A stretch of 64,000 bases of DNA from Candidatus Solincola daggyaiensis. Lineage in GTDB: Bacteria; Actinomycetota; Geothermincolia; Geothermincolales; RBG-13-55-18. Below, piece after piece: positions 1 through 64,000 of the stretch (within the stretch, counting starts at the first letter, position 1; each line of letters begins with the position of its first letter). The notes below the pieces were generated by a model. It had not been told where the DNA came from and did no database searches. It saw nothing but the letters and a program-made list of their open reading frames with translations. A program made the translations under genes and the position numbers. The DNA lies in NCBI GenBank assembly GCA_015711825.1, contig JACVJD010000001.1, positions 333-64,332 of the forward strand, given 5' to 3'.

Positions 1-297
<297 letters not shown>

Positions 298-308
298 CTA
301 AATAACCT

Positions 309-614
309 TTACTTCTTTTTCTTTTCCTCTTTCTCGACCACGGCGAGAATGTCGCGCTCGCTGAGGATGAGGTGTTCCTCTCCTGCGATCTTCACCTCCG
401 TCCCGCCGTATTTGGAGTAGATGATGGTGTCCCCTTCCTTCACCTCCAGGGGAACGTACTTGCCATCCTCCCAGCGGCCGGGACCCACGGCGATAACCGT
501 ACCCTCCTGGGGCTTTTCCTTGGCGGTATCGGGGATGACCAGCCCGGACGGGGTCTTCTCCTCTCCCTCCCCCGGCTTCACGATCACCCGATCACCCAGA
601 GGCCTCAGTTTCAT
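309..614 (-). CDS. groES: co-chaperonin GroES
   Basis: 101 aa, [14 protein letters not shown]...[24 protein letters not shown], canonical GroES. Confidence 0.95.
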
Positions 615-674
615 CTACACATCCCTCCATTCCTCTCTTTCCTTTGCCGTTTTCCTTCCCTCATATATCCACCT

Positions 675-703
675 GGCACTCGACGCGCCAGAGTGTTATC
701 ACT
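675..703. promoter_or_regulatory. imperfect CIRCE-like inverted repeat (second HrcA operator candidate)
   Basis: tGGCACTC-N9-GAGTGtTAt immediately upstream of the perfect CIRCE, upstream of groES. Confidence 0.5.
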
Positions 704-718
704 CTCATTTTGTGGCTG

Positions 719-745
719 TTAGCACTCTGGATATAAGAGTGCTAA
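719..745. promoter_or_regulatory. CIRCE element (HrcA operator) of the groES-groEL operon
   Basis: TTAGCACTC-tggatataa-GAGTGCTAA matches the CIRCE consensus TTAGCACTC-N9-GAGTGCTAA exactly. It lies about 105 nt upstream of the groES start. Confidence 0.85.
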
Positions 746-799
746 ATGAAGGATAAGGCACGGCCGGTGAAAAATCAAGGGGGTTTTTGTCCGTTTTCC

Positions 800-1834
800 T
801 CAGGCGAGGGGGAGGTTCGCGGAGGCATCCACCTCCAGGGACGACACCTCGCCCTCTTGCAGCATGCGCCATCCTAGGGCAGCGATCATGGCCGCGTTGT
901 CGACGCACAGGTTCATGGGCGGATAGTAAAGCCTTATCCCTCGCCTGGACAGCTCAGCCTCCAACCTCTCGCGCAGGCTGCGGTTGGCGGCCACCCCTCC
1001 CGCCAGCACTACCCTTTGCACCCCTCTCTCCAGCGCCGCGCGGGTTATCTTGTGCACCTGCACGTCCACCACCGCCGCCTGGAAGGAAGCGGCGATATCG
1101 GCGACTCTCACCTCTTCTCCGCTTTCCCTCAGCTTCCTGACGTGGTTTATCACCGCCGTCTTCAGCCCCGATAGCGAGAAGTCGTAGCCGTGGTCCCTCA
1201 TCATGGCGCGCGGGAAGCGCACCGCCGCCGGGTCGCCCTCGCGTGAGATCCGGTCTATCTCCGGCCCTCCCGGATAACCGAGACCCAGATACCTCGCCAC
1301 CTTGTCGTACGCCTCCCCGGCGGCGTCGTCCAGGGTCTCCCCCAACACCTCGTAACGTCGGTGCGCCGGCACGTGCACCAGCATGGTGTGGCCGCCGGAG
1401 GCCAGAAAGGCGAGCACAGGAGGTTCCAGTTCCGGAAAATAAAGGAAGTTGGCGTATATGTGCGCTTCCAAGTGGTTCACTGCCACCAGGGGGATATCGA
1501 GGGCAAACGCCAGCGCTTTGGCGGCGGTCAACCCCACCAGCAGCGCGCCGATGAGACCCGGCCCTCGCGTCACCGCCACCGCGTCCAGATCGCATGGCCC
1601 GACCTGCGCGTTATCCAGCGCCATCTGCAGCGCCGGGAGCATGGCCTCCAGGTGCGCCCTGCTCGCGAGCTCGGGGACCACGCCCCCGAAGCGCCGGTGC
1701 ACATCCGCCTGGGAGGAGATGACCAGGGAGAGCGTGTCCCTCCCGCCCCTCACCACCGCGGTCGAGGTCTCGTCGCAGGAGGTCTCGATGCCCAGAACGA
1801 GACCCTTTCCTCCCTTACCGTCCTCTCCCGTCAT
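800..1834 (-). CDS. tsaD: tRNA N6-adenosine threonylcarbamoyltransferase TsaD (Kae1/Gcp)
   Basis: LVLGIETSCDETSTAVV ... HLEAHIYANFL ... GGVAANRSLRERL, which is the TsaD family. The ORF track extends 130 codons upstream in GC-rich frame; trimmed to ATG at 1832-1834 (MTGEDGKGGKGLVLGIETSCD). Confidence 0.9.
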   Translation of the reverse strand: MTGEDGKGGKGLVLGIETSCDETSTAVVRGGRDTLSLVISSQADVHRRFGGVVPELASRAHLEAMLPALQMALDNAQVGPCDLDAVAVTRGPGLIGALLVGLTAAKALAFALDIPLVAVNHLEAHIYANFLYFPELEPPVLAFLASGGHTMLVHVPAHRRYEVLGETLDDAAGEAYDKVARYLGLGYPGGPEIDRISREGDPAAVRFPRAMMRDHGYDFSLSGLKTAVINHVRKLRESGEEVRVADIAASFQAAVVDVQVHKITRAALERGVQRVVLAGGVAANRSLRERLEAELSRRGIRLYYPPMNLCVDNAAMIAALGWRMLQEGEVSSLEVDASANLPLA

Positions 1835-1845
1835 GCGCCTCGACC

Positions 1846-2349
1846 TTACCCCGCGTTTCCGTATCTCTCCCACAACCCCTCGAGCAGTCGCCGGTACTCC
1901 GGAGTGGTGATATCGTCCGTCCACATGATGAAGGCGTTCTCCAGGTTGTCGAGATAATAGTGCTTGCGTTCTCCCATGATCTGGAATCCGAAACGCTCGT
2001 AGAGCTCGATGGCGGCGAGGTTGGACCTCCTCACCTCCAGGGTCAGGAAGCGCGCCCCCTTCTCCTCCGATCGCCGCACCAACTCCAGCAGCAGCCTGGC
2101 CCCGATGCCGCGGCGGCGCCGATCCTCTTTCACCGCCAGGGTCATGACGTGCGCCTCGTCCAGGATCAGAAGGGTGCCGCCGTAGCCCACCAGCTCGCTC
2201 CCGTACCTGGCGGTCACGTAACAACCCTCGGGTTTCTCCAGCTCGCGCAGGTACATATCCCTGGTCCAGGGGCTGGCGAAGGCCTTTCTCTCCAGTTCCA
2301 GGACCTCCGCCAAGTCCTCCTCGCCCATCTCGCCCATCACCAGGCGCAT
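1846..2349 (-). CDS. rimI: ribosomal-protein-alanine N-acetyltransferase (GNAT)
   Basis: GNAT motifs RRRGIGARLLLELV ... NLAAIELYERFGF; conserved position between tsaB and tsaD. Trimmed to internal ATG MRLVMGEMGEED. Confidence 0.8.
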   Translation of the reverse strand: MRLVMGEMGEEDLAEVLELERKAFASPWTRDMYLRELEKPEGCYVTARYGSELVGYGGTLLILDEAHVMTLAVKEDRRRRGIGARLLLELVRRSEEKGARFLTLEVRRSNLAAIELYERFGFQIMGERKHYYLDNLENAFIMWTDDITTPEYRRLLEGLWERYGNAG

Positions 2350-3050
2350 CTCTTCTCCTCTCCCATCCGTCCCACGTCGGGACGCCTTAGATAGAGCGGC
2401 AAGAGCTCGTAGGGGTCCGCGATGTCTCCGCGCTCCGCGGCCTCGCGACACAGCCGCGCCAGCCCCCCCGCTCCCGGAGGCTCGCTCGCCGCCACCACAA
2501 GTCCTTGAGGCCAGACATGCGCATAGGCGTCTATAGCGGTGCCGGTGAGAACCACCTCTCCATGCGCGCGCTCCAGACATATCGCCAGATCGGCGGCCGC
2601 CTTTTCCGGGGCGGCGACGCCGGGCTCCAGCAATCTCTCCAGGCCGCCGTCCCCGATGCCGTAAGCGGCGTAATAGACCTCACCCCTGCGTGCGTCCATG
2701 GCCACGAACGCCTCGCGGGCGGAAATCCCGATCCCCGCCGCCCTCACCGCCAGGCTTTCCGGCGCCACCAGCGGCACCCCCAGGGAGAACGCAAGGGTCT
2801 TGGCGGCGGTCACCGCCACCCGCACTCCGGTGAAGGACCCGGGGCCCCTTCCCACCCCCAGAAGGGCGACGTCTTCCCTGCCTATCCCGGCCTCCTGCAT
2901 AAGGGCCTTTACCTCGGTAAACAGGCAGGCGACACGCAGATGTCCCGCGATCTCGCGCCATAGGGTTCCGCCGGGTCCCTCCAACACCAGCACCCCCATG
3001 GGGGTCGAGAGATCGAAGGCCAGCAGCCACCCCCCCCTCGAGCCGCTCAC
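2337..3050 (-). CDS. tsaB: tRNA threonylcarbamoyladenosine biosynthesis protein TsaB (YeaZ)
   Basis: WLLAFDLSTPMGVLVLEG ... GPGSFTGVRVAVTAAKTLA, the YeaZ/TsaB family. GTG start at 3048-3050 preferred over the upstream ATG at 3095; overlaps rimI start by 13 nt. Confidence 0.8.
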   Translation of the reverse strand: MSGSRGGWLLAFDLSTPMGVLVLEGPGGTLWREIAGHLRVACLFTEVKALMQEAGIGREDVALLGVGRGPGSFTGVRVAVTAAKTLAFSLGVPLVAPESLAVRAAGIGISAREAFVAMDARRGEVYYAAYGIGDGGLERLLEPGVAAPEKAAADLAICLERAHGEVVLTGTAIDAYAHVWPQGLVVAASEPPGAGGLARLCREAAERGDIADPYELLPLYLRRPDVGRMGEEKRCAW

Positions 3051-3407
3051 CGCACCTATTCCCCTTTCACCAGAAACCGCCTCGCACCGGACCATGCAAC
3101 CGTCTCAACGCCGAACCGTGGCCGGCAATCCGACGTCAAGGGGACTCGCGCATCTCTCTCACGATAGCACTCCGTCATCTGCGCCTTGACGCCGGTCCGC
3201 CTACCGCTCGCCTGTCCTCTCGCCGGGGACGGCCTTCCGGGTTGCGCCATGCGGGCCCCCGTCCTGCTTTTACCGGCCACGTCAACGCCACCATAGGCGG
3301 CGATTCCGCGCTGTCCCGATCCCTCCCCGGCCCAGGACGGGACGCTAAGAGAGCCTGGGCCGCCGTCTCCCCCCTCGAGGACACCCCTTCCCGACACCGC
3401 CATCCCC

Positions 3408-3926
3408 TCACCCCCAAGGCCTCACCGTCTGCGAACCGCCGCCCCAGGCTTCCCTCAATCCCGTCACCCTCTCCCCCCAGCTTCCGCCCAGGGGCACGAA
3501 GAGGACGCGTCTCTCCTTTTCTCCCTCGCCATACTCCATTCTCACCTCGAGGTAGGGGGGGCGGAAAAAGCCCTTTACCCTGTCGCCCCATTCCACCGCC
3601 AGCACCGCGTCTCCCTCCAGGTACTCCTCCACCCCTATCTCGTAGAGATCGAGCGGACCCTCCAGGCGGTAGGCGTCGAGGTGCACCAGGGAAAGCCTGC
3701 CCCGGTACTCCCGCAGGAGGGTGAAGGTGGGGCTGGTTACCCTTCCCTTGACCCCAAGTCCCCTGGCCATTCCCTGCACGAAGGTGGTCTTTCCGCTCCC
3801 CAGCTCACCTTGCAGCAGAAGCACGTCTCCCGGCCGCAGGGCCTTGGCCACGCGCATGCCGAGATCCCGCATCTGCGAGGCGGAGCGGGTGGTCACCTCG
3901 AGGGTATCCTCGGCGTAAGCGCTCAA
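3408..3926 (-). CDS. tsaE: tRNA threonylcarbamoyladenosine biosynthesis ATPase TsaE (YjeE)
   Basis: P-loop LLLQGELGSGKTTFVQGMARGLG and SPTFTL motif typical of TsaE. Confidence 0.8.
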   Translation of the reverse strand: MSAYAEDTLEVTTRSASQMRDLGMRVAKALRPGDVLLLQGELGSGKTTFVQGMARGLGVKGRVTSPTFTLLREYRGRLSLVHLDAYRLEGPLDLYEIGVEEYLEGDAVLAVEWGDRVKGFFRPPYLEVRMEYGEGEKERRVLFVPLGGSWGERVTGLREAWGGGSQTVRPWG

Positions 3927-4393
3927 GACCTCTCCCGTCCTTTTCCCTCCAAGACCGTCACCGCGTCCATCGCATCTCCGCCCCGTTAAATTCGGGGGTT
4001 CAGGCCATCATCCACGGAGGCAGCGAAAACACCGCGCGCCAAAATCTATTCTCCCATGCCGTAAAGCGATCCTCCAAGGCACAAAACGGCCTTCTCCGTA
4101 CCGAAGCTTGTCGATGACCCCGCTCTGCCCGCGTCTCAACCAAGCGAGCCGTGTACACAAATACCGCCAACGCCATGTGACTAACGTGCTTTCCTTTATC
4201 CCCACCGCCTCCCCCTTACGTCCCCCGCGTTAGGCCATCGACGCTTCTCCGCCCATGAGCCCGCGATGGTGAGTCCCGAACGACGTTTCATGCCCTGCCC
4301 GCGTCCTCCTCGCGCTCTCGCATGCCAGGCGGCCTCTTCTCCGCTCGGTCGTGTTCGGGGTTTGCGGCTCGGGGACAGGCGGCGCAGGCCGGC

Positions 4394-5065
4394 TCAGAAG
4401 AAGCCCATCTGCTCCGGCTCGGATACATCCGCCGGCTCCGCGGGTTCCGCCCGCGACGCCGCTCCAGACACCGTCTCCCGTTCCCATCGCGTCCTCTCGG
4501 CCTCCAGGTGCTCCTTCAGCCTCTGGAAATCCTCGATGAGCACGCTTTTTAACGGCGGTTTGTGAAGGGCGGCTGCGGGATGAAACAGGGGGACATAGGC
4601 AAGGCCGTCCCTGTGCAGTAGCTTGCCGTGGAGCTGGGTGATGCCGGTGCCGGTCTTGAGCAAGGTCTTGGTGGCGTGATTGCCCAGGGTGCATATGATG
4701 CGCGGCGCGATGATCTCTATCTGCTTGAACAGATAAGGGGTACACATCTTCAGCTCATCGGGCTGCGGATCGCGGTTGTCGGGCGGCCTGCACTTGAGGG
4801 TGTTGGCTATATAAACCTGGGAGCGCCTCAGTCCGATGGAGGCCAGGAGCTGGTCCAGGAACTGTCCCGCAGGACCCACGAAGGGTATTCCCTGACGGTC
4901 TTCCTGGAAGCCGGGTGCCTCTCCCACGAACATGATGTCCGCGTCCTCGTCGCCCGTGCCCAAGACCAGGTTGGTTCGCGTCTCCCCTAGCGGACAGCGG
5001 CGACAGTCGCGGATGGCCTCGTAGAGCTCCTCTATGGTCGTCGCCTGGCGCCAATCGACTGCCAT
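4394..5065 (-). CDS. uracil-DNA glycosylase, family 4 (Fe-S type)
   Basis: CRRCPLGETRTNLVLGTGDEDADIMFVGEAPGFQEDRQGIPFVGPAGQFLDQLL ... HPAAALH, the family-4 UDG signature. The ORF track's 85-codon upstream extension was trimmed to MAVDWRQ. Confidence 0.8.
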   Translation of the reverse strand: MAVDWRQATTIEELYEAIRDCRRCPLGETRTNLVLGTGDEDADIMFVGEAPGFQEDRQGIPFVGPAGQFLDQLLASIGLRRSQVYIANTLKCRPPDNRDPQPDELKMCTPYLFKQIEIIAPRIICTLGNHATKTLLKTGTGITQLHGKLLHRDGLAYVPLFHPAAALHKPPLKSVLIEDFQRLKEHLEAERTRWERETVSGAASRAEPAEPADVSEPEQMGFF

Positions 5066-5073
5066 GTCCTCCC

Positions 5074-5310
5074 CTAACTGGAGCATCCGGTGCAGCTGGC
5101 GGCGGTGCATGAGCTGCATCCCGAGGAGCCGGCCGAAGACCTGAAATCCCCGGAGGAGGCCGACCCGCTCTTGAAGCCGAAGGTGGAGAAGAGCTTCTTT
5201 ATCCTCTTCTTGCCGCACACGGCGCAGCGCTCCGCCTCGTCGGACATGTTGCGGGCGAAGTGCTCGAAGGTCTCGCCGCAAGCCTCGCACTTGTATTCGT
5301 AAAAAGGCAT
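5074..5310 (-). CDS. FmdB-family zinc-ribbon protein
   Basis: MPFYEYKCEACGETFEHF...CAVCG, the FmdB putative regulatory zinc-ribbon motif; Ser/Gly/Cys-rich tail. Confidence 0.75.
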   Translation of the reverse strand: MPFYEYKCEACGETFEHFARNMSDEAERCAVCGKKRIKKLFSTFGFKSGSASSGDFRSSAGSSGCSSCTAASCTGCSS

Positions 5311-5610
5311 CCCTCATCACTTCCTTTCCGCTTTCTCTCCTTGATTTTAATCACATCGCCCGAGGGCAGGCAACGAGCCGCATCATCTTCAAGCAGGGCG
5401 CCCGACCGTAAAAAGCGAGCTCTCCGGCCGTAACCGGCGCTTGTGGCTGCCGGTCATACCTAAACCGCCCGCTTCTCCCGGCCGCCACCCCCCGCCATTA
5501 TCTTTAACACACCCTTGCGGGAGAAGAACCTCTTGTGATCATGCGCTCCCAAGGCGTGCTCCCGGCCATCGCTCCCGCGAGCCGGGACGTAATTGTCTCC
5601 CCTCTCGCCA

Positions 5611-5619
5611 TGGTGTAAT
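5611..5619 (+). promoter_or_regulatory. candidate extended -10 promoter element (TGgTGTAAT) for the glycosylation operon
   Basis: TGn + TGTAAT sits 47 nt upstream of the 5666 start codon in the divergent fmdB / GT-fusion intergenic region. Confidence 0.3.
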
Positions 5620-5665
5620 GTCTTGCTAGCCTTGTTCCGTATTTCCGGCTGGTTCAGGATAAAGG

Positions 5666-8600
5666 ATGAGCGTGACCGCTTTGCCGCCATCGGAGCGGGA
5701 TAAAAAACGGAGGCTTTGGCCTCTGGCCATCATCGCGTTGGTGCTGGCGGCTTTCTTCCACTCCATGCTCACCCTGTCGAGGGTTCCATGGATATCGGAT
5801 ATAAAGTCATATTATTACCCTGCATGGCGCTACCTCGCCCACGCCTTCCGCTCCGGGGGGCCCTCGCTGTGGTGTTCCGGGATCTATTGCGGCTTTCCCC
5901 TTTTCGCCGACAGCGAGATGGGGCTGTTCTATCCCGTGAACCTTCTCTTCTTCCAGCTCCCGGCCACGGCGGGGTTCAACTACTGCATCATCCTGCATTA
6001 TCTTCTGGGAGGCGTTTTTACCTACATGTACTGCCGGCGCCTGCGGTTGGGCCGCTCCGCCTCCCTTTTCGCCGCCCTGCCGTTTACGCTGGGGGGGTTT
6101 TTTCTGGCACACATGGTGCACCCCAACGCCGTCGCCACCGCGGCTTGGATGCCCCTGTTCCTTTACTGCCTGGAGAGAGCTCTTTCGGAGGGAAAGCCGT
6201 CTTTCCACCTCGCGGCAGGGGGGGTGCTCGGCCTGCAGTGCCTTTCCGGCTTCTTGATGATACCGCTCATGCAGGCGTTGCTGGCTTTTTTCTATCTCCT
6301 TTCCCACTCCTTTGACGAGCAAGGCGACAGGCGCAGGTTTTTGCTCATCAACCTCGCCTGGCTCATCCTGGCGCTGGGGCTGGGGGTTTGCCTCGGCATG
6401 GTGCAGAACCTGCCCAGTTACCACCTGGTCCAGAACTCCTACCGCGCCGGCGGGCTGTCGGAAAAAGTGGCCGGTATAGGCAGCATGCCGCCCGCTCAAC
6501 TTCTGGGCATCGTGCTTCCAAGGCTTTTCGGGAGAGGCCTGGCGCAGGGGGGTTACCTGGGGGCTTGGACCTTCGAGGAGACCTACGCATATATGGGCGT
6601 ACTCCCTATCCTTTTCGCCTCCGCGGCGCTGCTGCGGCCGCGCCGCAGGCACGCCGCCTTCTTCTTCTGGATGGGGACGGTCTCGCTTTTGCTCAGCCTG
6701 GGCAGGTACGGCCTGCTCTGGTCGGCATTGCGCCACCTCCCCGGCTTCAACGTGCTCAAGGGCTCAAGCCGCTTCATCCTCACCTTCAACCTCTCCCTGG
6801 CCGTGCTGGGAGGGATGGGGTTCGAGCGCTGGCGCAGCGGAGAGTTCCCCTCCCGCATGGCGAGGTCCCTTTCCCGCGCCTGGTTGAGGGTCGCCGCCGC
6901 CGCAGCCGCGCTGGCCGCCATCCCGGTGCTCCTGTACCGCTTCGACGTCCTGGGGTTCAGGGACCTGGCGGCGGCCGCGGCCAAGCCCTTCCTGGCGGGG
7001 ATAAAGCTTCCGACGCGCCGTGTCCTCGACGGCCTGGTCTCGTTCTTCACCGCCCCGCGCCTGGACCTCCTGCTCCCTCCGGTGATGCTGGCCCTCTTCC
7101 TGCTCCTCATACGCGCCGACGGCGAGGGGGAATACGGACCCAGCCGCCTCAAGGTCTTCATCGCCGTGGGCCTTGCCGTGGTGGACGTTTTCGCCTTCGG
7201 GAACTTCGTGCTCAAGCCGGTTCCCAGGGAACGGGCGGACTTCAAGCCGCAGGTGATCGGCTACCTGAAGGAGAACGCGGGCGACGCCAGGGTGGCCCTG
7301 GCCAAAGAGCCCGGCGTGGATCGCGGCGAGTTCCCCCTCTGCTCCAACCAGCTGCTTCCCTACGGCCTCGAGGACGCCTTCGGGTTCTCCACCATCCCGC
7401 CCGCGCGCCTCGACCGCTTCCTGGCCCTGGTGAACGACCGCCCGGAGGCCTCCGCCTTCGAGCTGCTCGGCGTGGGTTTGCTCTACTCCAACCTCTCCAG
7501 GGTGCAAGGCACCACCTACGATCTGTCCGACCCCTATCCCATTCCCGGCGGCCTGGGCGCGGTGAGCTACGCCTTTCCCTCCCGTACCTCGGGGAGGGAA
7601 CTGCGCCTGCTGGTGGACGGCAGCATCCTGGAGCCGAGCGCCTCCGGACGGCTTTGCTTCAAGTTGAACTCCATCATCAACGGACGGGTGGTGAAGCACC
7701 CCGTCCTTTTCCTGCACAAGGACAGCGGCCCCGAGGAATACTTCCTCGCGGTTATCGACGCGGAGCAGACCGCCTCCTTCGAGCGCGTGCGCTTCCGCTC
7801 ACCCGGCCACGGGGAGGGGCGTGAAGCCTTGGAGATAAGGGTTCCGCTTCCCAGTTTGGGAGAGGCGGACGAGCTCATCCTCACCACCCTCTGCGACCCG
7901 GCCCTCGAGGGAACCCGAATCGCGGCCGTCACCGCCATCGACAAGGACGGGAGGCGCGTTCCCCTCACCGCCTGGCCTTCCGTGTATTGCGACGGCAAGA
8001 ACGCGGTGTACGAACTGCCAAACCGCCTCACCGAGGCATATGCGGCATGGGAGGTCTCCTGGAGCGGAAGCTGGGGGGAAGCGGTGGACCGCGCCTTCCG
8101 CGAGGACCTGGGCATGGGCGAGGTCGTCCTGGTGGAAAGCGAGATCGGCCCCGAAACGCGCAAGGCACTGACCGCCCTCTCCCCTCCCGAAAGGGAGCCC
8201 TCCATCGAGGTGGCGGAGAGCGGAGGCGACGGTATGGCCCTGCGCGTCAGGGGTGACGGCGATTTCATCCTGGTGGTCTCGCTCGATTTCATGCCCGGCT
8301 GGAGGGCCACGGTGGACGGCGAGGAGGCGCCCCTGTTTTCCGCCAACGGCTTCCTTACCGCCCTGCACATGAAGCGAGGAGAACATGTGGTGCTGCTCTC
8401 CTACCGTCCCCCCGGCTTAGCAAGCGGTGCGGCGGTGTCCTCGCTTTCCCTGGCGCTCCTCGTTTTTCTCTTCATGTTATCGAGAAGGAAGGAAGGCCGG
8501 GCGGCGGAGCCGACGAGCCTGGAGACTCCCGTGGCGAGAACAGCCGGCGGGAGCATAAGCGCCTTCTTCCCCTGCTACAACGACTCCGCCACCCTCAAGG

Positions 8601-9247
8601 GTCTTATAGAGAAAGCCCTCGCCGTACTCGACGACCTCGCCGATGACTACGAGGTGATCGTGGTGGACGACGGCAGCGCGGACTCCTCCGGAGAGGTCAT
8701 AGACCAGTTGGCGGCGTCCTACGAAAAGGTACGCGTGGTAAGGCACGACCGCAACCGCGGTTACGGAGCCGCTCTGCGCAGCGGCATAAGGACCTCCACC
8801 AAGGACTGGGTCTTCTACACCGACAGCGACGGGCAGTACGAGGTGGAGGACCTCCGACTGCTGCACGCCATGAGCGGCGATGCGGACGTGGTCAACGGCT
8901 TCAAGACGGGGCGCAGCGACGCCTGGTATCGCAAGTTTCTGGGGTGGGCCTACAACCGACTGGTTCGCTTCGCCTTCGCCATCCCCATCCGCGACGTGGA
9001 CTGCGATTTCAGGCTCATGCGGGGCGAGCTGGTGCGCAGCCTGGATCTCCGCTCGGAGGGCGGGGCCATCTGCGTGGAGCTGGTCAAGGAATTGCAGGCG
9101 GCGGGGGCGGTGTTCGCGGAGGCGCCCGTGGGACATTATCCGCGCGCGGAGGGCAGGAGCCAGTTCTTCCGCCTCAAAAACCTGCTTGTCATGGCGAGGG
9201 AGATTGCGGCACTATGGTGGAGAATGCAGAGGAAAGGGGTGGTGTGA
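5666..9247 (+). CDS. fusion protein: N-terminal YfhO-like polytopic membrane (GT-C type) glycosyltransferase domain + large periplasmic domain + TM helix + C-terminal GT2 polyprenyl-phosphate sugar transferase (DPM1/GtrB/CsbB/ArnC-like)
   Basis: Residues 1-470 have at least 10 hydrophobic helices with a YfhO-like start (SDIKSYYYPAWRYL...GFPLFADSEMGLFYPVNLL). A TM segment follows near residue 925 (LSLALLVFLFMLS). The C-terminus is FPCYNDSATL...VIVVDDGSADSS...YTDSDGQY...DFRLMRGE, a GT2 DXD fold. Good RBS (aaagga) before the ATG; the antisense frames are R/G/P-rich junk. Confidence 0.75.
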   Translation: MSVTALPPSERDKKRRLWPLAIIALVLAAFFHSMLTLSRVPWISDIKSYYYPAWRYLAHAFRSGGPSLWCSGIYCGFPLFADSEMGLFYPVNLLFFQLPATAGFNYCIILHYLLGGVFTYMYCRRLRLGRSASLFAALPFTLGGFFLAHMVHPNAVATAAWMPLFLYCLERALSEGKPSFHLAAGGVLGLQCLSGFLMIPLMQALLAFFYLLSHSFDEQGDRRRFLLINLAWLILALGLGVCLGMVQNLPSYHLVQNSYRAGGLSEKVAGIGSMPPAQLLGIVLPRLFGRGLAQGGYLGAWTFEETYAYMGVLPILFASAALLRPRRRHAAFFFWMGTVSLLLSLGRYGLLWSALRHLPGFNVLKGSSRFILTFNLSLAVLGGMGFERWRSGEFPSRMARSLSRAWLRVAAAAAALAAIPVLLYRFDVLGFRDLAAAAAKPFLAGIKLPTRRVLDGLVSFFTAPRLDLLLPPVMLALFLLLIRADGEGEYGPSRLKVFIAVGLAVVDVFAFGNFVLKPVPRERADFKPQVIGYLKENAGDARVALAKEPGVDRGEFPLCSNQLLPYGLEDAFGFSTIPPARLDRFLALVNDRPEASAFELLGVGLLYSNLSRVQGTTYDLSDPYPIPGGLGAVSYAFPSRTSGRELRLLVDGSILEPSASGRLCFKLNSIINGRVVKHPVLFLHKDSGPEEYFLAVIDAEQTASFERVRFRSPGHGEGREALEIRVPLPSLGEADELILTTLCDPALEGTRIAAVTAIDKDGRRVPLTAWPSVYCDGKNAVYELPNRLTEAYAAWEVSWSGSWGEAVDRAFREDLGMGEVVLVESEIGPETRKALTALSPPEREPSIEVAESGGDGMALRVRGDGDFILVVSLDFMPGWRATVDGEEAPLFSANGFLTALHMKRGEHVVLLSYRPPGLASGAAVSSLSLALLVFLFMLSRRKEGRAAEPTSLETPVARTAGGSISAFFPCYNDSATLKGLIEKALAVLDDLADDYEVIVVDDGSADSSGEVIDQLAASYEKVRVVRHDRNRGYGAALRSGIRTSTKDWVFYTDSDGQYEVEDLRLLHAMSGDADVVNGFKTGRSDAWYRKFLGWAYNRLVRFAFAIPIRDVDCDFRLMRGELVRSLDLRSEGGAICVELVKELQAAGAVFAEAPVGHYPRAEGRSQFFRLKNLLVMAREIAALWWRMQRKGVV

Positions 9248-10294
9248 ATGGGCGAGCTCGCCCCGCTGCGCGAAAGCTACTCCGGAAAACGCGTTCTGGT
9301 CACGGGAGGACTGGGGTTCATCGGCAGCGGACTGGTGCGGAGACTGGTGCGCATGGGAGCATCGGTCACCGTCATCGACGCATGCTTTCCCGACCAAGGC
9401 GCCAACCTCTTCAACCTAAAAGGCGTGCTCGACGAAGTTGCTCTGGTGGTCGCCGACATCGGGCGCGTCGACGACATCTCCGCCTACATAGTGGATCAGG
9501 ATTACGTCTTCAATCTGGCCGCCTGTATCAGCCATGTGGGCTCGTTGCGCGACCCCCTTCGCGACCTCGAGCGCAATTGCGTAAGCCAGCTGCGCTTCCT
9601 CGGCGCCCTCACGGAACTCAGCCGGGGGGCGCGAGTGCTGTACACGGGCTCGCGCAGCCAGTACGGAAGTCCCCTCTACACTCCCATGGACGAGGAGCAC
9701 CCCTTGAGGCCCGTGGACTTCAACGGCGTTCACAAAACGGCGGTGGAGGAATACCACCGCATCCTTCACGGGCTGGACAAGCTGCGCTTCACCTCCCTGC
9801 GACTGACCAACATCTACGGACCCAGGCACCAGATGCACCACGACGGGCAGGGCTTCCTCAACTGGTTCATCCGCCAAGCCCTGGCGGGCCAGGAGCTGTG
9901 CGTCTATGGGGACGGCACGCAGAAACGCGACTTCCTTTACGTTGACGATGCGGTGGAGGCCATCCTTCTCGCCGCCTCGGACCCACGTTGCGAGGGAAAG
10001 GTCTTCAACCTCGCCTCGGGCTTTCCCGTCAGCGTGGCGGAGGCGGCGGCGGTCATATGCGAGGTTTCCGGAAACTCCTATCGCTGCGTGCCCTACCCTC
10101 CCGACGCGGTGGCGGTGGAGCCCGGGGACATCCACCTGGACGGCTCGCGGCTGCAGGAACTGCTCGCTTGGAGGCCCCGGGTCGAGCTTAGGGAGGGGAT
10201 CGAGAAGACCCTTTACTTCTACCGTCGCCACGGCTCGCGCTATTTCCATGAGGGAAAGGCGCGCGTGGACTTGAAAGCGGGTGCCATGGGATGA
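9248..10294 (+). CDS. NAD-dependent epimerase/dehydratase, extended SDR family (UDP-sugar decarboxylase/4-epimerase-like)
   Basis: Rossmann motif VLVTGGLGFIGSGLVRRLV, SRSQYG and K(TAVE) motifs. Its ATG overlaps the upstream stop (TGAATG). Confidence 0.8.
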   Translation: MGELAPLRESYSGKRVLVTGGLGFIGSGLVRRLVRMGASVTVIDACFPDQGANLFNLKGVLDEVALVVADIGRVDDISAYIVDQDYVFNLAACISHVGSLRDPLRDLERNCVSQLRFLGALTELSRGARVLYTGSRSQYGSPLYTPMDEEHPLRPVDFNGVHKTAVEEYHRILHGLDKLRFTSLRLTNIYGPRHQMHHDGQGFLNWFIRQALAGQELCVYGDGTQKRDFLYVDDAVEAILLAASDPRCEGKVFNLASGFPVSVAEAAAVICEVSGNSYRCVPYPPDAVAVEPGDIHLDGSRLQELLAWRPRVELREGIEKTLYFYRRHGSRYFHEGKARVDLKAGAMG

Positions 10295-10365
10295 AACGCG
10301 ACGCCGCGCTCGCGAGCGTCCCGGCACCGCAACCGCGGCGCCCAGGCCGGCGAGGATAGGACGGC

Positions 10366-11517
10366 ATGGGCGAGACCACCGTTCCCTTCCTGGACCTCTC
10401 GCGCCGGGACGAGGAAATGCACGCCGAGGTCTCGGAGGCCTTTGCGCGCGTGCTGCGGGGGGGAAGGTTTATTCTGGGCCCCGAGGTCTCCTCCTTCGAG
10501 GAGGAGTTCGCCTCCTACTGCGGGGTGAGGCATGTCATCGGCGTGGCCTCGGGCACGGACGCCATCGTCCTCGCCCTGAAGGCCCTGGGCATATCCCCCG
10601 GAGACGAGGTGATCACCACGGCTCTTTCCGCTCCCCCCACCGCGGTCGCCGTGACCCTGGCGGGCGGCCGCCCGCTCTTCGTCGATATAGACCCTGCAAG
10701 CCGCTGTATAGACCCCAGCGAGGTCGAGAAGTCCATCGGCCCCCGCACGCGCTTCCTTCTCGTCGTGCACCTTTACGGGCGCCTGGCGGATATGGAAGCG
10801 CTTTCCAGGATCGCCCGCGAACACGAGCTGCTGGTGGTGGAGGACTGCGCCCAGGCCCATGGAGCCCGGGCGGGAAACAGGTCGGCGGGCTGCTGGAGCC
10901 GCGCGGGATGCTACAGCTTTTACCCCACCAAGAACCTGGGGGCTTACGGTGACGGCGGCGCGGTGGTAACCGGGGACGCGGAGCTGGCGCAGCGGCTGCG
11001 CTCGCTGCGCGATTACGGGCGCGTCGACCGTGACCTGCTGGCGGAAATCGGCATGAACAGCCGTCTTGACGAGCTGCAAGCGGCCCTTCTTCGCGTCAAG
11101 TTGCGGCGCTTGGAAGCCTGGAACCGCCGGCGCCGCGAGCTGGCGCGCCGCTACCAGGAGGGGCTTGCGGACCTTCCCCTCGACCTCCCTTCCTGGGATG
11201 GGGATGAGGACCATTGCTTTCACCTCTGGGTAACGGGATGCGAGGAGCGTGACGCGCTGCGCTCATACCTGGGAGAGAAAGGCATCGAGACCGCCGTGCA
11301 CTATCCCGTTCCCCTGCACCTTCAGAAGCCCTACCTGGTGGGGGGAAGGCCGGTCTTCTCCTGCCCGGAGGCGGAGCGTTTCTGCGCCCGTGCCCTCTCC
11401 CTCCCCCTGTATCCCTACCTGTCAGACCGCGAGCAGGAAGCGGTCATCTCCGCGGTGAGGGAGTTCTACCGCCGCCATCGAACGTACGCGTGCGGGGGAA
11501 ACGCGGCCAGAACCTGA
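10366..11517 (+). CDS. DegT/DnrJ/EryC1/StrS-family PLP-dependent sugar aminotransferase (ArnB/WecE-like)
   Basis: FEEEFASYCGVRHVIGVASGTDA ... SFYPTKNLGAYGDGGAVVT (PLP lysine) ... MNSRLDELQAALL. Confidence 0.85.
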   Translation: MGETTVPFLDLSRRDEEMHAEVSEAFARVLRGGRFILGPEVSSFEEEFASYCGVRHVIGVASGTDAIVLALKALGISPGDEVITTALSAPPTAVAVTLAGGRPLFVDIDPASRCIDPSEVEKSIGPRTRFLLVVHLYGRLADMEALSRIAREHELLVVEDCAQAHGARAGNRSAGCWSRAGCYSFYPTKNLGAYGDGGAVVTGDAELAQRLRSLRDYGRVDRDLLAEIGMNSRLDELQAALLRVKLRRLEAWNRRRRELARRYQEGLADLPLDLPSWDGDEDHCFHLWVTGCEERDALRSYLGEKGIETAVHYPVPLHLQKPYLVGGRPVFSCPEAERFCARALSLPLYPYLSDREQEAVISAVREFYRRHRTYACGGNAART

Positions 11518-11524
11518 TGCGCCT

Positions 11525-12052
11525 TCAGAGGTAAGTGGTGAGGCGCTTGCAGTCCATCTTGCGCGGCTGCACCTCCTCGCGCGCGGGGTATCCCACCGGC
11601 ACCAGGGCAAGGGGCCTTATGTCCCTCGCCAGGCGCAGCGCCCGCGTCACCTCATCCTCCCGGAAAGCCCCCACCCAGCACGCGCCCAAGCCCAGGGCGG
11701 TGGCGCAAAGAAGCAGGTTCTCGATGGCCGCTGCGGTGTCCTGCACGGCATAGAGCTCCACCCCCCGCCTGCCGTAGGAAGCCGCGTGGGCGGCCAGGTC
11801 GGCGCACACCACTATGACCACGGGGGCCTCCGCCAAGAAGGACTGCCCCAGCGCCGCCTCGGCCAGCCGCACCCTCAAGCCCGCGTCGCGCACCACCACG
11901 AAGCGCCATGGTTGCACATTGCCGGCGGAGGGCGCCTGACAGGCGCATCGCAGGAGCTCCTCCACCAGCTCCATCGCCACCTCCCTGCCGGCGTCGAACG
12001 ATCGCACGCTACGCCTTTTCTCCATGGCCTCGAAGACGTCCATCGCGCACAC
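11525..12052 (-). CDS. nitroreductase family protein
   Basis: KRRSVRSF ... APSAGNVQPWRFVVV ... classic NADH/FMN nitroreductase motifs. Confidence 0.8.
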   Translation of the reverse strand: MCAMDVFEAMEKRRSVRSFDAGREVAMELVEELLRCACQAPSAGNVQPWRFVVVRDAGLRVRLAEAALGQSFLAEAPVVIVVCADLAAHAASYGRRGVELYAVQDTAAAIENLLLCATALGLGACWVGAFREDEVTRALRLARDIRPLALVPVGYPAREEVQPRKMDCKRLTTYL

Positions 12053-12055
12053 CCC

Positions 12056-13003
12056 TCATACCAGGTCGGCGTGGGCCGGTATGCCCGCAACTCCCTCCGC
12101 GTGCAACACCGCGTTGCGAACCGCCCGCGCCATGAGCACCGCTCCCAGTATACCCACGGTGTCCGCAGCCGCCTCCACCTGGCCGGTCGCGGCCGCGAAC
12201 ACCAGGTCGCCGTCCAGCTTGGTATGGCTCGGCGATACGGCCCTGGCGAGGCCGTTATGCCCCCTCTGGGCAACCCAGTTCACGTCCGTTTTTCCCAATC
12301 GCGCGTTGGTCACTATGACCCCCAGGGTGGTGTTGGTGAGAGGAGGGACGCCGCCCCCGCCAAGGGCCGTCTCGATGCACGCTTCCGTGCACGCGAATCC
12401 TCCCTCGGGCAGGCGCGCTCCCGCCAGTATCCTGCCCTCTTCGTCCACCACGTCTCCGAAGGCGTTGACCACCGCCATGGCGAGGATTTTCAGCCCCCCG
12501 CTCTCCATGAAGGACGTTCCCAGCCCGCTCTTGGTGGCGTTGGCGGGACCGAGCATCATGCCCACCGTGGCGCCCATTCCCGCCCCCACGTTTCCCTGGC
12601 GCGTGAGGTCCTCGCTCGCCTCCAGGCAGGCACGGTACCCCATCTCCGCGTCCGGCCTGGCGCCGGCGTCGCCCACCGCCAGGTCGAAGATCACCGCCGC
12701 GGGGACGATGGGCACACGTGCCACCCCGGTGTCGAAACCGATGCCCCGTTCCTCCAGAAAACTCACCACACCCGTCGCCGCCGCCAGCCCGAAGGCGCTG
12801 CCGCCCGAGAGCACGAAGGCATGAACCTCCTCCACTAAGTTGACGGGGTTTAGGAGGTCGGTCTCGCGTGTACCCGGGGCGCCTCCCCTCACGTCCACGC
12901 CGCCTCGAGACCCCGGCGGCAACAGCACCACGCTGCAGCCCGTGAGCCCCTTTTCGTCCTGTGCGTGCCCAACCCTCACGCCATCGATCCTGAAAACAGC
13001 CAT
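12056..13003 (-). CDS. P1/S58 family peptidase (DmpA/L-aminopeptidase D-Ala-esterase/amidase-like)
   Basis: GVRVGHAQDEKGLTGCSVVL...GTRETDLL...VLSGGSAFGL...TTLGVIVTNARL, which is DmpA/ArgJ-like. The start ATG at 13003 has a strong RBS (aaggagg); the 20-codon upstream extension was rejected. Confidence 0.75.
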   Translation of the reverse strand: MAVFRIDGVRVGHAQDEKGLTGCSVVLLPPGSRGGVDVRGGAPGTRETDLLNPVNLVEEVHAFVLSGGSAFGLAAATGVVSFLEERGIGFDTGVARVPIVPAAVIFDLAVGDAGARPDAEMGYRACLEASEDLTRQGNVGAGMGATVGMMLGPANATKSGLGTSFMESGGLKILAMAVVNAFGDVVDEEGRILAGARLPEGGFACTEACIETALGGGGVPPLTNTTLGVIVTNARLGKTDVNWVAQRGHNGLARAVSPSHTKLDGDLVFAAATGQVEAAADTVGILGAVLMARAVRNAVLHAEGVAGIPAHADLV

Positions 13004-13215
13004 GTAAACCTCCTTGCGACCATAAAACCGCCTTGAGCCGGGAAAGCCGGGTTTTATCATCACGCCCTATCCGAGATCTTTAAACCCCCAGTTTCTCCAC
13101 CCCGCGAACCATGCGGCGGGCACCGCAAAAAGCCCTGATGTCCTATCCCCTTCCTTCCCCGCAAGGCGCAATCGCCCCCGGTTCGCGCTTATGGTCTTGA
13201 CGGCTACACGCCCTT

Positions 13216-14637
13216 CTAGTCCGTTTGGCTCAGCAGGTCTCTCACGAACCTCAGGGCATCCTCCCTGCCCTTAAGAGCTCCCTCCATCTGGGCTACGCGC
13301 ACTTCCTTGAGTATTTCGCCTATGAACGGTCCCTCCATGAGGTTGAGTTCCTTTATGAGATCCCTTCCCATGATCAGCGGCGGAGTGTCCTGTTCGCGGC
13401 GGTACTCATCCAGCAAGTGCGCACAGAAGGCCGTGTAGCGTCGCAGCTTTTCGGGTGTGGACAGGGTTCCCCGAGTGGCCTGGCGGTCCGCGGCGGACAG
13501 CAGCACCACGTCCACCAGCTCCTCGCCCAGTCGAGCGATGAGGCGGCGTAATTGTCTCCGTGAGGGTCGATCGGCCATGGCCAGCCCGATATCCATGTGA
13601 CCTCCCACCACGTTGACGATATAGTCTCCCGCCCTGCGCGAGAGCCTTAAGCGCCCCACCAGCTCCACCGCCGCCTCGCGGCTGTGCTTCTGATGGGAAT
13701 AGAAATGGATTCGACCCGAGGCGTCCCGCGATACGGTCTCCGCCTTGCCTGCGTCATGGTATAGCGCCGCGAGGCGAAGGAAAGCCTTGCGCGGATAAAG
13801 GTCCTGCAGCGGTTCCTCCAGGCGCTCCCGCACATCATCGGCGTGCCCGGGAAAGAGCGTTCCCGGATCGGCGATTATGCGGTCCAGCTCCTCCAGGGTG
13901 AGCAGGGTATGCGACCAAACGTCAAGATGGTGGTAGGCGTTCTGCTCCAAGCCCACCAGGGGAACGAGGTGCGGGAACACGTATTGCATGAGTCCGGTGG
14001 CCTCGAGGTCCGCGAAGATGGGTGCGGTGTCGGGTATAAGCAGGGTCTCCAGCAGTTCCACCGCCACCCGCTCCCCCGGCGCCCTGGTGACGAGGGGAGC
14101 GTATTTCTTCATATGATTGAGGGTGCGCTCATCGTATTCCATATCCAGGACATGCCGGAAGCGCATGGCCCTCACCAGGCGCACCGGGTCCATGAGAAAG
14201 GACTCGTTGGAGCATTCCCTCAGTATCCCCCGGGAGAGATCCCTCCAGCCGTAATGTTTATCCACCAGGTCACGCGGCAGACGCAACCCCCCCGCCAAGA
14301 GCCTATCCACGTCCAGGGCCATGGCGTTGACGGTGAAGTCGCGGTAGGAAAGATCCTCTTCGATGCTCATACCTCTGATGGGAGAGAAGTCTATGGTGCG
14401 CCTGCCTTCAGCGCCGTCCTCCACCACCACGCGATGGGCTCTCTCCTCCTCATGCAGGATGAATGCTTTGCCGCCGAAGCGCTCCGCCACCTCACGCGCC
14501 AAGCCTTCGGGGTCCGCAGCGGTGACGAAATCGATGTCGGCGGGCGGTGCGCCAAGCAAAAAGTCCCTTAGATAGCCGCCCACCAGGTACACCTCTCCTC
14601 TATGTAGGGAGGCCAGGAAGGGCATGAGCGATCCCAT
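13216..14637 (-). CDS. cca: CCA tRNA nucleotidyltransferase with HD domain
   Basis: YLVGGYLRDFLLG...DIDF...RDFTVNAMA (pol beta NT head); HD region HLDVWSHTL...YHDAGK. Start placed at M45 of the ORF; it could be 14769. Confidence 0.8.
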   Translation of the reverse strand: MGSLMPFLASLHRGEVYLVGGYLRDFLLGAPPADIDFVTAADPEGLAREVAERFGGKAFILHEEERAHRVVVEDGAEGRRTIDFSPIRGMSIEEDLSYRDFTVNAMALDVDRLLAGGLRLPRDLVDKHYGWRDLSRGILRECSNESFLMDPVRLVRAMRFRHVLDMEYDERTLNHMKKYAPLVTRAPGERVAVELLETLLIPDTAPIFADLEATGLMQYVFPHLVPLVGLEQNAYHHLDVWSHTLLTLEELDRIIADPGTLFPGHADDVRERLEEPLQDLYPRKAFLRLAALYHDAGKAETVSRDASGRIHFYSHQKHSREAAVELVGRLRLSRRAGDYIVNVVGGHMDIGLAMADRPSRRQLRRLIARLGEELVDVVLLSAADRQATRGTLSTPEKLRRYTAFCAHLLDEYRREQDTPPLIMGRDLIKELNLMEGPFIGEILKEVRVAQMEGALKGREDALRFVRDLLSQTD

Positions 14638-15036
14638 AAAGGGGTCCGCCTTTTCCAGGTCGCCCAGATCCAGGGTAGTAGGCAGGGATCGCAAGCTATC
14701 TCCTTCGCCGTCCCGCACGGTAAGATCCCTTTTAGCGCCAACATTATAACCCATGGGCGGCAGGCTCAAGCTGGCAAGCCCTGAGCCCGCATGAAAAGCG
14801 GTGCCGGGGCGCCGCGGGGAAACGGCCTATCCGCCTCCAGGCCACACGCCGCGGTGAGACTTCGACCACGCTCAAGGTGCGCGGAAACCGTCGTTCGGCC
14901 CACCTACTCATAAGATGCTGCGAAAAATGCTCGCTCTCCGCGCGCCGCCTCCTCCTGCGCAAAGCTTTTCTCGCTTCGAACAAGCCGAGGGGGTCCGGCT
15001 CGCAGGCAGGAGCGTTTACGCGCGGGTCACGGACCC

Positions 15037-15059
15037 CTTGCCCCTCTCACGGGGGCAAG
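15037..15059 (-). terminator. GC-rich hairpin 17 nt downstream of the zinc-ribbon gene stop (possible terminator, no U-tract)
   Basis: cttgcccc-tctcacg-ggggcaag, 8-bp stem, 7-nt loop. Confidence 0.25.
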
Positions 15060-15075
15060 AGCGTAAAGGCGGCGC

Positions 15076-15495
15076 TCAGTCCCGCGTCCAGTAAACGCGG
15101 GCGAAATCGGAATGGTGCTGCCACTGGATATCCAGGTGTCCCGAGTAGGCCTTCTCGAATTCCTTTCCCAGCCTTTCCGCCAGGGCGCGGTCGGTGGTCT
15201 CTATGACTATCTCGTCCTTCTTCTCCTCTATATGGTATATGCGCGCGGCGATGTTCTTGCGCAGCTTTTTCTGGGCCACGCTGCGTATGAGGTTCTTAAC
15301 CTCTTCACGGTGTTTGTCCACGAAGTCCCCCCTGAGATAGACCACGCCGTCCACCTGACCCCGCGCCACCCTTTCGCACCCCGGGCATAGATGCTTCTCC
15401 CACCCGTTGCCCTTCATAGCCTTCTCGCGCACGGGCTCGTTGAAATCCCACCTTTGATCGATGCAGACGGCATAGCAGGACGGACATATCTTCAT
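15076..15495 (-). CDS. hypothetical protein with N-terminal C4 zinc-ribbon
   Basis: CPSC...x29...CPGC then a charged K/E/R-rich domain; no family recognised from memory. Confidence 0.55.
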   Translation of the reverse strand: MKICPSCYAVCIDQRWDFNEPVREKAMKGNGWEKHLCPGCERVARGQVDGVVYLRGDFVDKHREEVKNLIRSVAQKKLRKNIAARIYHIEEKKDEIVIETTDRALAERLGKEFEKAYSGHLDIQWQHHSDFARVYWTRD

Positions 15496-15722
15496 GTCTC
15501 CGTACCTCCTTGGGGCTCCGCGCCAACATGGACTCTAGAGAGCAAGGTCAGCACCGCCTCATAGACCACCCCCGCACATTCCTCGCGGTTGGAAACGCTC
15601 AAAATGTGTGCCTTTCTTGGCGCCTCCCATATAGTTAATCCTACCCCACCCACACTCACATAAACCGCGACGCACTCGTTTGAGCCCTCCGACCCGCTCG
15701 GTGGGACCACGGCCTTCTTTCC

Positions 15723-16877
15723 TCATCCCCGCACGCTCCCCGGGCCTTGGTCGCGGTTCAGGTAATGCCTCGGAACCCGCTTCCCGATATCGCAGACCAC
15801 CTCGTAATTTATGGTGCCCAAATCCGCGGCCATGCGCTCTACGCCTACCGCTTCCTCTCCCCGGCCGCCTATGACCGTCACCTCCTGACCGGGCTCGTAA
15901 CGGTCGTCCCCGAGGTCCACCATGCAGAGGTCCATGCATATGGTCCCCACTTGCGGGTACCTCTTCCCCTCTATCAACACCTCCCACCGCCCCGAAAGGG
16001 CGCGGCACAAGCCGTCGGCGTAACCCACGGGCAGGACGGCGATCCAGGCGTCCCTGGCGCAACGGTACCTTAACCCGTAGCTTATCCCCTCCCCTGCGCT
16101 CGCCCGCGCCACGTGGCATATGCGAGTGCGCAGCGAGAGCGCCGGCCTCAGGTCGAGACTCTCCCGGTAGGCCTCGCCCGGGAGGAGCCCGTACATGGCG
16201 ATACCCAGCCTGATCATGTCCAGCCTGAGTTGGGGCAAGGCGATCGCCGCCCCGGAGGCCGCGGCGTGGCGTATGGGAACGCGCAGTCCCCTCTCCTCCA
16301 TGCCCCGCAACACCTGTGCGAATATCTCCCCCTGGCGGATGTTGAAGGGATGCCCAGGCTCGGAGGCCATTGCCAGGTGGGTGTAAACCCCCTCAAGAAA
16401 AAGGCCGGGGGTGGAGGATATCTCCTCCGCCACCGAGGGGGCGTCCTCAGGAGCGACGCCCACCCGGTGCATGCCGGTATCCACCTTGAGGTGCACCGGA
16501 ATCGCCGTTCTCCCCCCTGCGGCACGCGACAGCTCTCGCATAAAACCTCGCGTGTACACGGTGGGGGTCAAGGAGAGCTCCACCACCCTCCGCGCCGCTT
16601 GCGGCGGCGGCTCGAAAAGGAGGTGTATAGGCTCCCGGAAGCCCGCCTCCCGCAGTTCTTCCCCTTCCTCCACCAGCGCCACCCCCAGCCTGGTGGCGCC
16701 CGCCTGAAGGGCGGCGCGCGCCGTCTCCACCGCCCCGTGCCCGTAACCGTCGGCCTTGACCACCGCCATTACCTCGCATCCGGGACCCGCCAACCCCACG
16801 AAAAGCCTCACGTTGTGGCGGATGCAGTCCAGGTCGATGACCGCAAGCGTTGGCCTCCAGCCGCCACCTTTCGCCAA
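15723..16877 (-). CDS. alr: alanine racemase
   Basis: AVVKADGYGHG (PLP lysine), ...YTHLAMASE..., C-terminal PQVGTICMDLCMVDL. Confidence 0.9.
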   Translation of the reverse strand: MAKGGGWRPTLAVIDLDCIRHNVRLFVGLAGPGCEVMAVVKADGYGHGAVETARAALQAGATRLGVALVEEGEELREAGFREPIHLLFEPPPQAARRVVELSLTPTVYTRGFMRELSRAAGGRTAIPVHLKVDTGMHRVGVAPEDAPSVAEEISSTPGLFLEGVYTHLAMASEPGHPFNIRQGEIFAQVLRGMEERGLRVPIRHAAASGAAIALPQLRLDMIRLGIAMYGLLPGEAYRESLDLRPALSLRTRICHVARASAGEGISYGLRYRCARDAWIAVLPVGYADGLCRALSGRWEVLIEGKRYPQVGTICMDLCMVDLGDDRYEPGQEVTVIGGRGEEAVGVERMAADLGTINYEVVCDIGKRVPRHYLNRDQGPGSVRG

Positions 16878-16905
16878 CTTCCCACCTCCCTCCGCTTCGC
16901 TTTCC

Positions 16906-17361
16906 TCAGCCCCCGGCCAGGGTCCTCAGGATATCCGAGCGCGTGACCACGCCCTGCAGGCGTTCGTCCTCCAGCACCAGCACGTATTCGAGGTCCTTCT
17001 CCACCATCAGGGTAGCCGTCTTCTCCACGCTGTCCAAGGGGCTCACGGCCTGGAAGTCCTTCTCCATGACCTCACCCGCGGTAGCGCCCACCGCCTGGCG
17101 CAGTTCCTTTTCGAAGCGCTTAAGGGAGGTGGGAAGCATGATATAGCTTTCCAGAAAATGGATGAAAGTGGGGAAGTGCACCCTGGCGTCCTGGTGCACG
17201 AGATCCTCCTCGTCCACCACCCCCAGCACCCTCCCCTCCTCGTCCACCACCGGCAGGCAGCGGATGCGGTTTTCCACCATCATCTGGGCCATTTCCTTCA
17301 CCGTGGCCTCGAGGCCCACCGTGATGACCTCACCGCTCATGATATCGCGAACCGCTTTCAC
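16906..17361 (-). CDS. CBS-pair domain protein
   Basis: two CBS motifs (IMSGEVITVGLEATV...CLPVVDEEGRVLGVV / VMEKDFQAVSPLDSV...VLVLEDERLQGVVTRSDIL). Confidence 0.8.
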   Translation of the reverse strand: MKAVRDIMSGEVITVGLEATVKEMAQMMVENRIRCLPVVDEEGRVLGVVDEEDLVHQDARVHFPTFIHFLESYIMLPTSLKRFEKELRQAVGATAGEVMEKDFQAVSPLDSVEKTATLMVEKDLEYVLVLEDERLQGVVTRSDILRTLAGG

Positions 17362-18917
17362 TTTTTCGCACCCCTTTCCCCTTCTTTACACAACCCGGTC
17401 AGCGCCAGGGGGAGGTGGGAGACGATATCCCCCGCCAGCATACCCACCGCTCCCGTCATGTTGGCCGCCAGCTCCGCCGCCCTGGCGTGCACGTAAACCC
17501 CGCATATCCCGGCCCGCCCGGGATCCAGGCCCTGGGAGAGGAAGGCGGCCGCGCAGCCGGTAAGCACGTCTCCACTACCCGCAGTGGCCATGGCCGGGAG
17601 GGCAAAAGGGTTGATGTGCAAGGATTCCCGGGGAGAAGCGATGAGGCTATATGCCCCTTTGAGCGCCACGGCGCAGCCGAACATCTCCGCCGCTCTGGCG
17701 GCGCATTGCAGGCGCGATCGCTGCACCTCCCTTGCCTCCATTCCCAGCAGACGACCCAGTTCGCCGGGATGTGGGGTGATAAGGGTCGGCCACTCCCTTT
17801 CCTCAAGGGCTCCCGGCTGGGCCGCCGCGCAGTTGATACCGTCAGCGTCCAGCACCAAGGGCTTCCGCGCCCGTCGCAGCAGCTCCCCCACCACCCTCGC
17901 CGTGGAGGCGGCGGTTCCCAGCCCCGGACCCAGGGCAAGGGCGTCATATCCGTCCAGCCTCTCCAGGACGACCTCCAGCGCTTCCTCCGCCAGGTGGCCG
18001 TCCTGTTCCGGAAGGGGAAGGGTCATGACCTCGGTGAGCTTGACCTCCATCACGGGGTTGAGGGAGCGTGGTATGCCCAGGGTAACCACGCCTGCGCCCG
18101 CCCGCATGGCGGAGCGCGCGCAAAGCGCCGCCGCTCCCGTCATCCCCTCGCTTCCCGCCACCACCAGCAAGCGCCCGCACTCGCCCTTATGGGCGTCGGG
18201 GCGCCGGCGGGGAAGCATGGCCGCCACCTCCGCCTCCTCCGTGGTAACGATATCGCTCTTCACCGCCGCTTCCAGCAGGCTTTCCGGAATGCCGATATCC
18301 ACCACCACCAGCTCTCCCACCAGCTCCGCGCCGGGGAAGAGATAGTGGCCCACCTTGGGCCACGCAAAGGTAACGGTACGCGCCGCCCTCACCGCCGGAC
18401 CCTCCACCGACCCCGTCGCCGCATCCATGCCGGAGGGCACATCCACCGCGAGCACGGGGGCACCGCCGCCGTTTATGGCCTCGATGGCCCGGGCGTGCTC
18501 GCCTTCAGCCTTCCCATGGAAGCCGATGCCGAACACCGCGTCTATCGCCAGGTCGAATCGTTCTCCGGCAAGCCTAGGCAGACCGTCCTCCACTCCCGCC
18601 ACTTCACAGCCGGCTTCCACCAGGCGCCGGTGGTTGACCGCCGCGTCCGGTCTCAACCCCGATGCCTCACCCAGGATGACGGTCAAGGTCTCCGCACCCC
18701 AGCTTGAGAGATAGCGCGCGGCCACCAATCCATCCCCCCCGTTGTTGCCCCTGCCCGCCACCACCACCACCCTTTTACCTGCGCACAAACCCACCATATC
18801 GCGCGCCTGCTCCGCCACGTGCTTTCCCGCCCGCTCCATGAGCTGGAGGGAGGGAATGCCCGAGTGCATGGCCGCGCGGTCGAGGGCGGCCATCTCGTCC
18901 GGAAAGACCACTCTCAC
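17358..18917 (-). CDS. nnr: bifunctional NAD(P)H-hydrate repair enzyme Nnr (epimerase + ADP-dependent dehydratase)
   Basis: YjeF-N domain (GKRVVVVAGRGNNGGDGLVAARYL) and C-terminal carbohydrate-kinase-like domain (LLVVAGSEGMTGAAALCARSAMRAGAGVVTL ... GSGDVLTG). GTG start chosen at 18915-18917 with a GTGA overlap on the acpS stop; the 135-codon upstream extension overlaps acpS in another frame. Confidence 0.85.
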   Translation of the reverse strand: MRVVFPDEMAALDRAAMHSGIPSLQLMERAGKHVAEQARDMVGLCAGKRVVVVAGRGNNGGDGLVAARYLSSWGAETLTVILGEASGLRPDAAVNHRRLVEAGCEVAGVEDGLPRLAGERFDLAIDAVFGIGFHGKAEGEHARAIEAINGGGAPVLAVDVPSGMDAATGSVEGPAVRAARTVTFAWPKVGHYLFPGAELVGELVVVDIGIPESLLEAAVKSDIVTTEEAEVAAMLPRRRPDAHKGECGRLLVVAGSEGMTGAAALCARSAMRAGAGVVTLGIPRSLNPVMEVKLTEVMTLPLPEQDGHLAEEALEVVLERLDGYDALALGPGLGTAASTARVVGELLRRARKPLVLDADGINCAAAQPGALEEREWPTLITPHPGELGRLLGMEAREVQRSRLQCAARAAEMFGCAVALKGAYSLIASPRESLHINPFALPAMATAGSGDVLTGCAAAFLSQGLDPGRAGICGVYVHARAAELAANMTGAVGMLAGDIVSHLPLALTGLCKEGERGAKK

Positions 18918-19294
18918 GGTTCCTCCCCAAGTGCCTGTGCCACCGCCACCACCATGCCGCGGGTATGAGAGATGCTCACCAGGATATCGCACACCCCCAG
19001 GCTCGAGGCCAGAGCCCTCGCCTTCCCCGAGAGCTCCAAGCGGGGGCGGCCGCTCTCCTCCCTCAGCAGCTCGATCTCGTGCCAAGAAAACCCCTTCATC
19101 CCCACCCCGAGCGCCTTGGCGGCGGCCTCTTTGGCGGCAAAACAGGTCGCGAAGCGCAGGGCGGGTCGGGAACAGTCGCGGCACCTCGCCTCCTCCCGCG
19201 GCGTGAAAAGGCGCGGCACGAAACCCTCGTGCCGCGCCACGGCCCTCTCTATCCTCTCCACTTCTACCAGGTCCACCCCTATCCCCAGGATACG
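18914..19294 (-). CDS. acpS: holo-[acyl-carrier-protein] synthase
   Basis: ILGIGVDLVEVERIERA...FAAKEAAAKALG...ISISHTRGMVVAVA. Confidence 0.85.
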   Translation of the reverse strand, partial: RILGIGVDLVEVERIERAVARHEGFVPRLFTPREEARCRDCSRPALRFATCFAAKEAAAKALGVGMKGFSWHEIELLREESGRPRLELSGKARALASSLGVCDILVSISHTRGMVVAVAQALGEEP

Positions 19295-19376
19295 CATGTT
19301 CCCCTTCATCCGCGGCCCTCACGTCAGGGAAGAAACGCCAGGGAACCTCATCGGTCCCCGCTACTCGCGCTTTCCC

Positions 19377-21203
19377 TCACTCCACGGTAACCGTCTTGGC
19401 CAGGTTGCGCGGCTGGTCCACGTTGCATCCCCGCATCTTGGCGATATGATAAGCGAGCAGCTGCAAGGCCGGCGCCAGCACCACGGGGTTGAACTGAGGC
19501 CTGACCTCCGGGACGAAGATCGCCTCGTCGCTGAAACCGCCCACCTCATGGTTGCCCCTGGTGGCCATGGCGATCACCGGTGCCTGCCTGGCACGTACCT
19601 CCTCGATGTTGTTACGCACCTTGTCGTAGATGGGGTCGCTGGGAATGAGGGCCACCACCGGAAAACCGGGATGGAGCAAGGCGATGGGACCGTGCTTCAT
19701 CTCTCCCGCCGGGTAGCCCTCGGCGTGGATATACGATATCTCCTTCAGCTTCAGCGCCGCCTCCATGGCCATGGGGTAGTTGATGTTGCGACCCAGGAAT
19801 AGAAAATCCTCGCAGCGGCAGTACTTTTCAGCGCAGGTCTCGACGGCCTCCGTGTCCTCGAGCACCTCCTCTATGCTGCCCGTCAAGCTCTCCAGGTAGG
19901 AGAACACCTCCCGCACAAAGCCCTCCTCCAGAAGCCCCCTCTCCTGCCCCAGGTAGAGGCCGAGGAGATAGACCGCCGCCATCTGTGCGATGAAGGTCTT
20001 GGTCGCCGCCACCCCTATCTCCAGGCCGGCATGGGTATAGAGTACCCCGTCCGATTCCCGCGCCATCATGCTTCCGACCACGTTGACGACGGACAGGGAC
20101 GGGGCCCCGCAGCGCGCCGCCCAGCGCACCGCCCCCATGGTGTCCAGGGTCTCCCCGGACTGGCTCACCGCCACCACCAGGCACGAGGGATCCAGCCGCG
20201 GCTCGCGGTAATAGAACTCGGAGGCGATATCCACCTCCACCGGGATATCCATCCAGGCCTCGAAGATGTAGCGTCCCAGCAGCGAGGCATGATAGGAGGT
20301 GCCGCAGGAAACGAAGATGATGCGCCGGATGGAGCTCAAGTCTATGCCGTGTCCCTCCAGCTCCTCTATGCGCAGCCTCCCCGACCTGTCCAGGCGTCCC
20401 CGTAAGGTGTTCTTCCACGCCTGCGGCTGCTCGTATATCTCCTTGAGCATAAAATCGGCATAGCCGCCTTTCTCCACCGCCGCGACGTCGTAAGGGATCT
20501 CGAAAGGCCGGCGTTCCACCGGCCTGCCGGCGAGGTCGAGGAGCCTCCACGTATCTCTGGTAACCTTTGCCATTTCACCGTTCTCCAAGGCGAGCGCGCG
20601 GTGGGTGCAGTCAAGCAGCGCCGGGGTGGCGGATGCCAGGAGGTTCTCTCCCTCACCCAACCCCAGCACCAGGGGGCTGTCCTTGCGTGCTCCCACCAGC
20701 ACACCAGGCTCGCGTGACGACATGACCACCAGGGCATAGGCCCCCTCCAGCCTCCGCAAAGCCCTCCTTACCGCCTCCAGGAGGTCCCCTTGATATTCCT
20801 CCTCCACCAGGTGGGCCACCACCTCCGAGTCGGTCTGGGAAAGGAAGCGATGCCCCCTGGCGGTCAACTCCTCCCGCAACTCCTGGAAGTTCTCGATGAT
20901 GCCGTTGTGCACCACCGCGATCTCCCCTCTGCAGTCGAGATGGGGGTGGGCGTTCTCGGTGGTGGGATGGCCGTGGGTCGCCCAGCGGGTATGGGCGATG
21001 CCCATGGAGGCTTCCCGGGGCAGCGCTTCAAGATGCGGCTCCAGGCTATCCAGGTTGCCCCTGCGTTTTAGCAGCGAGATCCTTTCCCCGTCGTGTACGG
21101 CGATCCCCGCGGAATCGTATCCCCGGTACTCCAGGCGGCGTAAACCCCGGAAAAGGGTCTCGTTCACGGGGCGGAATCCCACGTAACCGATTATGCCGCA
21201 CAT
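19377..21203 (-). CDS. glmS: glutamine--fructose-6-phosphate aminotransferase
   Basis: MCGIIGYVG N-terminal nucleophile; two SIS domains; ends ...TVTVE; 608 aa. Confidence 0.95.
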   Translation of the reverse strand: MCGIIGYVGFRPVNETLFRGLRRLEYRGYDSAGIAVHDGERISLLKRRGNLDSLEPHLEALPREASMGIAHTRWATHGHPTTENAHPHLDCRGEIAVVHNGIIENFQELREELTARGHRFLSQTDSEVVAHLVEEEYQGDLLEAVRRALRRLEGAYALVVMSSREPGVLVGARKDSPLVLGLGEGENLLASATPALLDCTHRALALENGEMAKVTRDTWRLLDLAGRPVERRPFEIPYDVAAVEKGGYADFMLKEIYEQPQAWKNTLRGRLDRSGRLRIEELEGHGIDLSSIRRIIFVSCGTSYHASLLGRYIFEAWMDIPVEVDIASEFYYREPRLDPSCLVVAVSQSGETLDTMGAVRWAARCGAPSLSVVNVVGSMMARESDGVLYTHAGLEIGVAATKTFIAQMAAVYLLGLYLGQERGLLEEGFVREVFSYLESLTGSIEEVLEDTEAVETCAEKYCRCEDFLFLGRNINYPMAMEAALKLKEISYIHAEGYPAGEMKHGPIALLHPGFPVVALIPSDPIYDKVRNNIEEVRARQAPVIAMATRGNHEVGGFSDEAIFVPEVRPQFNPVVLAPALQLLAYHIAKMRGCNVDQPRNLAKTVTVE

Positions 21204-21204
21204 C

Positions 21205-22560
21205 TCATCCCAACTCCCGCTCGATCAACGCCGCCAGAGTCTGCGCGGCCTCCTCCGCCAGCCCCGCATCCATGGCCTCCACCATCACCCTCACCAGGGG
21301 CTCCGTCCCCGAGGGGCGCAGCAACACGCGTCCCTGGTCGGAAAGGCGCTCCTCCCAATCGCGCCTCGCCCGCGATACCTCGCGCGAGTGCTCCAGGGCG
21401 GACCTATCCCGCACCTTCACGTTGATCAAGACCTGGGGGACACGCTCCACCATGCCCCCGAGGGACGAGAGGCTTTCGCCGCTCTCCGTTATCACCTTCA
21501 TCAACTGCAGCGCCGTCACCAACCCGTCGCCGGTGGTGGCGTGATCGGCGAATATGATATGTCCCGATTGCTCCCCGCCCAGGTTCAGGTCCAGCTCCAG
21601 CATCCTCTCCAGCACGAAACGGTCTCCAACGGAAGCGACATGGACCTCTATACCCTCCCTGCGCATGGCGCGGTGAAAGCCCAGGTTGGACATGACCGTG
21701 GCTACCAGGGCGTTCTTTTTCAGGATGCCCTCCGCCTTCATGTGTATCGCGCAGGCAGCCATGATGACGTCGCCGTCCACCAGCGCCCCCGTCTCGTCCA
21801 CCGCCAGCAGGCGGTCGGCGTCTCCGTCGAAGGCCAAACCGAAGTGCGCCCTCTCCTCCACCACCGCCCGCTGCAAGCCCTCCGGCCGGGTTGAACCGCA
21901 GGCGCAGTTGATGTTGAGTCCGTCCGGATCCACACCCAAGGCGACCACTTCCGCCCCCAGCTCGCTCAGGAGGCGGGGAGCAAGGCGGTAAACGGCGCCG
22001 TTTGCGCAGTCCACCACCACCTTCATCCCCGAGAGGTCGGGGTCGGCAACGGACAAAAGATGTTCCAGGTAGAGCGCCTCCGCATCGCCGGTGTGGCATA
22101 CGCAGCCTACACGATCACCGTCCGGACGACCATCCCCCATCTCGCCGCGCACCAGGGACTCGATGGTCCACTCTATCTCGTCGGGCAGCTTGTAACCGCT
22201 ATGGTGGAAGAACTTTATGCCGTTGTCGCGCGCCGGGTTGTGGGAAGCGGAGATAACCACCCCCGCGTCGGCGCCTTTCCTGCGCGTAAGGTAGGCCACT
22301 GCCGGGGTAGGGATGATCCCAAGGCACTCCGCCCGACCCCCTCGGGAGCATATCCCGGCTGCCAGGGCGGACTCCAGCATAGTGCCCGATATGCGCGTAT
22401 CCCGGCCGATGACCAGGAAGGGGTGAGGGTTTCCGCAGGCCAGCGCCTCCACCGCCGCGCTTCCCACCCGCATGGCGAGCTCCGGTGTGAGTTCCAGGTT
22501 TGCTATGCCCCTTATCCCGTCGGTGCCGAAAAGCCGCCGCCCTTCAACGGTATCCCGCAT
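21205..22560 (-). CDS. glmM: phosphoglucosamine mutase
   Basis: LFGTDGIRG...ISASHNPARDNGIKFF; start placed at MRDTVEG with GGGAG RBS 7 nt upstream. Confidence 0.9.
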   Translation of the reverse strand: MRDTVEGRRLFGTDGIRGIANLELTPELAMRVGSAAVEALACGNPHPFLVIGRDTRISGTMLESALAAGICSRGGRAECLGIIPTPAVAYLTRRKGADAGVVISASHNPARDNGIKFFHHSGYKLPDEIEWTIESLVRGEMGDGRPDGDRVGCVCHTGDAEALYLEHLLSVADPDLSGMKVVVDCANGAVYRLAPRLLSELGAEVVALGVDPDGLNINCACGSTRPEGLQRAVVEERAHFGLAFDGDADRLLAVDETGALVDGDVIMAACAIHMKAEGILKKNALVATVMSNLGFHRAMRREGIEVHVASVGDRFVLERMLELDLNLGGEQSGHIIFADHATTGDGLVTALQLMKVITESGESLSSLGGMVERVPQVLINVKVRDRSALEHSREVSRARRDWEERLSDQGRVLLRPSGTEPLVRVMVEAMDAGLAEEAAQTLAALIERELG

Positions 22561-22944
22561 GGCACTCTCCCGTTTTTCCATATCAGGACTATAGCACCCG
22601 CGCTTTCCGCCCTTCAAGAAAAGCCCGTCCTCGCTCCTCTTTCCCGACCAGACCCGGCGCCGCGCTCTCCGGCTAGAGCATACGGCGGGTTCTCCATCTA
22701 CCTTCATGCCCTCATCTACCGCCGGACAAGAGTGCGCCATCCTTTTTTGGTGTCCAAATCAGCAAGCCATATGCAACCGCAATAGAGACGGTTTCACTTG
22801 CGCCCCGCGGGTGCTTTCATCCCCGCATGTTGCGGCTTCCGCGCGACGCCAACCCCCATCCCTAAAAAACCCCGCTCCGCAAGGGAGTAAAGGCGCGAGG
22901 GCGCTCGCCGGACTCATCGGGTATGAGTTGGATAAAGATGGGGG

Positions 22945-23358
22945 TCAGCGCTTGGAGAACTGCGGGCGTTTACGGGCTTTCTTCAATCCGTACTTCTTGC
23001 GCTCCTTCATGCGCGGGTCACGCCTCAGAAGCCCCGCCTTCTTGAGGTCGGTGCGAAGGGTATCGTCGCAGTCAACCAGGGCGCGGGCTATGCCGTGGCT
23101 GAGCGCTCCCGCCTGCCCGGAGATGCCGCCTCCTTTGATGGTGGCCTTGATACGGTAACGCTCGGTGCTCGCGGACACCTCCAGGGGCTGCATGATCTGG
23201 TAACGCAGGGTCGGGCGGGGAAAATATTCCTCCAGGGTCTTGCCGTTTATGGAGAACTCCCCCTCTCCGGGGTAAAGCCAGACCCTGGCCACCGCCTCTT
23301 TGCGCCTTCCCGTTCCATATCCCAGATGTTGCGGCAAGCCCTTCACCCGCCCTTTCAA
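22945..23358 (-). CDS. rpsI: 30S ribosomal protein S9
   Basis: [13 protein letters not shown]...[19 protein letters not shown]...[12 protein letters not shown]. Confidence 0.95.
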
Positions 23359-23798
23359 CGGCCTTTCACGGCCAGTTCTATCCTTTCGGGCCTCTGTGCC
23401 TGGTGTGGGTGGTCGGGGCCCGCGTACACGTGCAGCTTCTTGAGCATAGACCTCCCAAGGCGGTTCTTGGGAAGCATGCCCCTTACCGCCTTCTCCACCA
23501 CCAGCTCCGGCTTGTCCTTGAGGAGGACCTCGTAGGGAGTCTCCTTCAACCCGCCGGGATAGCCCGAATGCCTATAGTGCACCTTATCCCGCAGCTTGTT
23601 GCCGGTGAGCACGACCTTATCGGCGTTCACCACCACCACGTGGTCTCCCACGTCCATGTGGGTGGTGAAGATGGGCTTGTTCTTGCCGCGGAGGATCTTG
23701 GCCAGCTCCGCCGCCAGCCTACCCAGGACCAGGCCCTCGGCGTCAACCAAAAACCACGACCTGGTGATATCGGCCTTTTTAACGCTATAGGTCTTCAT
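23355..23798 (-). CDS. rplM: 50S ribosomal protein L13
   Basis: [33 protein letters not shown]...; trimmed from ORF to MKTYS. Confidence 0.95.
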
Positions 23799-23905
23799 GC
23801 TCCTCGCGCGCTTTGCTCCGTCCAATCCATTGCACGACAAACAATAATGATAGAGGCGCGCTCCCTGCCTGTCAAGGCAAATGAAGCAGCCCACCGCAGC
23901 CGTCC

Positions 23906-24631
23906 CTATCTGGGACTCAGCCTGCCGTCGGCCATATGAAAGGCGCGGTCCGCCACTCCCAGGATGGACTCGTCATGGGTCACGATGAGCACGCACCTGC
24001 CGTCCTCGCGGGCCAGACGCACCAGGATATCCACCACCGTACCGCCGGTGGCGCTGTCCAGGTTGCCCGTGGGCTCGTCTGCCAGGATGATCTGCGGGTC
24101 GTTGGCCAGGGCACGGGCGATGGCTACGCGCTGCTTTTCTCCCCCGCTCAAGCGGTTGGCCCTGGTGCGCTGCAACCTGCGGTCGATACCCATGCGCTCC
24201 AGGAGCTCCACCGCCCTCCTTTCCTGCTCTGCCGAGGGAACGGCCGATAGATCCATGGGTAAAGCGACGTTTTCCAAGGCGGTAAGGGCGGTCACGAGGT
24301 TGAAGAACTGGAAAATGAAGCCTACTCTCCTGCGTCGGTAGGCTATGAGATCCACGCCTGGGGCGCAGATATCCTCACCGGAGACCAAGATCTTGCCCTG
24401 GTCCGGTTTCTCCAGCGAACCCAGGATATATAAGAGGGTGGTTTTTCCGGACCCCGAAGGCCCCACTATCACCACCACCTCCCCCTGTTGCGCCGTGAAG
24501 GAAACCCCGTCGACCGCCCTGACCTCGCCGGCCTTGCTGCGGAAAGTCTTGGAAACATCCGCCACTTCAAGAAGGGCGCCGCCCACACCCCCGAGGTTAT
24601 TTCCATAATCCTCCATAGGCTCAGGCACCAT
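23906..24631 (-). CDS. ABC transporter ATP-binding protein (MacB/LolD/FtsE-like)
   Basis: Walker [10 protein letters not shown], signature [15 protein letters not shown], Walker [12 protein letters not shown]. Confidence 0.85.
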
Positions 24632-24639
24632 GTCCTCCT

Positions 24640-26154
24640 TCACTCCATGCTCAAGACCCTGGCCGGCTCGAGGCGGTTTATCCATGCCACCGGTATGGCC
24701 ATCCCCAGCAGGCTTATCCCCAGCAGGATGAGGATGCCGTAGGCGAGCATCCTCCCCTGGTAGACCACGTTCAACTGCGCCTCCTCTTTCTCGCCGCCGG
24801 GAAGGGAGAAGAGCCCGCCTTCCTTGTAGAGGTTGCGCTCGGTAAGCCGCGCCATCATGGCAGCGTACCCGGATGCCTCCTCCCCTTCCTCCACCACCCG
24901 GCCGTTCTCGCTTCCCGAGAGCAGCCAGTCTCCGATGCCCTGGCTGACCAGGGCGGTGGCCAAGGTGGCCAGTGCTATGGCGACAAGGCAGATGCAGAGC
25001 ACCTCCACGGCGTATTGCGTCACCACCTGGCGGTCCGTGGCCCCTATGGCCTTGAGTACCCCCAGCTCGCGGGTGCGGCCCCCCACGATGATGGCCATGG
25101 CCAAGAGGATAATGAGGGCGCTTGCGCCCAGCGCTCCCCCGAATCCTATGAGCGAGGTCTTTCCCACTTTTTCCAGGGGATCGGAGATCAACCGGTAGTC
25201 GGCCTCGTCGGTGACGAACTCGTAGCGGTCGGAATCCCCCCTCGCCTCCGCGAACGCCTCCCTTAGCTCCTCGGTGTGATCCACGCTGTCGAAATAATAC
25301 GATCCCAGCTCCACGTATCCCGGCGTCTTGTTGAGCGTCTGCACCACCGAGAGGGGGGCAAAGAACTTGTTGCCCGCGGGGTTGAAGGTTGCGAAAGAGC
25401 CTTTCTGGCTCTGGCGTTCCGCCTCCACCGTCTCGTATATGCCCACCACCTCCAGCTTGACCTCCGCCTTCTTGCCCGACTCGCCGCTTACCCGCGCCGT
25501 TACCGTGTCCCCTACCTCGATCCCGTTCTCGTCCGCCAGGTTCCTCTCCACCAGCACCACGGGGTTGGCCTCCAGGTGGTCGGCATAGGTGTAGAAGCTA
25601 CCGGCGATGAGTCGCTTGGACCCGTTCAGGAACTCCGAGGCGGATGCGCCGTTGGTATTGCCCTCGAAAACGAAGGTATGCTCGGTGATGCCCGAAGCGG
25701 CCGCTCCCTCCTTTATCTCCTTGCTCAAGTCGAGCATGCTGGAAAGCTCCACGTTCTTTATGCCCGGCACGGTGACCCCGGCGGTGAGGATCTTGTCATA
25801 GGTGAGGATATAGCGGTGGCGAGAGAATGCGTCCGCCAGCTCCTCCGGCACCAGCGTCTTCGCCCTCTCCTCCAGCTCCTCCTCCTCCGACATGCCGCGG
25901 ACCTCGCGTGCGCGTTCCGCCTCGCTCTTGCCCCTCTCCCGCTCGAAGGTGGACATCATGTACCCGGAGCTGGAGCGGATCTCGCCGTAGTTGCCTATCC
26001 TTCCCTTCACCGCCTCGGTCTGACTGTCCGCCGCGAGCTTCACCGCCAGCATGGAGAGGCAAAAGGTCAGGCAGACGAACAGCAGCAACACCACCACCAG
26101 GTTGGCGGCGGGATGACGGCGGAAGCTCCTGAAACCCCTTTTCAGCGCGCGCAT
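24640..26154 (-). CDS. ABC transporter permease, FtsX/MacB-type with large periplasmic domain
   Basis: N-terminal TM, ~300-aa extracytoplasmic region, C-terminal FtsX-like 3-TM module (LKAIGATDRQVV...). Confidence 0.8.
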   Translation of the reverse strand: MRALKRGFRSFRRHPAANLVVVLLLFVCLTFCLSMLAVKLAADSQTEAVKGRIGNYGEIRSSSGYMMSTFERERGKSEAERAREVRGMSEEEELEERAKTLVPEELADAFSRHRYILTYDKILTAGVTVPGIKNVELSSMLDLSKEIKEGAAASGITEHTFVFEGNTNGASASEFLNGSKRLIAGSFYTYADHLEANPVVLVERNLADENGIEVGDTVTARVSGESGKKAEVKLEVVGIYETVEAERQSQKGSFATFNPAGNKFFAPLSVVQTLNKTPGYVELGSYYFDSVDHTEELREAFAEARGDSDRYEFVTDEADYRLISDPLEKVGKTSLIGFGGALGASALIILLAMAIIVGGRTRELGVLKAIGATDRQVVTQYAVEVLCICLVAIALATLATALVSQGIGDWLLSGSENGRVVEEGEEASGYAAMMARLTERNLYKEGGLFSLPGGEKEEAQLNVVYQGRMLAYGILILLGISLLGMAIPVAWINRLEPARVLSME

Positions 26155-26170
26155 GCCCGCCTCCCCGCCT

Positions 26171-26923
26171 TCAGTCCGGGTATGCGGCGAGGTTTATCTC
26201 CGCCTCGTCGCCGGCGTCGTCGCCCCGTTGCTTGCGCACCACCAGATTGGTGGAATCCTTGCCGACCTCTCGGTTACGCGCCACGCTGGTGGGGTTGAGG
26301 TCGCAGAAGAGAAAAACCCCCTCCAGGATCTCGCCCGCTTTGAGCTTGCGTGAAGCCGGCTGCAGAGTGGCGTAATCCAGGAGAACCACGGAGACCATGT
26401 TGTTGGACACGTATTCCCCGAACCTGGGATCGGAGCCGTAATACTCCTGGTAGGAACGGGCATCGATGCCCGGGCTCCACAGCCGGAAGGAGAACTCCGA
26501 AAGGTCCACGATGCCGTCGCTGACGTTCTCCGCCAGAAGCTCTATCTCCAGGTAATCACCCTGCACCTCGGGTTGCCCCGCACCCGCTACTACGGCGTTG
26601 GAATCCGGACGTCTCGCCTCCACTACCGTGAACCGCACCCCCGCCAGCTCCACCGCGGCACGCAGCGAACCCACCGTGCCCACCGCCGTGTTCTCCACCG
26701 CCTCCTTTTCCCCGTCCAGCGGTGACCCGGCACCGCTTCCCGTGGTCTTGACCAGCATCTCCTCGCTGGTACCCGGGGGATATTTCGCTGCATCTCCTGC
26801 GGGTTGCCCTTGCTCCGTCCCGCCACCACAGGAGGCCAGCAGGAGCGCGCATGCCAACATGAGGGCGGTTGCCGCCGGCACCGCCAACGGCGTCCTCCCG
26901 CGTTCTCGGTGTTTTACCGCCAT
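26171..26923 (-). CDS. lipoprotein (DUF4352-like), likely partner of the adjacent ABC pair
   Basis: signal peptide + lipobox LLASCGG; beta-rich body. Confidence 0.55.
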   Translation of the reverse strand: MAVKHRERGRTPLAVPAATALMLACALLLASCGGGTEQGQPAGDAAKYPPGTSEEMLVKTTGSGAGSPLDGEKEAVENTAVGTVGSLRAAVELAGVRFTVVEARRPDSNAVVAGAGQPEVQGDYLEIELLAENVSDGIVDLSEFSFRLWSPGIDARSYQEYYGSDPRFGEYVSNNMVSVVLLDYATLQPASRKLKAGEILEGVFLFCDLNPTSVARNREVGKDSTNLVVRKQRGDDAGDEAEINLAAYPD

Positions 26924-27212
26924 CCGGCCTTCCTTTCCCTCCGCTTGCCCTTCATCCTGCCTTTTCCATTAAAGGCGGTGCCTGTTATGTTTCGGTTAAG
27001 AAATCGTTAGTTTCCACTTAAAGCTGAAGCCGCGCCGCCGGAGCCTCTCCGGGATCAGGACCCGGTCAGGCGCTTCCATTGTCGGGTAGATATACCATGG
27101 GGCGCTGCGATAATGGGGCCATTGCAGGGCAAGCTCGCCTTTGGTGTCCAATCGCGGCACGAGGTCGCGGTCGGGCGGGCACCGGGGGAGCGAAACCCTG
27201 ACGTGGACCCGC

Positions 27213-28289
27213 TCAGCTCTCCGAGGCCATGCGCTCCTTGAGCAAGGTTATGACCTCCACCGGGGTAGGGTCGATGCCGTTGAGCACCGCCAGGTAGGCG
27301 CTCACGAAATCCCCCAGGTGCACGGCGCTGAAAAGACGCTCCGTGCGCGTGCTTCCGCCCACGCGCAGCACCGTCACCCCTCCCACCTTATCCCGCAAGA
27401 TGTCCGCGGTTATCTCCACCCTCTTCGCCACCCTCGAGGCGTCATCCTCCTCGGCCAGGAAGATGGCCTCCACCCTTGCGGCGAGATCGTCCGGCACATG
27501 CCAGCCGACGATCTCGTTATGGTTCATCTCCGGCAAGGTGTGGCAGAAGGCGGGCACCTTGGAGTTCTCGTTGAACTGGCACTTCCAGCGGTAGGCCGCC
27601 ACCGACAATATACCCTCCACACCGTAGATGACGGGGATTTTTCCTCGCAGTCGCGACGCCAGCTGCTTGGCGAAGTTTCTCTCCAGCGGGTTAAGCCGCC
27701 CCCATTCCTCCACCTTGAGGCGCAGCGATTCCGCGGTATCGTGGGCAACCTTGGTGAAGCCCTGTATAAGCCCCATCCTCTCCATGGCCGCCGCCGCCGT
27801 AAGCGAAAGGTATCCAAGGGCCGCCCTCGGCTGCAGCCCTCCCGGCACCACCAGGGCGGGAAAACGGTTGGCGCGCGCCCTCTCCAGGAGCTTTCCGCCC
27901 GTGGTTATCGCCAGCACCCTGCATCCCAGGTAAACGGCGTCGTCCAGGGCGGAAAGGGTCTCCTCGGTGTTGCCCGAGTAACTGACGAAAACCGCCAGGG
28001 TATCGGGTCCCAGCAGGCTGGGTAGGCGGTAAGAGCGATGCACGCTCATGGGCATCCCCGCCACGTCCTCGAGCAAGGCCTTAAGGATATCGCCGCCGAT
28101 GGCTGATCCTCCCATGCCCACAAAGGCCAGCCTGGATACGCCCTCCGCCTCCGGAAGCTGGGAAGCGTCCCTGCCCAGGTTAAGCGCCTCGGAGCACTGT
28201 CGAGGGAAGTCCTCTATTGCCGCCAGCATTCCCCCCGGGTCCATATCTCCCAGGGCCGTCACGTCGTCCAAGCTCACTTGCTCCCGCAT
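27213..28289 (-). CDS. bifunctional phosphoglucose/phosphomannose isomerase (SIS domain)
   Basis: AFVGMGGSAIGGDIL ... VFVSYSGNTEETL, the archaeal/actinobacterial PGI/PMI family. Confidence 0.8.
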   Translation of the reverse strand: MREQVSLDDVTALGDMDPGGMLAAIEDFPRQCSEALNLGRDASQLPEAEGVSRLAFVGMGGSAIGGDILKALLEDVAGMPMSVHRSYRLPSLLGPDTLAVFVSYSGNTEETLSALDDAVYLGCRVLAITTGGKLLERARANRFPALVVPGGLQPRAALGYLSLTAAAAMERMGLIQGFTKVAHDTAESLRLKVEEWGRLNPLERNFAKQLASRLRGKIPVIYGVEGILSVAAYRWKCQFNENSKVPAFCHTLPEMNHNEIVGWHVPDDLAARVEAIFLAEEDDASRVAKRVEITADILRDKVGGVTVLRVGGSTRTERLFSAVHLGDFVSAYLAVLNGIDPTPVEVITLLKERMASES

Positions 28290-28430
28290 GGAAACCCCCT
28301 TACATGATAGCCGACACCCGATATCCTCCCGAACGCGCGACGGTTTCTTTAGGCTCCGTTGCCGCGACGCCGCGCCGCCACGAACGATTCCTCCCGCGCA
28401 TGCGAGACCCCGCGATGCGCTTTTCCGCTA

Positions 28431-28439
28431 TGGTAGAAT
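28431..28439 (+). promoter_or_regulatory. candidate extended -10 promoter (TGgTAGAAT) inside the 10-bp palindrome TAGAATTCTA
   Basis: located 27 nt upstream of the GTG start at 28466, which is preceded by RBS aaaggagg. Confidence 0.3.
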
Positions 28440-28465
28440 TCTAGCATGCATGAAAGGAGGCAGGC

Positions 28466-29809
28466 GTGAAAGAGGTGGATCCCGGGATATTCAAAGCCTA
28501 CGACGTGAGGGGGGTATACCCCGAGGAGATCGACGAGGAGGTCGCCTATCGTATAGGCAGGGCCTTCGTCACCTTCCTGGGGGATCCGGGCATAGTCACC
28601 GGGAGAGACATGCGGCTATCCTCTCCCGCCCTCTCCCGCGCCTTCATCGCCGGCGCCACCGACCAGGGAGCGGAGGTCACCGATATAGGCCTTTGCTCCA
28701 CCGACATGCTCTACTACGCCTCAGGCGCCATCGACATGCCCGGCGCCATGTTCACCGCCTCCCACAACCCCAAGCAATACAACGGGCTGAAGCTCTGCCG
28801 CCGCAAGGCGGCGCCCATAAGCATGGACACCGGCATCGCGGAGATAAGAGACCTGACCCTGGCGGGCGACTTCCCGCGTCCCTCCTCAAGGGGAAAGGTC
28901 AAGGAGGTCGACATGCTGGACAGTTATGTCAAGCATGTGCTCGGCTTCATCTCCACCTCCTCCCTGCGCCCCCTCAAGGTGGTTACCGACGCGGGCAACG
29001 GCATGGCGGGGATGATACTCCCGGCCCTCTTCGAGCACCTTCCCTGCGAGCTGGTGCCCCACTGCTTCGAGCTCGACGGCTCTTTCCCGCACCACCAGCC
29101 CGACCCCATAAACCCCGAGAACATCCGCCTCCTCTCGCAATGGGTCTTGGAGGCGGGGGGCGACCTGGGAATGGCCTTCGACGGCGACGCCGACCGCGTC
29201 TTCCTGGTGGACGACAAAGGGGAGCCCGTCAGCGGCTCCCTCACCACCGCCATGGTGGCCAGGCGCATACTGGAGACCAACCCGGGCGAGAAGATCATCT
29301 ACAACTGCATCAACAGCTGGGTGGTGCCGGAGACCATACGCGCCTACGGGGGCATACCCATCCGCGAGAGGGTGGGGCACTCCTTTATCAAGCAGACCAT
29401 GGCGGAGACGGGAGCCGTCTTCGCCGGCGAGCACTCCGGGCATTACTATTTCCGCGACAATTACCGCGCCGACTCCGGTCTCATAGCCGCCATGTTCATC
29501 CTCGAGATCGTGAGCCTTGAGGGGAGGCCGCTGTCCGAGATCCTCGCCCCCTTCAGGAAGTACCATGCCTCGGGGGAGATCAACAGCCGCGTGGACGATA
29601 TCCTGGGCAAGCTTGAGGAGATAGCCCGGGTGTACTCACACGGCAAAGTGGACAGGCTGGACGGCATCACGGTCGAGTTCGACGACTGGTGGTTCAACGT
29701 CCGACCCTCCAATACCGAGCCGCTTCTGCGCCTGAACCTGGAGGCCAAGAGCCGCGAGCTCATGGAGGAGAAACGCGACGAGGTGCTGGCGGTGATACGC
29801 TCGCGATGA
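28466..29809 (+). CDS. phosphomannomutase/phosphoglucomutase
   Basis: IFKAYDVRG ... TASHNPKQYNGLK (phosphoserine loop) ... GEHSGHYYF; GTG start. Confidence 0.9.
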   Translation: MKEVDPGIFKAYDVRGVYPEEIDEEVAYRIGRAFVTFLGDPGIVTGRDMRLSSPALSRAFIAGATDQGAEVTDIGLCSTDMLYYASGAIDMPGAMFTASHNPKQYNGLKLCRRKAAPISMDTGIAEIRDLTLAGDFPRPSSRGKVKEVDMLDSYVKHVLGFISTSSLRPLKVVTDAGNGMAGMILPALFEHLPCELVPHCFELDGSFPHHQPDPINPENIRLLSQWVLEAGGDLGMAFDGDADRVFLVDDKGEPVSGSLTTAMVARRILETNPGEKIIYNCINSWVVPETIRAYGGIPIRERVGHSFIKQTMAETGAVFAGEHSGHYYFRDNYRADSGLIAAMFILEIVSLEGRPLSEILAPFRKYHASGEINSRVDDILGKLEEIARVYSHGKVDRLDGITVEFDDWWFNVRPSNTEPLLRLNLEAKSRELMEEKRDEVLAVIRSR

Positions 29810-30549
29810 GCCGTTTGCGTCCATTCTTTTCCGCATCTCTGTCCTTTCTCGCCATCCTGGCTCTCGTCTCCGGATGCGGCGCACCCCGTGACGGCGAAGA
29901 GGCCGTGCTGCGCGGGAAGGCGGAAGAATCGTTGCAGAGCCTGGCGCAGACCCCCGCTTTTCGCTACCGCCTGCACCTGGAAAGCTGGGTGGGGGTCTCA
30001 GGGCAAACGGTTTACGGGGACGAGCGCTGTGAAGGGGCGCGGACCACCGAGGGGTTCACGATCAGCGTGAAGCGTCACAATCCCGCCGGCGACGAGGAAT
30101 TCGACTTGCTGATGCGCGACGGCCTCCCCTTCAAAGCGGAGAGCGGGGCCTGGAAAGAGCTCGATGCGGGGGCGAGCCTGAACCCGCTATACGATCCCCT
30201 GCTTGCCACCGAGCTGGGGAAGCACGTCCATTCGGCCGCCCTGGAGGAGGAGATGGAACGAGAAGGGATGCCTTGCAAAATCATCCTCCTGCGCCTTGAC
30301 CCGAGGATCGCCAAAGACGTTCTCAGCGCGGGAGCCTGGTCATATTTCTCCTCCCTGCGCTTCGAGCTCTCCCTGCGGCTTTGGGTCTCCGATACCACCT
30401 CGCCGCCCCTTTCTCTGCAGCTGGAGACGCTGGGTTACGACGCGGCCGAGAACCTGCTGCGCTACCGCCTCCTCGCCACCCTGGAACCCTACGACCTCGG
30501 CGCCCCCGACATCTCCCTTCCGCGCCCGGAGGAGGAAGGAGGCCGTTGA
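29806..30549 (+). CDS. lipoprotein of unknown function
   Basis: signal peptide + lipobox LALVSGCG; ATGA overlap with the PMM stop. Confidence 0.55.
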   Translation: MSRLRPFFSASLSFLAILALVSGCGAPRDGEEAVLRGKAEESLQSLAQTPAFRYRLHLESWVGVSGQTVYGDERCEGARTTEGFTISVKRHNPAGDEEFDLLMRDGLPFKAESGAWKELDAGASLNPLYDPLLATELGKHVHSAALEEEMEREGMPCKIILLRLDPRIAKDVLSAGAWSYFSSLRFELSLRLWVSDTTSPPLSLQLETLGYDAAENLLRYRLLATLEPYDLGAPDISLPRPEEEGGR

Positions 30550-30885
30550 AGGAAGGCGGGCGTTGTCCCGGCAGGAGAGCGGCTTTGCGCATCTCCCCAG
30601 GCTAAGCCGACCCGGTTGGCCGTCTCAGAAGGACAATCCCATGCCAGAGAGGTTTTCGGTATCCCGTCGACCACCTGGATGCCGGCGAAGGTCATGGCAG
30701 AAAATGGATGGGATCCCTTTTCGCTGCGGTCGACCGCGAGCGCAACGCCGCTCCTCCGCCTGCGAGGATCGCGGGCGAGCTCCGCCCCGTAAACCGCCCT
30801 CACGCCGGCCTTTTACGCACTCGATCCCCGCCGCAACCCGACGGTTGACGGAGCATCCCCGAGGAAGGGTTTGCCCGGGAGGCAA

Positions 30886-31647
30886 CTATCCCGCGGGGTC
30901 TTTCCGCGTCAGGTCCGGATAGTACACCCGCTCCAGGAAAAGGCCGCGCGGCGGCAAGGTGGGAGCATGGTGCGGACGCTCCCCGCTCGCCAGGGCTTTG
31001 CGGAAGCCTTCCACATCCCACCTCCCCCTTCCCACTTCCAGGAGCGCGCCGCAGAGCATGCGCATCATCATCCAGGCGAAGGCGTCGGCCTTCACCCTGA
31101 TGCGCAGAAGCCCGCACACCGCTTCCAGCTCGGCCTCATGGACCTCCCGCAGCGTGGACTTCCCCTCCTCCCGCCGGCAGAAGGCCGCGAAGTCGTGCAC
31201 CCCCGTCAAGGCCCGTAGCGCCTCCCGCATCCGCCCCTCGTCAAGCGCCCCGCGGTGATGGTGAACGTACCTGCGCATAAAGGGGGAGGGGGGGCCGCCT
31301 ACTTGGACATAGTAGGCATACTCCCTGGCCAGGGCGCTCCTGCGGGCGTGAAAATCATCAGGCGCCTCCCCGCCTTCCCGCACCACGATATCCGGGGGCA
31401 GCAGGGAGTTCAGGGCGCTCGGCAGCCGCTCCTCCTCCACCTTCAGGCGCGCGCGGAAGCTCACCACCTGTCCCCTGGCATGCACGCCGGCGTCGGTGCG
31501 TCCCGCCGCGTATAGCGGTCCCTCCAGCACCGCCACCCTCCGCAGAGCCTCCTCCAGGGCGCCCTGTATGGTGGGCAACCCCGGCTGCCACTGAAAACCG
31601 TGAAAGGCGGTCCCGTCGTATTCCAGCACCAGCATATGGTTCGCCAT
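30886..31647 (-). CDS. truA: tRNA pseudouridine(38-40) synthase
   Basis: LVLEYDGTAFHGFQWQ...AGRTDAGVHARGQVVSF. Confidence 0.9.
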   Translation of the reverse strand: MANHMLVLEYDGTAFHGFQWQPGLPTIQGALEEALRRVAVLEGPLYAAGRTDAGVHARGQVVSFRARLKVEEERLPSALNSLLPPDIVVREGGEAPDDFHARRSALAREYAYYVQVGGPPSPFMRRYVHHHRGALDEGRMREALRALTGVHDFAAFCRREEGKSTLREVHEAELEAVCGLLRIRVKADAFAWMMMRMLCGALLEVGRGRWDVEGFRKALASGERPHHAPTLPPRGLFLERVYYPDLTRKDPAG

Positions 31648-31915
31648 GCGAAGATTCTATCACCTCTCCTTTCCTTTTCGTCCTTCCCACCGAGACCGGA
31701 AAGGAGACCCTGCCCCCCGGCGCATCGCGAAGACGCGAACCCTCGCCGCGGTTGCCGGTTGTTGTATAATGATAGTTCGTAGGAACAGCGGGTTAGGATG
31801 GACGGGGCACCGCCTCCCATCCCTCCCGCGGGCGATGAGGCTCGCCTGTGTCGCCGTTCGCGGCTGATAGCTTCTACCACGGTTGGTAGGAGCTTTTTCA
31901 TTGGAGGAAAGGAAG

Positions 31916-33685
31916 ATGGTCAGCTACAAGGAAGTGCACGAGCAAGCCCTCACCCTCATCGAGGAGCTGGAAGAAAAGGAGGGCCATGGCGACCGGGAGA
32001 CGTTTCTGCGCCGTCTCGCCTCCCTTAAGGCAAAGCTGCTTTCCGACCGTTTCCACATCGTGGTCATGGGGCAGTTCAAGCGGGGGAAGACCACCTTCAT
32101 CAACAGCCTCCTCGGGGCACGCGTGCTTCCCAGCTCCGTGGTCCCCCTCACCTCCGTGAACACCGTATTGCGCTACGGCGACGAGGTGAGAGCCGAGGTG
32201 CATTACCTGGACGGCCGCAGGGAGGAGATCGCCCTGGAGGACATCCCCGCCTTCGTAACCGAAAAAGAGAACCCCGAGAACCGGCGCGGCGTGAAGCGCG
32301 TGGAGGTCTGCTACCCCTCCCGCTACCTCAAGGACGGCGTGTGCCTGGTGGACACCCCCGGCACGGGATCCACATATCTCCACAATGATGAGACCGCCTA
32401 CTCCTATCTCGAGAACGCGGACGCGGTGGTGTTCATGGTCTCCGCCGACCCCCCCGTCAGCCGCTCGGAGCTGGATTTCCTGCACCGCATACGCAACTAC
32501 GTGCACAAGATCTTTTTCGTGCAGAACAAGGTCGACTACCTGGAAGCGGAGGATCGCGAGGAGTCGCTGGCCTTCAGCGGACAGGTCATCTCCCAGGCCC
32601 TGGGCCGGGAAGAGGCCAACCTCCACCCCCTCTCGGCCAAGCAGGCCCTGGAGGCCCAGTTGCGCGGCGACGGGGCTTCCTTGGAGGAAAGCGGGTTGCC
32701 GCGTTTCTGCGCCGCCCTGGAATCGTTCCTCATGAACGAGAAAGGCTGGGTTTTCCTCGAGACCTGCATCAAGAACGCCCAGAAGCTCCTCGACGACGAG
32801 ATCGCCGCCATGGAGCTGGAGGCGGGTCTCCTCTCCCACCCCCTAGAGGACCTCAAGGAGAGGGTGGAGGAGTTCCACCGCCAGATGGAGGTGATAGCCA
32901 GGGAGAGGGAGGAGATCCGCTACCTCATCGAGGGAGACCACAAGCACCTGGTAACCGAGGTCCTGGACGCGGACGTGGCTGCCTTCAAGGCGCAGGCCAC
33001 TGACCCCCTCCTGCGCCGCTACCATTCCTTCTTCGAGGAAAACAAGCACCTTTCGGGCGCGGAACTCGCGGCGGCGCTGGGGGGTTTCATCCAGGACGAG
33101 ATCCGGGAGACCTTCTCGGAGTGGAGGTTCGTGGAGGAAGAGCGGCTCTCGGAGCAGTTCAAGCTCATGGAGAGAAGGTATCGCGACAAGGCCAACGCCA
33201 TCTCCAACCGCATACTGGAGATCGCGGGAGACCTCTTCGGTATCTCCCTCCCCACCCTGGAGGCGGAGCTCGATCTCAGCGAGGAGGGGGAGTTCTGGTT
33301 CCACCTCGGCGACCCGCCCTCCGATCTGGAGATGATCATCGGCACCGTGGTGAGGTCCCTTCCCAGAAAGCTGTCCCACCGTCTGTTGCGCAAGAGCAAG
33401 CAGGAGGATCTGCTCATGCTCTTCGACCGCCATTGCGGAAGGGTACGCTACGATTTTTACCTCCGCCTGCAGAAAAGCGTCAATGCCCTCATCTGCGCCG
33501 TGGATGACGTGATCGGGGAAACCCTGGACACCATCGAGGGAGGGATCGCGAGGGCGGTGGAACAACTCAGCAGCGAGGGCAGGGATCTCGAAACCGCCCT
33601 GGCGGATCTGCGGGAGCGCAAGAACCGGCTGCACTCCGCCCATGCGCGCCTGGAGCGGCTGCTCACGACGCCCTCCACGCCTTGA
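31916..33685 (+). CDS. dynamin-family GTPase (bacterial dynamin-like protein)
   Basis: G1 GQFKRGKTTFINSLLG, G3 DTPG, G4 QNKVD, long helical C-terminal half; start at MVSYKEV. Confidence 0.8.
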   Translation: MVSYKEVHEQALTLIEELEEKEGHGDRETFLRRLASLKAKLLSDRFHIVVMGQFKRGKTTFINSLLGARVLPSSVVPLTSVNTVLRYGDEVRAEVHYLDGRREEIALEDIPAFVTEKENPENRRGVKRVEVCYPSRYLKDGVCLVDTPGTGSTYLHNDETAYSYLENADAVVFMVSADPPVSRSELDFLHRIRNYVHKIFFVQNKVDYLEAEDREESLAFSGQVISQALGREEANLHPLSAKQALEAQLRGDGASLEESGLPRFCAALESFLMNEKGWVFLETCIKNAQKLLDDEIAAMELEAGLLSHPLEDLKERVEEFHRQMEVIAREREEIRYLIEGDHKHLVTEVLDADVAAFKAQATDPLLRRYHSFFEENKHLSGAELAAALGGFIQDEIRETFSEWRFVEEERLSEQFKLMERRYRDKANAISNRILEIAGDLFGISLPTLEAELDLSEEGEFWFHLGDPPSDLEMIIGTVVRSLPRKLSHRLLRKSKQEDLLMLFDRHCGRVRYDFYLRLQKSVNALICAVDDVIGETLDTIEGGIARAVEQLSSEGRDLETALADLRERKNRLHSAHARLERLLTTPSTP

Positions 33686-33820
33686 TCTTGCATGGATAAA
33701 AAAGCGCTGTGGATCGGTTACGCGGTGGCCACGGGCGCGGAGGCGCTGGACGGACTCGATTGACCGCCATGCCGGATGACCGAAGTCTTCCTCGCAGACA
33801 GCCAGGTCAGCGCGGAGGCA

Positions 33821-34171
33821 TTACACGAACTCGATGACCGCCATGGGCGCTGCGTCGCCTTTGCGGTAGCCGGTCTTCACCACCCGGCAGTAGCCCCCCT
33901 CGCGATCCCGGTAACGTGGCCCGATCTCGTCGAAGAGCTTATGCACTATACCACGGTCGGGGATGATGGCAAGGGCCTGGCGCCGGGCGTGAAGGTCGCC
34001 GCGCTTGGCCAGCCCCACCAGCTTTTCAACCAGGGGCTGGACCTCCTTCGCCTTGGCCTGCGTGGTCTCTATCTTCTCGTGTTCGATCATCGCCCTGGCC
34101 AGGTTGGCCAGTATGGCCTTCTGATGGGAGGCGCTTCCTCCCAGCCTTCTTCCTTTCTTCGGTTGCGGCAT
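33821..34171 (-). CDS. rplQ: 50S ribosomal protein L17
   Basis: [19 protein letters not shown]... canonical. Confidence 0.95.
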
Positions 34172-34215
34172 GCCTGTTACCTCTCGTATCCGTTCTCCAG
34201 CCGGCGCCCGCTGTT

Positions 34216-35169
34216 CTACTCATCCTTGGAACGCAGGGAAAGCCCCTTTTTGGCGAGCTTCTCCTTCACATCCTCGATGGAGCGCGCTCCGAAGCTGCGC
34301 AGCGCCAGAAGGTCGTCCTCCGTTTTCTCGATAAGCTGACCCAGGGTGCTTATGCCCCCGCGATGCAGGCAGTTGAGCACGCGCACCGGAAGCTCCAGCT
34401 CCTCTATGGAGGTCTGGTGGATTTCCTTCCCGGCTCCCGAAGGAGCGGGAGGCCCGAAAATGCCGCCTTCATCCGCGATCTCCTCCTCCGCCAGGGAGGA
34501 GAAGATGGATATGTGTCCGGAAAGCACCTGCGCGGCCTTCACCAGCGCCTCCCGGGCATCGATGCTTCCGTCGGTATAGACCTCCAGGATCAAGCGATCG
34601 TAGTCGGTGCGCTGACCGACGCGGGTGTTCTCCACCTGGTAGGCTACCCGCACCACGGGCGAGAACATGGCGTCCAAGGGTATGGTGCCGGCCACCTCGC
34701 GATAGCCCCCGAGATGCTCCGCGGCCACGTAACCGCGACCCTTGCGCGCCACCATCTCCGCTTTCAGCCTGCCCTTGCCGTTTAAGGTGCATATCTTGAG
34801 GTCCGGGTTTACGATCTCCACCTCCGCCGGCGCCTGTATGTCTCCCGCCACCACCGTCTTCGGCCCCGTGACGTCGAGATAAAGCGCGTAGGAACCCTCG
34901 CCCTCCACCTTCAGGATCACGCTCTTGAGGTTGAGGATGATGTCCATGGTGTCCTCTTTGACTCCCTCGATGGTGGTGAACTCGTGCACCACCCCCTCAA
35001 TACGCACCGAGGTTATCGCCGCTCCCGGTATGGAGGATAGGAGCACGCGTCGCATGGAGTTCCCCAGGGTATGCCCAAGCCCCCTTTCCAGGGGCTCAAC
35101 GATGAACCTGCCGTAGGAGTCCTCGAGCTTGTCCACCACGACATGGGGTTTCTGCATCTCAAGAACCAA
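34216..35169 (-). CDS. rpoA: DNA-directed RNA polymerase subunit alpha
   Basis: [27 protein letters not shown]; C-terminal domain [12 protein letters not shown]. Confidence 0.95.
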
Positions 35170-35224
35170 GACCAGTTCCCTCCTTATGTCGGCCCGCCTT
35201 TGCGGACCCGCCTTGCCCGTATAT

Positions 35225-35851
35225 TTACTTTGAATAGAGCTCCACGATGAGGTGTTCCTTTATCGGAAGCTCTATGTCCTCGCGTTTGGGTTGCGCGGTC
35301 ATCTCCACCCGCCGCTTGTCGTGGTCCACCTTCAGCCACGACATCACCGGTCGCCCCTCCGCGTATTTCACCGCTTGCAGGACCCGCGCGGCATCCTTGC
35401 TCTTCTCCTTGACCTCCACCACGTCCCCCACCTTCAACTGGTAGGAGGGGATGTTCACCTTGCGCCCGTTTACCGTCACGTGCCCGTGGCGGACCAGTTG
35501 CCTGGCGTCCTTGCGCGAAGTCGCCAGTCCTCCGCGGTAGACCACGTTGTCCAGCCTGGTCTCCAGGAGGAAGAGCAGGTTCTCGCCCGTGATGCCCTGC
35601 TGACGCGACGCCTTGCCGTAATAGCGGCGGAACTGCCGCTCCAGCACGCCGTAGATGCGCTTCGCCTTCTGCTTCTCGCGCAACTGCAGCAGGTACTCCG
35701 TCTCCTTTATCCTGCCGCGCCCGTGTTCGCCGGGCGGGTAGGGTCTTCTTTCCATGGCGCATTTGTCGCTCTCGCAACGCGGCCCTTTGAGGAAGAGTTT
35801 CTCGCCTTCCCTGCGGCACTGCTTACACGACGGATCGGTGTTCCTCGCCAT
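35225..35851 (-). CDS. rpsD: 30S ribosomal protein S4
   Basis: [23 protein letters not shown]... canonical. Confidence 0.95.
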
Positions 35852-35863
35852 CTCCTCGCCCCT

Positions 35864-36265
35864 CTATACTCTTCTTCTTTTCTTGGGACGGCAACCGTTG
35901 TGCGGCTGCGGCGTCTCGTCGGTTATACTGGCCACCTCGAGGCCGTTGGCCTGCAGGGTCCTGATGGCGGTCTCGCGCCCCGACCCCGGTCCCTTGACGA
36001 AGACGTCGACCCTTTTCATGCCGAACTCCTGCGCCGCCCGTCTGGCCACGTTCTCCGCCGCCTGCTGGGCGGCGAAGGGGGTGCTCTTGCGCGAACCCTT
36101 GAATCCCACCGTGCCCGAGCTGCTCCAGGTCAGGGTGTCGCCGTTCTTGTCCGTGATGGTGATGATGGTGTTGTTGAAGGTGGACTTTATATGCGCCTCA
36201 CCATGCAGGACCGTCTTCTTCTCTTTCCTCTTACCTCTTCCTCTTCCCCTCGCAGGCCTGGCCAA
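35864..36265 (-). CDS. rpsK: 30S ribosomal protein S11
   Basis: [24 protein letters not shown]...[11 protein letters not shown]. Confidence 0.95.
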
Positions 36266-36309
36266 ATCTCAACCTCCTGTCAAGTCACGACGCCGTTGTC
36301 AGGCGCAAG

Positions 36310-36684
36310 TTATTTCTTCTTTCTCTTGACCCCCACCGTCTTGCGCGGACCCTTGCGGGTGCGTGCGTTGGTGTGGGTGCGCTGCCCGCGCACCGGCAAG
36401 CCCACGCGGTGGCGCAGTCCCTGGTAGCACCCGATCTCCATCTTGCGCTTGATGTTCTGGGCTACCTCGCGCCTCAGGTCACCCTCCACTTTGAGGTTCT
36501 GGTCTATATAACTACGCAGGCGCACCACCTCCTCGTCGGTGAGGTTGCGCACCTTGGTGTTGGGATCGATGCGGCAATTCTGCAGGATGGATTTCGAGGT
36601 GGACCTCCCAACCCCGTAGATGTAGGTAAGCGCTATCTCCACCCTTTTATCCCTCGGTAGATCAACGCCTGCTATGCGTGCCAA
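36310..36684 (-). CDS. rpsM: 30S ribosomal protein S13
   Basis: [26 protein letters not shown]. Confidence 0.95.
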
Positions 36685-36704
36685 ATCAGCCTACCTCCTC
36701 GTGT

Positions 36705-36818
36705 TTATCCCTGCCGCTGCTTGTGGCGCGGGTTCTGGCAGATCACCAGCACTTTGCCGTGGCGACGGATTATTTTGCACTTGTCGCACATCTTCTTCAC
36801 CGAGGCTCTGACCTTCAT
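36705..36818 (-). CDS. rpmJ: 50S ribosomal protein L36
   Basis: not in ORF track (37 aa); reverse complement encodes [37 protein letters not shown]. Confidence 0.85.
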
Positions 36819-36848
36819 CTTCGACGCGACCTTTCCCGTCCTTACCGC

Positions 36849-37070
36849 TCATTTGTACCTGTACACTATGCGTCCCCGCGTGAGGTCGTAGGGAGATATC
36901 TCCACCACCACCTTGTCGCCGGGCAGGATGCGTATGTAGTGCATCCTCATCTTGCCGGAAATGTGCGCCAGTATCTTGTGTCCGTTGGCCAGCTCCACCT
37001 TGAACATAGCGTTGGGGAGCGGTTCGATCACCGTTCCCTCGACCTCTACGGCGCCTTCTTTCCTGGCCAA
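36849..37070 (-). CDS. infA: translation initiation factor IF-1
   Basis: [31 protein letters not shown]... Confidence 0.95.
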
Positions 37071-37173
37071 TCCTCACTCTCCTCGCGCTTACTTCCCCTC
37101 ACGGAAGGCGCGCCTTTATTTTTCGCACCAGAATTCATATACTAGCAAAACATCCCTTTCTAGTCCAATACCA

Positions 37174-37923
37174 TCATGGTACGGTCAAAACCACCGGCCC
37201 CTCCTCGGTCACCGCTACGGTATGCTCGAAATGCGCGGAGAGGGTGCCGTCCACGGTACGCACCGTCCATCCGTCCCCCTCGTCCACCTCCACTTCATAG
37301 CTTCCCTCGTTGACCATGGGCTCAAGCGCGAAGGTCATGCCTGCCTCGAGCAGCGGCCCCCGGCCGGCAGGACCGAAGTTCGGTATCTGCGGCTCCTCGT
37401 GCATCTCCTTCCCTATGCCGTGGCCCACGAACTGCACCACCACGGAGAAACCCCCGGACTCGACGGCGCGCTGGATGGCATTGGAAACGTCTCCCAGGCG
37501 GTTGCCCCGCCTGCAAGCCCTGATGCCGGCCTCCAGTGCTTCCTCCGTGACCTCCATGAGCTTCCTGGCCACGCCGCTTATCTCGCCCACCGCGTAGGTG
37601 CGCGCGGCGTCGGCGTGATATCCGTCCAGGATCACTCCCACGTCCACACCGACGATGTCGCCTTCCCTCAAGCGCTCTCGCCCCGGTATGCCGTGCACCA
37701 CCACGTTGTTTACGGAGGTGCAGATGGAGGCGGGAAACCCCCGGTAACCCAGGAAAGAGGGCGTCCCTCCCCGCTTCCTTATATATCCATCCGCCAGCTC
37801 GTTAAGGGTTTCCGTCCTCGTGCCCGGTTTGATATGCTCCTCCAGCATCTCCAGGACGCCCGCCACCACGCGGCCCGCCTCTCGCATCTTCGCTATCTCC
37901 TCGCGAGATTTCCTGATGATCAT
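37174..37923 (-). CDS. map: type I methionine aminopeptidase
   Basis: MIIRKSREEIAKMREAG...metal ligands D..D..H..E..E pattern; trimmed to MIIRK. Confidence 0.9.
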   Translation of the reverse strand: MIIRKSREEIAKMREAGRVVAGVLEMLEEHIKPGTRTETLNELADGYIRKRGGTPSFLGYRGFPASICTSVNNVVVHGIPGRERLREGDIVGVDVGVILDGYHADAARTYAVGEISGVARKLMEVTEEALEAGIRACRRGNRLGDVSNAIQRAVESGGFSVVVQFVGHGIGKEMHEEPQIPNFGPAGRGPLLEAGMTFALEPMVNEGSYEVEVDEGDGWTVRTVDGTLSAHFEHTVAVTEEGPVVLTVP

Positions 37924-38054
37924 CTTAAAAAGGGTTCGGGTCTCGTTCCCGCATACAACCACTCGCCGGATGATGCACGATGCGACACGCCCTGCGGCGC
38001 GCATTCTCTTCAAACCATTCCGCACCGGAGCAAGGAAAAGGCAAGGCCCGACCC

Positions 38055-38726
<672 letters not shown>

Positions 38727-39995
38727 TTACCTCAGGAAGCCCTCATAATGCCGCATCTGGAGCTGCGCCTCGATCTGCTTCATGGTCTCCAGGGCCACGC
38801 CGACGATGATCATGATGGCGGCCCCCCCGAAGGGTATCTCCCTGGTGCCGAAGAAGTAGAACATCACCGCCGGCAGCAGCGCTATGCAAGCCAGGGCGAT
38901 GGAGCCGGGCAGGGTGATGCGGTTTATCACCTTGCCGAAATACACCGCCGTGGGAGTGCCCGGCCTGATTCCCGGCACGAAGGCGCCGTATTTTTTCAAG
39001 TGCTCCGCCTGGGTGTAGGGATCGAACACGATGTAGGTATAGAAGTAGGCGAAGAAGATGATCATGCCGGTATAGAGGACGAAGTAGAGCCATCCCCGCG
39101 AAAGGCTTTCCGCGAAACCCGTCAGGCCGGGGATGAACTGAGCCAGCATGGTGGGGAAGAAGATCACCGAGGAGGCGAAGATGATGGGGATGACTCCCGA
39201 GGTGTTTATCTTCAGCGGGATGTAGGTGGTCCCTCCCATGGTCATGCGCCTGCCCCGTATCTGCTTGGCGTACTGCACGGGGATGCGCCTCTCCCCCTGG
39301 TCGAGGTAGATCACGGCGACAATCACCCCCAGCGACATCACCGTGCTGATGATGAGGCCGTAGACGATGCTGCCGTAACGCAGGTCGGTCTGGGTGATGA
39401 GGGTTTTGAACTCCGCCGGGACGCGGGCGATGATGGAGGTGAAGATGAGGATGGACATGCCGTTGCCGATGCCCCGCTCCGTGATCAGCTCCCCGAACCA
39501 CATCAGCAGGGCCATGCCCGCCGTCAGGGTCACCACTATCACTATGCCCTTGAGCCACGTGAACTGCACGATGGGCGTGCCTTCGACGTCCTGCCGCGAA
39601 AAGGTGTACACCAGCCCGATGGATTGCATGAGGGCCAGCCCCAAGGTTAGATAGCGCGTCACCTGGGTTATCTTCCTCCTGCCGGACTCCCCTTCCTCCT
39701 GCCATTCCTTGAGCTTGGGGATCACCGCCACCAGCATCTCCATGATGATGGCGGAGGTGATATAGGGCATGATGCCCAGCCCGAAGATGGCCAGTTGCGC
39801 CAGGGCGCCGCCGGAGAAAAAGTTGAGGAAACCGAGGATCCCTCCCTCCTCCACCAGCTTGCTGAGGGCCTGGGTGTTGACGCCGGGGGAGGGTATGGCG
39901 CTCCCCAGGCGGTAAAGGAGGATGACCAGAAGGGTGAACAGTATCTTGCGGCGCAGGTCCGCTACCTTGAAGATGTTGCGGAAGGTACGGAGCAA
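38727..39995 (-). CDS. secY: preprotein translocase subunit SecY
   Basis: 422 aa, 10 TM, GIMPYITSAIIME... Confidence 0.95.
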   Translation of the reverse strand: MLRTFRNIFKVADLRRKILFTLLVILLYRLGSAIPSPGVNTQALSKLVEEGGILGFLNFFSGGALAQLAIFGLGIMPYITSAIIMEMLVAVIPKLKEWQEEGESGRRKITQVTRYLTLGLALMQSIGLVYTFSRQDVEGTPIVQFTWLKGIVIVVTLTAGMALLMWFGELITERGIGNGMSILIFTSIIARVPAEFKTLITQTDLRYGSIVYGLIISTVMSLGVIVAVIYLDQGERRIPVQYAKQIRGRRMTMGGTTYIPLKINTSGVIPIIFASSVIFFPTMLAQFIPGLTGFAESLSRGWLYFVLYTGMIIFFAYFYTYIVFDPYTQAEHLKKYGAFVPGIRPGTPTAVYFGKVINRITLPGSIALACIALLPAVMFYFFGTREIPFGGAAIMIIVGVALETMKQIEAQLQMRHYEGFLR

Positions 39996-39996
39996 G

Positions 39997-40440
39997 CTAT
40001 ACCACCTCTACGCTTCCTCCGGAGGCCTCGATCTTCGCCACCGCTCCCCGGGTGAAAGCGTGCGCCCTCACCGTGAGCCTGCGCTCGAGTTCCCCTCTCC
40101 CCAGGATCTTTACGTCCTTGTCCGGCTTGCGTATCATCCCCCTCTCCACCAGGGACTCCGGGGTGACCACGTCCCCGTCGGAAAAGGCGTTGAGCGCCTC
40201 CACGTTCACGAGTTGGAATTCCTTCTTCGCCCGCGGCTTGAAGCCGCGCAGCTTGGGCACCCGGCGCTGCAGGGGCATCTGCCCGCCCTCGAACCCGATG
40301 CGGGTCTTGCCTCGCGCCTTCTGCCCCTTCATGCCCCGTCCGCTGGTCTTGCCGTGCCCGGAGGACCTCCCCCTCCCCACGCGTTTGGGAGCATGGGTCG
40401 ATCCCTCAGCCGGCCTGAGATCGTTTATCTTGAAGGTCAT
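39997..40440 (-). CDS. rplO: 50S ribosomal protein L15
   Basis: GRGRSSGHGKTSGRGMKGQKAR; trimmed to MTFKINDL. Confidence 0.9.
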   Translation of the reverse strand: MTFKINDLRPAEGSTHAPKRVGRGRSSGHGKTSGRGMKGQKARGKTRIGFEGGQMPLQRRVPKLRGFKPRAKKEFQLVNVEALNAFSDGDVVTPESLVERGMIRKPDKDVKILGRGELERRLTVRAHAFTRGAVAKIEASGGSVEVV

Positions 40441-40500
40441 GGCGTCTCTCCCGTTTTTACCTCTCAGCCTCCGCGCCCGAACCACCTGGGCCGGGCATCC

Positions 40501-40698
40501 TTACTCCCCCAGGCGCTCCACTTTCACCAGGTGTCTTACCTTGTCGATCATCCCCATTATCTCCGGGGTCTCCCTCTGCTCCACCGAGTGGTTGAGCCTC
40601 TTGAGCCCCAGGGCGCGCACGGTGCGCTTCTGCCGGAGCTGTCTTCCGATGGGGCTGCGCACCAGGGTAATACGCAGCCTGCTTTCCTCCGCGCTCAT
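40501..40698 (-). CDS. rpmD: 50S ribosomal protein L30
   Basis: [24 protein letters not shown]. Confidence 0.9.
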
Positions 40699-41213
40699 TC
40701 CTCCACCGCCTTCTCGGCCCTGCGTGCCTGCGCTATCCTCATCCTCGCCACCTCGCGCGTGCGGCTGATGGTCTTGAGCCCCTGCACCGTCGCTTTGACC
40801 ACGTTCACGGGGTTACGCGATCCGTAGGCCTTGGTAAGCACGTCCTGCACCCCCGAGAGCTCCATCACCGCGCGCACCGGTCCGCCCGCGATCACTCCCG
40901 TGCCCTCGCTTGCCGGCTTGAGCAGCACCCGTGAGGACTCGTATTGTCCCACCACCTGGTACGGAATGGTGGTTCCCCGCGTGGGGACCTTGAAGAGGTT
41001 CCGCTTCGCCCTCTCGACGCCCTTCTGGATGGCCAGCGGGACCTCGCGCGCCTTGCCGTATCCGTATCCCACCACGCCGGCCTTGTCCCCGACCACCACC
41101 AGGGCGGTGAAGCTGAACCTGCGGCCGCCCTTCACCACCTTGGCCACGCGGTTTATGTCGATGACTCTTTCCTCCAGCTCCAGGACGGTCGGGTCTATCT
41201 TGGGCATCTGCAA
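40695..41213 (-). CDS. rpsE: 30S ribosomal protein S5
   Basis: [18 protein letters not shown]... Confidence 0.95.
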
Positions 41214-41243
41214 CCTCCGCGCATCATCTCTTGCTCTCCATGT

Positions 41244-41606
41244 TTAAAACTCCAGGCCGCCTTCCCGCGCGCCCTCGGCCAGGGCCTTGACCCTTCCGTG
41301 ATAGAGGTTGCCGCCGCGCTCGAAGACGACTTTCTGCACTCCCTTCTCGCGGGCTCGGGCCGCCACCAAGCGGCCGATCTCCCTCGCCACCTCCGTCTTG
41401 CTCTTGCCGTCGAGGTCCAGGCCCTTCTCCAGCGAGCAGGCGCTGGCCAGCGTATGGCCGGCGACGTCGTCGATCACCTGCGCGTAGATATGGCGGTTGC
41501 TGCGGAAAACGGACAGCCTGGGGCGCTCCGGCACCCCGCTTATCTTTTTACGCACCCGCCTGTGCCGGCGCGCTCTTCCCGCCTGTCGAGCATGCTCCTT
41601 TTTCAT
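41244..41606 (-). CDS. rplR: 50S ribosomal protein L18
   Basis: [19 protein letters not shown]. Confidence 0.95.
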
Positions 41607-41641
41607 CTTGCCTTCACTCTCTCAGGACCCCGTCAGCCATC

Positions 41642-42184
41642 CTATACGGAGGTCTTCCCGGCCTTACGCCTGATCAGCTCGCCCGCGTAGCGCACTCCCT
41701 TGCCCTTGTAGGGATCGGGCTTGCGTAACGCCCTGATCTTCGCCGCCATCTGTCCCACCTGCTGCTTGTCTATGCCCTTGATGCGCAGCTTGGTAGGCGT
41801 TACCACCTCGAACTCCAGCCCCTCCGGCGCCTTGACCAGCACCGGGTGCGAGAAACCGAGGCTCAGCTCTATATCGCGGTCTTTCGCCACCGCGCGGAAA
41901 CCGACGCCGTGGATCTCCAGGTTTTTCTCGAAACCGTTGGTCACGCCCTCCACCATGTTGGCCAGGAGTGAGCGCGTGAGGCCGTGCAGGGAGCGGTGGA
42001 AGCCCGTGTCCGAGGGACGTTTCACCAGCAGCTTGTCCTCCTCCATCTCTATGATCATGTCGGGGTGGAACTCGCGCGTGAGCTCTCCCTTCGGGCCCTT
42101 CACCGTCACCTTACTGCCCTCTATCCTGACCTCCGTCCCCGCTGGGACGGCTATGGGCATTCTGCCGATCCTTGACAACTCCAA
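41642..42184 (-). CDS. rplF: 50S ribosomal protein L6
   Basis: [30 protein letters not shown]. Confidence 0.95.
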
Positions 42185-42199
42185 CCTCCGCTTCTCTTC

Positions 42200-42598
42200 C
42201 TACCACACGTATGCTATGACCTCTCCCCCCACGTTCAGCTCGCGCGCCTCGCGGTCGGTGATCACTCCCCTCGAGGTGGAGATGATGGCGATGCCCAGCC
42301 CTCCCAGGACGCGCGGAAGCTCCGTCCTCTTGCTGTACACGCGCAGCCCCGGCTTGCTGATGCGTTTGATGCCGTTGATGAGTTGCTCGCGGTTGGGACC
42401 GTATTTCAGGGTCAACCTGAGGCTATCGTAACTCTCCCCCTTGACCACCTCGAAATCGGAGATAAAACCCTCTCTCTTGAGTATCTCCGCGATGGAACGC
42501 TTGATGCCGGAATAGGGCATCTCCACCGTCTCGTGTCTGGCAGTGCTGGCGTTCCTGATGCGGGTAAGCATATCCGCTATGGGATCGGTCATGGTCAT
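42200..42598 (-). CDS. rpsH: 30S ribosomal protein S8
   Basis: [18 protein letters not shown]. Confidence 0.95.
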
Positions 42599-42613
42599 CG
42601 TCTGTCCGCCTCC

Positions 42614-42799
42614 TTACCAGCTGGACTTGGTTATTCCCGGAACCTCGCCCTCGTGCACCAGCTCGCGCAGGCAGACGCGGCACAGCTCGAACTTGCGGAA
42701 ATACCCGCGCGGACGCCCGCACCGCCTGCAACGGTAGTAGGCCCGGGTGCTGAACTTGGGAGGTCTCTTCTGCTTGGCTATGAGCGATTTCTTTGCCAT
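42614..42799 (-). CDS. rpsZ: 30S ribosomal protein S14 type Z (zinc form)
   Basis: 61 aa, [20 protein letters not shown]. Confidence 0.95.
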
Positions 42800-42810
42800 G
42801 CCGCCTCTCC

Positions 42811-43356
42811 TTATTTCCTGGCGCGGAAGGGCATGCCCATGGCCTCCAGCAGGGCCAACCCCTCCTCGTCCGTCGATGCCGTGGTCACGATGGTGATGTC
42901 CATACCCCGAACTCGGTCTATGTCGTCGTAGTCTATCTCCGGGAAGACCAATTGCTCGTCAAGCCCCATGTTGTAATTGCCCCTGCCGTCGAAGGACTTG
43001 GGGTTGAGGCCGCGGAAGTCCCTCACCCGCGGTATGGCCAGAGAGACCAACCGGTCAAGGAACTCGTACATGCGGTCCCCCCGCAGGGTCACCTTACAGC
43101 CCACGGACATGCCGGTGCGCAGCTTAAAGCCCGCCACCGACCTGCGGGCGCGGTTGAGCTTCGCCTTCTGCCCCGTGATCACCGCCAGGTCCTTCATGGC
43201 CCCGTCGATGGCCTTGGGATCGTGGGCACCCTCCCCCACCCCCATGTTCACCACGATCTTCTCCAGGCGCGGCACTTGCATGTCGTTGCGGTAACCGAAC
43301 CTTTCCTTGAGCGCCGGAAGCACCTCCCGGCGGTATTTTTCCTTTAACCTGGGCAC
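42811..43356 (-). CDS. rplE: 50S ribosomal protein L5
   Basis: (M)[11 protein letters not shown]...; GTG start at 43354-43356 with RBS AGGAAGGGAA; the ORF track's upstream extension was rejected. Confidence 0.9.
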
Positions 43357-43388
43357 CGTATTCCCTTCCTTGGCCACTTTGACTTCTC

Positions 43389-43712
43389 CTACTCGAGGTC
43401 TGCGCCGCACTTGCGGCACACCCGCCTCTTCACTCCCTCTCCGTCGAAGCGGTAGCCTACCCTCACTACGCGCTCGCAGGAAGCGCATACCAGGGCGACG
43501 TTGGAGACATGAATGGGTGCCTCCTTGGTGGCTATCCCGCCCTGAGGGTTCTCCTGGCTCGGGCGCTGATGCTTCTTCACCAGGTTGACCCCCTCTACGA
43601 TGACCATGCGTCTTTCGGGAATGCTCCTCAGGACCTTGCCCTGCTTGCCGCGGTACTTTCCCGTGAGCACCTCCACTTTGTCGCCTCTCTTTATCTTCAT
43701 GCTTCCAGCCAT
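43389..43712 (-). CDS. rplX: 50S ribosomal protein L24 (C4 zinc-ribbon variant C-terminus)
   Basis: [23 protein letters not shown]...; CASC...x17...CRKC in the C-terminal third; RBS aaggag 9 nt upstream of first ATG. Confidence 0.9.
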
Positions 43713-43734
43713 TTTATGTTCTCCTTCACCGCCC

Positions 43735-44103
43735 CTAGAGCACTTCCGGGGCCAGCGAGATTATCTTCATGAACTTCTTTTCCCTCAGCTCCCTGGCCAC
43801 CGGGCCGAAAATACGCGTCCCGCGCGGATCCTTGGCCTCGTTGATGAGCACCACCGCGTTCTCGTCGAACTTGATATAGGATCCGTCCTGCCTGCGGCGC
43901 TCCTTCTTGGTGCGCACCACCACCGCCTTCACCACGTCGCCCTTCTTCACCGCCCCACCCGGGGTGGCGGATTTCACCGTCCCCACCACGATGTCCCCCA
44001 CGTAGGCGTAGCGGCGCTTGCTCCCGCCGAGGACCTTGATCACCAGCAGCTCACGCGCGCCGGTGTTGTCGGCGATTCTCACTCGCGATTCCGCCTGTAT
44101 CAT
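43735..44103 (-). CDS. rplN: 50S ribosomal protein L14
   Basis: [19 protein letters not shown]. Confidence 0.95.
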
Positions 44104-44133
44104 CTTCTTCCTCCGAATCGCGGCCCTGGACCG

Positions 44134-44394
44134 CTACTCCGCCTTTTCCACGATCTCCACCAGGCGCCAGCGCTTGGTGCGCGAGAGGGGCCTGGTCTCC
44201 ATGATGCGCACCAGGTCTCCGACCCGGCACTGGTTCTCCTCGTCGTGCGCGGTGTACTTCTTGCTGCGGCGCACGATCTTGCCGTAAAGGGGGTGAGGCA
44301 TGCGGGTCTCCACCTTGACCACGATGGTCTTGTCCATCTTGTCCGAGACCACCGTGCCCACCCTTACTTTCCTGCGGCTGGTCCTCTCCGCCAT
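44134..44394 (-). CDS. rpsQ: 30S ribosomal protein S17
   Basis: [19 protein letters not shown]. Confidence 0.95.
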
Positions 44395-44423
44395 GTGCTC
44401 GCTTTCCCTTCTTCCTCAGCCTC

Positions 44424-44639
44424 TCAGGACGCTTCCTCGCGCAGCTCGCGCTCCCTGATCACCGTGCAAATACGCGCTATGTCCTTCCTGGTCTCAAGGA
44501 TCCTGCTGGTGTTGTCCAGCTGTCCGGTTGCGGCCTGGAAGCGCAGGTTGAACAGCTCCTCCTTGGCCTCCTTGAGTTTCTGCAACAACTCCTCGTAGGA
44601 GTAATCGCGCAGTTCCCTGGCTTTCACCTCACTCACCAC
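44424..44639 (-). CDS. rpmC: 50S ribosomal protein L29
   Basis: [27 protein letters not shown]. Confidence 0.9.
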
Positions 44640-45051
44640 CCATCGTCTCCCGCTTCACGAAACGGCACTTCATGGGCATCTTGTGCGCGGCCCTGCGCAT
44701 GGCCTCCGCGGCGGTGTGTTCCGGGACGCCCGAGAGCTCGAACATCACCCGGCCCGGCTTCACCACCGCCACCCAGTGGTCGGGGTTGCCCTTACCGCTT
44801 CCCATGCGCGTCTCGGCGGGCTTCTTGGATATGGGCTTGTCGGGGAAGATGTTGATCCATACCTTCCCGCTCCTCTTGACGTGCCTGGTTATGGCCACCC
44901 TGGCGGCCTCGATCTGCCGCGCCGTCACCCAGGAAGGCTCCAGCGCCTGCAGGCCGTATTCCCCGAAGTGCACCTGGGTCCCGCCCTTGGAGCGACCCTT
45001 CATGCGGCCCCTCTGCACTTTTCTGTGCTTGAACTTGCGCGGCATCAACAT
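44629..45051 (-). CDS. rplP: 50S ribosomal protein L16
   Basis: [19 protein letters not shown]. Confidence 0.95.
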
Positions 45052-45057
45052 GGGTCC

Positions 45058-45867
45058 TCAGACCTCCTCGTCCTCTTTCGCTTCCCTCGCGGCATCGTCC
45101 GCCGCCGCGGCCGGCTCGGCACTTTCGGCCTCCGCCGCTGCCTCATCTGTCTCCGTCTCCAGGGCATACAGCGCCTCTTTCTCGGGAAGCGACGCAGGGG
45201 CGGCCTCTTCCGCCGTGGCCTTCTCCCTGGGCTTGCGATCGGGCCCCGCAATATCTCCCTTGTAGATCCAGACCTTTACCCCGATAACCCCCATGGTGGT
45301 TCGGGCCTCGTAATAGCCGTAGTCGATGTCCGCGCGCAGCGTCTGCAGGGGGACGCGCCCCTCCCGGTACCATTCCGTGCGGGCCATCTCCGCCCCGCCC
45401 AGCCTTCCCGCGCAGGAGACCTTGATGCCCTTGGCCCCCGCCCGCATGGCGTTCTGCACCGACCTCTTCATGGCGCGGCGGAAGGAAACCCTGCCCTCAA
45501 GCTGCTCGGCGATGTTCTGAGCCACCAGGTAAGCGTCCAGCTCGGGGTAGTTTATCTCCTGTATGTTCACCTGCACTTCCTTGTCGGTCATGCGTGCGAG
45601 GTCGCGTTTTATGCGGTCCACCTCCGCCCCTTTTCGTCCGATGACGATGCCGGGCCTGGCGGTGAAGATGTCCACTTTTACCCGCTTGCTGGTCCTTTCG
45701 ATCTCCACCCGCGAGATGGCCGCCCTCCGCATGTGATGCCTGACGTAACGCCGTATGGCGAGGTCTTCCTGCAGGAGGTCGGCGTAGCCGCGGCTCGCGA
45801 ACCAGCGCGACTTCCAGTCGTATATCACTCCCAGGCGAAAACCGTAGGGATGGACCTTCTGACCCAC
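45058..45867 (-). CDS. rpsC: 30S ribosomal protein S3 with ~55-aa acidic Ala/Glu-rich C-terminal extension
   Basis: [24 protein letters not shown]...; tail ...[50 protein letters not shown]. Confidence 0.95.
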
Positions 45868-45871
45868 GCTC

Positions 45872-46288
45872 TCATCCTTTCCTTCGCTTCGCCGGACGCC
45901 TGCGCGCGCGGCGCCCGCCCTTCTCGCCCGCCTCGCGCTCGCCCACGATGACCGTGATGTGGCTGGTGCGCTTGCGGATGCGGTTGGCCATTCCCCTGGC
46001 TCGCGGCCGCCAGCGCTTCAAGGTCGGGCCCTCGTCCACATAGCAGTTGACCACCATCAGGTCCTCGGCGCGCAGGCCGTTGTTGTTCTCCGCGTTGGCC
46101 ACCGCCGACTCCAGGACCTTCCCCACCAGGCGAGCGGCGGCCCGGTTGGAGTAATTGGTTATGTAACGGGCTTCCTCCAGGTCCTTGCCGCGGATGAGAT
46201 CCGCGATCTGCCTGGCCTTGTAGGGCGACACGCGCACGTAGCGCGCAACCGCGCGTACCCTTACGCCCTCTTCTGCTGCTTCCGCCAT
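45872..46288 (-). CDS. rplV: 50S ribosomal protein L22 (N- and basic C-terminal extensions)
   Basis: [23 protein letters not shown]...; tail [13 protein letters not shown]. Confidence 0.9.
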
Positions 46289-46322
46289 GCTTCTCTCCTG
46301 CCTGCTCCTAGACCGTCAACGC

Positions 46323-46607
46323 TCACTTCAAACGGGTGGTGCGCTCGTGGGCATGGCCGTGCTTGGTGCGTCGGCGCGTGGGGGCGAACTCTCCCAGCTT
46401 GTGCCCGACCATGTTCTCGGTCACGTACACCGGCACATGCCTTTTGCCGTCGTGGACGGCTATGGTATGCCCTACCATCTCCGGAAAGATGGTGGAGCGG
46501 CGCGACCAGGTCTTCACCACCCGCTTCTCGTTGCGCCGGTTCAGTTCCTCTATCTTGAAGTAGAGCTTCTCGTCGATAAAGGGGCCTTTTTTCAGCGACC
46601 TGCCCAA
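46323..46607 (-). CDS. rpsS: 30S ribosomal protein S19
   Basis: [15 protein letters not shown]. Confidence 0.95.
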
Positions 46608-46624
46608 GGCTACCTTCCTTTCCC

Positions 46625-47452
46625 TCAGCTCTTACGGCGACGCACGATATATTTGTTGGACGGCTTGTTCTTCTTGCGTGTACGATATCCCAACGTCGGC
46701 TTCCCCCACGGGGTCACAGGGTGGCGTCCCGCCGAGCTCTTGCCCTCGCCGCCGCCATGGGGATGGTCCACGGGGTTCATCACCGTTCCGCGCACCGTGG
46801 GGCGCCTTCCCTTCCAGCGCCCGCGTCCCGCTTTGCCCTCGGAGAGCAGCTCGTGCTCCACGTTCCCCACCTGGCCGATGGTGGCGCGGCAATTGATGTT
46901 CACCAGGCGCACCTCGCTGGAGGGCAGACGCACGTGGGCAAAACCGCCCTCCTTGGCCATGAGCTGTGCCGCGCCTCCCGCCGAGCGCACCATCTTCCCG
47001 CCCGCCCCCGGCTTCAACTCTATATTATGTATGGTGGTGCCGGTGGGGATGGCATAGAGCGGCAGGGCGTTGCCCGGCTTGATGTCGGCCTCAGGGCCCG
47101 ACATCACCCGGTCCCCCACCTTGAGCTTGAGGGGCGCCAGGATGTAGCGCTTCTCTCCATCCTCGTAGTGCAGCAGGGCGATGCGCGCGCTGCGGTTGGG
47201 GTCGTACTCTATAGCGGCCACCTTGGCGGGGACGTTGTCCTTGTCACGCTTGAAATCGATGACGCGGTACTTGCGCTTGTTCCTGCCGCCCTTGTGGCGA
47301 GTGGTTATCCTGCCCTTGTTGTTGCGGCCCGCCTTGTAGTTGATGGGAGCGAGAAGGGTCTTCTCCGGCTCCTTCTTGGTTATCTCGGAGAAATCTGAGA
47401 CGGAGGCGAAACGCCTTCCCGGCGAGGTCGGCTTATATCTCTTGATGCTCAT
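46625..47452 (-). CDS. rplB: 50S ribosomal protein L2
   Basis: [14 protein letters not shown]... Confidence 0.95.
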
Positions 47453-47473
47453 CTTCTACCATCCTCTTCCTCG

Positions 47474-47767
47474 TCAACCCAGCGGGCCCTCGAAGAACTC
47501 TATACTGTGTCCCGGGGCCAGGGTCACCACGGCTTTCTTGCGCGCCGCCGTCTTTCCGGCCGTCCACCCCTGTCGCTTGGGCTTAGGGGGCACCTTTATG
47601 GTGTTCACCCCGGTGACCTTGACGTTGAAGATCTCCTCCACCGCCTTGCGCACCTCCGTCTTGTGAGCCTTGGGGTGCACCTCGAAGGTGTACTTGTTCT
47701 GGTCGATGAGCGTGTAGCTCTTCTCCGAGATGATCGGCCGGATGATCACATCATGCGGATCCTTCAT
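47474..47767 (-). CDS. rplW: 50S ribosomal protein L23
   Basis: IIRPIISEKSYTL. Confidence 0.9.
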   Translation of the reverse strand: MKDPHDVIIRPIISEKSYTLIDQNKYTFEVHPKAHKTEVRKAVEEIFNVKVTGVNTIKVPPKPKRQGWTAGKTAARKKAVVTLAPGHSIEFFEGPLG

Positions 47768-48389
47768 CTTCCACCCCTTCCTGCAGTTTTTCGAGGGACG
47801 AGCGGGTGAAGATGACGCGGTCGTTGGCGAGCACGTCGTAGGTGTTCAGGTGCTCCAAGCGCACCACCTCCACGGACGGGAGGTTCCGCATGGACTTGAC
47901 CACGTTCTCGTCCTCTTCCGCCAGCACCAGGAGCGCGTAATCCTCCACTCCCAGCGCCTTGAGGATGGCGGCCGCCGCCTTGGTCCTGGGCTCGCTGAAG
48001 CTGAAGTCCTCGAGAACCATGACCCGGTCCTCGCTCGCGCGCACGCTCAGCGCCGAACGCAGGGCGAGCTTCCGGACCTTGCGATTCACCTTGAAGCCGT
48101 GATCGCGCGGCTGCGGCCCGTGCACCGTGCCGCCTCCCCTCCAGAGAGGAGAGCGAATGGAGCCTGCCCTCGCCCTTCCCGTGCCTTTCTGCCGCCACGG
48201 CTTGCGCCCTCCGCCGCTCACCTTGCTGCGCGGCTTGGTCGATGCCGTGCCCCGGCGCGCGCAAGCCAGCTGGCGGCGCACCACCAGGTGCATGACGGGA
48301 ACGTTTATCTCGCAGCCGAAATAATAGTCCTTGAGCTGCGCCTCGCCCTTCTTGTTACCTTCCGTGTCGTAGACCGGTACCGTCTTCAT
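47751..48389 (-). CDS. rplD: 50S ribosomal protein L4
   Basis: 212 aa, ...STKPRSKVSGGGRKPWRQKGTGRAR... Confidence 0.95.
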   Translation of the reverse strand: MKTVPVYDTEGNKKGEAQLKDYYFGCEINVPVMHLVVRRQLACARRGTASTKPRSKVSGGGRKPWRQKGTGRARAGSIRSPLWRGGGTVHGPQPRDHGFKVNRKVRKLALRSALSVRASEDRVMVLEDFSFSEPRTKAAAAILKALGVEDYALLVLAEEDENVVKSMRNLPSVEVVRLEHLNTYDVLANDRVIFTRSSLEKLQEGVEDEGSA

Positions 48390-48405
48390 ATCTACTTCCC
48401 ATCCA

Positions 48406-49077
48406 TCAGGTCAGGACATGCGCCTTTTTCTTGGCCTTCTTGCGCGCTTTCACGGACTCGCGTATGACCAGGATGCCGCCATCGGGACCGGGAACGCTTC
48501 CCTTCACCAGGAGCAGGTTGCGCTCGGGCTTTACGCCCACCACCTCGAGATTAAGGGCGGTTACGCGCTCCCCACCCATACGCCCGGGCATGCGTGAACC
48601 CTTGAACACGCGCGAGGGGGTGGCGCAGGCCCCTATGGCGCCGGGAGCGCGGTGGAAGTGCGCCCCGTGCGATCCCGGCCCCCCACCGAAGTTGTGGCGC
48701 TTGATAACGCCCGCGTATCCCTTTCCGCGCGACCTGCCGGTGATGTCCACGCGGTCTCCCTTGGAGAAAATCTCCACCCTTATCTCCTGCCCCACGCGGT
48801 AGGCGGAGGGGTCCTCGACGCGCACTTCCGCGAGGTGACGGCGCGGCTCCTGGTCTTTGCTCTGGAAATGGCCGCGTTGCGGTCGGTTGAGCTTCTTCTC
48901 CTTGACCTTCAAGAACCCCAGCTGCAGCGCGTCGTATCCTTCCTTTTCCACCGTCTTTATCTGCGTTACCAGGCAGGGTCCCGCCTCCACCATGGTGACG
49001 GGAATCACCTTCCCGTCCTCGTTGAAGACCTGGGTCATGGCTATTTTCCTACCGATGATTCCCTTCAATTTGTCCAC
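48406..49077 (-). CDS. rplC: 50S ribosomal protein L3
   Basis: GIIGRKIAMTQVFNEDG. Confidence 0.95.
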   Translation of the reverse strand: MDKLKGIIGRKIAMTQVFNEDGKVIPVTMVEAGPCLVTQIKTVEKEGYDALQLGFLKVKEKKLNRPQRGHFQSKDQEPRRHLAEVRVEDPSAYRVGQEIRVEIFSKGDRVDITGRSRGKGYAGVIKRHNFGGGPGSHGAHFHRAPGAIGACATPSRVFKGSRMPGRMGGERVTALNLEVVGVKPERNLLLVKGSVPGPDGGILVIRESVKARKKAKKKAHVLT

Positions 49078-49120
49078 CTCTCGACGGCGCGGCTTCCGCT
49101 TCCGCCGCGGCCATTAGCGA

Positions 49121-49435
49121 TCACAGCTTTATCTCGATATCCACCCCGGCCGGTAGATCCATGCGCATGAGCGAATCCACCGTTTTCGGCGTCGGCTCCA
49201 TGATGTCTATGAGCCGCTTGTGCACCCGCATCTCGAAGTGCTCCCGCGAATCCTTGTTCACGTGGGGGGAGCGGATGACGCAGTACACGTGCTTCTCCGT
49301 GGGCAGGGGAACCGGCCCCGCTATGGACGCTCCCGTGCGCCTCACCGTCTCCACGATCTGCTTGGCCGAACGGTCGATCACCTCGTGATCGTAAGCCTTG
49401 AGCCTAATCCTTATCTTCTGTCTCTGCTTGGCCAA
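49121..49435 (-). CDS. rpsJ: 30S ribosomal protein S10
   Basis: [19 protein letters not shown]. Confidence 0.95.
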
Positions 49436-49569
49436 CCTACAGCCTCCATTCTCGCTGCCGCCCTCCTCCGGCCTCGCCTTTGGAGCGACCGCTCCTGCGC
49501 GGCGTCACCGGGCTCCCGGCCTGGAGCGCGTGCGATGGGACGTCGATCAACGCCGCTCTCTTGCCGCCC

Positions 49570-50772
<1,203 letters not shown>

Positions 50773-51000
50773 TTTGACATTCCTCCATCCCTCATCCGTC
50801 TCGTCCCGGCCTTCCCCCGCCCGGAACCATCACCATCAACAACACCGCCACCCGGCCTTGCCGCCCGCGGGAGGCCGGCCATTACGAAACTACCCCGCCC
50901 GACCGTCAAGCGCCAGGCGGGGATATCGCATCATTCGGCTCGAGCACGTCCGCTCTTGCCCTATGCTCCTCTATGCTAACGGGATCCCCCCGTGAACGGC

Positions 51001-51077
51001 TGGTAGCGGTGAGAGGACTTGAACCTCTGACCTCGCGGGTATGAACCGCGCGCTCTTACCAGCTGAGCTACACCGCC
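51001..51077 (-). tRNA. tRNA-Met (anticodon CAT; could alternatively be the lysidine-modified Ile2 type)
   Basis: 77 nt, cloverleaf by eye: acceptor GGCGGTG/CACCGCT, anticodon arm CGCGG-TTCATAC-CCGCG, T-arm AGAGG-TTCAAGT-CCTCT, encoded CCA. Confidence 0.8.
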
Positions 51078-51093
51078 ACGCTTTTTGAATCGA

Positions 51094-51169
51094 TGGAGCC
51101 CGCTAGCAGACTCGAACTGCTGACCCCATCCTTACCATGGATGTGCTCTACCAACTGAGCTAAGCGGGC
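51094..51169 (-). tRNA. tRNA-Thr (anticodon GGT)
   Basis: 76 nt: acceptor GCCCGCT/AGCGGGC, D-loop AGCTCAGTTGGTAGAGC, anticodon arm CATCC-ATGGTAA-GGATG, T-arm AGCAG-TTCGAGT-CTGCT, CCA. Confidence 0.85.
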
Positions 51170-51262
51170 TCGTTCACAATCAAGCGCGCTAATAATATTA
51201 CAACAACCTTTTTTCCGAAACAACGATACGGGGCACGGCTTTCTCGCTGCTATCCCGTGCCG

Positions 51263-51928
51263 TTATTGCAGAAACATGCCAAGGGATGTCTTCACGCCGG
51301 GATCGACTACCACGAACTCGGAGTTCCATTCGCCGTCCAGCATCATGCGCAGGAGACGCGTAGAGCCCGGTATCTCCTCGTACCGCAAACCCAAGGTCTC
51401 CGCCATGGACATGGCGGCGGCGCGGTACTCCTCCAGCCGGTAGTTGCCGGTATTGATGAGCACCAGGCGCTTGTAGTTCGCAAGCATGGCCTTGGCTACA
51501 CGTAGGGCCTTTTCCTCACCGTACCTGCTCACCAGCCTCTCGTACTCGGCTATGGGGAGCTCCGCAGCTTTTATCCATCCCTTGGTGAGAAAATAGGTGC
51601 CGGGCTCCTCCCGCAGCCGGCGAAGGTGCTCCATCCGCGATCCGAGGAATAGGGCTATGCAGTCGTCGACGCGAGGGATGATTAGGCGACGCGTGGGCGA
51701 GGAAAGGCCCACCGCAGCGTTGGAACAGAGGCCGTAGCCCAGGATTATGTCTCCCTCTCCGCTGATGGAATCTATCCTTTCCTGCAGCGCCTCGTGGAGC
51801 GACTCCGGACGGTTATGTAGGCCGAACTCCAGCTCCACGAGCTGGTCCTCTTCCACCCCCATGAGCTTGAGCTCCTCCGCCACCGTCGCGCAGGCGATTA
51901 TCTTTGCCCGGCTTTTCTCCTGCATCAT
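51263..51928 (-). CDS. hypothetical protein (DUF1638-like by recollection)
   Basis: 221 aa, no catalytic motif recognised; family assignment from memory only. Confidence 0.4.
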   Translation of the reverse strand: MMQEKSRAKIIACATVAEELKLMGVEEDQLVELEFGLHNRPESLHEALQERIDSISGEGDIILGYGLCSNAAVGLSSPTRRLIIPRVDDCIALFLGSRMEHLRRLREEPGTYFLTKGWIKAAELPIAEYERLVSRYGEEKALRVAKAMLANYKRLVLINTGNYRLEEYRAAAMSMAETLGLRYEEIPGSTRLLRMMLDGEWNSEFVVVDPGVKTSLGMFLQ

Positions 51929-52114
51929 CCCCTCCCCGGAAAATCAAGCCCCCGTGAGGGCCTAGTGCGTCAGGCACCATCGGCAATATGACTCTATTCT
52001 TACTTCCATTTAGATATCATGCCATGACCCATATATCGGCGATGCGAACGGAATGGACATTCACCCTCGTGCACCGAATGGAGGTACCCCATGCGGTCAG
52101 CATCACCTTCAACT

Positions 52115-53668
52115 TTAACCCGTCCCGCAGGAGAGGCCGGAGTTCAGCCGGCGGCAAGCTCCGGCCAGCCGGGAATAGATGCGGCGGAAGACCCTGTATA
52201 GTTCGTCATATACCTCGACCTTGCCAGGGTCCGGCTCGAAAACCCTCCTGATCCGCACCACTTCCCTGATAGCCTTGAAAAAAGGTATGGCGCCCGTCGC
52301 CACCGCCGCGGCAAGGGCGCAGCCCATGGCCCCCGCCTCCCGGGGATTGCTCACCGCCTCTATCCGCCTGCCGATGATGTCCGCCACTATCTGCATCCAT
52401 ACGTCGCTGGCTGCACCGCCCCCAATGGCCCGCAGGGTTTCGCAGGGATATCTCGCCGAGGCGGCGATATCCGTAAGCCACCTGAGATTAAAGGCGACTC
52501 CCTCGTAAACCGCCCTCAACATGTGCTCCCAACCGTGCCTGATCCCCAGGTTGACGAAGGCGGCGCGGACCATGGTATCGGGCACCGGCGCCCTTTCCCC
52601 GAACATCCAGGGAGTGAAGAGCAGGCGTCCCGCGCCCGGCTCCACCTCCGCCGCAACGGCATCGAGGCGGCGGAAATACTCCGCTCCTCCCACGTCGCCA
52701 TCGCGAGGCATGGCAACGGCCATCTCCCTGGCAAACCATTCCAGGCAAACCCCCGCCGTCTCCGACTCCCCGATGAGCAGGAACATCTCGGGGTCAGGCG
52801 AGACCACCGTGGCTATGCCGTTCTTTCCCAGGTTGACCTTTTTCCGTACCGAAAGGCAAAGCCAGCTCGAGGTACCGAGGTTGATGTGGCCATCTCCATC
52901 CCTCAGCGCTCCCGAGCCCGTGGCCGCAGCCGGGATGTCCGCCATTCCCGCTATGACCGGCGTGCCGGGAAGCAGCCCCATTTCCTCCGCTGCGTCCTGC
53001 TTAAGGCCGCCCACCACCTCTATGCTTGAACGAAGGGGCGGCATCTTCTCGAGGTCCAGGCCAAGGACCGTGGCGTAAAGACCGGACCATTCCCGCTTGC
53101 GCGGGTTGAGAATGCCCGTTCCTCCCGCTCCGGTATGGTCCATGACCAAGCGTCCGGTGGCGCGTCCCACCAGGAAACCCGTGGCGTCAAGGAAACAGCG
53201 GGTGCGCTTGTATAGCTCGGGCTCGTTCTCCTTCAACCACGCCAGCTTGCATACCACATCCTTGCCGGAGGGCGCCGCCCCTGCCAGGCGTGTTATGGCT
53301 TTCCTGCCCCCGAAGCGACGGATTATGGATGCGGCCTGCTTCTCGGCGCGGTTGTCCAGCCAGATGATCGCCGGCCGTAGGGGACAGGCGGCCGCGTCCA
53401 CGGGCACTACCCCAAGCATCTGCCCCGCGAAACCCACGCCCGCCACCTTAGCCGGATCAACGGCGCATTCCAGCAGCATCCCGCGCGTGCAGGCGCATAC
53501 CGCCTTCCACCAGTCCTGCGCATCCTGCTCCGCCCATCCGAGTCGGGGATGGTTTAAAGGGTAGGGATGAAACGCCGATGCTATGAGCTCGCCTTCGCCG
53601 GAGACGAGGACGCTTTTGCACCCTCCGGTACCGATATCGAACCCGACGAAATATCCCTGCATCAGCAT
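52115..53668 (-). CDS. FGGY-family carbohydrate kinase (xylulokinase/glycerol kinase-like)
   Basis: YFVGFDIGTGGCKSVLV...WLDNRA...; 517 aa two-domain actin-fold kinase. Confidence 0.8.
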   Translation of the reverse strand: MLMQGYFVGFDIGTGGCKSVLVSGEGELIASAFHPYPLNHPRLGWAEQDAQDWWKAVCACTRGMLLECAVDPAKVAGVGFAGQMLGVVPVDAAACPLRPAIIWLDNRAEKQAASIIRRFGGRKAITRLAGAAPSGKDVVCKLAWLKENEPELYKRTRCFLDATGFLVGRATGRLVMDHTGAGGTGILNPRKREWSGLYATVLGLDLEKMPPLRSSIEVVGGLKQDAAEEMGLLPGTPVIAGMADIPAAATGSGALRDGDGHINLGTSSWLCLSVRKKVNLGKNGIATVVSPDPEMFLLIGESETAGVCLEWFAREMAVAMPRDGDVGGAEYFRRLDAVAAEVEPGAGRLLFTPWMFGERAPVPDTMVRAAFVNLGIRHGWEHMLRAVYEGVAFNLRWLTDIAASARYPCETLRAIGGGAASDVWMQIVADIIGRRIEAVSNPREAGAMGCALAAAVATGAIPFFKAIREVVRIRRVFEPDPGKVEVYDELYRVFRRIYSRLAGACRRLNSGLSCGTG

Positions 53669-53822
53669 CGCCTTTCCCCGCTAGGCCGTCAACCCATTTT
53701 AAACCTTTGCGCCGGCAATGCCGCCTCTGAAAAGCGACCGGGGCGGGACGCCCACGTCCCGCCCCGGCTGGGTTCGCCCTTGCGAGGTCGCCCTATCGGG
53801 TCTTTCGCCCCGCTCAGGAGGG

Positions 53823-54398
53823 TTACATCATCAGGTTGCCCAGGGACATGGCGAAGGGCATGTCCCCCTCTATCTTGAGCTTGCCGGTCATGAAAGCGGT
53901 GGGGCCGGCGAGCTCCCCCTTCTGCATGAGGGCCCAGTCCTCGAGGCCTATCTTGAAGGTCACTTCGGGAGAAGAGGCTCCGTTGAAGACCACCTTCAGA
54001 GGCACGGTGGAGCCGTCGGGCATGCCCAGTTCCACGTTCATGGTGCCCTTGGTGGAATTCAGGGTGTCATAACGCTTGCGGTTGGCGTTCTGTCCCATGT
54101 CCGTAAACATATCCATGGCGCCTTCCATCTTGCCGGTCACCGCCTTGCGCCAGGTATCCTCGTCTATCTCCACCTTGATCATGGGGCTGTCGAGGGAACC
54201 CTCCTTTACCTCCAGATCCTTAGCGTCCTTGACGGTAATGCCGTACACGTAGTTCTGGTCTCCCTTGATGTCGAACTCCACCGTGAAGACCGTGCCCTCC
54301 ATGCCCGTGATGCTGGTCCCGGAGAGTTGCTCCTCGACCATCTTGGGCACCACTTCCTCGAAGTACTCTTTCACGCTGATGTTCTCGCTGACTTCCAT
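53823..54398 (-). CDS. SCP2 (sterol carrier protein-2-like) domain protein
   Basis: C-terminal GELAGPTAFMTGKLKIEGDMPFAMSLGNLM is typical SCP2; start moved to internal ATG (MEVSENIS) preceded by perfect RBS AGGAGG+5 nt; ORF-track start is a GTG 13 codons upstream. Confidence 0.65.
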   Translation of the reverse strand: MEVSENISVKEYFEEVVPKMVEEQLSGTSITGMEGTVFTVEFDIKGDQNYVYGITVKDAKDLEVKEGSLDSPMIKVEIDEDTWRKAVTGKMEGAMDMFTDMGQNANRKRYDTLNSTKGTMNVELGMPDGSTVPLKVVFNGASSPEVTFKIGLEDWALMQKGELAGPTAFMTGKLKIEGDMPFAMSLGNLMM

Positions 54399-54480
54399 TC
54401 TTACCTCCTTCTCCGGCTGCTCTCTGCTCTTTTCCACCTCAGTTCCGCTTATGCCCCCTGGCTTTCCTTAGGGGAAACGG

Positions 54481-54526
54481 GTGCGGAGCCTTTATGGTAC
54501 TGACATGTCATTACTATAATTATATG
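54481..54526. promoter_or_regulatory. nested palindromes in AT-rich intergenic island: 9-bp inverted repeat TTTATGGTA...TACCATAAA enclosing the perfect 10-bp palindrome TGACATGTCA and a TATAAT box (candidate divergent promoter/operator)
   Basis: read directly; about 100 nt upstream of the SCP2 gene start (minus strand) and about 500 nt upstream of the 55011 gene (plus strand). Confidence 0.45.
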
Positions 54527-55010
54527 CTACCATAAAGTCAACCATATAAACGAACGAATTACGGGGATTTTTCCGTTTGTGCGGAGGAGCGGTGTGGATA
54601 AAGCCGGCGGAGGACAAATGAAAAAGGGCGATGTGAAAATTTTTTTCAATTTGTGGGGAGGAACGGCATGGGCGGCGTTCATCACCGCACCCTCACGCCG
54701 ATCTCCTCATCCCCCTTGCCGCCGAGCACAGGAGCGTCAGGGGCGCTGTTTATCACCACATAACGGGATTATGCGGAAGAGAAAGAACATGAGGCACATG
54801 CGGCTGTTAACCCGGGCTTTCCGTACTTCGTATAGGCGATAGCAAAAGGAGTAATATATATTCTGATCTTGCGACGATATCGACAACGGCGGTCGCCGGA
54901 GATGGGTCAAGGGCTTTACGAACATTTCGCCCGGAGACCATGAAACGGCTGCTGAACGCAGACACAACATAAGAGTAAGAAACGCAGTAAACGAGGAGTG
55001 AGGCATAGCC

Positions 55011-56459
55011 ATGGACCAGAGATTGAAAAACCTTGATTTCGCGTTCAACCCCCGCTCCATAGCCTTCATCGGCGCCACGGAAAGCATCCGCAAGTGGGGT
55101 TTCCTCATCTTGAACAACCTGCTCACGGGGGGATATGAAGGAGAGGTCTTTCCGGTGAACCCCAATCGCGACACCATACTAGGGCTGCGCGCCTATGCGT
55201 CGGTGCGCGATATCCCCGGGGACATCGACCTAGCGGTGTTCACGGTGCCTGCACGCCAGGTCTTGAGCTCCCTCGAGGAATGCGTCCATAAAGGAGTGAA
55301 GGCGGGGCTGGTGATCACGGCTGGGTTCAAGGAGCTCGGTGAGGAGGGCGCCAGGATGGAGACCGAGATGGTGAGAATGGCGCGAGATGCGGGCATGGTC
55401 CTCGTCGGGCCTAATTGCCAGGGCATCTGCTGCCCCAAGAACCGCCTCTATCCCTGGATGCCCATACTCTTCCATCCCGCACCGGGAAAGATAGGCTACG
55501 TCGCACAGAGCGGCAACATCCTCAACATGCTTATCGGGCATGCAGTGAACGCGGGCCTGGGGATCTCTAAGGCGGTTTCCAGTGGAAACGAGGCCGACAT
55601 ATCCACCGAGGAATATTACGCTTACCTCGCGGAGGACCCCGACACCGAGGTCATCGTGTCCTACATCGAGGGCATCCCCGACGGCCGCCGCTTCCTGGAG
55701 TACGCGCGCTCCGTCACCAGGAGCAAGCCCATCGTGGCGCTCAAGGGCGGCAGGACCCGATCGGGGATATCCGCGGCGAGGTCCCATACCGGCGCCATGG
55801 CCGTGAGGGAGAAGCTGTTCGAGGCAGCCTGCCGCCAGGCCGGCATCACGCTCACATACTCTATAGAGGAGGCGGGGGTTACCGCGGCGGCCTTCGTCAA
55901 CCGTCCCCTGCCCCGCGGCAAGCGCGTGGGCATCATCACCGGCGGAGGGGGCCTGGGGGTCATCGCATGCGACTTCTGCACCGAGATCGGCCTGGAGGTG
56001 GCCACGCTTTCAGGAGAAACCTTGAGCAAGCTCGAGGAGTTGCTTCCCGACTGGTGGGTGCCCGGAAACCCGGTGGACCTGGTAGCGGGTCTCGACTTCA
56101 CCATCCTCAAGCCGGTGATCGAGATCCTCATGAAGAGCGGTGAGGTCGATGCGGTTATGTTCCTATGGATAGGGGCCCCCCGCCGCAAGGGAGAGGCCGA
56201 GGCGTCGCAGAGCGAGCGGGGTATGGACATCTCCGCGGTCTGGAACGTGATGGACCAGCATTTTATGGGCTTCTACGGAGAGCTGAACACGCTCATGCAC
56301 GAGCTGCAGGTACCCTTGTATATCGCCACCAGCATCGAGATGCAGGACACGCCGGGCAGGGATGGATGCAATCCCATCGTTTTCCGCGACGTGGAATCCG
56401 CCTGCCGCGCCGTCAGCGCCATGGCCGGTTACCGCTCCTATCTCGACTCCCGCGGCTGA
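55011..56459 (+). CDS. CoA-binding protein, ADP-forming acyl-CoA synthetase (NDP-forming) alpha-subunit-like
   Basis: SIAFIGATESIRKWGFLILNNLL (CoA-binding Rossmann)...VLVGPNCQGICCP (succinyl-CoA synthetase-like flavodoxin domain); RBS gaggag upstream. Confidence 0.65.
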   Translation: MDQRLKNLDFAFNPRSIAFIGATESIRKWGFLILNNLLTGGYEGEVFPVNPNRDTILGLRAYASVRDIPGDIDLAVFTVPARQVLSSLEECVHKGVKAGLVITAGFKELGEEGARMETEMVRMARDAGMVLVGPNCQGICCPKNRLYPWMPILFHPAPGKIGYVAQSGNILNMLIGHAVNAGLGISKAVSSGNEADISTEEYYAYLAEDPDTEVIVSYIEGIPDGRRFLEYARSVTRSKPIVALKGGRTRSGISAARSHTGAMAVREKLFEAACRQAGITLTYSIEEAGVTAAAFVNRPLPRGKRVGIITGGGGLGVIACDFCTEIGLEVATLSGETLSKLEELLPDWWVPGNPVDLVAGLDFTILKPVIEILMKSGEVDAVMFLWIGAPRRKGEAEASQSERGMDISAVWNVMDQHFMGFYGELNTLMHELQVPLYIATSIEMQDTPGRDGCNPIVFRDVESACRAVSAMAGYRSYLDSRG

Positions 56460-56900
56460 GGCGGGCTTTGCTGCTGGTTATAGAGTCGAGTTTCCGTCAC
56501 CATGTTGCTGCTCATCATGTAGAGGTTACTCGCCTCTATGCCCAAGGCCCATATATACTACAGCAGGCGCTTCGGCACCCTGATGTTTACGGGGCAACAG
56601 CGTCGCCGACTCAAGCTGGTGAGTACGCCCTCCCCTTGATGGAGGTTCATAGCCAGCTTGAAGGCCGCGCTACGCTGTGTCCTCCATTGCATGGTGCCGC
56701 GTCAAAAATGCGCTCAAGCCTTCGCGCCCAAGAGGCTGCGGCATGCCTCGGTGTAAGTCGCCGGCAGTGTAGCCTAAAGCCTGCGCGCCTATGATAGGAC
56801 GGGAGCGGGGAGGCCATCGCATGCCGGAGATATCTGAAGCAGCCGGCGATTCTGACCGCGTGATCGAGGCCGGATAAGAGCGCGCCGCGATAATGTAGAG

Positions 56901-57782
56901 GTGAAGGCGATGCGAAAAGTACGGGCTCTCATTTCACGGGAGAGACAGGCGGAGCTTGCCCTCATCGCCGTTACCGTGGTATGGGGGCTCACCTTCTCCC
57001 TGGTAAAGCGGAGCCTGGAGGAGGTCTCGCCTTTCGTCTTCATGGCTTATCGCTTCGCGTTGGCCTTCCTGGTGATGCTGGCCGTATCCGTGCGCAGGTT
57101 GAGAGACCTGGACCGGGGAACGCTCGCGGCCGGGCTTCTGCTCGGGATTTTTCTCTACGGCGCCTACTCCCTGCAGACCATAGGACTTAAATACACCTCG
57201 GCCGGTAACGCGGGCTTTATCACCGGGCTTTTCGTGGTATTCGTTCCCATACTATCCGTCGTTTTGCTGCGTAAACGCCCGGGGGTACGTTCCATCGTAT
57301 CCGTGTCCCTGGCCACCGTCGGGCTTGCCCTCCTATCTCTGCAGCCTGGACAGGGCATCAACCTCGGGGACGCCTTGGTCCTGGGATGCGCCTTCACCTA
57401 CTCCCTGCACATCATCTGCATGGACCGCTTCGTACAGCGCCACGATTTGGTGCTACTCACCCTGGTGCAGATGGGGGTGGTGGCCATCCTTCACACCGTG
57501 TCAGGGCTGTTTTTCGAGGGCTTCACCTTCCCCACCGCTTCGTTCGTGTGGATGACCATCGCCGTATGCGGCATCCTCGCCTCCGCCGTGGCTTTCTTCG
57601 TGCAGGCCTGGGCCCAGAGGGCGCTCTCACCGGTGCGCACGTCGGTGGTTTTGATCATGGAGCCGGTGTTCTCCGTCCTCTTCGGTATCCTCCTGCTTGC
57701 AGAGAGGCTATCCTGGCGCGGGTGGTTGGGCTGCGCGATCATGCTCGCCGCCATGCTCATCACGGAGATAAGACCGGAATAG
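56901..57782 (+). CDS. EamA/DMT-superfamily transporter
   Basis: 10 TM, two EamA repeats. Confidence 0.8.
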   Translation: MKAMRKVRALISRERQAELALIAVTVVWGLTFSLVKRSLEEVSPFVFMAYRFALAFLVMLAVSVRRLRDLDRGTLAAGLLLGIFLYGAYSLQTIGLKYTSAGNAGFITGLFVVFVPILSVVLLRKRPGVRSIVSVSLATVGLALLSLQPGQGINLGDALVLGCAFTYSLHIICMDRFVQRHDLVLLTLVQMGVVAILHTVSGLFFEGFTFPTASFVWMTIAVCGILASAVAFFVQAWAQRALSPVRTSVVLIMEPVFSVLFGILLLAERLSWRGWLGCAIMLAAMLITEIRPE

Positions 57783-57908
57783 GGGTCAGGTCTTGCATCT
57801 AGCCTGCCATATTATGGTATCATATTATATTGTCGCTGGCAGGAGGCCACGTCTATCTTAAAATAATGTTGAGATACCGCGGTATGCAAAATACAAGACC
57901 TGACCCCA
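57749..57908. repeat. direct repeat copy 1: 34 nt of eamA 3' end + ~125-bp AT-rich MITE-like element with terminal inverted repeats GTCAGGTCTTGCAT / ATGCAA..CAAGACCTGAC
   Basis: aligns with 60711-60870; ends conserved, centre diverged; internal 12-bp palindrome ATACCGCGGTAT and TGGTATCAT extended -10-like box. Confidence 0.8.
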
Positions 57909-58667
57909 TCAGAGGATTTTGGAGAAGAAGTCGATGGCGCGGGGGCTTTGCGGGTTGGTAAATATTGCCTCTGGTTGGCCCTCCTCCACGATGTTGCCGT
58001 CGTCCATGAAGATGAGGCGGTCCCCTACCTCTTTGGCGAAGCCCATCTCATGGGTCACCACCATCATGGTCATGCCCTCGCGGGCCAGGTCCTTCATCAC
58101 GTCCAGGACCTCCTTGACCAGCTCGGGGTCGAGGGCCGAGGTCACCTCGTCGAAGAGCATAAGGTCGGGATCCATGGCCAAGGCACGCGCGATGGCCACC
58201 CTCTGCTGCTGCCCGCCGGAGAGGTGGGCCGGGTAGGCCGAGGCCTTTTCCTTCAGCCCTACCCTCTCCAGCAGGCGGAGGGCCTTATCCTCCGCCTCCG
58301 CAGCGTCCATCTTCCTGACCTTAATGGGGGCGAGGGTGACGTTGCGCAGGGTGGTGAGGTGGGGAAAGAGGTTGAAGCTCTGGAAGACGATCCCCACTCT
58401 CTGCCGCATGGCGTTTATGTCCACCTTGTGGTCGGTGATGTCCACGCCCTCGATATATATATGACCGCTGGTGGCATGCTCGAGCCCGTTCACGCAGCGC
58501 AGCATGGTGCTCTTGCCGGAACCGCTGGGTCCCACGATCACCAGCACCTCCGAGGGCCTCACCTTGAGGTTGACCCCCTTGAGCACCTCATGGAAACCGA
58601 ACCGCTTGTGGAGATCGACGATCTCCACCATGTATTCTGCGCTCAAGCGCCCCTCCCGGGATCCCAT
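57909..58667 (-). CDS. polar amino acid ABC transporter ATP-binding protein (GlnQ/HisP-like)
   Basis: Walker [25 protein letters not shown], Walker [13 protein letters not shown]; true start may be the internal ATG at 58631. Confidence 0.9.
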
Positions 58668-58830
58668 CCTCGTCCTGCCGATACCGTTTTCTCAAGACCA
58701 TATTAACCCATATCGCGCCCCGGGCACGAAAGTCGTCCCGCGCTCGGACGCGCGCAAGTTATGCCTTTACTGAGAGCCCTCCCTCATCTTGCGGCCAAAC
58801 CCCCGGTCCAGGGCACACGCCTCCCCAGCC

Positions 58831-59610
58831 TCAATCCTTCATGGAGAGTCGGGTGGTCATGTACTGTACCAGCCTCATCAAGGGAAGGGTGATGATGAGG
58901 TAGCATAGGGCCGCGCCCATGAGAGGGGTAACGCTGGCGTATTTCCCCATCATCTCCCTGCCGCGGAAAAAGACCTCCGCCAGCCCGATGGTGGCTACCA
59001 GGGCGGTGTCCTTGAGCAACGCTATGAACTCGTTGGAGAGCGGCGGGATGACGTTTCTTATCGCCTGGGGCAGGATGATGTAGCGCATAGCCTTCAGGTA
59101 TCCCATCCCAAGGGATCTTGCCGCCTCCATCTGCCCCTTGTGTATGGACTCTATGCCGGCGCGGAATATCTCCGCCTCATACGCCGCGTAGCAGATGGTG
59201 AGGGCGATGACCCCCGCAACGAACTGGCTTAGGTTGAGCCCCATGTAAGCAAGGCCGAAATAGACGATGAAGATCTGCAGCAGAAGCGGCATCCCCCTTA
59301 TGACGTCGATATACACTGCGGCAACGAAACGGAACGGCTTGACCCTGGATATCCTCACCAGGGCCACCATTAGGCCGGCGGCCAGTATGCAGATCTCCGA
59401 GATCACGGCGAGTCTTATGGTCACCCAGAGGCCTCTCGCCACATACGGCATGGTCTTCTTGAAGATCTGCCAGTTAAAGAACTCGTCCACGAACTTCTTG
59501 CCGGCCTCGAACCTGGTGAAGAAAACCGCCAGGAAGACGACCAGCGCCACAGCCGCCAAGATGCCGACCGTCCATAATATGACCTTTAGCCTTCCGTTTA
59601 TCCCCGACAC
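58831..59610 (-). CDS. polar amino acid ABC transporter permease (HisMQ family)
   Basis: EAARSLGMGYLKAMRYIILPQA EAA-loop motif. Confidence 0.85.
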   Translation of the reverse strand: MSGINGRLKVILWTVGILAAVALVVFLAVFFTRFEAGKKFVDEFFNWQIFKKTMPYVARGLWVTIRLAVISEICILAAGLMVALVRISRVKPFRFVAAVYIDVIRGMPLLLQIFIVYFGLAYMGLNLSQFVAGVIALTICYAAYEAEIFRAGIESIHKGQMEAARSLGMGYLKAMRYIILPQAIRNVIPPLSNEFIALLKDTALVATIGLAEVFFRGREMMGKYASVTPLMGAALCYLIITLPLMRLVQYMTTRLSMKD

Positions 59611-59696
59611 CTCCTTTCAAGGCAAAAGGCCCGCACGCCTTCGCGCGCGGGCCACAAAACTGGGCATCAAGACATGGTGGGGTTCGGCGCTCTTTT

Positions 59697-60509
59697 CTAT
59701 TTCTCCCCGAACCACTTCTCGAAGATCTTGTCGTAGCTGCCGTCTTTTTTCATCTCCGCCAGCGCTTTATCGATGGCCTTCTTGAGCTGGTCGTTGCCCT
59801 TGCGGATGCCGATGCCGTACTGCTCGTCGGTCTTGATGGTGGCCACCACCTCGGTCTGGCCGCGCATCTTGCTCATGTAGGCGTTGACAGGGTAGTCGTT
59901 GAGGATGGCGTCGATTCTCCCCAGCTCCAGCTCCTGGAAGGCGAGGATGATGGTATCGTACTTGCGGATCTCCTTGATGCCCGGGATCTTCTCCGCGGTG
60001 AACTGGCCGGTGGTATCTACCTGGACCCCCACCACCTTGCCCGCGAGGTCGGCCTCGCCCTTGATCTCCGTATTGCCCTTCTTTACTGCGATGGACTGGT
60101 TGGAGTCGATGTAGGGGTCGCTGAAGTCGATCTCCTCCAGCCGCTCGTCGGTGATGGTCATGGCGGACATGATGATGTCGTACTTGTCGGCCTTCAACCC
60201 CGGGATGATGCCGTCCCATGCGGTGCTTATGATCTCGAGTTCCAGGCCGAGCCGCTTGGCGAGCTCATTGGCGATATCGACATCGAACCCTTCCGGCTTG
60301 CCGTCATCCCCAATGGACTCGAAGGGCGGGTAGGTGGTGTCGCTGCCCATGAGCAGCTTGCCTTTCTGAATGGTGGTGACGGTAGCCTCCTTCTTCTCCT
60401 CCCCTTTCGTCTCCTCTTTCTTCTCGCCGCAACCCGCCGCCATGAGGCCGACTACCAGCGCGGTTGCAAGAGCGAGTACCAACAGGGCGATAAATCCTTT
60501 CCTGCGCAT
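59697..60509 (-). CDS. amino acid ABC transporter substrate-binding lipoprotein (SBP family 3)
   Basis: lipobox LMAAGCGEKKE; ...MSAMTITDERLEEIDFSDPY... Confidence 0.85.
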   Translation of the reverse strand: MRRKGFIALLVLALATALVVGLMAAGCGEKKEETKGEEKKEATVTTIQKGKLLMGSDTTYPPFESIGDDGKPEGFDVDIANELAKRLGLELEIISTAWDGIIPGLKADKYDIIMSAMTITDERLEEIDFSDPYIDSNQSIAVKKGNTEIKGEADLAGKVVGVQVDTTGQFTAEKIPGIKEIRKYDTIILAFQELELGRIDAILNDYPVNAYMSKMRGQTEVVATIKTDEQYGIGIRKGNDQLKKAIDKALAEMKKDGSYDKIFEKWFGEK

Positions 60510-60710
60510 CTTCCCTCCTTATCCCGTTCGGCCGGCAACGCTGAAATTATATAGTCAAAGCGTAATTCACACAAATCGCCGCGGGATAAATGAATGCCCG
60601 TAAGCCCTTGAGCAAGCCGCTTGGCTTGTCTTTGCTTCTTCTCCAAGGAGTCGGGGGCAAGAGGATGACGGCGAGTGGATAGCGCTCGGTTAAGCGGGCG
60701 GCAAAGTCAC

Positions 60711-60870
60711 CGCCATGCTCATCACCGAGATAAGACCGGAATAGGAGTCAGGTCTTGCATCTATCCTTCCATATTATGGTATCATACTATATTGCTGCTG
60801 TTAGAAGGCCATGTCTGGCGAAAGGATTTGCGGAGATACCGCGGTATGCAAAATTCAAGACCTGACCCCC
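60711..60870. repeat. direct repeat copy 2 (duplicated eamA 3' end fragment + MITE-like element)
   Basis: aligns with 57749-57908; its right end supplies the last codons and stop of the 60855-61970 gene. Confidence 0.8.
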
Positions 60871-61970
60871 ACCACGCCTACCGTGCGCAGCGGGGGCCGT
60901 AGAGCGACCACGGCGTTCGCCGCTGCCTCGTCGATATCGCTCACGCATACCTCCACCGCCAGCCCCATGGAGGCGGCCATGAGGGACATCTGCGAAAGGG
61001 CGATGGGGAGGTCTATCATCCAGAAGGGCTTCTCGAGCATCTCGTAGAGGTAGGAGCGGTCCGGCTCGGCGGCCCCCACCACGGCGGCCCTCCAATCTCC
61101 GGCGGCGCCGCAGGCAAGAGCCAGTTCCCGCAAAGTCCCCTCCCGCCTGACACCGATGAAATGCCATTGCTGGGTGTTCCCGGCGCTGGGCGCGATGCGC
61201 GCGGCCTCGAAACAGGCATCCAGGGCCAGGTCAAGGGGAACGCCGGGGTCGCTTTGGCGCTTTTTCCCCATCTCTCTCAGCAATCCCGCCACGTCCTGGG
61301 TCTCGGAAGCGGAGAAAGGCTCCCTCGCCAGCTCCCGCACGCTGTAAGGGTTGTCCATGGTCTCGAGATAGGCGATGGCCTCCAGCGGCTTGCGTTTCCG
61401 GGATATCTGCAGGTAGAGCAGGTGGTCCATGTCCGCCGCCCTGACCCGCGGCTTGGGTTTGCCGAAGGGGATCACCGCCGCGACGTAGGTCTCCCTGCCG
61501 AACCCCAACGTCTCCCCCACCTCGCGCTGGTTCAGCCCTCCCACCCAGCAAGTGCCCAGGCCCGCCTCGGTCAGCCAGAGCACCACGTCCTCGGCCGCCA
61601 TAGCAACAAGGGGCAGCTCGCGCGGACGGTCGCCCTTGGCGTCGGCGCGTGGGACCGCCAGCACCAGAAACCCCGCCACGGGGGAGCGGTTCAGCCAGAG
61701 GTTGATCTTTCCCTGTGTCCCTTTATGTATCCTTTTCTTTATCCTCTCCACCCGTCCCGTGTCTGAGACCACCGTGATACCGCCCTCCGCTGCACCCCGG
61801 GTGGAGAGCGCCAGGCTCACCACCTCCCCGAGGGATGCAAAGAACGCCTGGTCGTATTCGCCCGGCAGGTACTTGCGATGGGAGCGGCGGGCGTAGAGGA
61901 CCTCCCACAGTTTCCACGGCGTTTCGGAATAGGAAAGATAGTCCCGGGTCGCGGTTTTGGTCTGCTCCAT
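60855..61970 (-). CDS. tandem nitroreductase-fold protein (SagB/ThcOx-type dehydrogenase-like)
   Basis: two nitroreductase-like halves; second carries APSAGNTQQWHFIGV; first starts ...YARRSHRKYLPGE. Confidence 0.6.
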   Translation of the reverse strand: MEQTKTATRDYLSYSETPWKLWEVLYARRSHRKYLPGEYDQAFFASLGEVVSLALSTRGAAEGGITVVSDTGRVERIKKRIHKGTQGKINLWLNRSPVAGFLVLAVPRADAKGDRPRELPLVAMAAEDVVLWLTEAGLGTCWVGGLNQREVGETLGFGRETYVAAVIPFGKPKPRVRAADMDHLLYLQISRKRKPLEAIAYLETMDNPYSVRELAREPFSASETQDVAGLLREMGKKRQSDPGVPLDLALDACFEAARIAPSAGNTQQWHFIGVRREGTLRELALACGAAGDWRAAVVGAAEPDRSYLYEMLEKPFWMIDLPIALSQMSLMAASMGLAVEVCVSDIDEAAANAVVALRPPLRTVGVVGVRS

Positions 61971-62420
61971 GGCTCACCATCCTGTCATCGCTATCTCCTC
62001 TTGCCTGATGCAGAGCATAATAGCACAGTGCCGGGCGCGCCGGCGCAAAAGCGGCTCCGGATCGCCAGCTCGCCTTGTTCCTCACCCTCCTTCTTGGGGC
62101 GGAAGCGCCACCTCTAGGCTTCATGGCGCTGCCCGGTCGCCGGAGGAGCCGAGTGAAGGCGATGCTGAATGCGAGATTAAAGGATCGGCCCACAGCCGAT
62201 AAGCGGCCTGATCCCCAGGGCACAACCCTCGACGCCCTTAATCCCGGGACTGACTCGCAGCGGCAATCTCCGGTTCTTTTCTTGCTGCAAGATTCTCCCG
62301 GTATGCCTATGGATGCTCTCCGCCAGGCACCGCTTTACCTTTTCCGACGCAACGCCGGTCAGCGATGACGCTGTCCGGTCCAGGCCCTCCGCCATCTACC
62401 CCGAGTTGCTGTCCCTCGAC

Positions 62421-64000
62421 CTATGCGGTTTGCGCCTGCTGCGGCGCGGGGCCTTCATATACCTCCATGAACCGGTCGGCTATAGGGGGAACGAGGTTGG
62501 CGTAGAAATCGGTCTTCACGCAGACCACGGCGGGCAATTCATGGTTCTTGGCCCGCTCGAAGGCGGCCACCAGCTCCTCGGGTTTCTCCACGTATTCGCC
62601 GTGGCAGCCCATGGCCTCCGCCATTTTGTCCCAGCGCACAGGGTACTGCCGGCAAGCGATGACCTTGGAGGCGTCGCCCTCGAAGAAAGCCAGTTGCTCG
62701 ATCTCCTCCATGCACCAGTGTTCCTCGGCGTGGACGATGACGGTTATCTTCGCCTTCTCCCGCGCCGCCGTTTCCATCTCCATGAAGTTGAAGCCGGCGG
62801 CTCCGTCACCGGTGATTACATAGACTTCTTTCTCCGGGTTGGCCAGCTTGGCCCCGATAGCACAAGGGATGCCCGTCCCCAGGTGTCCGAACTCGAAGAT
62901 GCCCAAGGAAGTGCGGGGGTTGATGAAGCGGGTGTAGAGGGCGTTGAAGAGGCTGGTGTTGCCGCCGTCGCCCACGTTTATGGCCTCGGGTCCGAAGACC
63001 CTGGCCGCCGTCTCCACCGAGGTGGCAGGATGGATCTTGTCGCCCTGGTAATCCCTAGGAGCCTGTTCCAGGACGGCGAACTGCTCCGCCTCGATATCCT
63101 TGTACTTCTTCAATTGATGCCCGCTGGCGGGCTTGACTCCTAACTCCTTCAACTTGTTCAGCAAGGCCCGAAGGGTGGCCCTGGCGTCGGCCACTATACC
63201 CAATGAAACCGGGCGGTTGATACCCACGTTCCGTGGGTCTATGTCCACCTGGATGAGCTTTTGCTCGTCCGGATGCCCGAAGTAGGGGTCGTAGGGCAGG
63301 TCCAGGTTCCCCAGGCGGGTTCCTACCGCCAGGATGACGTCCGCTTCCTGCCTTGCGCTCAGGGCCCCGTTCCCCAGCCCGAAGAGACAGTTGGGGTGGT
63401 CGCTGCTGAAGGCGGACCTAGCGGCCATGGTGGTGGTGGCGGGGCAGTTGAGCAGCTCCACCAGTTCTCTGAATTCATCCCAGCCCCTGGAGTTGAGCAC
63501 GCCCGTGCCCGCTATGAGCAAGGGGTTTTTGGCATCGGAGATGAGCTTTGCCGCCTTCTCCACCTGCGCATCCGGCGGCTCCATGAGAAGGGGGCGGTAC
63601 TGGTAGGGTTCGAGATAACGGAGTTCGGAGTCATCGCTCCGCTCGTAGATGAGATCGTAGGGGATGTCCACGTGTACCGGGCCCGGGCGACCAGTCAACG
63701 CCTCCCTGAAAGCCCTCTGGATGATCTCCGGAATGCGGTTCCACTGGTGGACCACCGCGTTCCACTTGCAGACGGGCTTCATGATGTCGTACTGGTTCAT
63801 GCCTTGGAAGACCCCGGAGGTGAAGGGATAGGCGATAGGCGAGCGCACCTGGGAGGAGATGGCCACCACCGGTACCCCTTCCTCGCGGGCACAGATGAGG
63901 CCGGAGACCATATTTGCCGTGCCGGGTCCGTAGCCGGCCATGACCACCGGTATCTCCCCTGTGGTTTTGAAAACCCCCTCTGCCATATGCACCGCTGCCG
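62421..64000 (-). CDS. thiamine-pyrophosphate-dependent enzyme (acetolactate synthase/benzoylformate decarboxylase superfamily), N-terminus beyond window end
   Basis: GYGPGTANMVSGL (Pyr domain) ... GIFEFGHLGTGIPCAIGAKLA...ITGDGAAGFNFMEMETA (TPP-binding GDG motif); the reading frame is open to the window edge. Confidence 0.8.
   Translation of the reverse strand, partial: AAVHMAEGVFKTTGEIPVVMAGYGPGTANMVSGLICAREEGVPVVAISSQVRSPIAYPFTSGVFQGMNQYDIMKPVCKWNAVVHQWNRIPEIIQRAFREALTGRPGPVHVDIPYDLIYERSDDSELRYLEPYQYRPLLMEPPDAQVEKAAKLISDAKNPLLIAGTGVLNSRGWDEFRELVELLNCPATTTMAARSAFSSDHPNCLFGLGNGALSARQEADVILAVGTRLGNLDLPYDPYFGHPDEQKLIQVDIDPRNVGINRPVSLGIVADARATLRALLNKLKELGVKPASGHQLKKYKDIEAEQFAVLEQAPRDYQGDKIHPATSVETAARVFGPEAINVGDGGNTSLFNALYTRFINPRTSLGIFEFGHLGTGIPCAIGAKLANPEKEVYVITGDGAAGFNFMEMETAAREKAKITVIVHAEEHWCMEEIEQLAFFEGDASKVIACRQYPVRWDKMAEAMGCHGEYVEKPEELVAAFERAKNHELPAVVCVKTDFYANLVPPIADRFMEVYEGPAPQQAQTA

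Follow-up and report, generated by a model that had tools for sequence, protein, structure and literature searches.

Three co-directional, nearly abutting genes occupy positions 5666–11517 of the window, the 64-kb (64,000-nt) stretch of DNA analysed here: gene 1 at 5666–9247 (1193 aa), gene 2 at 9248–10294 (348 aa) and gene 3 at 10366–11517 (383 aa), all on the + strand, as are the features located below. These open reading frames, their strands and their Pfam families agree with those put forward in an earlier sequence-only reading of this DNA. The host is an uncultured hot-spring actinobacterium of the Actinomycetota lineage, represented by a MAG; the window matches GCA_015711815.1 (JACVJE01), whose relatives carry the labels Candidatus Solincola and Geothermincolales. 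The TGA stop codon of gene 1 abuts the ATG of gene 2, upstream of which lies AGGAAAGGGG, and the two genes are likely to be translationally coupled; gene 3 starts 71 nt past gene 2 and is preceded by GAGGA. The 345-nt intergenic region upstream of the trio (5321–5665), which on reading the sequence is divergent from the Zn-ribbon and UDG genes, presumably holds the promoter; a consensus scan of its + strand for a sigma-70-like site returned none. Housekeeping genes on the opposite strand flank the trio both upstream (UDG, the Zn-ribbon gene, TsaE, TsaB and TsaD) and downstream (nitroreductase, S58 peptidase, CCA-adding enzyme and alr), and the three genes therefore form a discrete unit, an isolated island. 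Neither the three genes nor their housekeeping flanks include an N-acyltransferase, formyltransferase, deformylase or deacylase, which bears out the earlier remark that the formylation and deformylation steps of the Arn pathway are missing. The same reading had called the locus self-contained, which is too strong, because neither a GtrA-like small multi-TM open reading frame nor a Wzx homologue was found within the 64-kb window; a flippase may be encoded outside it, elsewhere in the genome, and a Wzx-type gene is present at one related locus (L165).

The product of gene 1 joins a YfhO-family GT-C glycosyltransferase to a polyprenyl-phosphate-type GT2 domain, as judged from the open reading frame, Pfam, NCBIfam, orthologues and an AF2 model (pLDDT 82.4, pTM 0.74). 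Pfam places PMT_2 at residues 106–242 (29.2 bits; cut-off 26.1), YfhO (PF09586) in two stretches (55.2 bits; cut-off 28.5) and Glycos_transf_2 at residues 965–1123 (93.4 bits), and in the model the chain runs from a TM bundle through an outer beta domain, a TM helix and a disordered linker to a GT-A domain. The GT-C bundle (aa 1–515; 5666–7210) was delimited by AF2 helices, hydropathy, Pfam and Foldseek, its N terminus is probably cytoplasmic since it is rich in K/R, and Foldseek searches with the AF2 model as query matched it to AftD and EmbA/B. In its first extracytoplasmic loop lies Asp45 (5798–5800), which is invariant across 25 fusions and 18 diverse YfhO-family proteins at 21–40% identity and is our candidate for the GT-C catalytic Asp. 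The same loop carries a D82-S83-E84 motif (5909–5917) that is invariant among the fusions, the wider YfhO family having the consensus A-D-x-Q at this position. The protein thus has both marks of a GT-C enzyme, a multi-spanning fold and, on an outer loop, an acidic residue that is conserved, and the earlier assignment of the N-terminal part to the YfhO family holds on the Pfam score, the resemblance of the model to AftD/Emb and the invariance of Asp45.

The bundle is followed by a beta-rich extracytoplasmic domain (aa 540–913; 7283–8404), defined by AF2 secondary structure with pLDDT mostly 80–95, which is a candidate acceptor-binding module. It contains the YfhO C-terminal motif P-G-W-R-A-x-V-D-G (aa 877–885), covered by a YfhO Pfam stretch at 864–925, in which W879, D884 and G885 are invariant. 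A last TM helix (aa 918–947; 8417–8506; hydropathy and AF2), followed by RRKEGR, is predicted to return the chain to the cytoplasm, and with it all elements of a YfhO protein are in place: the TM bundle at the N terminus, the large outer domain, the PGWxAxVDG motif and the C-terminal TM helix. The fusion junction is a disordered linker (aa 948–960; 8507–8545) with pLDDT below 50, beyond which lies the cytoplasmic GT-A (GT2) domain (aa 963–1189; 8552–9232). This domain is of the short form, about 230 aa without TM helices of its own, and combines the fold of GT-A polyprenyl-phosphate sugar synthases with acidic motifs of the DxD type, DDGSAD (aa 1001–1006; 8666–8683) and TDSDGQY (aa 1052–1058; 8819–8839). 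Polyprenyl-phosphate glycosyltransferases take the first three places among its structural matches, and ArnC is its best sequence match both among solved structures (73 bits) and in NCBIfam. We rejected it as an ArnC orthologue: fold and reaction type are alike, but it reaches 77 bits against the 529 of NF007986 and has no C-terminal TM helices.

That the 5666–9247 frame might be an assembly frameshift joining two genes had been raised in advance as fatal to this assignment. We found 38 full-length orthologues of the fusion, PF09586 being annotated on all of them, and a syntenic split version in which the YfhO protein aligns to residues 20–948 and a separate GT2 to 961–1180, so that the break falls exactly at the linker; the fusion is therefore genuine. 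The same GT2 has also been fused independently to DegT (P0255, P0360), to a methyltransferase (P0337), to PMT_2 (P0275, P0276, P0286) and, in reverse order, to YfhO (P0382).

Gene 2 encodes an atypical extended SDR, identified by Pfam (Epimerase, 154.5 bits), alignments and an AF2 model (pLDDT 88.6) that matches UDP-sugar 4-epimerases at TM 0.8–0.9. It has the N-terminal Rossmann GxxGxxG and two-domain fold of extended SDRs, and its NAD-binding motifs are invariant: GGxGFIGS, present here as GGLGFIGS (9305–9328), Asp44 and Asp70. The catalytic Ser/Thr-Tyr-Lys triad (YxxxK) is lacking, however, with Asn159 at the Tyr position: the sequence reads D157-F-N159-G-V-H-K163 (9716–9736) where the canonical motif is S-x-Y-x-x-x-K, and S135-R136-S137 (9650–9658) where it is S/T-x-x. 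Every one of the 41 orthologues linked to the module, and every one of the 120 best database homologues, has Asn where the catalytic Tyr would be; about 20 of the 120 have lost the Lys as well, whereas every top PDB match retains the Tyr. Measured against the dehydratase-class motifs in Table 1 of PMC8987622, the SDR has none of the known signatures ([ST]DE, [ST]DK, [ST]SE, TDK...MxxxK) and instead shows [ST]-R-[QSG]...NxxxK, with Arg136 invariant. Tyr-less SDRs such as PglF and WbpM can be active (PMC8987622); these use a T-D-K triad, which gene 2 does not have. An ArnA-like enzyme, as the original analogy had it, is not what we see, since the T-S-E decarboxylase and D-E dehydratase motifs are both absent, replaced by S-R-S or T-R-Q, as is the catalytic Tyr. 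Because the Tyr is missing from all 120 closest homologues and the Lys from some, oxidation of a sugar by this SDR is an assumption.

Gene 3 encodes a PLP-dependent sugar aminotransferase of the DegT/DnrJ/EryC1/StrS family, as indicated by Pfam (DegT_DnrJ_EryC1, 370.3 bits), NCBIfam and alignment. The predicted PLP-binding residue, Lys189 (10930–10932), lies within YPTKNLG, aligns with YPGKNLG of DesV and is conserved. The nearest solved enzymes are DesV (359 bits), QdtB (289), WbpE (253) and NtdA (211), C-3 aminotransferases all of them, and ArnB structures score 174–186 bits, so that the ArnB-type label given to gene 3 earlier had to be dropped in favour of DesV, QdtB and WbpE as best solved relatives. 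This relative similarity to solved enzymes suggests that gene 3 transaminates at C-3 and not at C-4. The pairing of a Tyr-less SDR with a DesV-like aminotransferase is the most unusual element of the system.

A stand-alone GT2 orthologue followed by SDR and DegT recurs in several phyla, usually adjoining a GT-C gene, and GT2, SDR, DegT is the commonest gene order. Among 42 well-flanked stand-alone GT2 loci (48–56% identity), both SDR and DegT lie within 5 kb at 23 and one partner at 9 more; neither is nearby at the remaining 10. A large multi-TM neighbour is present at 34 of 59 module loci, and 46 such neighbours include 22 PMT_2, 6 YfhO, 2 GT87, 2 PMT and 1 GT22. In metagenome loci collected with the SDR as seed, DegT is adjacent in 34/36 and GT2 in 22/36. 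That SDR and DegT might be conserved elsewhere without the glycosyltransferase had been named as a possible refutation, and this is partly what we observe: about one third of the pairs are without this GT2 and sit in ordinary polysaccharide clusters among GT4 and GT2 genes. Conservation of gene order across phyla, together with the independent DegT–GT2, GT2–PMT_2 and GT2–YfhO fusions, nevertheless indicates a functional link among the three genes, as first supposed. Module neighbourhoods showed no enrichment of nucleotidyltransferases, UDP-glucose dehydrogenase, cupin isomerases or acyltransferases, which fits a common sugar nucleotide as the starting point.

We therefore lean, at slightly better than even confidence, towards the trio being one operon for the extracytoplasmic modification of an envelope component with an amino sugar by way of a polyprenyl-phosphate carrier. 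First, the NAD-binding SDR would take a common sugar nucleotide (UDP-hexose or UDP-HexNAc being the likeliest) to a keto-sugar, with neither 4,6-dehydration nor decarboxylation, at a non-canonical site comprising Ser/Thr135, Arg136, Asp157 and Asn159 in place of the usual Tyr. Next, to judge from homology, the DegT enzyme would transaminate this keto group, at C-3 rather than C-4. The cytoplasmic GT2 domain, given its fold, motifs and fusions, would then hand the nucleotide-bound amino sugar on to undecaprenyl-phosphate or another polyprenyl-phosphate, and a flippase encoded outside the trio would carry the lipid-linked sugar across the membrane. Last, the YfhO-type GT-C part would transfer the sugar, by means of Asp45 and the beta-rich outer domain, to an envelope acceptor; cell-wall polymers, glycolipids and proteins are all candidates. 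In the Arn, Francisella Flm/NaxD, Bordetella Lgm and mycobacterial PpgS systems, amino sugars are loaded on the lipid as N-acyl derivatives; as the trio encodes neither a transferase for acyl or formyl groups nor a deacylase, the GT2 would need to accept a free-amine donor. This need, the missing catalytic Tyr of the SDR, the SDR–DegT pairs without this GT2, the partnerless GT2 orthologues and the absence of a flippase from the window count against this reading.

The order of events could also be different, although we think it unlikely: GT2 would load an unmodified sugar such as Glc, GlcNAc or GlcA, SDR and DegT would oxidise and transaminate it on the lipid while it still faced the cytoplasm, and only then would it be flipped and passed on by the GT-C. 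The common order GT2, SDR, DegT agrees with such a sequence, the GT2–DegT fusions of some organisms would put the aminotransferase at the membrane beside the lipid product, the non-canonical SDR site could mean an unusual substrate, and ArnD deformylation and DprE1/DprE2 are precedents for tailoring on a lipid. However, in both model and alignment SDR and DegT resemble ordinary soluble NDP-sugar enzymes, their nearest structures being UDP-sugar epimerases and dTDP- or UDP-sugar aminotransferases, respectively, one third of the pairs occur among GT4 and GT2 polysaccharide genes without this GT2, and we know of no DegT enzyme that uses a lipid-linked sugar.

It is likewise improbable, in our view, that the SDR is no oxidase at all, the keto-sugar coming from genes elsewhere (for example dTDP-4-keto-6-deoxyglucose from RmlA/RmlB) with the SDR instead isomerising or epimerising the substrate, or acting non-catalytically to prepare it for the aminotransferase or present it. 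The loss of Tyr from every homologue, and of Lys from some, would be accounted for, as would the very tight SDR–DegT adjacency (34/36 loci) and the closeness of gene 3 to DesV and QdtB, whose substrates are dTDP-3-keto-6-deoxyhexoses made by a 3,4-ketoisomerase. Against this, the invariant GGxGFIGS, Asp44 and Asp70 argue for a working NAD site, RmlA/RmlB and cupin isomerase genes are not enriched near the module, and to our knowledge no SDR-fold ketoisomerase has been described.

An Arn-like aminoarabinose route without formylation, in which the SDR would oxidatively decarboxylate UDP-GlcA, the DegT enzyme would transaminate at C-4 as ArnB does and the GT2 and GT-C would correspond to ArnC and ArnT, appears very improbable. 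ArnC does top the matches of the GT2 domain (solved structures and NCBIfam), the GT-C part has a match to PMT_2, the commonest Pfam family among module GT-C neighbours, and the invariant Arg136 could in principle, speculatively, bind a carboxylate. Yet the SDR has S-R-S or T-R-Q in place of the T-S-E of ArnA and UXS and is without the Tyr, NCBIfam models score far below their cut-offs (ArnA, 36 bits against 777; ArnB, NF008658, 208 against 631), gene 3 is much closer to DesV (359 bits) than to ArnB structures (174–186), UDP-glucose dehydrogenase is not enriched nearby, and formyltransferase and deformylase are absent. That the genes are chance neighbours from separate pathways, the GT2 being no polyprenyl-phosphate transferase, could draw on the 10/42 partnerless orthologues and the GT2-less pairs but is already disfavoured, to the point of being scarcely credible, by the gene order kept across phyla, the likely translational coupling, the independent fusions of GT2 to DegT and GT-C enzymes and its three best structural matches.

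The reading we favour, an operon for lipid-carrier-dependent amino-sugar modification, has counterparts among known systems. CsbB/GtcA/YfhO of Firmicutes are multi-component transmembrane glycosylation systems that decorate LTA or WTA with GlcNAc (PMC8035078). Like the trio, they combine a GT-A polyprenyl-phosphate sugar synthase with a YfhO-family GT-C transferring outside the membrane, and YfhO has the same shape of TM bundle, large outer domain and terminal TM helix. Here, however, a single polypeptide unites the two transferases, the GT2 is of the short kind that has no TM helices, the 64-kb window has no GtrA-type flippase gene, the presence of a dedicated SDR and a dedicated aminotransferase implies an amino sugar outside housekeeping metabolism, not GlcNAc, and the host is an uncultured member of the Actinomycetota. 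Streptococcus mutans Pgf likewise has in one operon a GT2 (PgfS), YfhO-like GT-Cs (PgfM1, PgfM2) and an SDR epimerase (PgfE), but there an aminotransferase is lacking and each protein is separate. NCBIfam PgfS/PgfM1/PgfM2 models match the fusion weakly, at about 28–49 bits against cut-offs of 500–1500 (PgfM1 48.5 against 1500, PgfM2 28.4 against 1400, with only the last ~70 residues matching), scores so far below the equivalog cut-offs that we rejected the fusion as a PgfM1/PgfM2 equivalent.

Arn (ArnA, ArnB, ArnC, ArnD, ArnT and ArnE/F), which places aminoarabinose on lipid A, shares the succession of SDR, DegT, GT2 loading and outer-face GT-C. It differs in that our SDR is without the decarboxylase residues and Tyr, our aminotransferase is nearer to C-3 enzymes than to ArnB, the GT-C is YfhO-type and not ArnT, and no formyltransferase, deformylase or ArnE/F flippase is present. 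PpgS (Rv3631)/Rv3779 of mycobacterial arabinogalactan galactosamine, Francisella FlmF2/FlmK/NaxD and Bordetella LgmA/B/C also deliver an amino sugar to an envelope polymer through polyprenyl-phosphate with a short GT2 and a GT-C, the PpgS NCBIfam model giving 45 bits on the GT2 domain (cut-off 370). In those systems, a housekeeping N-acetyl sugar goes onto the lipid and loses its acetyl group afterwards; neither the SDR–aminotransferase pair nor the fusion of the trio is present. Finally, the routes that make 3-amino sugars by oxidation followed by transamination (DesV/TylB/QdtB, WbpB/WbpE, GnnA/GnnB, NtdC/NtdA, RifL/RifK) include the DesV that gene 3 most resembles, and, as in the trio, the aminotransferase invariably has a single NAD-type enzyme as its partner. 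In the direct-oxidation routes the dehydrogenase is a Gfo/Idh/MocA enzyme, and in the dTDP routes (DesV/TylB/QdtB; dTDP-3-keto sugars) the keto-sugar comes from RmlB and a cupin isomerase; here the partner is instead an SDR-fold protein with Asn for Tyr, and the product would be coupled to a lipid-carrier GT2. With the loading and attaching enzymes fused and an SDR without its usual catalytic residue, a system of this make-up appears undescribed, and the fusion would keep the donor-making and donor-using enzymes, which act at opposite faces of the membrane, in a single polypeptide.

The operon consists of three forward-strand genes, found at exactly the positions that the sequence-only reading had assigned to them: gene 1 (5666-9247, +, 1193 aa), which encodes the fusion of a YfhO-type GT-C enzyme with a GT2 domain, gene 2 (9248-10294, +, 348 aa), which encodes the extended SDR, and gene 3 (10366-11517, +, 383 aa), which encodes the DegT aminotransferase. 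The stop codon of gene 1 directly abuts the ATG of gene 2, with a purine-rich AGGAAAGGGG just 5′ of this ATG, and gene 3 starts 71 nt past gene 2, preceded by GAGGA. Promoter and terminator scans of the operon gave no informative signal. Because the trio is flanked on both sides by opposite-strand housekeeping genes (UDG, a Zn-ribbon gene, TsaE, TsaB and TsaD upstream; a nitroreductase, an S58 peptidase, CCA-adding enzyme, alanine racemase and YjeF downstream), it forms a discrete unit. The sequence matches NCBI assembly GCA_015711815.1, an Actinomycetota MAG from a hot spring, whose nearest relatives carry the labels Candidatus Solincola and Geothermincolales. Going by public gene calls for this contig, the 308-aa open reading frame upstream of the operon, at 4394-5320 (−), probably combines a gene for a uracil-DNA glycosylase (about 4394-5065) with a second one for an FmdB-type Zn-ribbon protein (about 5074-5310, starting MPFYEYKCEACG). 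The genes glmS (19377-21203, −) and glmM (21205-22740, −), for the first steps toward UDP-GlcNAc, lie 8-11 kb downstream of the operon, where alr and yjeF belong to the same housekeeping block. They are the only sugar-nucleotide-related function seen near the operon, but probably serve peptidoglycan precursor supply and are probably unrelated to it.

Both domains proposed for gene 1 were matched in Pfam profile searches, YfhO with 55 bits (cut-off, 28.5) and Glycos_transf_2 with 93 bits (aa 965-1123), alongside a PMT_2 match of 29 bits (aa 106-242). A confident AlphaFold2 model built on 25 orthologues (pLDDT 82.4, pTM 0.74) places a transmembrane (TM) bundle at aa 1-515 and a beta-rich domain at aa 540-913; one TM helix (aa 918-947) and a disordered linker (aa 948-960) then lead into the GT-A domain (aa 963-1189). 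The N-terminus, rich in K/R, and the RRKEGR sequence after the last helix suggest that both ends are cytoplasmic and the beta-rich domain is outside, the orientation needed by a cytoplasmic nucleotide-sugar enzyme joined to an outward-facing GT-C. Asp45, D82-S-E84 and the GT2 aspartates D1001/D1002 and D1053/D1055 are invariant among the fusions, and Asp45 together with a C-terminal PGWxAxVDG motif is also invariant in 18 diverse YfhO proteins of 21-40% identity. The protein has the GT-A and GT-C features of transmembrane glycosylation systems and belongs to the YfhO Pfam family; it is orthologous to no characterised member, every NCBIfam equivalog score being far under its cut-off.

An assembly frameshift joining two genes, which the sequence-only reading had named as a danger to its claim, is ruled out by two observations. 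First, independent assemblies supply 38 database orthologues of the fusion that are full-length (>1100 aa) and 34-80% identical. Second, a relative of 40% identity (P0041) occupies the same syntenic position, after UDG and TsaE, where two genes with an 11-nt overlap encode YfhO (975 aa) and the GT2 (275 aa) separately, followed by SDR and DegT genes; the split proteins align to fusion residues 20-948 and 961-1180, respectively, which puts the breakpoint precisely at the low-confidence linker. The full-length YfhO-then-GT2 architecture occurs in only three clusters (50% identity) of a library with 1.84 billion representatives, and all recovered fusions of this order came from Actinomycetota MAGs. 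The fusion is therefore genuine but less singular than had been thought, since GT2/GT-C fusions arose several times. Downstream of the most divergent fusion orthologue with genomic context (L003:1029-6673, 37% identity, 'Actinomycetes bacterium') come DegT and methyltransferase genes, with no SDR on the 10.8-kb contig, indicating that SDR adjacency is not universal even among fusion-bearing lineages. An apparent methyltransferase-YfhO fusion at another locus, L101, proved to be an ORF-calling artefact. Other database proteins combine related domains differently: YfhO fused to Wzx/MurJ-type flippase domains (1350-1430 aa, Anaerolineae) and a three-domain GT2, GtrA and PMT_2 protein of 1155 aa (both among P0080, P0082, P0086 and P0073).

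The gene 2 product retains a Rossmann motif (GGLGFIGS) and the NAD-specifying Asp44, and its AlphaFold2 model (pLDDT 88.6) superposes on UDP-sugar 4-epimerases with TM-scores of 0.8-0.9. It carries D157-F-N159-G-V-H-K163 at the site where every solved relative has S-x-Y-x-x-x-K, and S135-R136-S137 at the site of T-D-E or T-S-E in dehydratases and decarboxylases, so that it departs from the Ser-Tyr-Lys signature of its own superfamily. A misalignment of YxxxK was rejected, as Asn159 matches the Tyr in sequence alignments to three solved enzymes and in profile alignments to five, and the helix begins at residue 158 in the model. Across 41 module-linked orthologues, drawn from several phyla, the Asn is conserved together with Asp157 and Arg136, and paralogous SDRs at those same loci retain the Tyr. 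All 120 best database homologues have Asn at the Tyr position, and about 20 of them are also without the Lys (D-V-N-G-I-N-N). This Lys-less subgroup (P0176-P0237) combines D-V-N-G-I-N-N with G-T-R-G-Q-Y-G; one member (L165:6001-6996) lies inside a GT2 - PMT_2 - methyltransferase - SDR - DegT cluster adjoined by B12-radical-SAM genes and a Wzx-type flippase gene. The motifs rule out a dTDP-glucose 4,6-dehydratase or a UDP-GlcA decarboxylase. Nucleotide-sugar dehydratase motif classes have been tabulated, including the Tyr-less PglF/WbpM class TDK...MxxxK, and the SDR fits none of them, that class included (PMC8987622). No NCBIfam model scored at or above cut-off, and the more than 3,000 database proteins that match the SDR at E ≤ 1e-40 are all generically named.

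Gene 3 encodes a clear member of the DegT family (370 bits) with the PLP lysine present. Its nearest solved relatives are all C-3 aminotransferases, namely DesV (359 bits), QdtB (289 bits), WbpE (253 bits), the WlaRG-type enzyme 5u1z (252 bits) and NtdA (211 bits), and the C-4 enzymes score lower (ArnB, 174-186; perosamine synthase, 166; PseC, 105; PglE, 71 bits). The description of this enzyme as ArnB-type thus stands at the family level only, and by similarity a 3-amino sugar is the likelier product of the DegT step. A Gfo/Idh/MocA dehydrogenase standing in for the SDR at loci with DegT only would have backed a 3-dehydrogenase role, and we found none there.

A scan of species-representative genomes seeded with the fusion also yielded a stand-alone GT2 of about 226 aa, 48-56% identical to fusion residues 963-1187, in Acidobacteriota, Chloroflexota, Acidimicrobiia, Chthoniobacterales, Binatia, CPR and others. 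Among the 42 such loci flanked by 3.5 kb or more on either side, 23 carried both an Asn-type SDR and a DegT gene within 5 kb, 9 carried only one of the two and 10 neither. A metagenome scan seeded with the SDR found DegT adjacent in 34 of 36 well-flanked loci and GT2 in 22 of 36, and the remaining SDR-DegT pairs stood within ordinary polysaccharide clusters among GT4, GT2, methyltransferase and GT9 genes. Together, these data identify SDR-DegT as a portable amino-sugar cassette, whose commonest partner is the gene 1-type GT2. A large multi-TM protein was encoded within 3.5 kb in 34/59 module loci; the 46 such proteins included 22 PMT_2, 6 YfhO, 2 GT87, 2 PMT and 1 GT22. Moreover, GT2 orthologues with 44-52% identity to that of gene 1 are independently fused to DegT (P0255, P0360), to a SAM methyltransferase (P0337), to PMT_2 with the GT2 N-terminal (P0275, P0276, P0286) and to YfhO in reverse order (P0382), which ties aminotransferase, lipid-loading GT2 and GT-C enzymes into one pathway. 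Module neighbourhoods showed no enrichment of nucleotidyltransferases, UDP-glucose dehydrogenase, cupin isomerases, acyltransferases or GtrA, consistent with a start from a common sugar nucleotide.

Two further genes accompany the module in other phyla. A class-I SAM methyltransferase of about 250 aa (Methyltransf_25/11), absent from the window, lies beside the stand-alone GT2 in 30 of the 42 well-flanked loci and is thus commoner there than the SDR and DegT pair (for example, L043:3858-4622(−), L142:3006-3752(+) and L003:6095-6673(+)). It could methylate the nitrogen or an oxygen of the amino sugar, either at the nucleotide stage or once lipid-linked; it had no specific similarity to solved N,N-dimethyltransferases of the TylM1/DesVI type. 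Eleven acidobacterial module loci encode, directly upstream of GT2, a conserved protein of about 594 aa that has some 10 TM helices and matches no Pfam family (for example, L078:6180-7964(+), L015:6182-7993(+) and L025:6177-7955(+)), a candidate for an undescribed GT-C-like transferase that uses the lipid-linked amino sugar.

The anatomy, conservation and linkage of the trio are observed directly, and from them we infer the chemistry of every step. In the best-supported reading, the SDR would oxidise a common NDP-sugar, the weakest step, and DegT would transaminate the resulting keto group, probably at C-3. The cytoplasmic GT2 domain, judging from its fold, motifs, linkage and fusions, would then move the amino sugar onto polyprenyl phosphate; a flippase encoded outside the window would turn it over, and the YfhO GT-C domain would pass the sugar to an outer acceptor. 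The main difficulties are the SDR without its catalytic Tyr, the flippase (our search of the 64-kb window found only SecY, EamA, ABC permease and FtsX-like proteins) and the lack of N-acylation or deacylation enzymes, which to our knowledge every characterised amino-sugar lipid-carrier pathway uses. Unless some partner protein encoded elsewhere alters the sugar, the GT2 would consequently need to take a donor with a free amine.

The SDR and DegT might instead tailor a sugar already linked to the lipid; we consider this improbable. An SDR in a non-oxidase role, with the keto-sugar drawn from a dTDP pathway, would suit the missing Tyr; this too is unlikely. The Arn parallel of the sequence-only reading fares worse: the defining features of that pathway are missing from the trio, and a literal aminoarabinose route is very unlikely. 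Chance adjacency of the three genes, set against their recurrent linkage and fusions, is scarcely credible.

The five-step reading describes a kind of system that is already known, in a variant distinguished by GT-C and GT-A in a single polypeptide, by a dedicated amino-sugar cassette of Tyr-less SDR and DesV-like aminotransferase, and by the lack of acyl-protection chemistry. We found no description of the YfhO-GT2 fusion, the trio module or the Asn-type sugar SDR in the searchable literature, a scope that leaves out most subscription journals. More interesting as leads than the fusion are the atypical SDR family, which has thousands of members, and the wider module. Taken as a whole, and only tentatively, the Tyr-less, sometimes Lys-less SDR and the DesV-like aminotransferase may constitute an undescribed two-enzyme amino-sugar route, possibly giving a 3-amino-3-deoxy sugar straight from a common UDP-sugar, that is dedicated to polyprenyl phosphate and served by interchangeable GT-C partners (YfhO, PMT_2, GT87 and the unclassified acidobacterial membrane protein). 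On the same tentative footing, it may underlie a widespread, unrecognised class of extracytoplasmic amino-sugar decorations, carried by the cell envelope or by surface proteins, across Acidobacteriota, Chloroflexota, Actinomycetota and further phyla that are mostly uncultured. The Geothermincolia-like fusion would then be one machine both producing and using up its lipid-linked donor, a donor bearing a free amine and loaded without N-acyl protection.

Lipid-carrier systems built from GT-A and GT-C enzymes decorate teichoic acids, lipid A, arabinogalactan and surface proteins, and such decorations govern resistance to antibiotics and cationic peptides as well as phage binding and recognition by the immune system. 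The present locus, with the approximately 100 related loci recovered, indicates that a dedicated amino-sugar version is common in phyla with little-known envelope chemistry, and the repeated fusions of its components are unusually direct genomic evidence of who partners whom. Together, these results amount to a solid, testable genomic prediction, made for an uncultured host, with one surprising enzymological feature. The SDR breaks the Ser-Tyr-Lys rule and, if active, would bring a new catalytic solution to a much-studied superfamily and open a new route to amino sugars, and a GT2 that takes a free-amine donor would, if confirmed, change the accepted view that N-acylation precedes lipid loading.

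Follow-up and report, generated by a model that had tools for sequence, protein, structure and literature searches.

A natural fusion of a YfhO-family GT-C glycosyltransferase with a GT2 domain in Candidatus Solincola, a likely make-and-use pair for surface glycosylation

The Arn pathway (ArnA/ArnB/ArnC/ArnT) adds L-Ara4N to lipid A. In Bacillus subtilis, Staphylococcus aureus and Listeria, CsbB and YfhO together with the flippase GtcA glycosylate teichoic acids with GlcNAc (PMC5836110, PMC8035078). Streptococcal proteins are O-glycosylated by the Pgf (PgfS, PgfM1, PgfE, PgfM2) and GtrB/PgtC2 systems (PMC12041528, PMC5856776), and the acceptors in these streptococci are Ser/Thr-rich disordered regions. 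The pairs CsbB/YfhO, GtrB/PgtC2 and PgfS/PgfM1 have been linked experimentally (PMC5836110, PMC8035078, PMC12041528). In Mycobacterium tuberculosis, Ppm1 (Rv2051c) is a fusion protein that combines an Lnt domain with a polyprenol-phosphate-mannose synthase domain (PMC3460810). In the literature we searched, no natural GT-A/GT-C or YfhO fusion was found described, the matches to "fused" being PCR methods only, and nothing relevant concerned Arn-like systems in Actinobacteria or Chloroflexi.

Here, we describe such a fusion in a window of 64,000 nucleotides of Candidatus Solincola daggyaiensis (GCA_015711825.1 JACVJD010000001.1:333-64332; the window is the whole stretch of DNA analysed, and positions are counted from its first letter). 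The gene, its parts and the two genes downstream are as follows.

5666..9247, + strand: fusion gene, 1193 codons plus TGA (ORF list and translation)
5666..7210, + strand: YfhO GT-C membrane module, residues 1-515, with a K/R-rich cytoplasmic N-terminus and 13 helices read from the model
5798..5800, + strand: codon of Asp45, candidate GT-C catalytic acid, in the first outside loop just past helix 1
7211..8416, + strand: YfhO extracytoplasmic beta-rich domain, residues 516-917 (AlphaFold2 strands, Pfam YfhO)
8417..8506, + strand: last YfhO membrane helix (helix 14), residues 918-947 (AlphaFold2 helix)
8507..8554, + strand: flexible linker, residues 948-963 (pLDDT <50 at 951-956)
8555..9244, + strand: GT2 (GT-A fold) domain of the polyprenyl-phosphate glycosyltransferase type, residues 964-1193
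8822..8830, + strand: DxD motif, D1053-S-D1055, aligned to ArnC 100-DADLQ-104
9248..10294, + strand: extended SDR, 348 aa (Pfam Epimerase, 4e-45)
10366..11517, + strand: DegT/DnrJ/EryC1 sugar aminotransferase, 383 aa (Pfam, 1.5e-110)

As in the CsbB/YfhO system, a presumably cytoplasmic GT2 of GT-A fold is paired with a YfhO-family GT-C protein encoded side by side with it, and the YfhO part has many membrane helices, an outside domain of ~400 aa and a last helix. Yet here YfhO and GT2 follow each other, in that order, within one polypeptide, whereas in Bacillus csbB precedes yfhO. The GT2 part also lacks intrinsic membrane helices, genes for an SDR and an aminotransferase accompany the fusion in its operon, and no GtcA/GtrA gene was found near the fusion in the 64-kb window. 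We think it likely that the gene is a natural fusion of two glycosyltransferases for lipid-carrier-mediated extracytoplasmic glycosylation of the CsbB/YfhO, PgfS/PgfM1 or ArnC/ArnT type; most likely, it is a make-and-use pair in one chain, through which an amino sugar is attached to the surface. What is fused is a known system; the machine is not of a new kind, and the known paradigm is unchanged.

The reading frame 5666..9247 runs from ATG to TGA without interruption and translates into 1193 aa. GC content peaks at codon position 3 in 11/11 windows of 300 nt along the ORF, and one coding frame therefore extends throughout; the pattern stays uniform across the junction between YfhO and GT2. 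The fusion protein is 100% identical to a protein (P0001) of the NCBI MAG GCA_015711815.1. Pfam recognises both YfhO (55.2 bits for a cut-off of 28.5) and Glycos_transf_2 (93.4 bits for a cut-off of 23.3), and the AlphaFold2 model has a mean pLDDT of 91.7 and a pTM of 0.81. The intact frame and the two Pfam domains uphold the GT-C::GT2 fusion claimed in a first-pass annotation of this DNA. The motifs that it quoted are all in the translation: SYYYPAWRYL at residues 48-57, GFPLFADSEMGLFYPVNLL at 76-94, LSLALLVFLFMLS within helix 918-947, VIVVDDGSADSS at 997-1008 and YTDSDGQY at 1051-1058.

One might suspect that adjacent yfhO and GT2 genes were joined by an indel error during sequencing or assembly. 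Related genomes do carry split versions: in sister lineages YfhO and GT2 are two overlapping adjacent genes in the same neighbourhood, and the stop codon of YfhO and the start codon of GT2 in L006, a split orthologue, lie exactly at the linker position. However, the homologous fusions that the first-pass annotation had proposed to look for are numerous. The full-length fusion is found end to end in about 40 protein clusters with 34-100% identity, drawn from NCBI, JGI, ENA and Logan assemblies; 15 retrieved loci also read through it. Since these clusters come from independent assemblies, the fusion is not a frameshift artefact, and this conservation speaks against the stop or frameshift named in the annotation as fatal to its claim. 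The artefact is further contradicted by the codon-position pattern over the junction and by a rough NJ tree in which the split lineage nests among the fused ones. This nesting suggests that the split lineage arose by secondary fission. There is next to no chance that the fusion is an artefact, and we regard this reading as effectively refuted.

The named genome matches of the fusion are Candidatus Solincola and Geothermincolales MAGs, and all members of the fusion clade come from uncultured organisms. When 1.84 billion proteins were clustered at 50% identity and the 150 best-scoring representatives examined, only three had YfhO followed by GT2 end to end. One apparent stand-alone GT2 orthologue of 233 aa (P0130) was rejected as a sign of an unfused form, being the mis-called tail of a fused ORF of 1195 aa.

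The first 947 residues make up a whole YfhO-family GT-C enzyme. The layout of the family is present in the AlphaFold2 model, with a polytopic module, a large outside domain and a final helix (918-947), and the 516-917 strands have pLDDT mostly >90. Likewise, the last two helices of B. subtilis YfhO are separated by an extracellular loop of 389 aa (PMC5836110). Pfam YfhO matches in two stretches, the C-terminal of which covers model positions 774-835 of 835 and aligns to residues 864-925; the C-terminal regions of PgfM1/PgfM2 align from residues 865-867 onward. Stand-alone relatives consisting of YfhO only (P0041) align in a single stretch, from residue 17 to 936, and P877, G878, W879, A881, D884 and G885 of the outside domain are kept among relatives. 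The first-pass annotation had described an unusual architecture in four parts, but there are really two, YfhO (1-947) and GT2 (964-1193). The outside domain and the single last helix, which it took for oddities, form the C-terminal half that YfhO proteins normally have; the one unusual feature is the added GT2 tail. The polytopic N-terminus that it delimited stands, but ends at ~515 and not at 470, leaving 516-917 to the outside domain in the AlphaFold2 model. According to the literature, this domain is probably the part that binds the acceptor (PMC8035078).

Fold searches match the membrane module to AftD and EmbB, indicating a GT-C fold; this link came only from fold searches, and no YfhO relative of solved structure turned up when the PDB was searched by sequence. 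Among 87 aligned YfhO relatives, fused and unfused, D45 is an aspartate in 85, and R124, H111, R260, E305 and R369 are also conserved. Because an acidic motif in one of the outside loops is the general rule for GT-C enzymes (PMC5836110), Asp45 is a candidate for the catalytic acid. The D82/E84 pair highlighted earlier is only moderately conserved (59/87 and 46/87), and it is D45 that provides the near-invariant acid of the first outside loop.

A Kyte-Doolittle scan with a threshold of 1.5 gave only 9 membrane segments, and we used the AlphaFold helices and the charge distribution instead. Secondary structure in the model and the positive-inside rule lead to a topology of 14 helices, where K+R make up 15/62 residues of the inside loops vs 17/189 of the short outside loops. 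Helix 918-947 has a hydropathy of 1.77 and is directly followed by RRKEGR. In this model the GT2 domain would be cytoplasmic and the YfhO loops outside, the arrangement claimed in the first-pass annotation, and it fits the coupled make-and-use enzyme that was proposed there. Helix 14 would bring the chain back to the cytoplasm and tether the GT2 domain.

The GT2 domain has both a GT-A fold and a DxD motif, which corresponds to the motif 100-DADLQ-104 of ArnC (bioRxiv 10.1101/2024.07.30.605912). The DxD is invariant in 38 fused homologues, as are DDGS and D1110/D1112/D1114/R1116. The top matches in fold searches are DPMS, ArnC and GtrB, and ArnC is the best sequence match in both the PDB and NCBIfam. 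Two interface helices of the AlphaFold2 model, 1087-1104 and 1170-1189, align to IH1 (134-153) and IH2 (213-229) of ArnC, which bind lipid phosphate at the membrane surface (bioRxiv 10.1101/2024.07.30.605912). A processive synthase was considered and rejected: the domain ends after the interface helices and no QxxRW-type motif was seen when the sequence was inspected by eye. In NCBIfam, the domain is far under every equivalog cut-off, e.g. 77 vs 529 bits for ArnC, with further scores of 48.7 vs 500 and 45.4 vs 370, and by these models it is not an orthologue of a named enzyme (ArnC, PgfS, PpgS, AglJ). This counts against our preferred reading. It also leaves some room for a GT2 that is not a polyprenyl-phosphate glycosyltransferase, acting on a small phosphorylated metabolite, as GpgS and MpgS do, or on a membrane glycolipid, with YfhO working on an independent substrate. 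But the identity of the best fold matches, the alignment of the two post-core helices with the lipid-phosphate-binding helices of ArnC, a membrane tether through a linker of only about 16 residues and the consistent genetic linkage with GT-C proteins make this very unlikely.

The GT2 domain has no membrane helix of its own. The chain ends at residue 1193, directly after the second interface helix, and no hydrophobic segment was found in the domain or in its stand-alone homologues. ArnC and GtrB have two C-terminal membrane helices and archaeal DPMS has four; the helix-less domain resembles instead the subgroup that lacks them, with the Ppm1 catalytic domain and human DPM1. The fusion would give this GT2 subfamily its missing membrane anchor, and would also keep maker and user close together at a ratio of 1:1. 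Might anchoring be the whole story, with the GT2 product used by other enzymes and YfhO using a different donor? The stand-alone homologues without membrane helix are in line with this, as is the end of the chain at the very point beyond which ArnC and GtrB continue with their own helices. Ppm1 is an example of such a synthase domain fused to a membrane enzyme of unrelated function (PMC3460810). It was put forward as a precedent in the first-pass annotation, fairly in our view: it too has an N-terminal polytopic membrane enzyme and a C-terminal GT2 lipid-sugar synthase without membrane helix, and its halves are separate adjacent genes in related species (PMC3460810). Yet its partner is an Lnt acyltransferase that does not use the sugar-lipid, whereas here there is no Lnt but a YfhO/GT-C enzyme that presumably does.

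The distribution of the GT2 family argues against anchoring alone. In several lineages its gene adjoins, or is fused to, that of a GT-C-type protein in varied orders, the pattern expected of functional partners and the one seen in the experimentally linked csbB-yfhO operon (PMC5836110). In Chloroflexota, GT2, SDR, DegT and YfhO are four separate genes. Elsewhere the same GT2 family is fused to GT-C domains of the PMT_2 type, to YfhO with the order reversed or to DegT (GT2::PMT_2, GT2::YfhO and DegT::GT2, in P0273, P0274, P0284, P0262, P0380, P0253 and P0358), with 38-52% identity to the GT2 part; in each case the partner is a further component of the one pathway. YfhO and PMT/PMT_2 are clear GT-C partners, and the matches to GtrII-like and DUF6541 proteins are weak. 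A 579-aa protein upstream of the Acidobacteria cassette (L007) shows neither significant similarity to YfhO (E 0.24) nor a Pfam match. On balance, we consider the anchor-only explanation unlikely. The fusion acts as a natural Rosetta stone, indicating that a YfhO-family GT-C and a GT2 without membrane helices act together, and it carries the CsbB/YfhO logic beyond the Firmicutes, where it is known, into uncultured Actinomycetota that branch deeply.

Downstream of the fusion lie an SDR and a DegT aminotransferase, which the first-pass annotation overlooked along with the split orthologues. The SDR ATG immediately follows the fusion TGA (junction gtgTGAATGggc), and the SDR comes after the fusion in every fused locus that reaches beyond the gene. 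DegT is kept after it across the loci compared, and the order fusion-SDR-DegT persists even at 32-37% identity and in differing genomic flanks. GT2, SDR and DegT occur together in 65/88 loci of many phyla. Our results thus flag a widespread uncharacterised GT2-SDR-DegT cassette whose GT-C partner differs by lineage and through which many little-studied phyla probably attach an amino sugar to their cell surfaces. A scan for promoters and terminators gave nothing exceeding the shuffled expectation.

The operon also resembles the Pgf system in combining a GT2, a YfhO-family GT-C and a nucleotide-sugar-modifying SDR (PgfE), and the NCBIfam models PgfM2, PgfM1 and PgfS give partial matches, all far below equivalog cut-offs. 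However, the proteins of Pgf and GtrB/PgtC2 are separate polypeptides and these systems lack an aminotransferase. With the Arn pathway it shares SDR-type oxidation, a DegT aminotransferase, a GT2 loading undecaprenyl phosphate and transfer outside by a GT-C, at least in the roles we propose. Here, though, the GT-C is YfhO and not the PMT_2-type ArnT, and neither formyltransferase nor deformylase is among the genes called from roughly 3 kb upstream to 10 kb downstream of the fusion. The SDR has S/T135-R136-(Q/S)137, with Asn159 where Tyr is expected, as in 64/67 linked SDRs. Unlike ArnA and UXS, it lacks the T-S-E and Tyr residues, and the site of an ArnA-type UDP-GlcA decarboxylase (T-S-E, Y, K, R) was not found. 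The lack of the canonical catalytic Tyr and of the acid residues of dehydratases and decarboxylases counts against our preferred reading, which needs a keto-sugar for the aminotransferase. Another point against it concerns DegT, whose nearest solved relatives are DesV, QdtB, WbpE and NtdA, which we take to be C-3 aminotransferases, placing it nearer to these than to the C-4 enzymes, unlike in Arn. C-4 enzymes nevertheless come first in its NCBIfam ranking; the ArnB equivalog scores 207.9 vs a cut-off of 631. Since SDR and aminotransferase are part of the operon, the sugar transferred is probably not GlcNAc but a different amino sugar. Candidatus Solincola is predicted to be Gram-positive, and since the host is presumed to be so, lipid A is an unlikely acceptor.

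In the make-and-use reading that we prefer, the amino-sugar nucleotide would be made in the cytoplasm by the SDR and DegT. The C-terminal GT2, which the last YfhO helix would keep at the cytoplasmic face of the membrane, would load it onto polyprenyl phosphate, and the lipid-linked sugar would be flipped by a factor encoded outside the operon. The YfhO GT-C, with Asp45 as candidate catalytic residue and aided by the outside domain, would then move the sugar to a surface acceptor, possibly a glycopolymer of the wall or membrane, or a protein region rich in Ser/Thr. That no ORF for a small polytopic GtrA-like flippase was found in the operon or in the 64-kb window speaks against this scheme. Because no such flippase is encoded nearby, one might speculate that the single polypeptide is a self-contained synthase-flippase-transferase, fed with amino sugar by the Tyr-less SDR and the C-3-like DegT through an undescribed route. 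The YfhO module, or a contact between the last helix and the GT2 interface helices, might then itself carry the polyprenyl-phosphate-amino-sugar across the membrane. We find this rather improbable; if true, the whole route from cytoplasm to surface would lie inside one protein, and an Arn-like surface-modification pathway would extend across Actinomycetota, Chloroflexota, Acidobacteriota and candidate phyla. The fusion could be used to ask whether a separate flippase is needed, and a single, stable hot-spring polypeptide with both active sites would be an attractive cryo-EM target for the arrangement of maker and user. One further protein, P0073, is a GtrA+GT2+PMT_2 triple fusion. Its GT2 is less closely related and its match to the query weak (34% identity over 18% of the query), but it unites all three components of such a system.

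A membrane protein of the YfhO (GT-C) family and a GT2 glycosyltransferase are joined here in a single gene, and two further genes follow on the same strand:

5666..9247 (+), the fusion, an uninterrupted ORF of 1193 aa from ATG 5666 to TGA 9245-9247 (ORF list, translation)
9248..10294 (+), extended SDR of 348 aa, directly 3' of the fusion gene
10366..11517 (+), DegT aminotransferase of 383 aa, after the SDR

The first-pass annotation had worried that a frameshift might lie within the fusion. G+C peaks at codon position 3 (0.76-0.93) in 11 of 11 consecutive 300-nt windows of the ORF, and a single coding frame therefore runs across the suspected region. All peptides quoted in that annotation are at their expected places in the translation. 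Pfam recognises both YfhO (PF09586, 55.2 bits, cut-off 28.5) and Glycos_transf_2 (PF00535, residues 965-1123, 93.4 bits, cut-off 23.3), besides a weak PMT_2 match at residues 106-242. A search for homologous fusions had also been called for, and it was productive. Among 5.8 billion clustered proteins, one from an NCBI MAG is identical to the fusion, and about 40 further clusters (1160-1228 aa, 96-100% query coverage, 34-80% identity) match it and have both Pfam domains; their sources are NCBI, JGI, ENA and Logan assemblies. In the fetched DNA, YfhO and GT2 lie within one stop-to-stop ORF in 15 loci. A scan of GTDB species genomes identified carriers in Candidatus Solincola (tengchongensis, quzhuomuensis and sediminis), whose class is Candidatus Geothermincolia, in Geothermincolales and in unclassified Actinomycetota MAGs. 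This recurrence across clusters, loci and genomes therefore excludes, for practical purposes, an assembly artefact as the source of the fusion.

The protein had been described as four parts, i.e. a GT-C membrane domain, a long soluble region, a single helix and a GT2 domain. Our results reduce these to two, a YfhO protein and a GT2 tail. The Pfam YfhO model has 835 positions, the last 62 of which align to fusion residues 864-925, and the C-terminal regions of the NCBIfam models PgfM2 and PgfM1, streptococcal YfhO-type enzymes, align to residues 865-940. Two stand-alone proteins, P0041 (975 aa, with only YfhO in a Pfam lookup) and P0244 (935 aa, known here from its alignment alone), align in a single stretch to residues 17-936 and 22-937, respectively. 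These alignments thus show that what had been listed as a long soluble region and a single helix forms the C-terminal half usual for a YfhO protein. The sole addition is the GT2 tail of about 230 aa, and by family profile, helix layout and GT-C fold the fusion belongs to the YfhO family. An AlphaFold2 model from 87 aligned sequences (mean pLDDT 91.7, pTM 0.81) gives the following layout:

residues 18-515, 13 membrane helices (read from the helices of the model)
residues 516-917, beta-rich domain
residues 918-947, long helix (helix 14)
residues 948-963, low-confidence linker (pLDDT < 50 at 951-956)
residues 964-1189, GT-A domain

If the 14 helices of this model are taken as the layout, with the N-terminus inside (KKRR precedes helix 1), lysine and arginine account for 15 of 62 residues in short inside loops and for 17 of 189 in short outside loops, and RRKEGR follows helix 14. 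Secondary structure and the positive-inside rule would then put three segments outside: the first loop, which includes D45; loop 244-307, which includes R260 and E305; and the 402-aa domain. The GT2 domain is predicted to be cytoplasmic. The same arrangement, GT2 inside and GT-C loops outside, had been proposed from the sequence. Nucleotide sugars are found in the cytoplasm. Near-invariant residues of the YfhO part among 87 fused and unfused relatives include D45 (85/87), H111, R124, R260, E305, R369, W879 and D884. The D82/E84 pair highlighted in the first-pass annotation is much less conserved, since D82 is kept in 59 and E84 in 46 of these relatives. D45 lies in the first outside loop, directly after helix 1, and from the general rule for GT-C enzymes (PMC5836110) it is a candidate for the catalytic acid of this part.

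In the GT2 part, D1001-D1002, D1053-x-D1055-G-Q, D1110/D1112/D1114 and R1116 are invariant in 38 fused homologues. Its DSDGQ segment aligns to 100-DADLQ-104 of ArnC, in which residues 134-153 and 213-229 form interface helices and two membrane helices come next (bioRxiv 10.1101/2024.07.30.605912). Helices 1087-1104 and 1170-1189 of the fusion align to these interface helices and the protein ends at residue 1193. The domain therefore shares with ArnC the DxD segment and the interface helices, but lacks membrane helices of its own. It has the fold, the DxD and the interface helices of polyprenyl-phosphate glycosyltransferases but no membrane helices of the kind that these enzymes carry, and it reaches no equivalog threshold. 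Stand-alone GT2 homologues of 232-275 aa also have no membrane-like segment.

The TGA of the fusion is directly followed by the ATG of the SDR. The fusion-SDR-DegT trio is kept in every fused locus with enough sequence, including homologues of 32-37% identity with unrelated flanks. The active-site residues of the SDR do not fit a 4,6-dehydratase of the canonical kind or a decarboxylase of the UXS/ArnA type. We compared 67 SDRs linked to the cassette of GT2, SDR and DegT genes (window 9248..10294 and loci L002-L088, from many phyla). In 64 of them Asn replaces the catalytic Tyr of YxxxK, in 60 the Lys is kept, and in all of them position 135 (Ser/Thr) is a hydroxyl residue. The residue after it is always Arg, in contrast to Asp in RmlB and Ser in UXS, and the next one is Gln or Ser, not Glu. 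These proteins look like a distinct, uncharacterised extended-SDR subfamily. The best solved relatives of the DegT protein are DesV (2e-106), QdtB, WbpE and NtdA (down to 1.5e-61), which we take to be C-3 aminotransferases, with ArnB well behind (8.5e-54). The top NCBIfam ranks go to the C-4 enzymes PseC and ArnB, both far below cut-offs. An amino sugar is thus the probable substrate of transfer.

The flanks of the trio are housekeeping genes. Upstream are tsaD-rimI-tsaB-tsaE, a family-4 uracil-DNA glycosylase and a Zn-ribbon gene (window 800..5320, -), and downstream are nitroreductase, peptidase S58, CCA-adding enzyme, alanine racemase, NAD(P)HX repair, glmS and glmM (11525..22740, -). The neighbourhood with tsaE/UDG on one side of the cassette and nitroreductase, peptidase S58 and CCA enzyme on the other recurs in several Geothermincolia genomes. 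A class-I SAM methyltransferase adjoins the cassette of a distant fused homologue (L004:13121-13951) and of an Acidobacteria locus (L007:9964-10809), where it could modify the amino sugar; the window has no methyltransferase of this type.

These elements suggest a pathway. The SDR and DegT proteins would make an amino-sugar nucleotide from a nucleotide sugar. The GT2 domain, held at the membrane by helix 14, would load the sugar onto polyprenyl phosphate at the inner leaflet; after flipping of the lipid-linked sugar, the YfhO module would hand the sugar on to an acceptor on the outside. The fusion would work like a CsbB/YfhO (or ArnC/ArnT-like) pair, fused. Pairings of a GT2 with YfhO or another GT-C enzyme are established by experiment for CsbB/YfhO, with LTA or WTA as target (PMC5836110, PMC8035078), and for GtrB/PgtC2 and PgfS/PgfM1, with Ser/Thr-rich protein regions as targets (PMC12041528). 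Direct channelling between the GT2 and GT-C active sites is impossible without the flipping step, and neither the operon nor the 64-kb window has a flippase gene. An unlinked flippase may do the flipping, or the GT-C module may do so itself, as has been speculated for YfhO (PMC5836110). Most plausibly, the fusion supplies a membrane anchor to a GT2 without membrane helix; it also keeps maker and user together at a 1:1 ratio. Anchoring by fusion recalls Ppm1 of M. tuberculosis, where Lnt is fused to, and anchors, a PPM synthase, the halves being adjacent genes in other species (PMC3460810). YfhO::GT2 is not a Ppm1-type fusion, nor do the fusion and its operon constitute an Arn system. The fusion serves as a useful Rosetta-stone case and would suit structural work well.

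The two halves are also found apart. In a sister lineage with the same tsaE/UDG neighbourhood (L006, L018, L019), YfhO and GT2 have a gene each, the two overlapping, and the gene boundary lies precisely in the linker. This lineage nests within the fused diversity in a rough NJ tree without support values, which suggests secondary fission. In another member, L020 (3854-7507, MAG GMQP.bin.3), the split genes are fragmented, with the YfhO part in three ORFs followed by a separate GT2 ORF; the broken YfhO is either a pseudogene or the product of assembly errors.

Taken by itself, the GT2 domain has a great many small stand-alone GT2 relatives, at 45-57% identity. GT2, SDR and DegT occur together in 65 of the 88 fetched loci, from many phyla including Chloroflexota, Acidobacteriota, Acidimicrobiia, Patescibacteria and Verrucomicrobiota. 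In two Chloroflexota MAG loci (L062:4049-9330 and L081:3941-9280) each of the four parts has its own gene and the order is GT2-SDR-DegT-YfhO; the YfhO is shorter there, at about 760 aa. Elsewhere, the membrane protein adjoining the cassette is PMT/PMT_2-like, weakly GtrII-like, weakly DUF6541-like or without family match. A search of representatives identified the same GT2 subfamily in further, independent fusions: GT2::PMT_2 (P0273, P0274, P0284, P0262), GT2::YfhO, i.e. the reverse order (P0380), and DegT::GT2 (P0253, P0358). One polypeptide of 1155 aa (P0073, L089:6001-9468) joins GtrA, a flippase family, GT2 and PMT_2/YkcB_C (GT-C), and so contains every component of a three-component glycosylation system; its GT2 matches the query weakly. 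YfhO followed by GT2, end to end, occurs in three of the 150 best-scoring representatives (1.84 billion proteins, 50%-identity clusters). No published description of such natural fusions was found in the searchable literature. The databases hold several analogous fusions, and the joining of YfhO and GT2 is unsurprising to a specialist.

In GCA_001768645.1 (MELK01000042.1, L008:4115-7702), the DNA contains an uninterrupted YfhO::GT2 ORF of 1195 aa, and the first 3 kb of this ORF are without a called gene. The public call is a 233-aa GT2 protein alone (P0130), the C-terminal piece of the fusion, with a mis-annotated start.

Follow-up and report, generated by a model that had tools for sequence, protein, structure and literature searches.

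Between the divergently oriented genes for an SCP2-domain protein (191 aa, 53823-54398, minus strand; Pfam SCP2, 1.9e-16) and for an ADP-forming acyl-CoA synthetase of the alpha type (55011-56459, plus strand; Pfam Succ_CoA_lig and CoA_binding, NCBIfam AcCoA-syn-alpha below its cut-off), the 64-kb stretch of Solincola DNA analyzed here (the window) carries a cluster of perfect DNA symmetries. The question that this locus raises is whether the cluster is a regulatory switch and, if so, which of the symmetries matter and for which of the two genes. A preliminary description had proposed nested perfect palindromes acting as a repressor operator over divergent promoters. The sequences named there are real, but they lie 10 bases further to the right: the window reads GTGCGGAGC at 54481-54489 and AATTATATG at 54518-54526, and the two 9-bp arms are TTTATGGTA at 54491-54499 and TACCATAAA at 54528-54536. 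The inverted repeat that they form is perfect as claimed, but it is 10 bp rather than 9 bp long, with a gap of 28 nt. Its left arm, CTTTATGGTA, occupies 54490-54499 and its right arm, TACCATAAAG, 54528-54537 (both given on the plus strand). Within this outer repeat, the 10-bp palindrome TGACATGTCA is present as described, at 54501-54510, and TATAAT can indeed be read on both strands, at 54515-54520 on the plus strand and at 54524-54519 on the minus strand, because it sits in a second 10-bp palindrome, TATAATTATA (54515-54524). The inner palindromes are thus enclosed by the outer repeat, but they are not concentric with it; the symmetry center of the outer repeat is at 54513.5, and those of the inner palindromes are at 54505.5 and 54519.5.

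To judge how unusual this cluster is, we shuffled the 612-bp intergenic region (first order). In 1.9% of the shuffles there was a perfect 10-bp inverted repeat whose arms were at most 40 nt apart, and in 0.5% such a repeat together with at least two 10-bp palindromes; the whole window has 8 separate inverted repeats of this kind, merged from 13 overlapping 10-bp matches. The symmetry cluster is therefore unusual locally, and the statistics alone are not overwhelming. The AT-rich setting was described correctly: the intergenic region (54399-55010) has a GC content of 0.51 versus 0.63 for the window, and the GC minima of the window over 48, 100 and 600 nt all fall within it; in the 48-bp core the GC content is 0.29. 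The focal motifs precede the SCP2 ATG by 92-139 nt and are 474-521 nt away from that of the synthetase. An Rfam scan of 53500-61500 (E <= 1) gave only two chance-level matches, to miRNA and snoRNA models, and no known RNA family, and Tandem Repeats Finder detected no tandem repeats in 54300-55100. The outer repeat folded as a DNA hairpin has a z score of -2.4; a role as an RNA structure or a cruciform was considered and rejected, since transcription would include no more than the downstream half and relatives do not keep the pairing.

Comparison with homologous loci revealed which of these elements are maintained. A scan for the SCP2 protein, with one genome per species, returned 21 loci with 55-95% protein identity, all from metagenome-assembled genomes of Actinomycetota, several of them labeled Geothermincolia or Geothermincolales. 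The twelve closest loci (L001-L012) share the layout of the window, with the synthetase next to SCP2 and, in most of them, a sugar kinase gene and a DUF1638 gene following. When the 612-bp intergenic region was searched against the 21 loci by sensitive blastn, the alignment was confined to 54489-54557, and the rest had diverged past recognition even against L001, whose SCP2 protein is 95% identical. An alignment of the window with 20 loci was anchored on the palindrome center and read on the SCP2 strand. The conserved order is TTGAC, a 17-18-nt spacer, a -10 element and, abutting it, (G)TA(A/C)TGAC-NN-GTCAGTA(C), with variable flanks on either side.

The last of these elements extends the inner palindrome to 18 bp (54497-54514), with the sequence GTAATGACATGTCAGTAC when read on the minus strand and GTACTGACATGTCATTAC on the plus strand; TGACATGTCA is its core and GTCAGTAC the downstream half-site. 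In the window, 16 of the 18 positions are symmetric, leaving a slight asymmetry. GTAATGACATGTCAGTAC is identical in the window and in 11 of the 12 syntenic loci, and the form (T)ACTGAC-NN-GTCAGT(A) was found in 20 of the 21 loci. The half-sites ACTGAC and GTCAGT are fixed while the central dinucleotide varies among AT, AC, CG and CT. The core pattern TGAC-NN-GTCA occurs once in the 64-kb window and once upstream of SCP2 in 19 of the 21 loci; in one locus it lies upstream of a tetR-SCP2 operon (L014), and among the 21 SCP2 loci searched it is absent from L017. A wider, imperfect palindrome of 28 bp, TTATGGTAcTGACA followed by TGTCAtTACtATAA, can be traced at 54492-54519 (87% complementary) and takes in the left arm of the outer repeat. 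Longer perfect versions occur elsewhere (TATTATACTGACATGTCAGTATAATA in L015 and L018, TGTATGGTACTGACATGTCAGTACCATACA in L046), and in other lineages the dyad symmetry runs to 24-30 bp. A palindrome of about 15-30 bp that overlaps a core promoter and is conserved beyond its flanks is what characterizes TetR-type operators. The inner palindrome is a strongly conserved operator and, as far as can be told from sequence comparison, almost certainly one for a TetR-family repressor encoded elsewhere.

The promoter that this operator overlaps is that of SCP2. On the minus strand, the -35 hexamer TTGACT (54536-54541) and the -10 hexamer TATAGT (54513-54518) are separated by a 17-nt spacer (54519-54535), and the final GT of the -10 constitutes the first two bases of the operator. 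This TTGACT-17-TATAGT arrangement was reported by a promoter consensus scan, independently of the alignment, with 10 of 12 matches. TTGAC is invariant in the 20 palindrome-aligned loci; TATAGT is invariant in L001-L012 and is replaced by TATTAT, TATAAT or TAGAGT in remoter loci, always abutting the palindrome. The hexamers, kept among relatives, and their 17-nt spacing, within the usual 16-18 nt, are those of a sigma-70/sigma-A type promoter. By this geometry, transcription would most likely start at 54506, because there the A of an ATG at the center of the palindrome comes seventh after the -10. A start at 54506 would in turn give SCP2 a 108-nt leader, with a predicted 5' untranslated region at 54399-54505 that carries the ribosome-binding site GGAGG (54404-54408) 5 nt before the SCP2 ATG. 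This leader is conserved in the ribosome-binding site alone, and in RNA folding the predicted 108 nt were no more stable than shuffles (z = -0.08). From 54506, the sequence can be read as ATG TCA GTA CCA TAA, a vestigial mini-ORF (MSVP*). Downstream of SCP2, a strong intrinsic terminator (53730-53767, minus strand; 13-bp G+C stem, 4-nt loop, TTTT) indicates that SCP2 is a single-gene unit.

The more conspicuous symmetries did not withstand the comparison. First, the hexamer TATAAT is unlikely to serve as a -10 element, because it varies in relatives (TATATT, CGTGAT, CATCTT or TATCCT at the position of 54524-54519) and it is the neighboring TATAGT, at a distance of 17 nt from TTGACT, that is the invariant -10; TATAAT is also poorly placed, 11 nt from the -35. 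The positions of TATAATTATA read TTTATA, GATTAT and similar in relatives, and this palindrome is specific to the genome of the window and appears incidental. Second, the outer repeat does not hold as a part of the design. Among 29 distinct promoters of the TATAGT type, the two arms are complementary at 10 of 10 positions only in the window, at 9 of 10 in L006 and at 1-8 of 10 in the others, and no compensating arm changes were found among these 29 promoters, so that the arms do not behave as a functional long-range repeat. Instead, each arm would have its own origin: the left one shares GTAC with the outer edge of the extended operator, downstream of which relatives read TACC(A/G)nAAgG, and the right one (TTATGGTAGCA as it stands on the SCP2 strand) lies inside the -35/-10 spacer, which also contains the non-conserved TATAAT, overlaps the -35 by 2 nt and would derive from a separately conserved spacer motif. 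On the evidence of the alignment, both TATAATTATA and the outer 10-bp repeat are best described as by-products and lineage-specific coincidences.

The spacer motif itself, ATGGTA(A/G)CA, is exact in 15 of the 29 distinct TATAGT-type promoters, in the arrangement TTGACT-nn-ATGGTA(A/G)CA. Related forms occur in the distant SCP2 loci L013, L015, L017 and L018 and in oxidoreductase promoters, and the motif was not found in tetR promoters. L017 has the spacer motif and lacks the palindrome. A third half-site in degenerate form, or the site of a second regulator, are possible roles of the motif; a model with a TetR repressor leaves its conservation without explanation.

The preliminary description had also assigned a promoter at this site to the synthetase gene, so that one repressor, bound to the nested repeats as a unit, would control back-to-back promoters of SCP2 and the synthetase. 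The operator and its overlap with a promoter were supported, with TGACATGTCA as the core, but divergent promoters for both genes were not. The synthetase ATG lies 474 nt past the right arm, and the plus-strand promoter-like match near the palindrome, CTGACA-17-TATGCT, is weak (9 of 12) and its hexamers are not conserved; divergent overlapping promoters of the tetA/tetR kind are thus not seen in the window. In L002-L010, a conserved promoter-like block, TTGTTA..GGGTTTAATATAG, stands about 95-175 nt upstream of the synthetase ATG, with or without an intervening gene, and the window has a candidate -10 region that matches it weakly, GTAATATATATT at 54851-54862 on the plus strand, 160 nt upstream of the ATG, a distance inside the 95-173 nt over which the block ranges in L002-L010. 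From the block in the relatives and this candidate in the window, the synthetase gene probably has its own promoter. Control of both genes by one repressor on the nested repeats would draw on the perfection and local improbability of the outer repeat, on the existence of the plus-strand match, on the true divergent layouts around the operator in distant loci, and on several relatives in which an Fe-S gene and then the synthetase diverge from SCP2, which makes an ancestral bidirectional control conceivable. Against this stand the arm changes, which are never matched by changes in the other arm, the unconserved plus-strand hexamers, the separate block of the relatives, and the finding that nothing from 54558 to the synthetase aligns with any of the 21 homologous loci. 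We regard such joint control as very unlikely; the synthetase is a neighbor and probably not a target of the SCP2 operator.

The Fe-S gene also bears on the origin of the AT-rich island. Non-conserved, AT-richer filler at 54558-54840 occupies the position at which several relatives carry a gene for a 276-aa QueG-like Fe-S protein; this gene is intact in L001, L004, L005, L008 and L010 and left as remnants in L002, L006 and L007, and no remnant was detectable by tblastn of the Fe-S protein against the window. From synteny, the filler of ~280 bp is best read as unconstrained DNA left after loss of the Fe-S gene, and the AT-rich island as the sum of the SCP2 promoter-operator, the promoter region of the synthetase and these ~280 bp. 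A proposed link to MITE-like repeats elsewhere in the window had to be given up. The motif TTATGGTA does recur there, with four exact copies in the window versus 0.28 expected, but these do not count as independent occurrences (one pair makes up the arms of a single repeat, and the other pair, at 57812 and 60774, belongs to the two copies of a 163-bp repeat), and the sharing is at chance level. The 163-bp copies, at 57745-57907 and 60707-60869, are 85% identical to each other and were not found in any fetched locus; they share with the focal 61 bp one 8-mer and no 9-mer, as expected in 17-27% of shuffles. The recurrence of TTATGGTA upstream of a PMM gene was not borne out either, as no phosphomannomutase was seen beside the exact copies among the annotated genes, a survey that was not exhaustive.

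The assignment of the operator to a TetR-family protein comes from the genes that accompany it. The window itself encodes no such protein: a tblastn search with TetR orthologues against the 64 kb (E <= 50) found no homologue, and no pseudogene or remnant in the intergenic region, and for this reason the regulator's presence in this genome is inferred. In relatives, TetR orthologues adjoin the palindrome at six of the SCP2 loci, in three arrangements. In L014, the palindrome is followed by the TetR-family gene and then directly by SCP2. In L013, L015 and L018, the palindrome separates SCP2 from a divergently oriented TetR orthologue. In L016 and L021, tetR is found just past SCP2, and a second palindrome is located between tetR and the QueG-like Fe-S gene. 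Both the tetR/SCP2 pairs of the former loci and the tetR/Fe-S pairs of the latter are divergent, with the operator between two outward promoters. A linked cognate TetR gene is thus found in relatives and not within the window.

A scan of metagenomes for exact matches to GTA[A/C]TGACATGTCAGTAC returned 93 loci, and in 65 of them a gene of a recurring set (TetR, SCP2, Fe-S, acyl-CoA dehydrogenase, molybdopterin oxidoreductase and acyl-CoA synthetase) begins no more than 400 bp from the site and is oriented away from it. The adjacent gene is TetR only in 33 loci, acyl-CoA dehydrogenase in 9, the Fe-S gene with SCP2 in 8, acyl-CoA synthetase with SCP2 in 6, molybdopterin oxidoreductase in 4, SCP2 only in 2, SCP2 with TetR in 2 and the Fe-S gene only in 1; the remaining 28 matches have no recognizable regulon gene nearby. 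The association was also found in the reverse direction. From four TetR homologues, fetched by protein look-up and hence independently of the DNA motif, we reached nine loci with four distinct upstream sequences, and the 18-mer stood at the gene start in all nine; two acyl-CoA dehydrogenase genes follow tetR in every locus that reaches downstream. One assembly contains both kinds of site on different contigs: CAYWXM010000053.1 (L007) carries an SCP2 site of the window type with no TetR nearby, and CAYWXM010000017.1 (L118) carries the tetR-type site, so that at least one genome of the clade keeps regulator and target apart. Beyond the Actinomycetota, in low-GC organisms (GC 0.31-0.38), the palindrome is perfect and comes with a TetR gene, an acyl-CoA dehydrogenase and an SCP2 homologue, and the helix-turn-helix region (..SDI(I/V)E.A.IGRGT.Y.YF) matches between the actinobacterial and low-GC TetR proteins that share the operator core. 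All of the organisms concerned are uncultivated.

These associations also weigh on the idea that the palindrome serves another regulator, of the MarR, GntR or Xre type and encoded elsewhere, with the TetR genes as mere members of the regulon. The idea could take support from the lack of a TetR gene in the window and from the fact that regulators other than TetR proteins also have palindromes with TGAC/GTCA half-sites, but it has to contend with a site that overlaps the start of a TetR gene in 28 distinct loci, that tracks the TetR gene across several gene arrangements and phyla, and that was recovered at every locus reached from TetR homologues, while no alternative regulator gene recurs beside it. 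Its chance of being right appears slim.

At the tetR loci, the operator has a second property. At the same 28 distinct loci, the central ATG of the palindrome opens a complete TetR reading frame of about 221-256 aa (MSVPKKRMPA...). The -10 of tetR, TAnnGT, is in the same register as that of SCP2 and ends 6 nt upstream of this ATG, too close for a leader to fit in between. Synonymous changes are seen in codons 4-7 (CCA/CCG/CCC, AAA/AAG, AGG/CGG/CGT/CGC); Met8, the usual start chosen by gene callers, is missing in two tetR loci; and most database entries of the protein are 213-217 aa long, as expected if the callers began 7 codons late. The synonymous variation, the two loci without Met8 and the short entries together indicate that these codons are translated and that the tetR mRNA is leaderless. 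The ORF on CAYWXM010000017.1, for example, has 220 aa and begins MSVPKKRMPAQE. The start codon of tetR would thus be the dyad center of its own operator, a reading supported by the codon pattern. The SCP2-type sites retain a vestigial MSVP(K) reading after the ATG, in mini-ORFs of 4 to >100 codons, two of which read through into SCP2. It could be argued from these vestiges, and from tetR-SCP2 operons as a possible source (L014, L065 and L083), that no regulator acts here and that a strong promoter and start context merely preserve, as symmetry, the relic of a copied leaderless tetR start (ATG TCA GTA CC), but a relic should decay, whereas the 18-mer is invariant in non-coding contexts with randomized flanks, the mini-ORFs vary in length, the dyad symmetry is kept and even extends to 24-30 bp in other lineages, and the half-sites are fixed around a variable central dinucleotide, all of which makes this reading extremely unlikely.

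Taken together, the site is very probably a promoter-operator of SCP2 that is repressed by a TetR-family dimer encoded elsewhere and responsive to a lipid-type ligand. RNA polymerase with the housekeeping sigma factor would use TTGACT (54541-54536) and TATAGT (54518-54513) and start at or near 54506. Bound at 54497-54514, a TetR-family dimer would sit on the start site and on the 3' end of the -10 and thereby block initiation at SCP2; this binding and repression we infer from the conservation of the site, its promoter geometry and its co-occurrence with TetR. The repressor would belong to an uncharacterized subfamily whose gene in relatives heads an operon of tetR and two acyl-CoA dehydrogenase genes, and it would repress its own synthesis through the same palindrome, with the central ATG as its leaderless start codon. 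In the organism of the window, it would act from elsewhere in the genome, and its release from the DNA would be brought about by a hydrophobic ligand, for which an acyl-CoA or a related lipid is the likeliest candidate. A more elaborate version, to which we give low credence, has the SCP2 promoter as a redeployed leaderless tetR promoter in which the 5'-terminal AUG and the four MSVP codons are retained and, as in an actinobacterium they could be, translated as a leaderless micro-ORF, so that ribosomes loading at the extreme 5' end, over the bases of the operator, could tune SCP2 expression or mRNA stability, and in which the extra spacer copy of TTATGGTA(A/G)CA acts as a third half-site or as the site of a second regulator, giving the SCP2 and oxidoreductase targets an induction threshold different from that of the regulator gene.

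Database comparisons place the regulator near characterized lipid regulators and apart from each of them. The subfamily falls below the cut-off of every curated NCBIfam family, which leaves gene context as the basis for guessing the ligand. The best match is the Bacillus-type FadR (NF053878), with 49.1 bits versus a cut-off of 200, which argues against the regulator being its equivalog. A PDB sequence search found no close solved relative; many TetR proteins matched, the best with E 2.6e-10, largely in the N-terminal helix-turn-helix region. One database source names a homologue (P0080) 'fatty acid metabolism transcriptional regulator'. A literature search with the motif string gave only unrelated primer-type matches, and searches for TetR with SCP2, acyl-CoA dehydrogenase and operator, or for Geothermincolia, found nothing specific. 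In gene context, the regulator is accompanied by acyl-CoA dehydrogenases, SCP2, thiolase (L021) and acyl-CoA synthetase, and an acyl-CoA or lipid ligand is suggested by this context and by analogy with the TetR-type FadR.

The arrangement resembles several known systems. As in TetR/tetO and in QacR with IR1, a palindromic operator of 15-30 bp lies over the -10 and start site of the target, and as in pairs of the TetR/tetO type, the regulator has a Pfam TetR_N helix-turn-helix and its gene is adjacent or divergent in many genomes, with the same site on its own promoter. Here, however, the regulator is not adjacent to the target in the window, the targets are an SCP2-domain protein and acyl-CoA dehydrogenases rather than an efflux pump, and the central ATG of the operator doubles as the leaderless start codon of the regulator; the sequence of tetO we take to be unrelated to the operator of the window. 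FadR of Bacillus subtilis (YsiA) and of Thermus thermophilus are likewise TetR-family proteins that head or adjoin acyl-CoA dehydrogenase genes, and the published FadR boxes are presumably unlike ACTGAC-NN-GTCAGT. KstR and KstR2 of mycobacteria are, similarly, actinobacterial TetR repressors of lipid-catabolic genes with multi-promoter regulons and short palindromes with a two-base center, but the half-site differs (the KstR motif is TnnAACnnGTTnnA), the NCBIfam KstR model gives the regulator 33 bits against a cut-off of 280, and genes of sterol catabolism did not turn up in the gene contexts examined. Leaderless repressor genes with the start codon at the transcription start are known from lambda cI, transcribed from PRM, and from tetR of Tn1721. 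The regulator ORF likewise begins at the predicted 5' end of its transcript, 6 nt past the -10, but its start codon coincides exactly with the dyad center of the operator, and this operator is reused before targets with leaders, such as SCP2.

This type of switch, the classic TetR operator-promoter, is already well known, and the leaderless start codon of the regulator at the operator center is the distinctive detail. The locus carries a caution: as judged from the alignments, conservation passes over the TATAAT palindrome and the outer repeat, the most striking of its perfect symmetries, and the functional elements would be the inner palindrome and the plain TATAGT beside it. The comparison also corrects the gene calls of the regulator, as most callers miss the leaderless start by 7 codons. 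An anonymous palindrome is thereby turned into a testable regulon for the uncultivated actinobacterial class Geothermincolia, with one TetR-family repressor, an 18-20-bp operator of the GGTACTGAC-AT-GTCAGTACC type, and a set of targets that includes the SCP2-domain protein, two acyl-CoA dehydrogenases and the QueG-like Fe-S protein, joined in some genomes by a molybdopterin oxidoreductase. The pair of operator and regulator is also present in low-GC organisms, and it provides a candidate repressor/operator pair that is ready for in vitro characterization.

Five relatives (L001, L004, L005, L008 and L010) have, between the acyl-CoA synthetase gene and the promoter of SCP2, a gene for a 276-aa Fe-S protein that is QueG-like or reductive-dehalogenase-like (2803-3633 in L001). 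Remnants of this gene, either both ends or the 3' end only, were found in L002, L006 and L007, and no detectable trace of it was present at 54558-54840 of the window; the Fe-S gene has apparently been lost more than once. The window carries degenerate direct repeats within 54568-54790, with a spacing of ~71-74 nt and a GGAGGA-like stretch inside each repeat. One pair (54568-54597 and 54642-54671) matches at 80% of positions and the other (54659-54689 and 54730-54760) at 77%. These repeats were missed by Tandem Repeats Finder, and they are not conserved in the relatives. Closer to the acyl-CoA synthetase gene, about 95-175 nt upstream of its ATG, the sequence (C/A)TTGTTAAG-N16-GGGTTTAATATAG is conserved in L002-L010. 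It is probably that gene's own promoter, and the window (at about 54851) and L001 deviate from it.

Translation of TetR from the conserved leaderless start, the central ATG of the operator, gives a protein of about 221 aa. The public calls for the TetR gene begin at Met8 (213-217 aa) or later, as in L042, L086, L115-L123 and other tetR loci, and position 8 is Leu in L053 and L106.

Three further features were located in the window. First, a strong intrinsic terminator, whose 13-bp G+C stem closes on a 4-nt loop and is followed by TTTT, lies 3' of SCP2 (53730-53767), standing between SCP2 and the gene for an FGGY-family sugar kinase. Second, a 163-bp element occurs in two copies that are 85% identical (57745-57907 and 60707-60869). 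Each copy opens with the apparent final 11 codons of the EamA transporter gene (..AMLITEIRPE*), followed by ~120 bp between the terminal inverted repeats GGGGTCAGGTCTTGCAT and ATGCAAAATACAAGACCTGACCCC. A search of all the fetched loci found neither copy in any of them; a MITE, a duplicated gene end and a long hairpin are candidate identities. Third, near the window start, a CIRCE element, the HrcA heat-shock operator, is present in its textbook form, TTAGCACTC-N9-GAGTGCTAA (719-745), presumably with a chaperone gene downstream.

The operator sequence also occurs in other settings. The 18-mer GTAATGACATGTCAGTAC lies within a ~125-bp repeat, with three tandem copies in L024 (2225-2490) and one each in L032 and L075, on contigs (GC 0.41-0.45) that are devoid of the regulon genes; this is probably an unrelated repeat family. 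In L028, L035, L079 and L025, the last with its operator on the minus strand at 9077, a near-identical counterpart of the window promoter, TTGACTTAATGGTAACAAATAATTATAGTAATGACATGTCAGTACC, drives the gene for a 794-aa molybdopterin oxidoreductase rather than SCP2. The perfect palindrome GTACTGACATGTCAGTAC was found on low-GC contigs (GC 0.31-0.38; L026, which has two operator copies, L038, L059, L060, L068, L070, L073, L077 and L108) together with TetR, an SCP2 homologue (32-35% identity) and acyl-CoA dehydrogenase. The regulon module crosses phyla, either by old ancestry or by horizontal transfer.

Follow-up and report, generated by a model that had tools for sequence, protein, structure and literature searches.

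An ABC transporter operon in Candidatus Solincola daggyaiensis is enclosed by direct repeats that carry a piece of a neighbouring gene, and this arrangement raises the question of whether the operon is a captured or mobile segment or whether the repeats themselves are the newcomers. The window, by which we mean the whole stretch of 64,000 nucleotides that was analysed (GCA_015711825.1 JACVJD010000001.1:333-64332), contains the repeats at 57745-57907 and 60707-60869, which align without gaps over 163 nt with 24 mismatches (85% identity) and do lie at both sides of the operon, as the original prediction had it. Each copy is composed of roughly the last 34 nt of eamA and a 126-bp palindromic element with the ends GGGGTCAGGTCTTG...CAAGACCTGACCCC. 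Exactly three genes lie between the copies, encoding the ABC ATPase, the permease, and the family-3 solute-binding protein (SBP), all on the minus strand, together with about 200 nt of upstream spacer. The features, in window coordinates, are as follows (TIR, terminal inverted repeat).

37929..38058, minus strand: third, decayed element copy, 60% GC (covariance model R1, 20.8 bits, E about 1e-3 by a rough calibration)
56910..57782, plus strand: eamA, DMT-family transporter gene (Pfam EamA, E = 2.7e-40), with its TAG stop at the element A junction
57749..57782, plus strand: native last 34 nt of eamA, the source of the flank copied with element A, also found in element-free relatives
57782..57907, plus strand: element A, 126-bp palindromic TIR repeat, with left end GGGGTCAGGTCTTG and right 'hairpin end' GAGATACCGCGGTATGCAAAATACAAGACCTGACCCC
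57909..58667, minus strand: ABC transporter ATPase gene, glnQ-like (Pfam ABC_tran; 92.9% amino acid identity to L128)
58831..59610, minus strand: ABC transporter permease gene (Pfam BPD_transp_1; 91.9% amino acid identity to L128)
59697..60509, minus strand: family-3 SBP gene, the first gene of the operon (Pfam SBP_bac_3)
60510..60706, minus strand: upstream spacer of the operon (from alignments with L127, L124, and L122)
60710..60743, plus strand: non-functional duplicate of the final 34 nt of eamA, accompanying element B, with no eamA gene before it
60744..60869, plus strand: element B, second 126-bp TIR repeat, oriented like A, with the left TIR mutated to GGAG
60855..61970, minus strand: nitroreductase-family gene (Pfam Nitroreductase/TM1586_NiRdase), with its last 5 codons and stop within element B

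The repeat holds a true copy of the eamA gene end, as had been claimed. The last eamA codons and the TAG stop at 57749-57782 encode AAMLITEIRPE*, and the segment at 60710-60743, which would read TAMLITEIRPE*, matches them at 33 of 34 nt; with 34 nt native to eamA, copy B is not the product of a simple, clean transposition, and on this point too the original prediction stands. The 126-bp parts (57782-57907 and 60744-60869) have a GC content of 45-46%, compared with 63% for the window, and their 14-nt TIRs are perfect in element A and have one mismatch (GGAG) in element B: GGGGTCAG begins each arm in A but only the right one in B, whose left arm has GGAGTCAG. Folding z-scores were -5.9/-6.5 for element A and -2.1/-4.7 for element B, and covariance model R1 scored them at 110.8 and 98.5 bits, respectively. 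In the alignment A and B look like sister copies along their whole length. The mismatches are unevenly spread, at 17 of 43 positions in the centre versus 7 of 120 elsewhere (permutation p < 5e-5), which corresponds to 91-97% identity in the flank, the left part, and the right end (1 of 35 positions different) and only 60% (60-63%) in the centre. The left and central parts contain a compensated stem pair, CCTGCC/GGCAGG in A versus CCTTCC/AGAAGG in B.

It had been proposed that the transporter was captured or inserted, and the repeats lend this some appeal: they enclose exactly three genes, and one of them holds a gene end, as the attL and attR sites of an island do, which would suit a composite transposon, a cassette, or an island with duplicated att sites. 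Gene order in the relatives already refutes the proposal. In the closest relative (L127) the nitroreductase gene is followed by a 306-nt spacer and then the orthologous SBP gene, without an element; in L128 eamA is convergent on the ATPase-permease-SBP operon; and in the outgroup L158 the same operon block lies between eamA and the nitroreductase gene. Because element-free relatives have the identical gene order eamA, ATPase-permease-SBP, nitroreductase, the operon is evidently in its ancestral position, with both flanking junctions ancestral. The operon proteins are 89-97% identical to their syntenic orthologues (for the SBP, 97% to L127 over 124 aligned amino acids and 93% to L124), and a neighbour-joining tree groups the window's gene with L127. 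Element B is missing from the orthologous site in L127, L158, L122, and L124, and the L127 site also lacks the 34-nt eamA fragment; by these alignments both elements are evidently additions specific to this lineage. About 165 nt of the spacer at 60510-60706, proximal to the SBP gene, are ancestral and include a conserved TATATAATTTCAGCGTTGCCGGCCGAA block, and at its far end the spacer meets the copied piece of eamA. Since the novelty consists of two small elements, and the segment has neither an integrase nor a transposase gene and no target duplication outside the repeat pair, we consider capture very improbable. Direct repeats around an operon therefore need not imply a mobile operon; here the repeats are the newcomers.

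The specific forms of capture fared no better. A composite transposon is contradicted by the synteny of the operon in L127, L128, and L158 and by the missing transposase, an integrative island by the lack of a recombinase among the three genes and by relatives that retain the operon and are missing just the 126-bp elements. An integron cassette or attC site would have RYYYAAC and GTTRRRY core sites and IntI, but the ends here are GGGGTCAGG and CCTGACCCC and no integrase gene is in the segment. We also considered element B as the scar of an 8.6-kb deletion, given that in L122 and L124 seven genes separate the nitroreductase gene from the SBP gene; however, L127 and L158 have both genes adjacent without an element. 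The operon had further been described as primed for excision or amplification; with 85% identity and a longest identical run of 22 nt between the copies, this is a weak possibility only. Exact-protein look-ups for further strains found only one other assembly with these proteins, and no deleted or amplified form of the operon was found. An assembly artefact might be suspected in a metagenome-assembled genome, where repeats can mislead the assembler, but it is exceedingly improbable: both repeat junctions were recovered, each with unique flanks on both sides, on two separate contigs (L001, L002) of a second deposited assembly, GCA_015711815.1, which may share reads with the first, and the 24 differences between the copies are not expected of an erroneous collapse or duplication.

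The ends of the element conform to GGGG[AT][CG]A[CG] (GGGGWSAS), the motif of the TIRs flanking TIRYT genes according to Di Nocera et al. 2013 (PMC3733652) and Quentin et al. 2018 (PMC6006769). As described there, a TIRtron has a gene for a Y1 HUH tyrosine transposase (TIRYT, subclass 2.1, a RAYT relative in the IS200/IS605 superfamily) between such inverted repeats, and the mobilisation of TIR repeats by TIRYT is put forward only as a deduction. It is highly probable that ours is a non-autonomous 'TIR repeat' of this TIRtron/TIRYT class, and we give the order of events set out below the same probability; it is an Actinomycetota subfamily with a ATACCnnnGTAT hairpin beside one end. The pattern GTCAGGTCTTG-N84-112-CAAGACCTGAC was found at more than 119 loci, with about 2 expected by chance, in at least a dozen phylum-level groups as judged by record title. 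By tblastn the exact 14-mer adjoins Y1_Tnp genes with a C-terminal HTH in three unrelated genomes (L028, L116, L072), although regular expressions for the HUH and Y motifs had matched nothing. Among plasmid-borne Y1_Tnp genes, 6 of 8 are flanked by GGGG(T/A)CAG inverted repeats, and in Sporomusa pSPTER the TIR bounding a Y1_Tnp gene matches the element TIR at 12 of 14 positions. An element class that has received little study is thereby extended, with an exact 14-nt end motif common to at least a dozen phylum-level groups and linked to Y1_Tnp genes. The original prediction had treated absence of the element elsewhere as grounds for doubt, which is inapplicable with a third, decayed copy in the window and the family in many phyla; the end of that copy (37929-38058) abuts the TAG stop of an ORF at 38055-38705 on the minus strand. 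No Y1_Tnp gene lies within the 64-kb window. The intervals between distant TIR pairs (L089, L114, L034, L154), searched for an autonomous partner, contained just housekeeping or toxin-antitoxin genes; clustering of 1681 neighbouring ORFs gave common families only; two look-ups of TIRYT-homologue context gave a different inverted-repeat type, GCTTTAGGGTCA; and BLAST of an enterobacterial element copy against a plasmid collection gave no match.

Like the TIR repeats of TIRtrons in PMC3733652 and PMC6006769, these elements have GGGG[AT][CG]A[CG] ends, are arranged as inverted dimers, in nested sets, and in clusters, and lie downstream of ORFs: A and B are inverted-arm dimers, nested or tandem sets are present at many family loci, and several genomes are multi-copy. 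Unlike them, one copy here has 34 nt of flanking coding sequence, which the available text of the two papers does not describe, and the window has no TIRYT gene. With the RAYT-mobilised REP/REPIN sequences the elements share the short, non-autonomous, hairpin-forming repeat, the location at gene 3' ends, the lack of a target duplication, and a presumed trans-acting enzyme, encoded in single copy, from the same superfamily of HUH tyrosine transposases. Membership, which according to PMC3733652 implies a self-complementary unit of 20-40 bp whose GTAG or CGTC tag stays unpaired, was rejected: the arms are not self-complementary palindromes, neither tag is present, and the hairpin needs both distant arms. 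Correia, ERIC, and RUP-type MITEs are likewise palindromic and intergenic, measure about 100-150 bp, and are transcribed together with the genes beside them, but they are linked to DDE transposases with target duplications (TA for Correia), which are not seen here. IS200/IS605 elements and the short PATEs derived from them rely on a Y1 HUH enzyme and a single-strand 'peel and paste' without target duplication; however, they have a different subterminal hairpin at each end and no TIRs, and they insert beside a fixed tetra- or pentanucleotide, and no such fixed site was found here. In IS91/ISCR elements and Helitrons, which move by HUH rolling-circle transposition, one end is precise, and read-through at the other can take neighbouring host sequence along. 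One-ended read-through is what we propose for copy B, a likeness of behaviour only and not of membership, because those are large autonomous elements with Y2-type enzymes and specific target tetranucleotides.

At both A and B, target sequence has been replaced and not merely interrupted, and gene ends are rewritten in the process. Nucleotide homology of eamA to L156/L157 ceases exactly at 57782, and the variable EamA C-terminal tail stops after ...ITEIRPE, compared with 0-15 residues beyond ...PE in element-free orthologues. Element A occupies the entire gap between the eamA and glnQ stop codons, where relatives have a spacer of about 280 nt; the ATPase, which is without its last 3 codons, ends ...KIL* versus ...KILSHL* in relatives (L128, L158), its new TGA stop being 1 nt from element A. 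From these comparisons element A evidently displaced the spacer between the convergent eamA and glnQ genes along with the native stop codon of each. In the nitroreductase gene the last 5 codons and the stop (G V R S *) are encoded by the right TIR of element B, giving a protein of 371 amino acids ending ...GVRS* compared with 370 ending ...GMR* in orthologues; element B evidently now supplies the last codons and the stop of this gene. Relative to L127, the last 2 nitroreductase codons with the stop and about 120 nt of spacer are gone at B. This is a habit of the class, which sits on gene stop codons and rewrites C-termini without target duplication. A long inward ORF stops at the boundary of 28% of element ends versus 5% of control positions, and 16 of these ORFs end at the same TIR-encoded TGA, in the same frame, as the window's nitroreductase gene. 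Because this ORF-closing TGA recurs in 16 other genomes, the right junction of B is by its sequence a typical family junction, and just its left boundary is displaced. Direct repeats of 2-9 nt at any offset, scored in 117 copies, did not exceed the shuffled control, and A and B have none, which rejects a DDE-type MITE. The TAG|GGGG junctions had suggested a TA target, for which the flank profile gave no support.

Our overall explanation, to which we assign a probability of roughly 70%, is that the two elements are TIR-repeat copies, that B was copied from the A locus, and that the operon is ancestral. Copy B evidently derives from the A locus because it carries 34 nt native to eamA. The element is a small, selfish hairpin of a known, little-studied kind, and the unusual part is the flank carry-over, which could have arisen by read-through mobilisation or by templated break repair and is in either case a rare clue to the mobilisation mechanism. 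In the proposed mechanism, the family would be mobilised in trans as single-stranded DNA, without target duplication, by a TIRYT enzyme encoded outside the window. To make B, processing would start at the precisely bounded 'hairpin end' and overrun the other end by 34 nt into eamA, and the product would be inserted at the 3' end of another gene, at a distance of 2.96 kb. The read-through step, a one-ended error of the sort made by other HUH-driven elements, is a tentative part of this proposal, which we put slightly below even odds. Among about 390 element ends examined, A and B are the only dispersed pair with a common one-sided flank; therefore read-through is not a common outcome. Target replacement, moreover, is not predicted by a clean HUH 'paste' and fits repair-type events too.

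Such an event could dispense with a transposase altogether. After a break or fork stalling in the spacer between the SBP and nitroreductase genes, repair could have used the A locus, at a distance of 2.96 kb, as its template, through microhomology-primed synthesis or template switching; the hairpin element and the 34 nt beyond it would have been copied before rejoining, with about 130 nt of the target lost. The loss, rather than duplication, of the target at B is consistent with this patch, as are the G-run microhomology of 3-6 nt at the right junction (GTGGTGGG versus GATGGGG), the nearby template in the same orientation, the strong hairpins, the uniqueness of the flank-sharing pair, and an element-free 141-nt tandem duplication in L128 that likewise takes in a gene end. 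However, the patch has its boundary precisely at the terminus of the element and recreates the family-type junction with its in-frame, TIR-encoded TGA, which would be a coincidence if repair were random, and we regard it as possible but doubtful. A further consideration is the uneven divergence of A and B, for which plain recent copying does not account. An independent element, B0, may have already been present at the nitroreductase 3' end, and ectopic gene conversion or synthesis-dependent strand annealing from A may later have overwritten its left part and run into the eamA flank, with the break closed by end joining. The chimeric identity pattern and the compensated stem pair would be explained in this way, and the preference of the family for gene 3' ends makes two independent insertions 3 kb apart plausible. 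Yet A and B remain alignable in the centre and the right ends are nearly identical, although other copies within one genome have interiors that are not alignable; more events than in the other models are also required, and we consider a pre-existing B0 unlikely.

It might instead be argued that the duplicated unit was retained as an RNA or DNA signal, a bidirectional terminator or mRNA 3'-end stabiliser at both ends of the operon, spread by selection and not by mobility. The stable terminal stem, the location at convergent gene ends, and the enrichment of the family at stop codons agree with such a role, and REP-type elements downstream of ORFs are thought to act as RNA elements, according to PMC3733652. 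In contrast, the promoter and terminator scan gave nothing convincing and no canonical signal, and Rfam covariance models at the gathering score had no match in the window and none at the elements in 35 related loci; the sole result of an E-value-mode scan of 57600-61000 was a sub-threshold chance match of a eukaryotic miRNA model inside the ATPase gene. The stem is invariant, which makes covariation uninformative, and the 34-nt eamA piece has no evident role. A signal would describe an effect and leave the origin of the copy unexplained, and this reading is quite improbable.

Returning to read-through mobilisation from the A locus, copy B may be a natural snapshot of one-ended TIRYT-type HUH mobilisation, in which one end is precise, the other is overrun, host coding sequence is carried, and gene 3' ends are routinely overwritten; this wider view is speculative, and we hold it well short of even odds. 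If it is true, the elements supply new stop codons by the same route, as in three genes here and in 16 other genomes. We know of no demonstrated activity for Y1 subclass 2.1 transposases, and copy B would then offer a first mechanistic handle on them and would point to REPIN-like elements that are able to shuffle gene termini. A literature search with the motif sequence returned only primers and similar unrelated matches, and a scan of viral contigs gave one match only. The motif also has an apparent 9-nt resemblance to SRP RNA, which is probably due to chance.

The direct repeat of the original prediction proved genuine: copies A and B align without gaps over 163 nt with 24 mismatches, and both junctions are present again in a second deposited assembly, GCA_015711815.1 (two contigs). 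The duplicated gene end was also found: copy A opens with ~34 nt that are the final codons of eamA plus its TAG stop, and copy B is identical to these at 33 of 34 positions. The 126-bp remainder of each repeat is indeed an AT-rich element with terminal inverted repeats (TIRs); its GC content is 45-46% versus 63% for the window, its 14-nt TIRs are GGGGTCAGGTCTTG and CAAGACCTGACCCC, and on folding it gives a long terminal stem (z-scores -5.9/-6.5 for A and -2.1/-4.7 for B). As gene and Pfam content confirmed, A and B enclose the three transporter genes, encoding an ABC ATPase, a permease and a family-3 solute-binding protein (SBP), all on the minus strand, together with ~200 nt of upstream spacer. 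A search for further copies uncovered a third, decayed one in the 64-kb window, and the element itself had no Rfam match. The features are as follows.

56910-57782, eamA, an EamA/DMT transporter gene (Pfam EamA)
57745-57907, copy A of the repeat
60707-60869, copy B of the repeat
37929-38058, minus strand, third, decayed element copy (60% GC; 20.8 bits with the covariance model of the element, R1)
51004-51169, minus strand, two adjacent tRNA genes; nothing else in the window matched Rfam

Capture of the operon between the repeats had been one of the readings proposed. Proteins homologous to the nitroreductase and to EamA led us to syntenic contigs of related Actinomycetota metagenome-assembled genomes (MAGs). 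In L128 (GCA_013178005.1), eamA is convergent on an ATPase-permease-SBP operon. The closest relative, L127 (nitroreductase 84% identical; SBP 97% identical over 124 aligned amino acids), has the nitroreductase gene, a 306-nt spacer and the SBP gene in that order, and the more distant L158 reads eamA-PfkB-ATPase-permease-SBP-nitroreductase. The end motif of the element was absent from these three syntenic loci, and a covariance model run with no filters detected no degenerate copies in them. The transporter segment is therefore present in relatives and the elements are absent, which does not bear out capture. Since the element-free relatives keep the gene order, the operon lies in its ancestral position and is not an insertion; the lineage's gain is the two small elements. 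Seven extra genes (FDH-like, NuoF-like, DUF5981, a GAF histidine kinase, MTHFR and two response regulators) separate the nitroreductase and SBP genes in the related contigs L122 (7426-15454) and L124 (11461-19485), and the set is absent from the window, L127 and L158. An 8.6-kb deletion at B in our genome, which these genes brought to mind, was ruled out by the tree, (L158,(L124,(L122,(L127,ours)))), and by the L127 arrangement; the seven-gene indel is unrelated to element B.

Both elements altered the ends of neighboring genes. EamA orthologues share ...ITE(I/A)(R/K)PE followed by 0-15 further variable residues, and nucleotide homology to the relatives L156 and L157 stops exactly at 57782, so element A cut off the eamA tail, leaving the junction GAA TAG|GGG. 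On the other side of A, the ATPase ends in ...FFSKIL* rather than the ...FFSKILSHL* of relatives, its new TGA stop lies one base away from the element, and the ~280-nt spacer of L128 is missing. That L128 spacer itself holds a 141-nt tandem duplication (7952-8233). A GC-rich hairpin lies within the duplicated sequence, as do the final ~38 nt of the ATPase gene, making this a gene-end duplication that involves no TIR element. At B, the nitroreductase has 371 residues ending in ...GVRS* (370 and ...GMR* in orthologues), and this end is encoded by the TIR of the element (GGG GTC AGG TCT TGA). Comparison with L127 showed that ~120 nt of spacer was also lost at B and that the SBP-proximal ~165 nt was conserved. 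Immediately upstream of the SBP start codon, a block TATATAATTTCA(G/C/A)CGTTGCCGGCCGAA...GGGA(T/C)AAGGAGGGAAGATG is strongly conserved among the window (60510-60560), L122, L124 and L127, the surrounding spacers being otherwise diverged; it might serve as a promoter or leader.

The ends of the element pointed to its class. In the TIRtrons of Di Nocera et al. (PMC3733652), RAYT-like HUH tyrosine-transposase genes (TIRYT) lie between long inverted repeats with a common GGGGWSAS, and the TIR repeat families form dimers or clusters; Quentin et al. (PMC6006769) assign TIRYT, which has a C-terminal HTH, to Y1 subclass 2.1. Our GGGGTCAG agrees with the GGGGWSAS motif. A tblastn search of plasmids with a published TIRYT sequence returned 20 records, and in six of the eight plasmid loci examined a Y1_Tnp gene was bounded by GGGG(T/A)CAG inverted repeats. 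The arms in Sporomusa termitida pSPTER are GGGGTCAGGCCTCA and TAAGGCCTGACCCC, the better of which equals ours at 12 of 14 positions. When the loci carrying the exact motif were searched by tblastn with TIRYT, Y1_Tnp genes directly adjoined it in three: a Syntrophobacteria MAG (L028), with a ~1-kb unit bearing perfect 26-nt TIRs and a 5' region that forms a 130-nt hairpin like ours; L116, with the motif ~65 nt upstream of the start codon; and Vibrio sp. (L072), with the motif at the same upstream position. Given the motif fit and these adjoining genes, we infer that the 126-bp element is a non-autonomous TIR repeat of the TIRYT-associated class; it is a new Actinomycetota member of these known repeats. 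No Y1_Tnp gene was found in the 64-kb window, and the gene for the enzyme presumably lies in another part of the genome.

A scan for GTCAGGTCTTG-N(84-112)-CAAGACCTGAC, with one genome per species, gave at least >119 loci against ~2 expected by chance. By record title these belong to Actinomycetota, Acidobacteriota, Thermodesulfobacteriota, Alpha-, Beta- and Gammaproteobacteria, Bacillota, Spirochaetes, Elusimicrobia, Patescibacteria, Planctomycetota, Aminicenantes, Methylomirabilota and others, and they include cultured isolates and long-read assemblies; 2.9 million viral contigs yielded a single match to the motif. Interiors vary from genome to genome, the common part being YGGGGTCAGGTCTTG, and a ATACCnnnGTAT hairpin beside one end is common to eight Actinomycetota copies and ours. 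The family copies showed neither target duplication, of any length or offset, nor a recurrent neighboring gene family. At 28% of 214 ends, compared with 5% of control positions, an inward ORF of at least 120 codons stopped between -15 and +25 nt relative to the boundary, and 16 of these ORFs terminated, in an identical frame, at the TIR-encoded TGA that also closes our nitroreductase; the right junction of B is thus a typical family junction. The end of the decayed copy, CGACCCC, adjoins the TAG stop of an ORF (38055-38705, minus strand), a TAG|GGGG junction of the type seen at eamA. This family-wide rewriting of gene 3' ends is a second reason for interest in the element, next to the hint at a mechanism that the flank carried over in B provides. 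Neither a promoter nor a canonical terminator was predicted in the elements, which may plausibly influence mRNA 3' ends. Bracketing of genes by such repeats is a routine by-product of elements filling intergenic spacers, as shown by locus L154 (4832-8244) of another genome, where two same-orientation copies of the hairpin repeat surround housekeeping genes, guaA and an IMP-dehydrogenase-like gene (named by eye from translations).

Because the 34 nt are native to eamA in element-free relatives, B must be a copy of the A locus together with its flank. B consists of A plus 34 nt of its left flank, with a precise right (hairpin) end and with target sequence replaced. We tentatively favor, at a probability of about 0.45, mobilization by TIRYT with overrun of the non-hairpin end: the transposase, acting on single-stranded DNA, would have mobilized A from an anchor at the hairpin end and run 34 nt past the other end into eamA. 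The counterpart of the hairpin end in L116, L072 and Sporomusa is the arm that lies upstream of the transposase gene. One metagenome has many copies both of an 85-nt hairpin and of a 196-nt version, the latter with a common extension at its non-hairpin side; this repeat is complex, and its two versions would fit a flexible non-hairpin boundary. The main rival, transposase-free repair from a template, or a template switch, at the hairpin, is in our view less likely; in its favor are the loss of target sequence at B, the G-run microhomology and the closeness of the template, together with the finding that, among ~390 ends examined, A and B are the only dispersed pair sharing a one-sided flank. 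A metagenome scan recovered more relatives of the element, none with the eamA piece. That B was a pre-existing copy changed by conversion we regard as improbable.

The mismatches between A and B were clustered centrally (17/43 in 57830-57872 versus 60792-60834, and 7/120 elsewhere; permutation p < 5e-5), and this uneven divergence is accounted for by none of the models. One stem pair carries a compensating change, and the divergent center holds a small internal hairpin, a separate one in each copy, which suggests, as speculation, clustered, palindrome-templated changes. Recombination between A and B could in principle delete or amplify the operon, as had been proposed; however, the copies are just 85% identical, with a longest identical run of 22 nt, and exact-protein look-ups and the second assembly revealed no variant arrangement of the region.

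Nested and tandem "stuttered" element ends were common in the family. The metagenome contigs L131-L155 (MTKY01, ERZ1026xxx) carry the high-copy ~196-nt composite as a ~110-nt common extension plus the 85-nt hairpin GGGGTCACGTCTTG...ATACCGCGGTATGCAAAAAACAAGACCTGACCCC, and several of these loci show a further CAAGACCTGAC end ahead of the extension. In Chitinolyticbacter albus (L041, 6449-6954), four head-to-tail 124-nt units, each opening with the left arm GGGTCAGGTCTTGCCTTTTGC, are closed by a single right arm, a tandem amplification of one arm plus interior. Directly outside many element ends, an 8-13-nt unit that combines the final few bases of the element with flank is repeated in tandem, in 2-4 copies, for example TGACCCCCGGG x3, at these sites among others:

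L162, 2200-2400, tandem 8-13-nt units
L137, L141, L142, L134, L098 and L035, right flanks, tandem 8-13-nt units

The same 8-13-nt stutter was also seen beside a TIRYT gene in Pseudoalteromonas.
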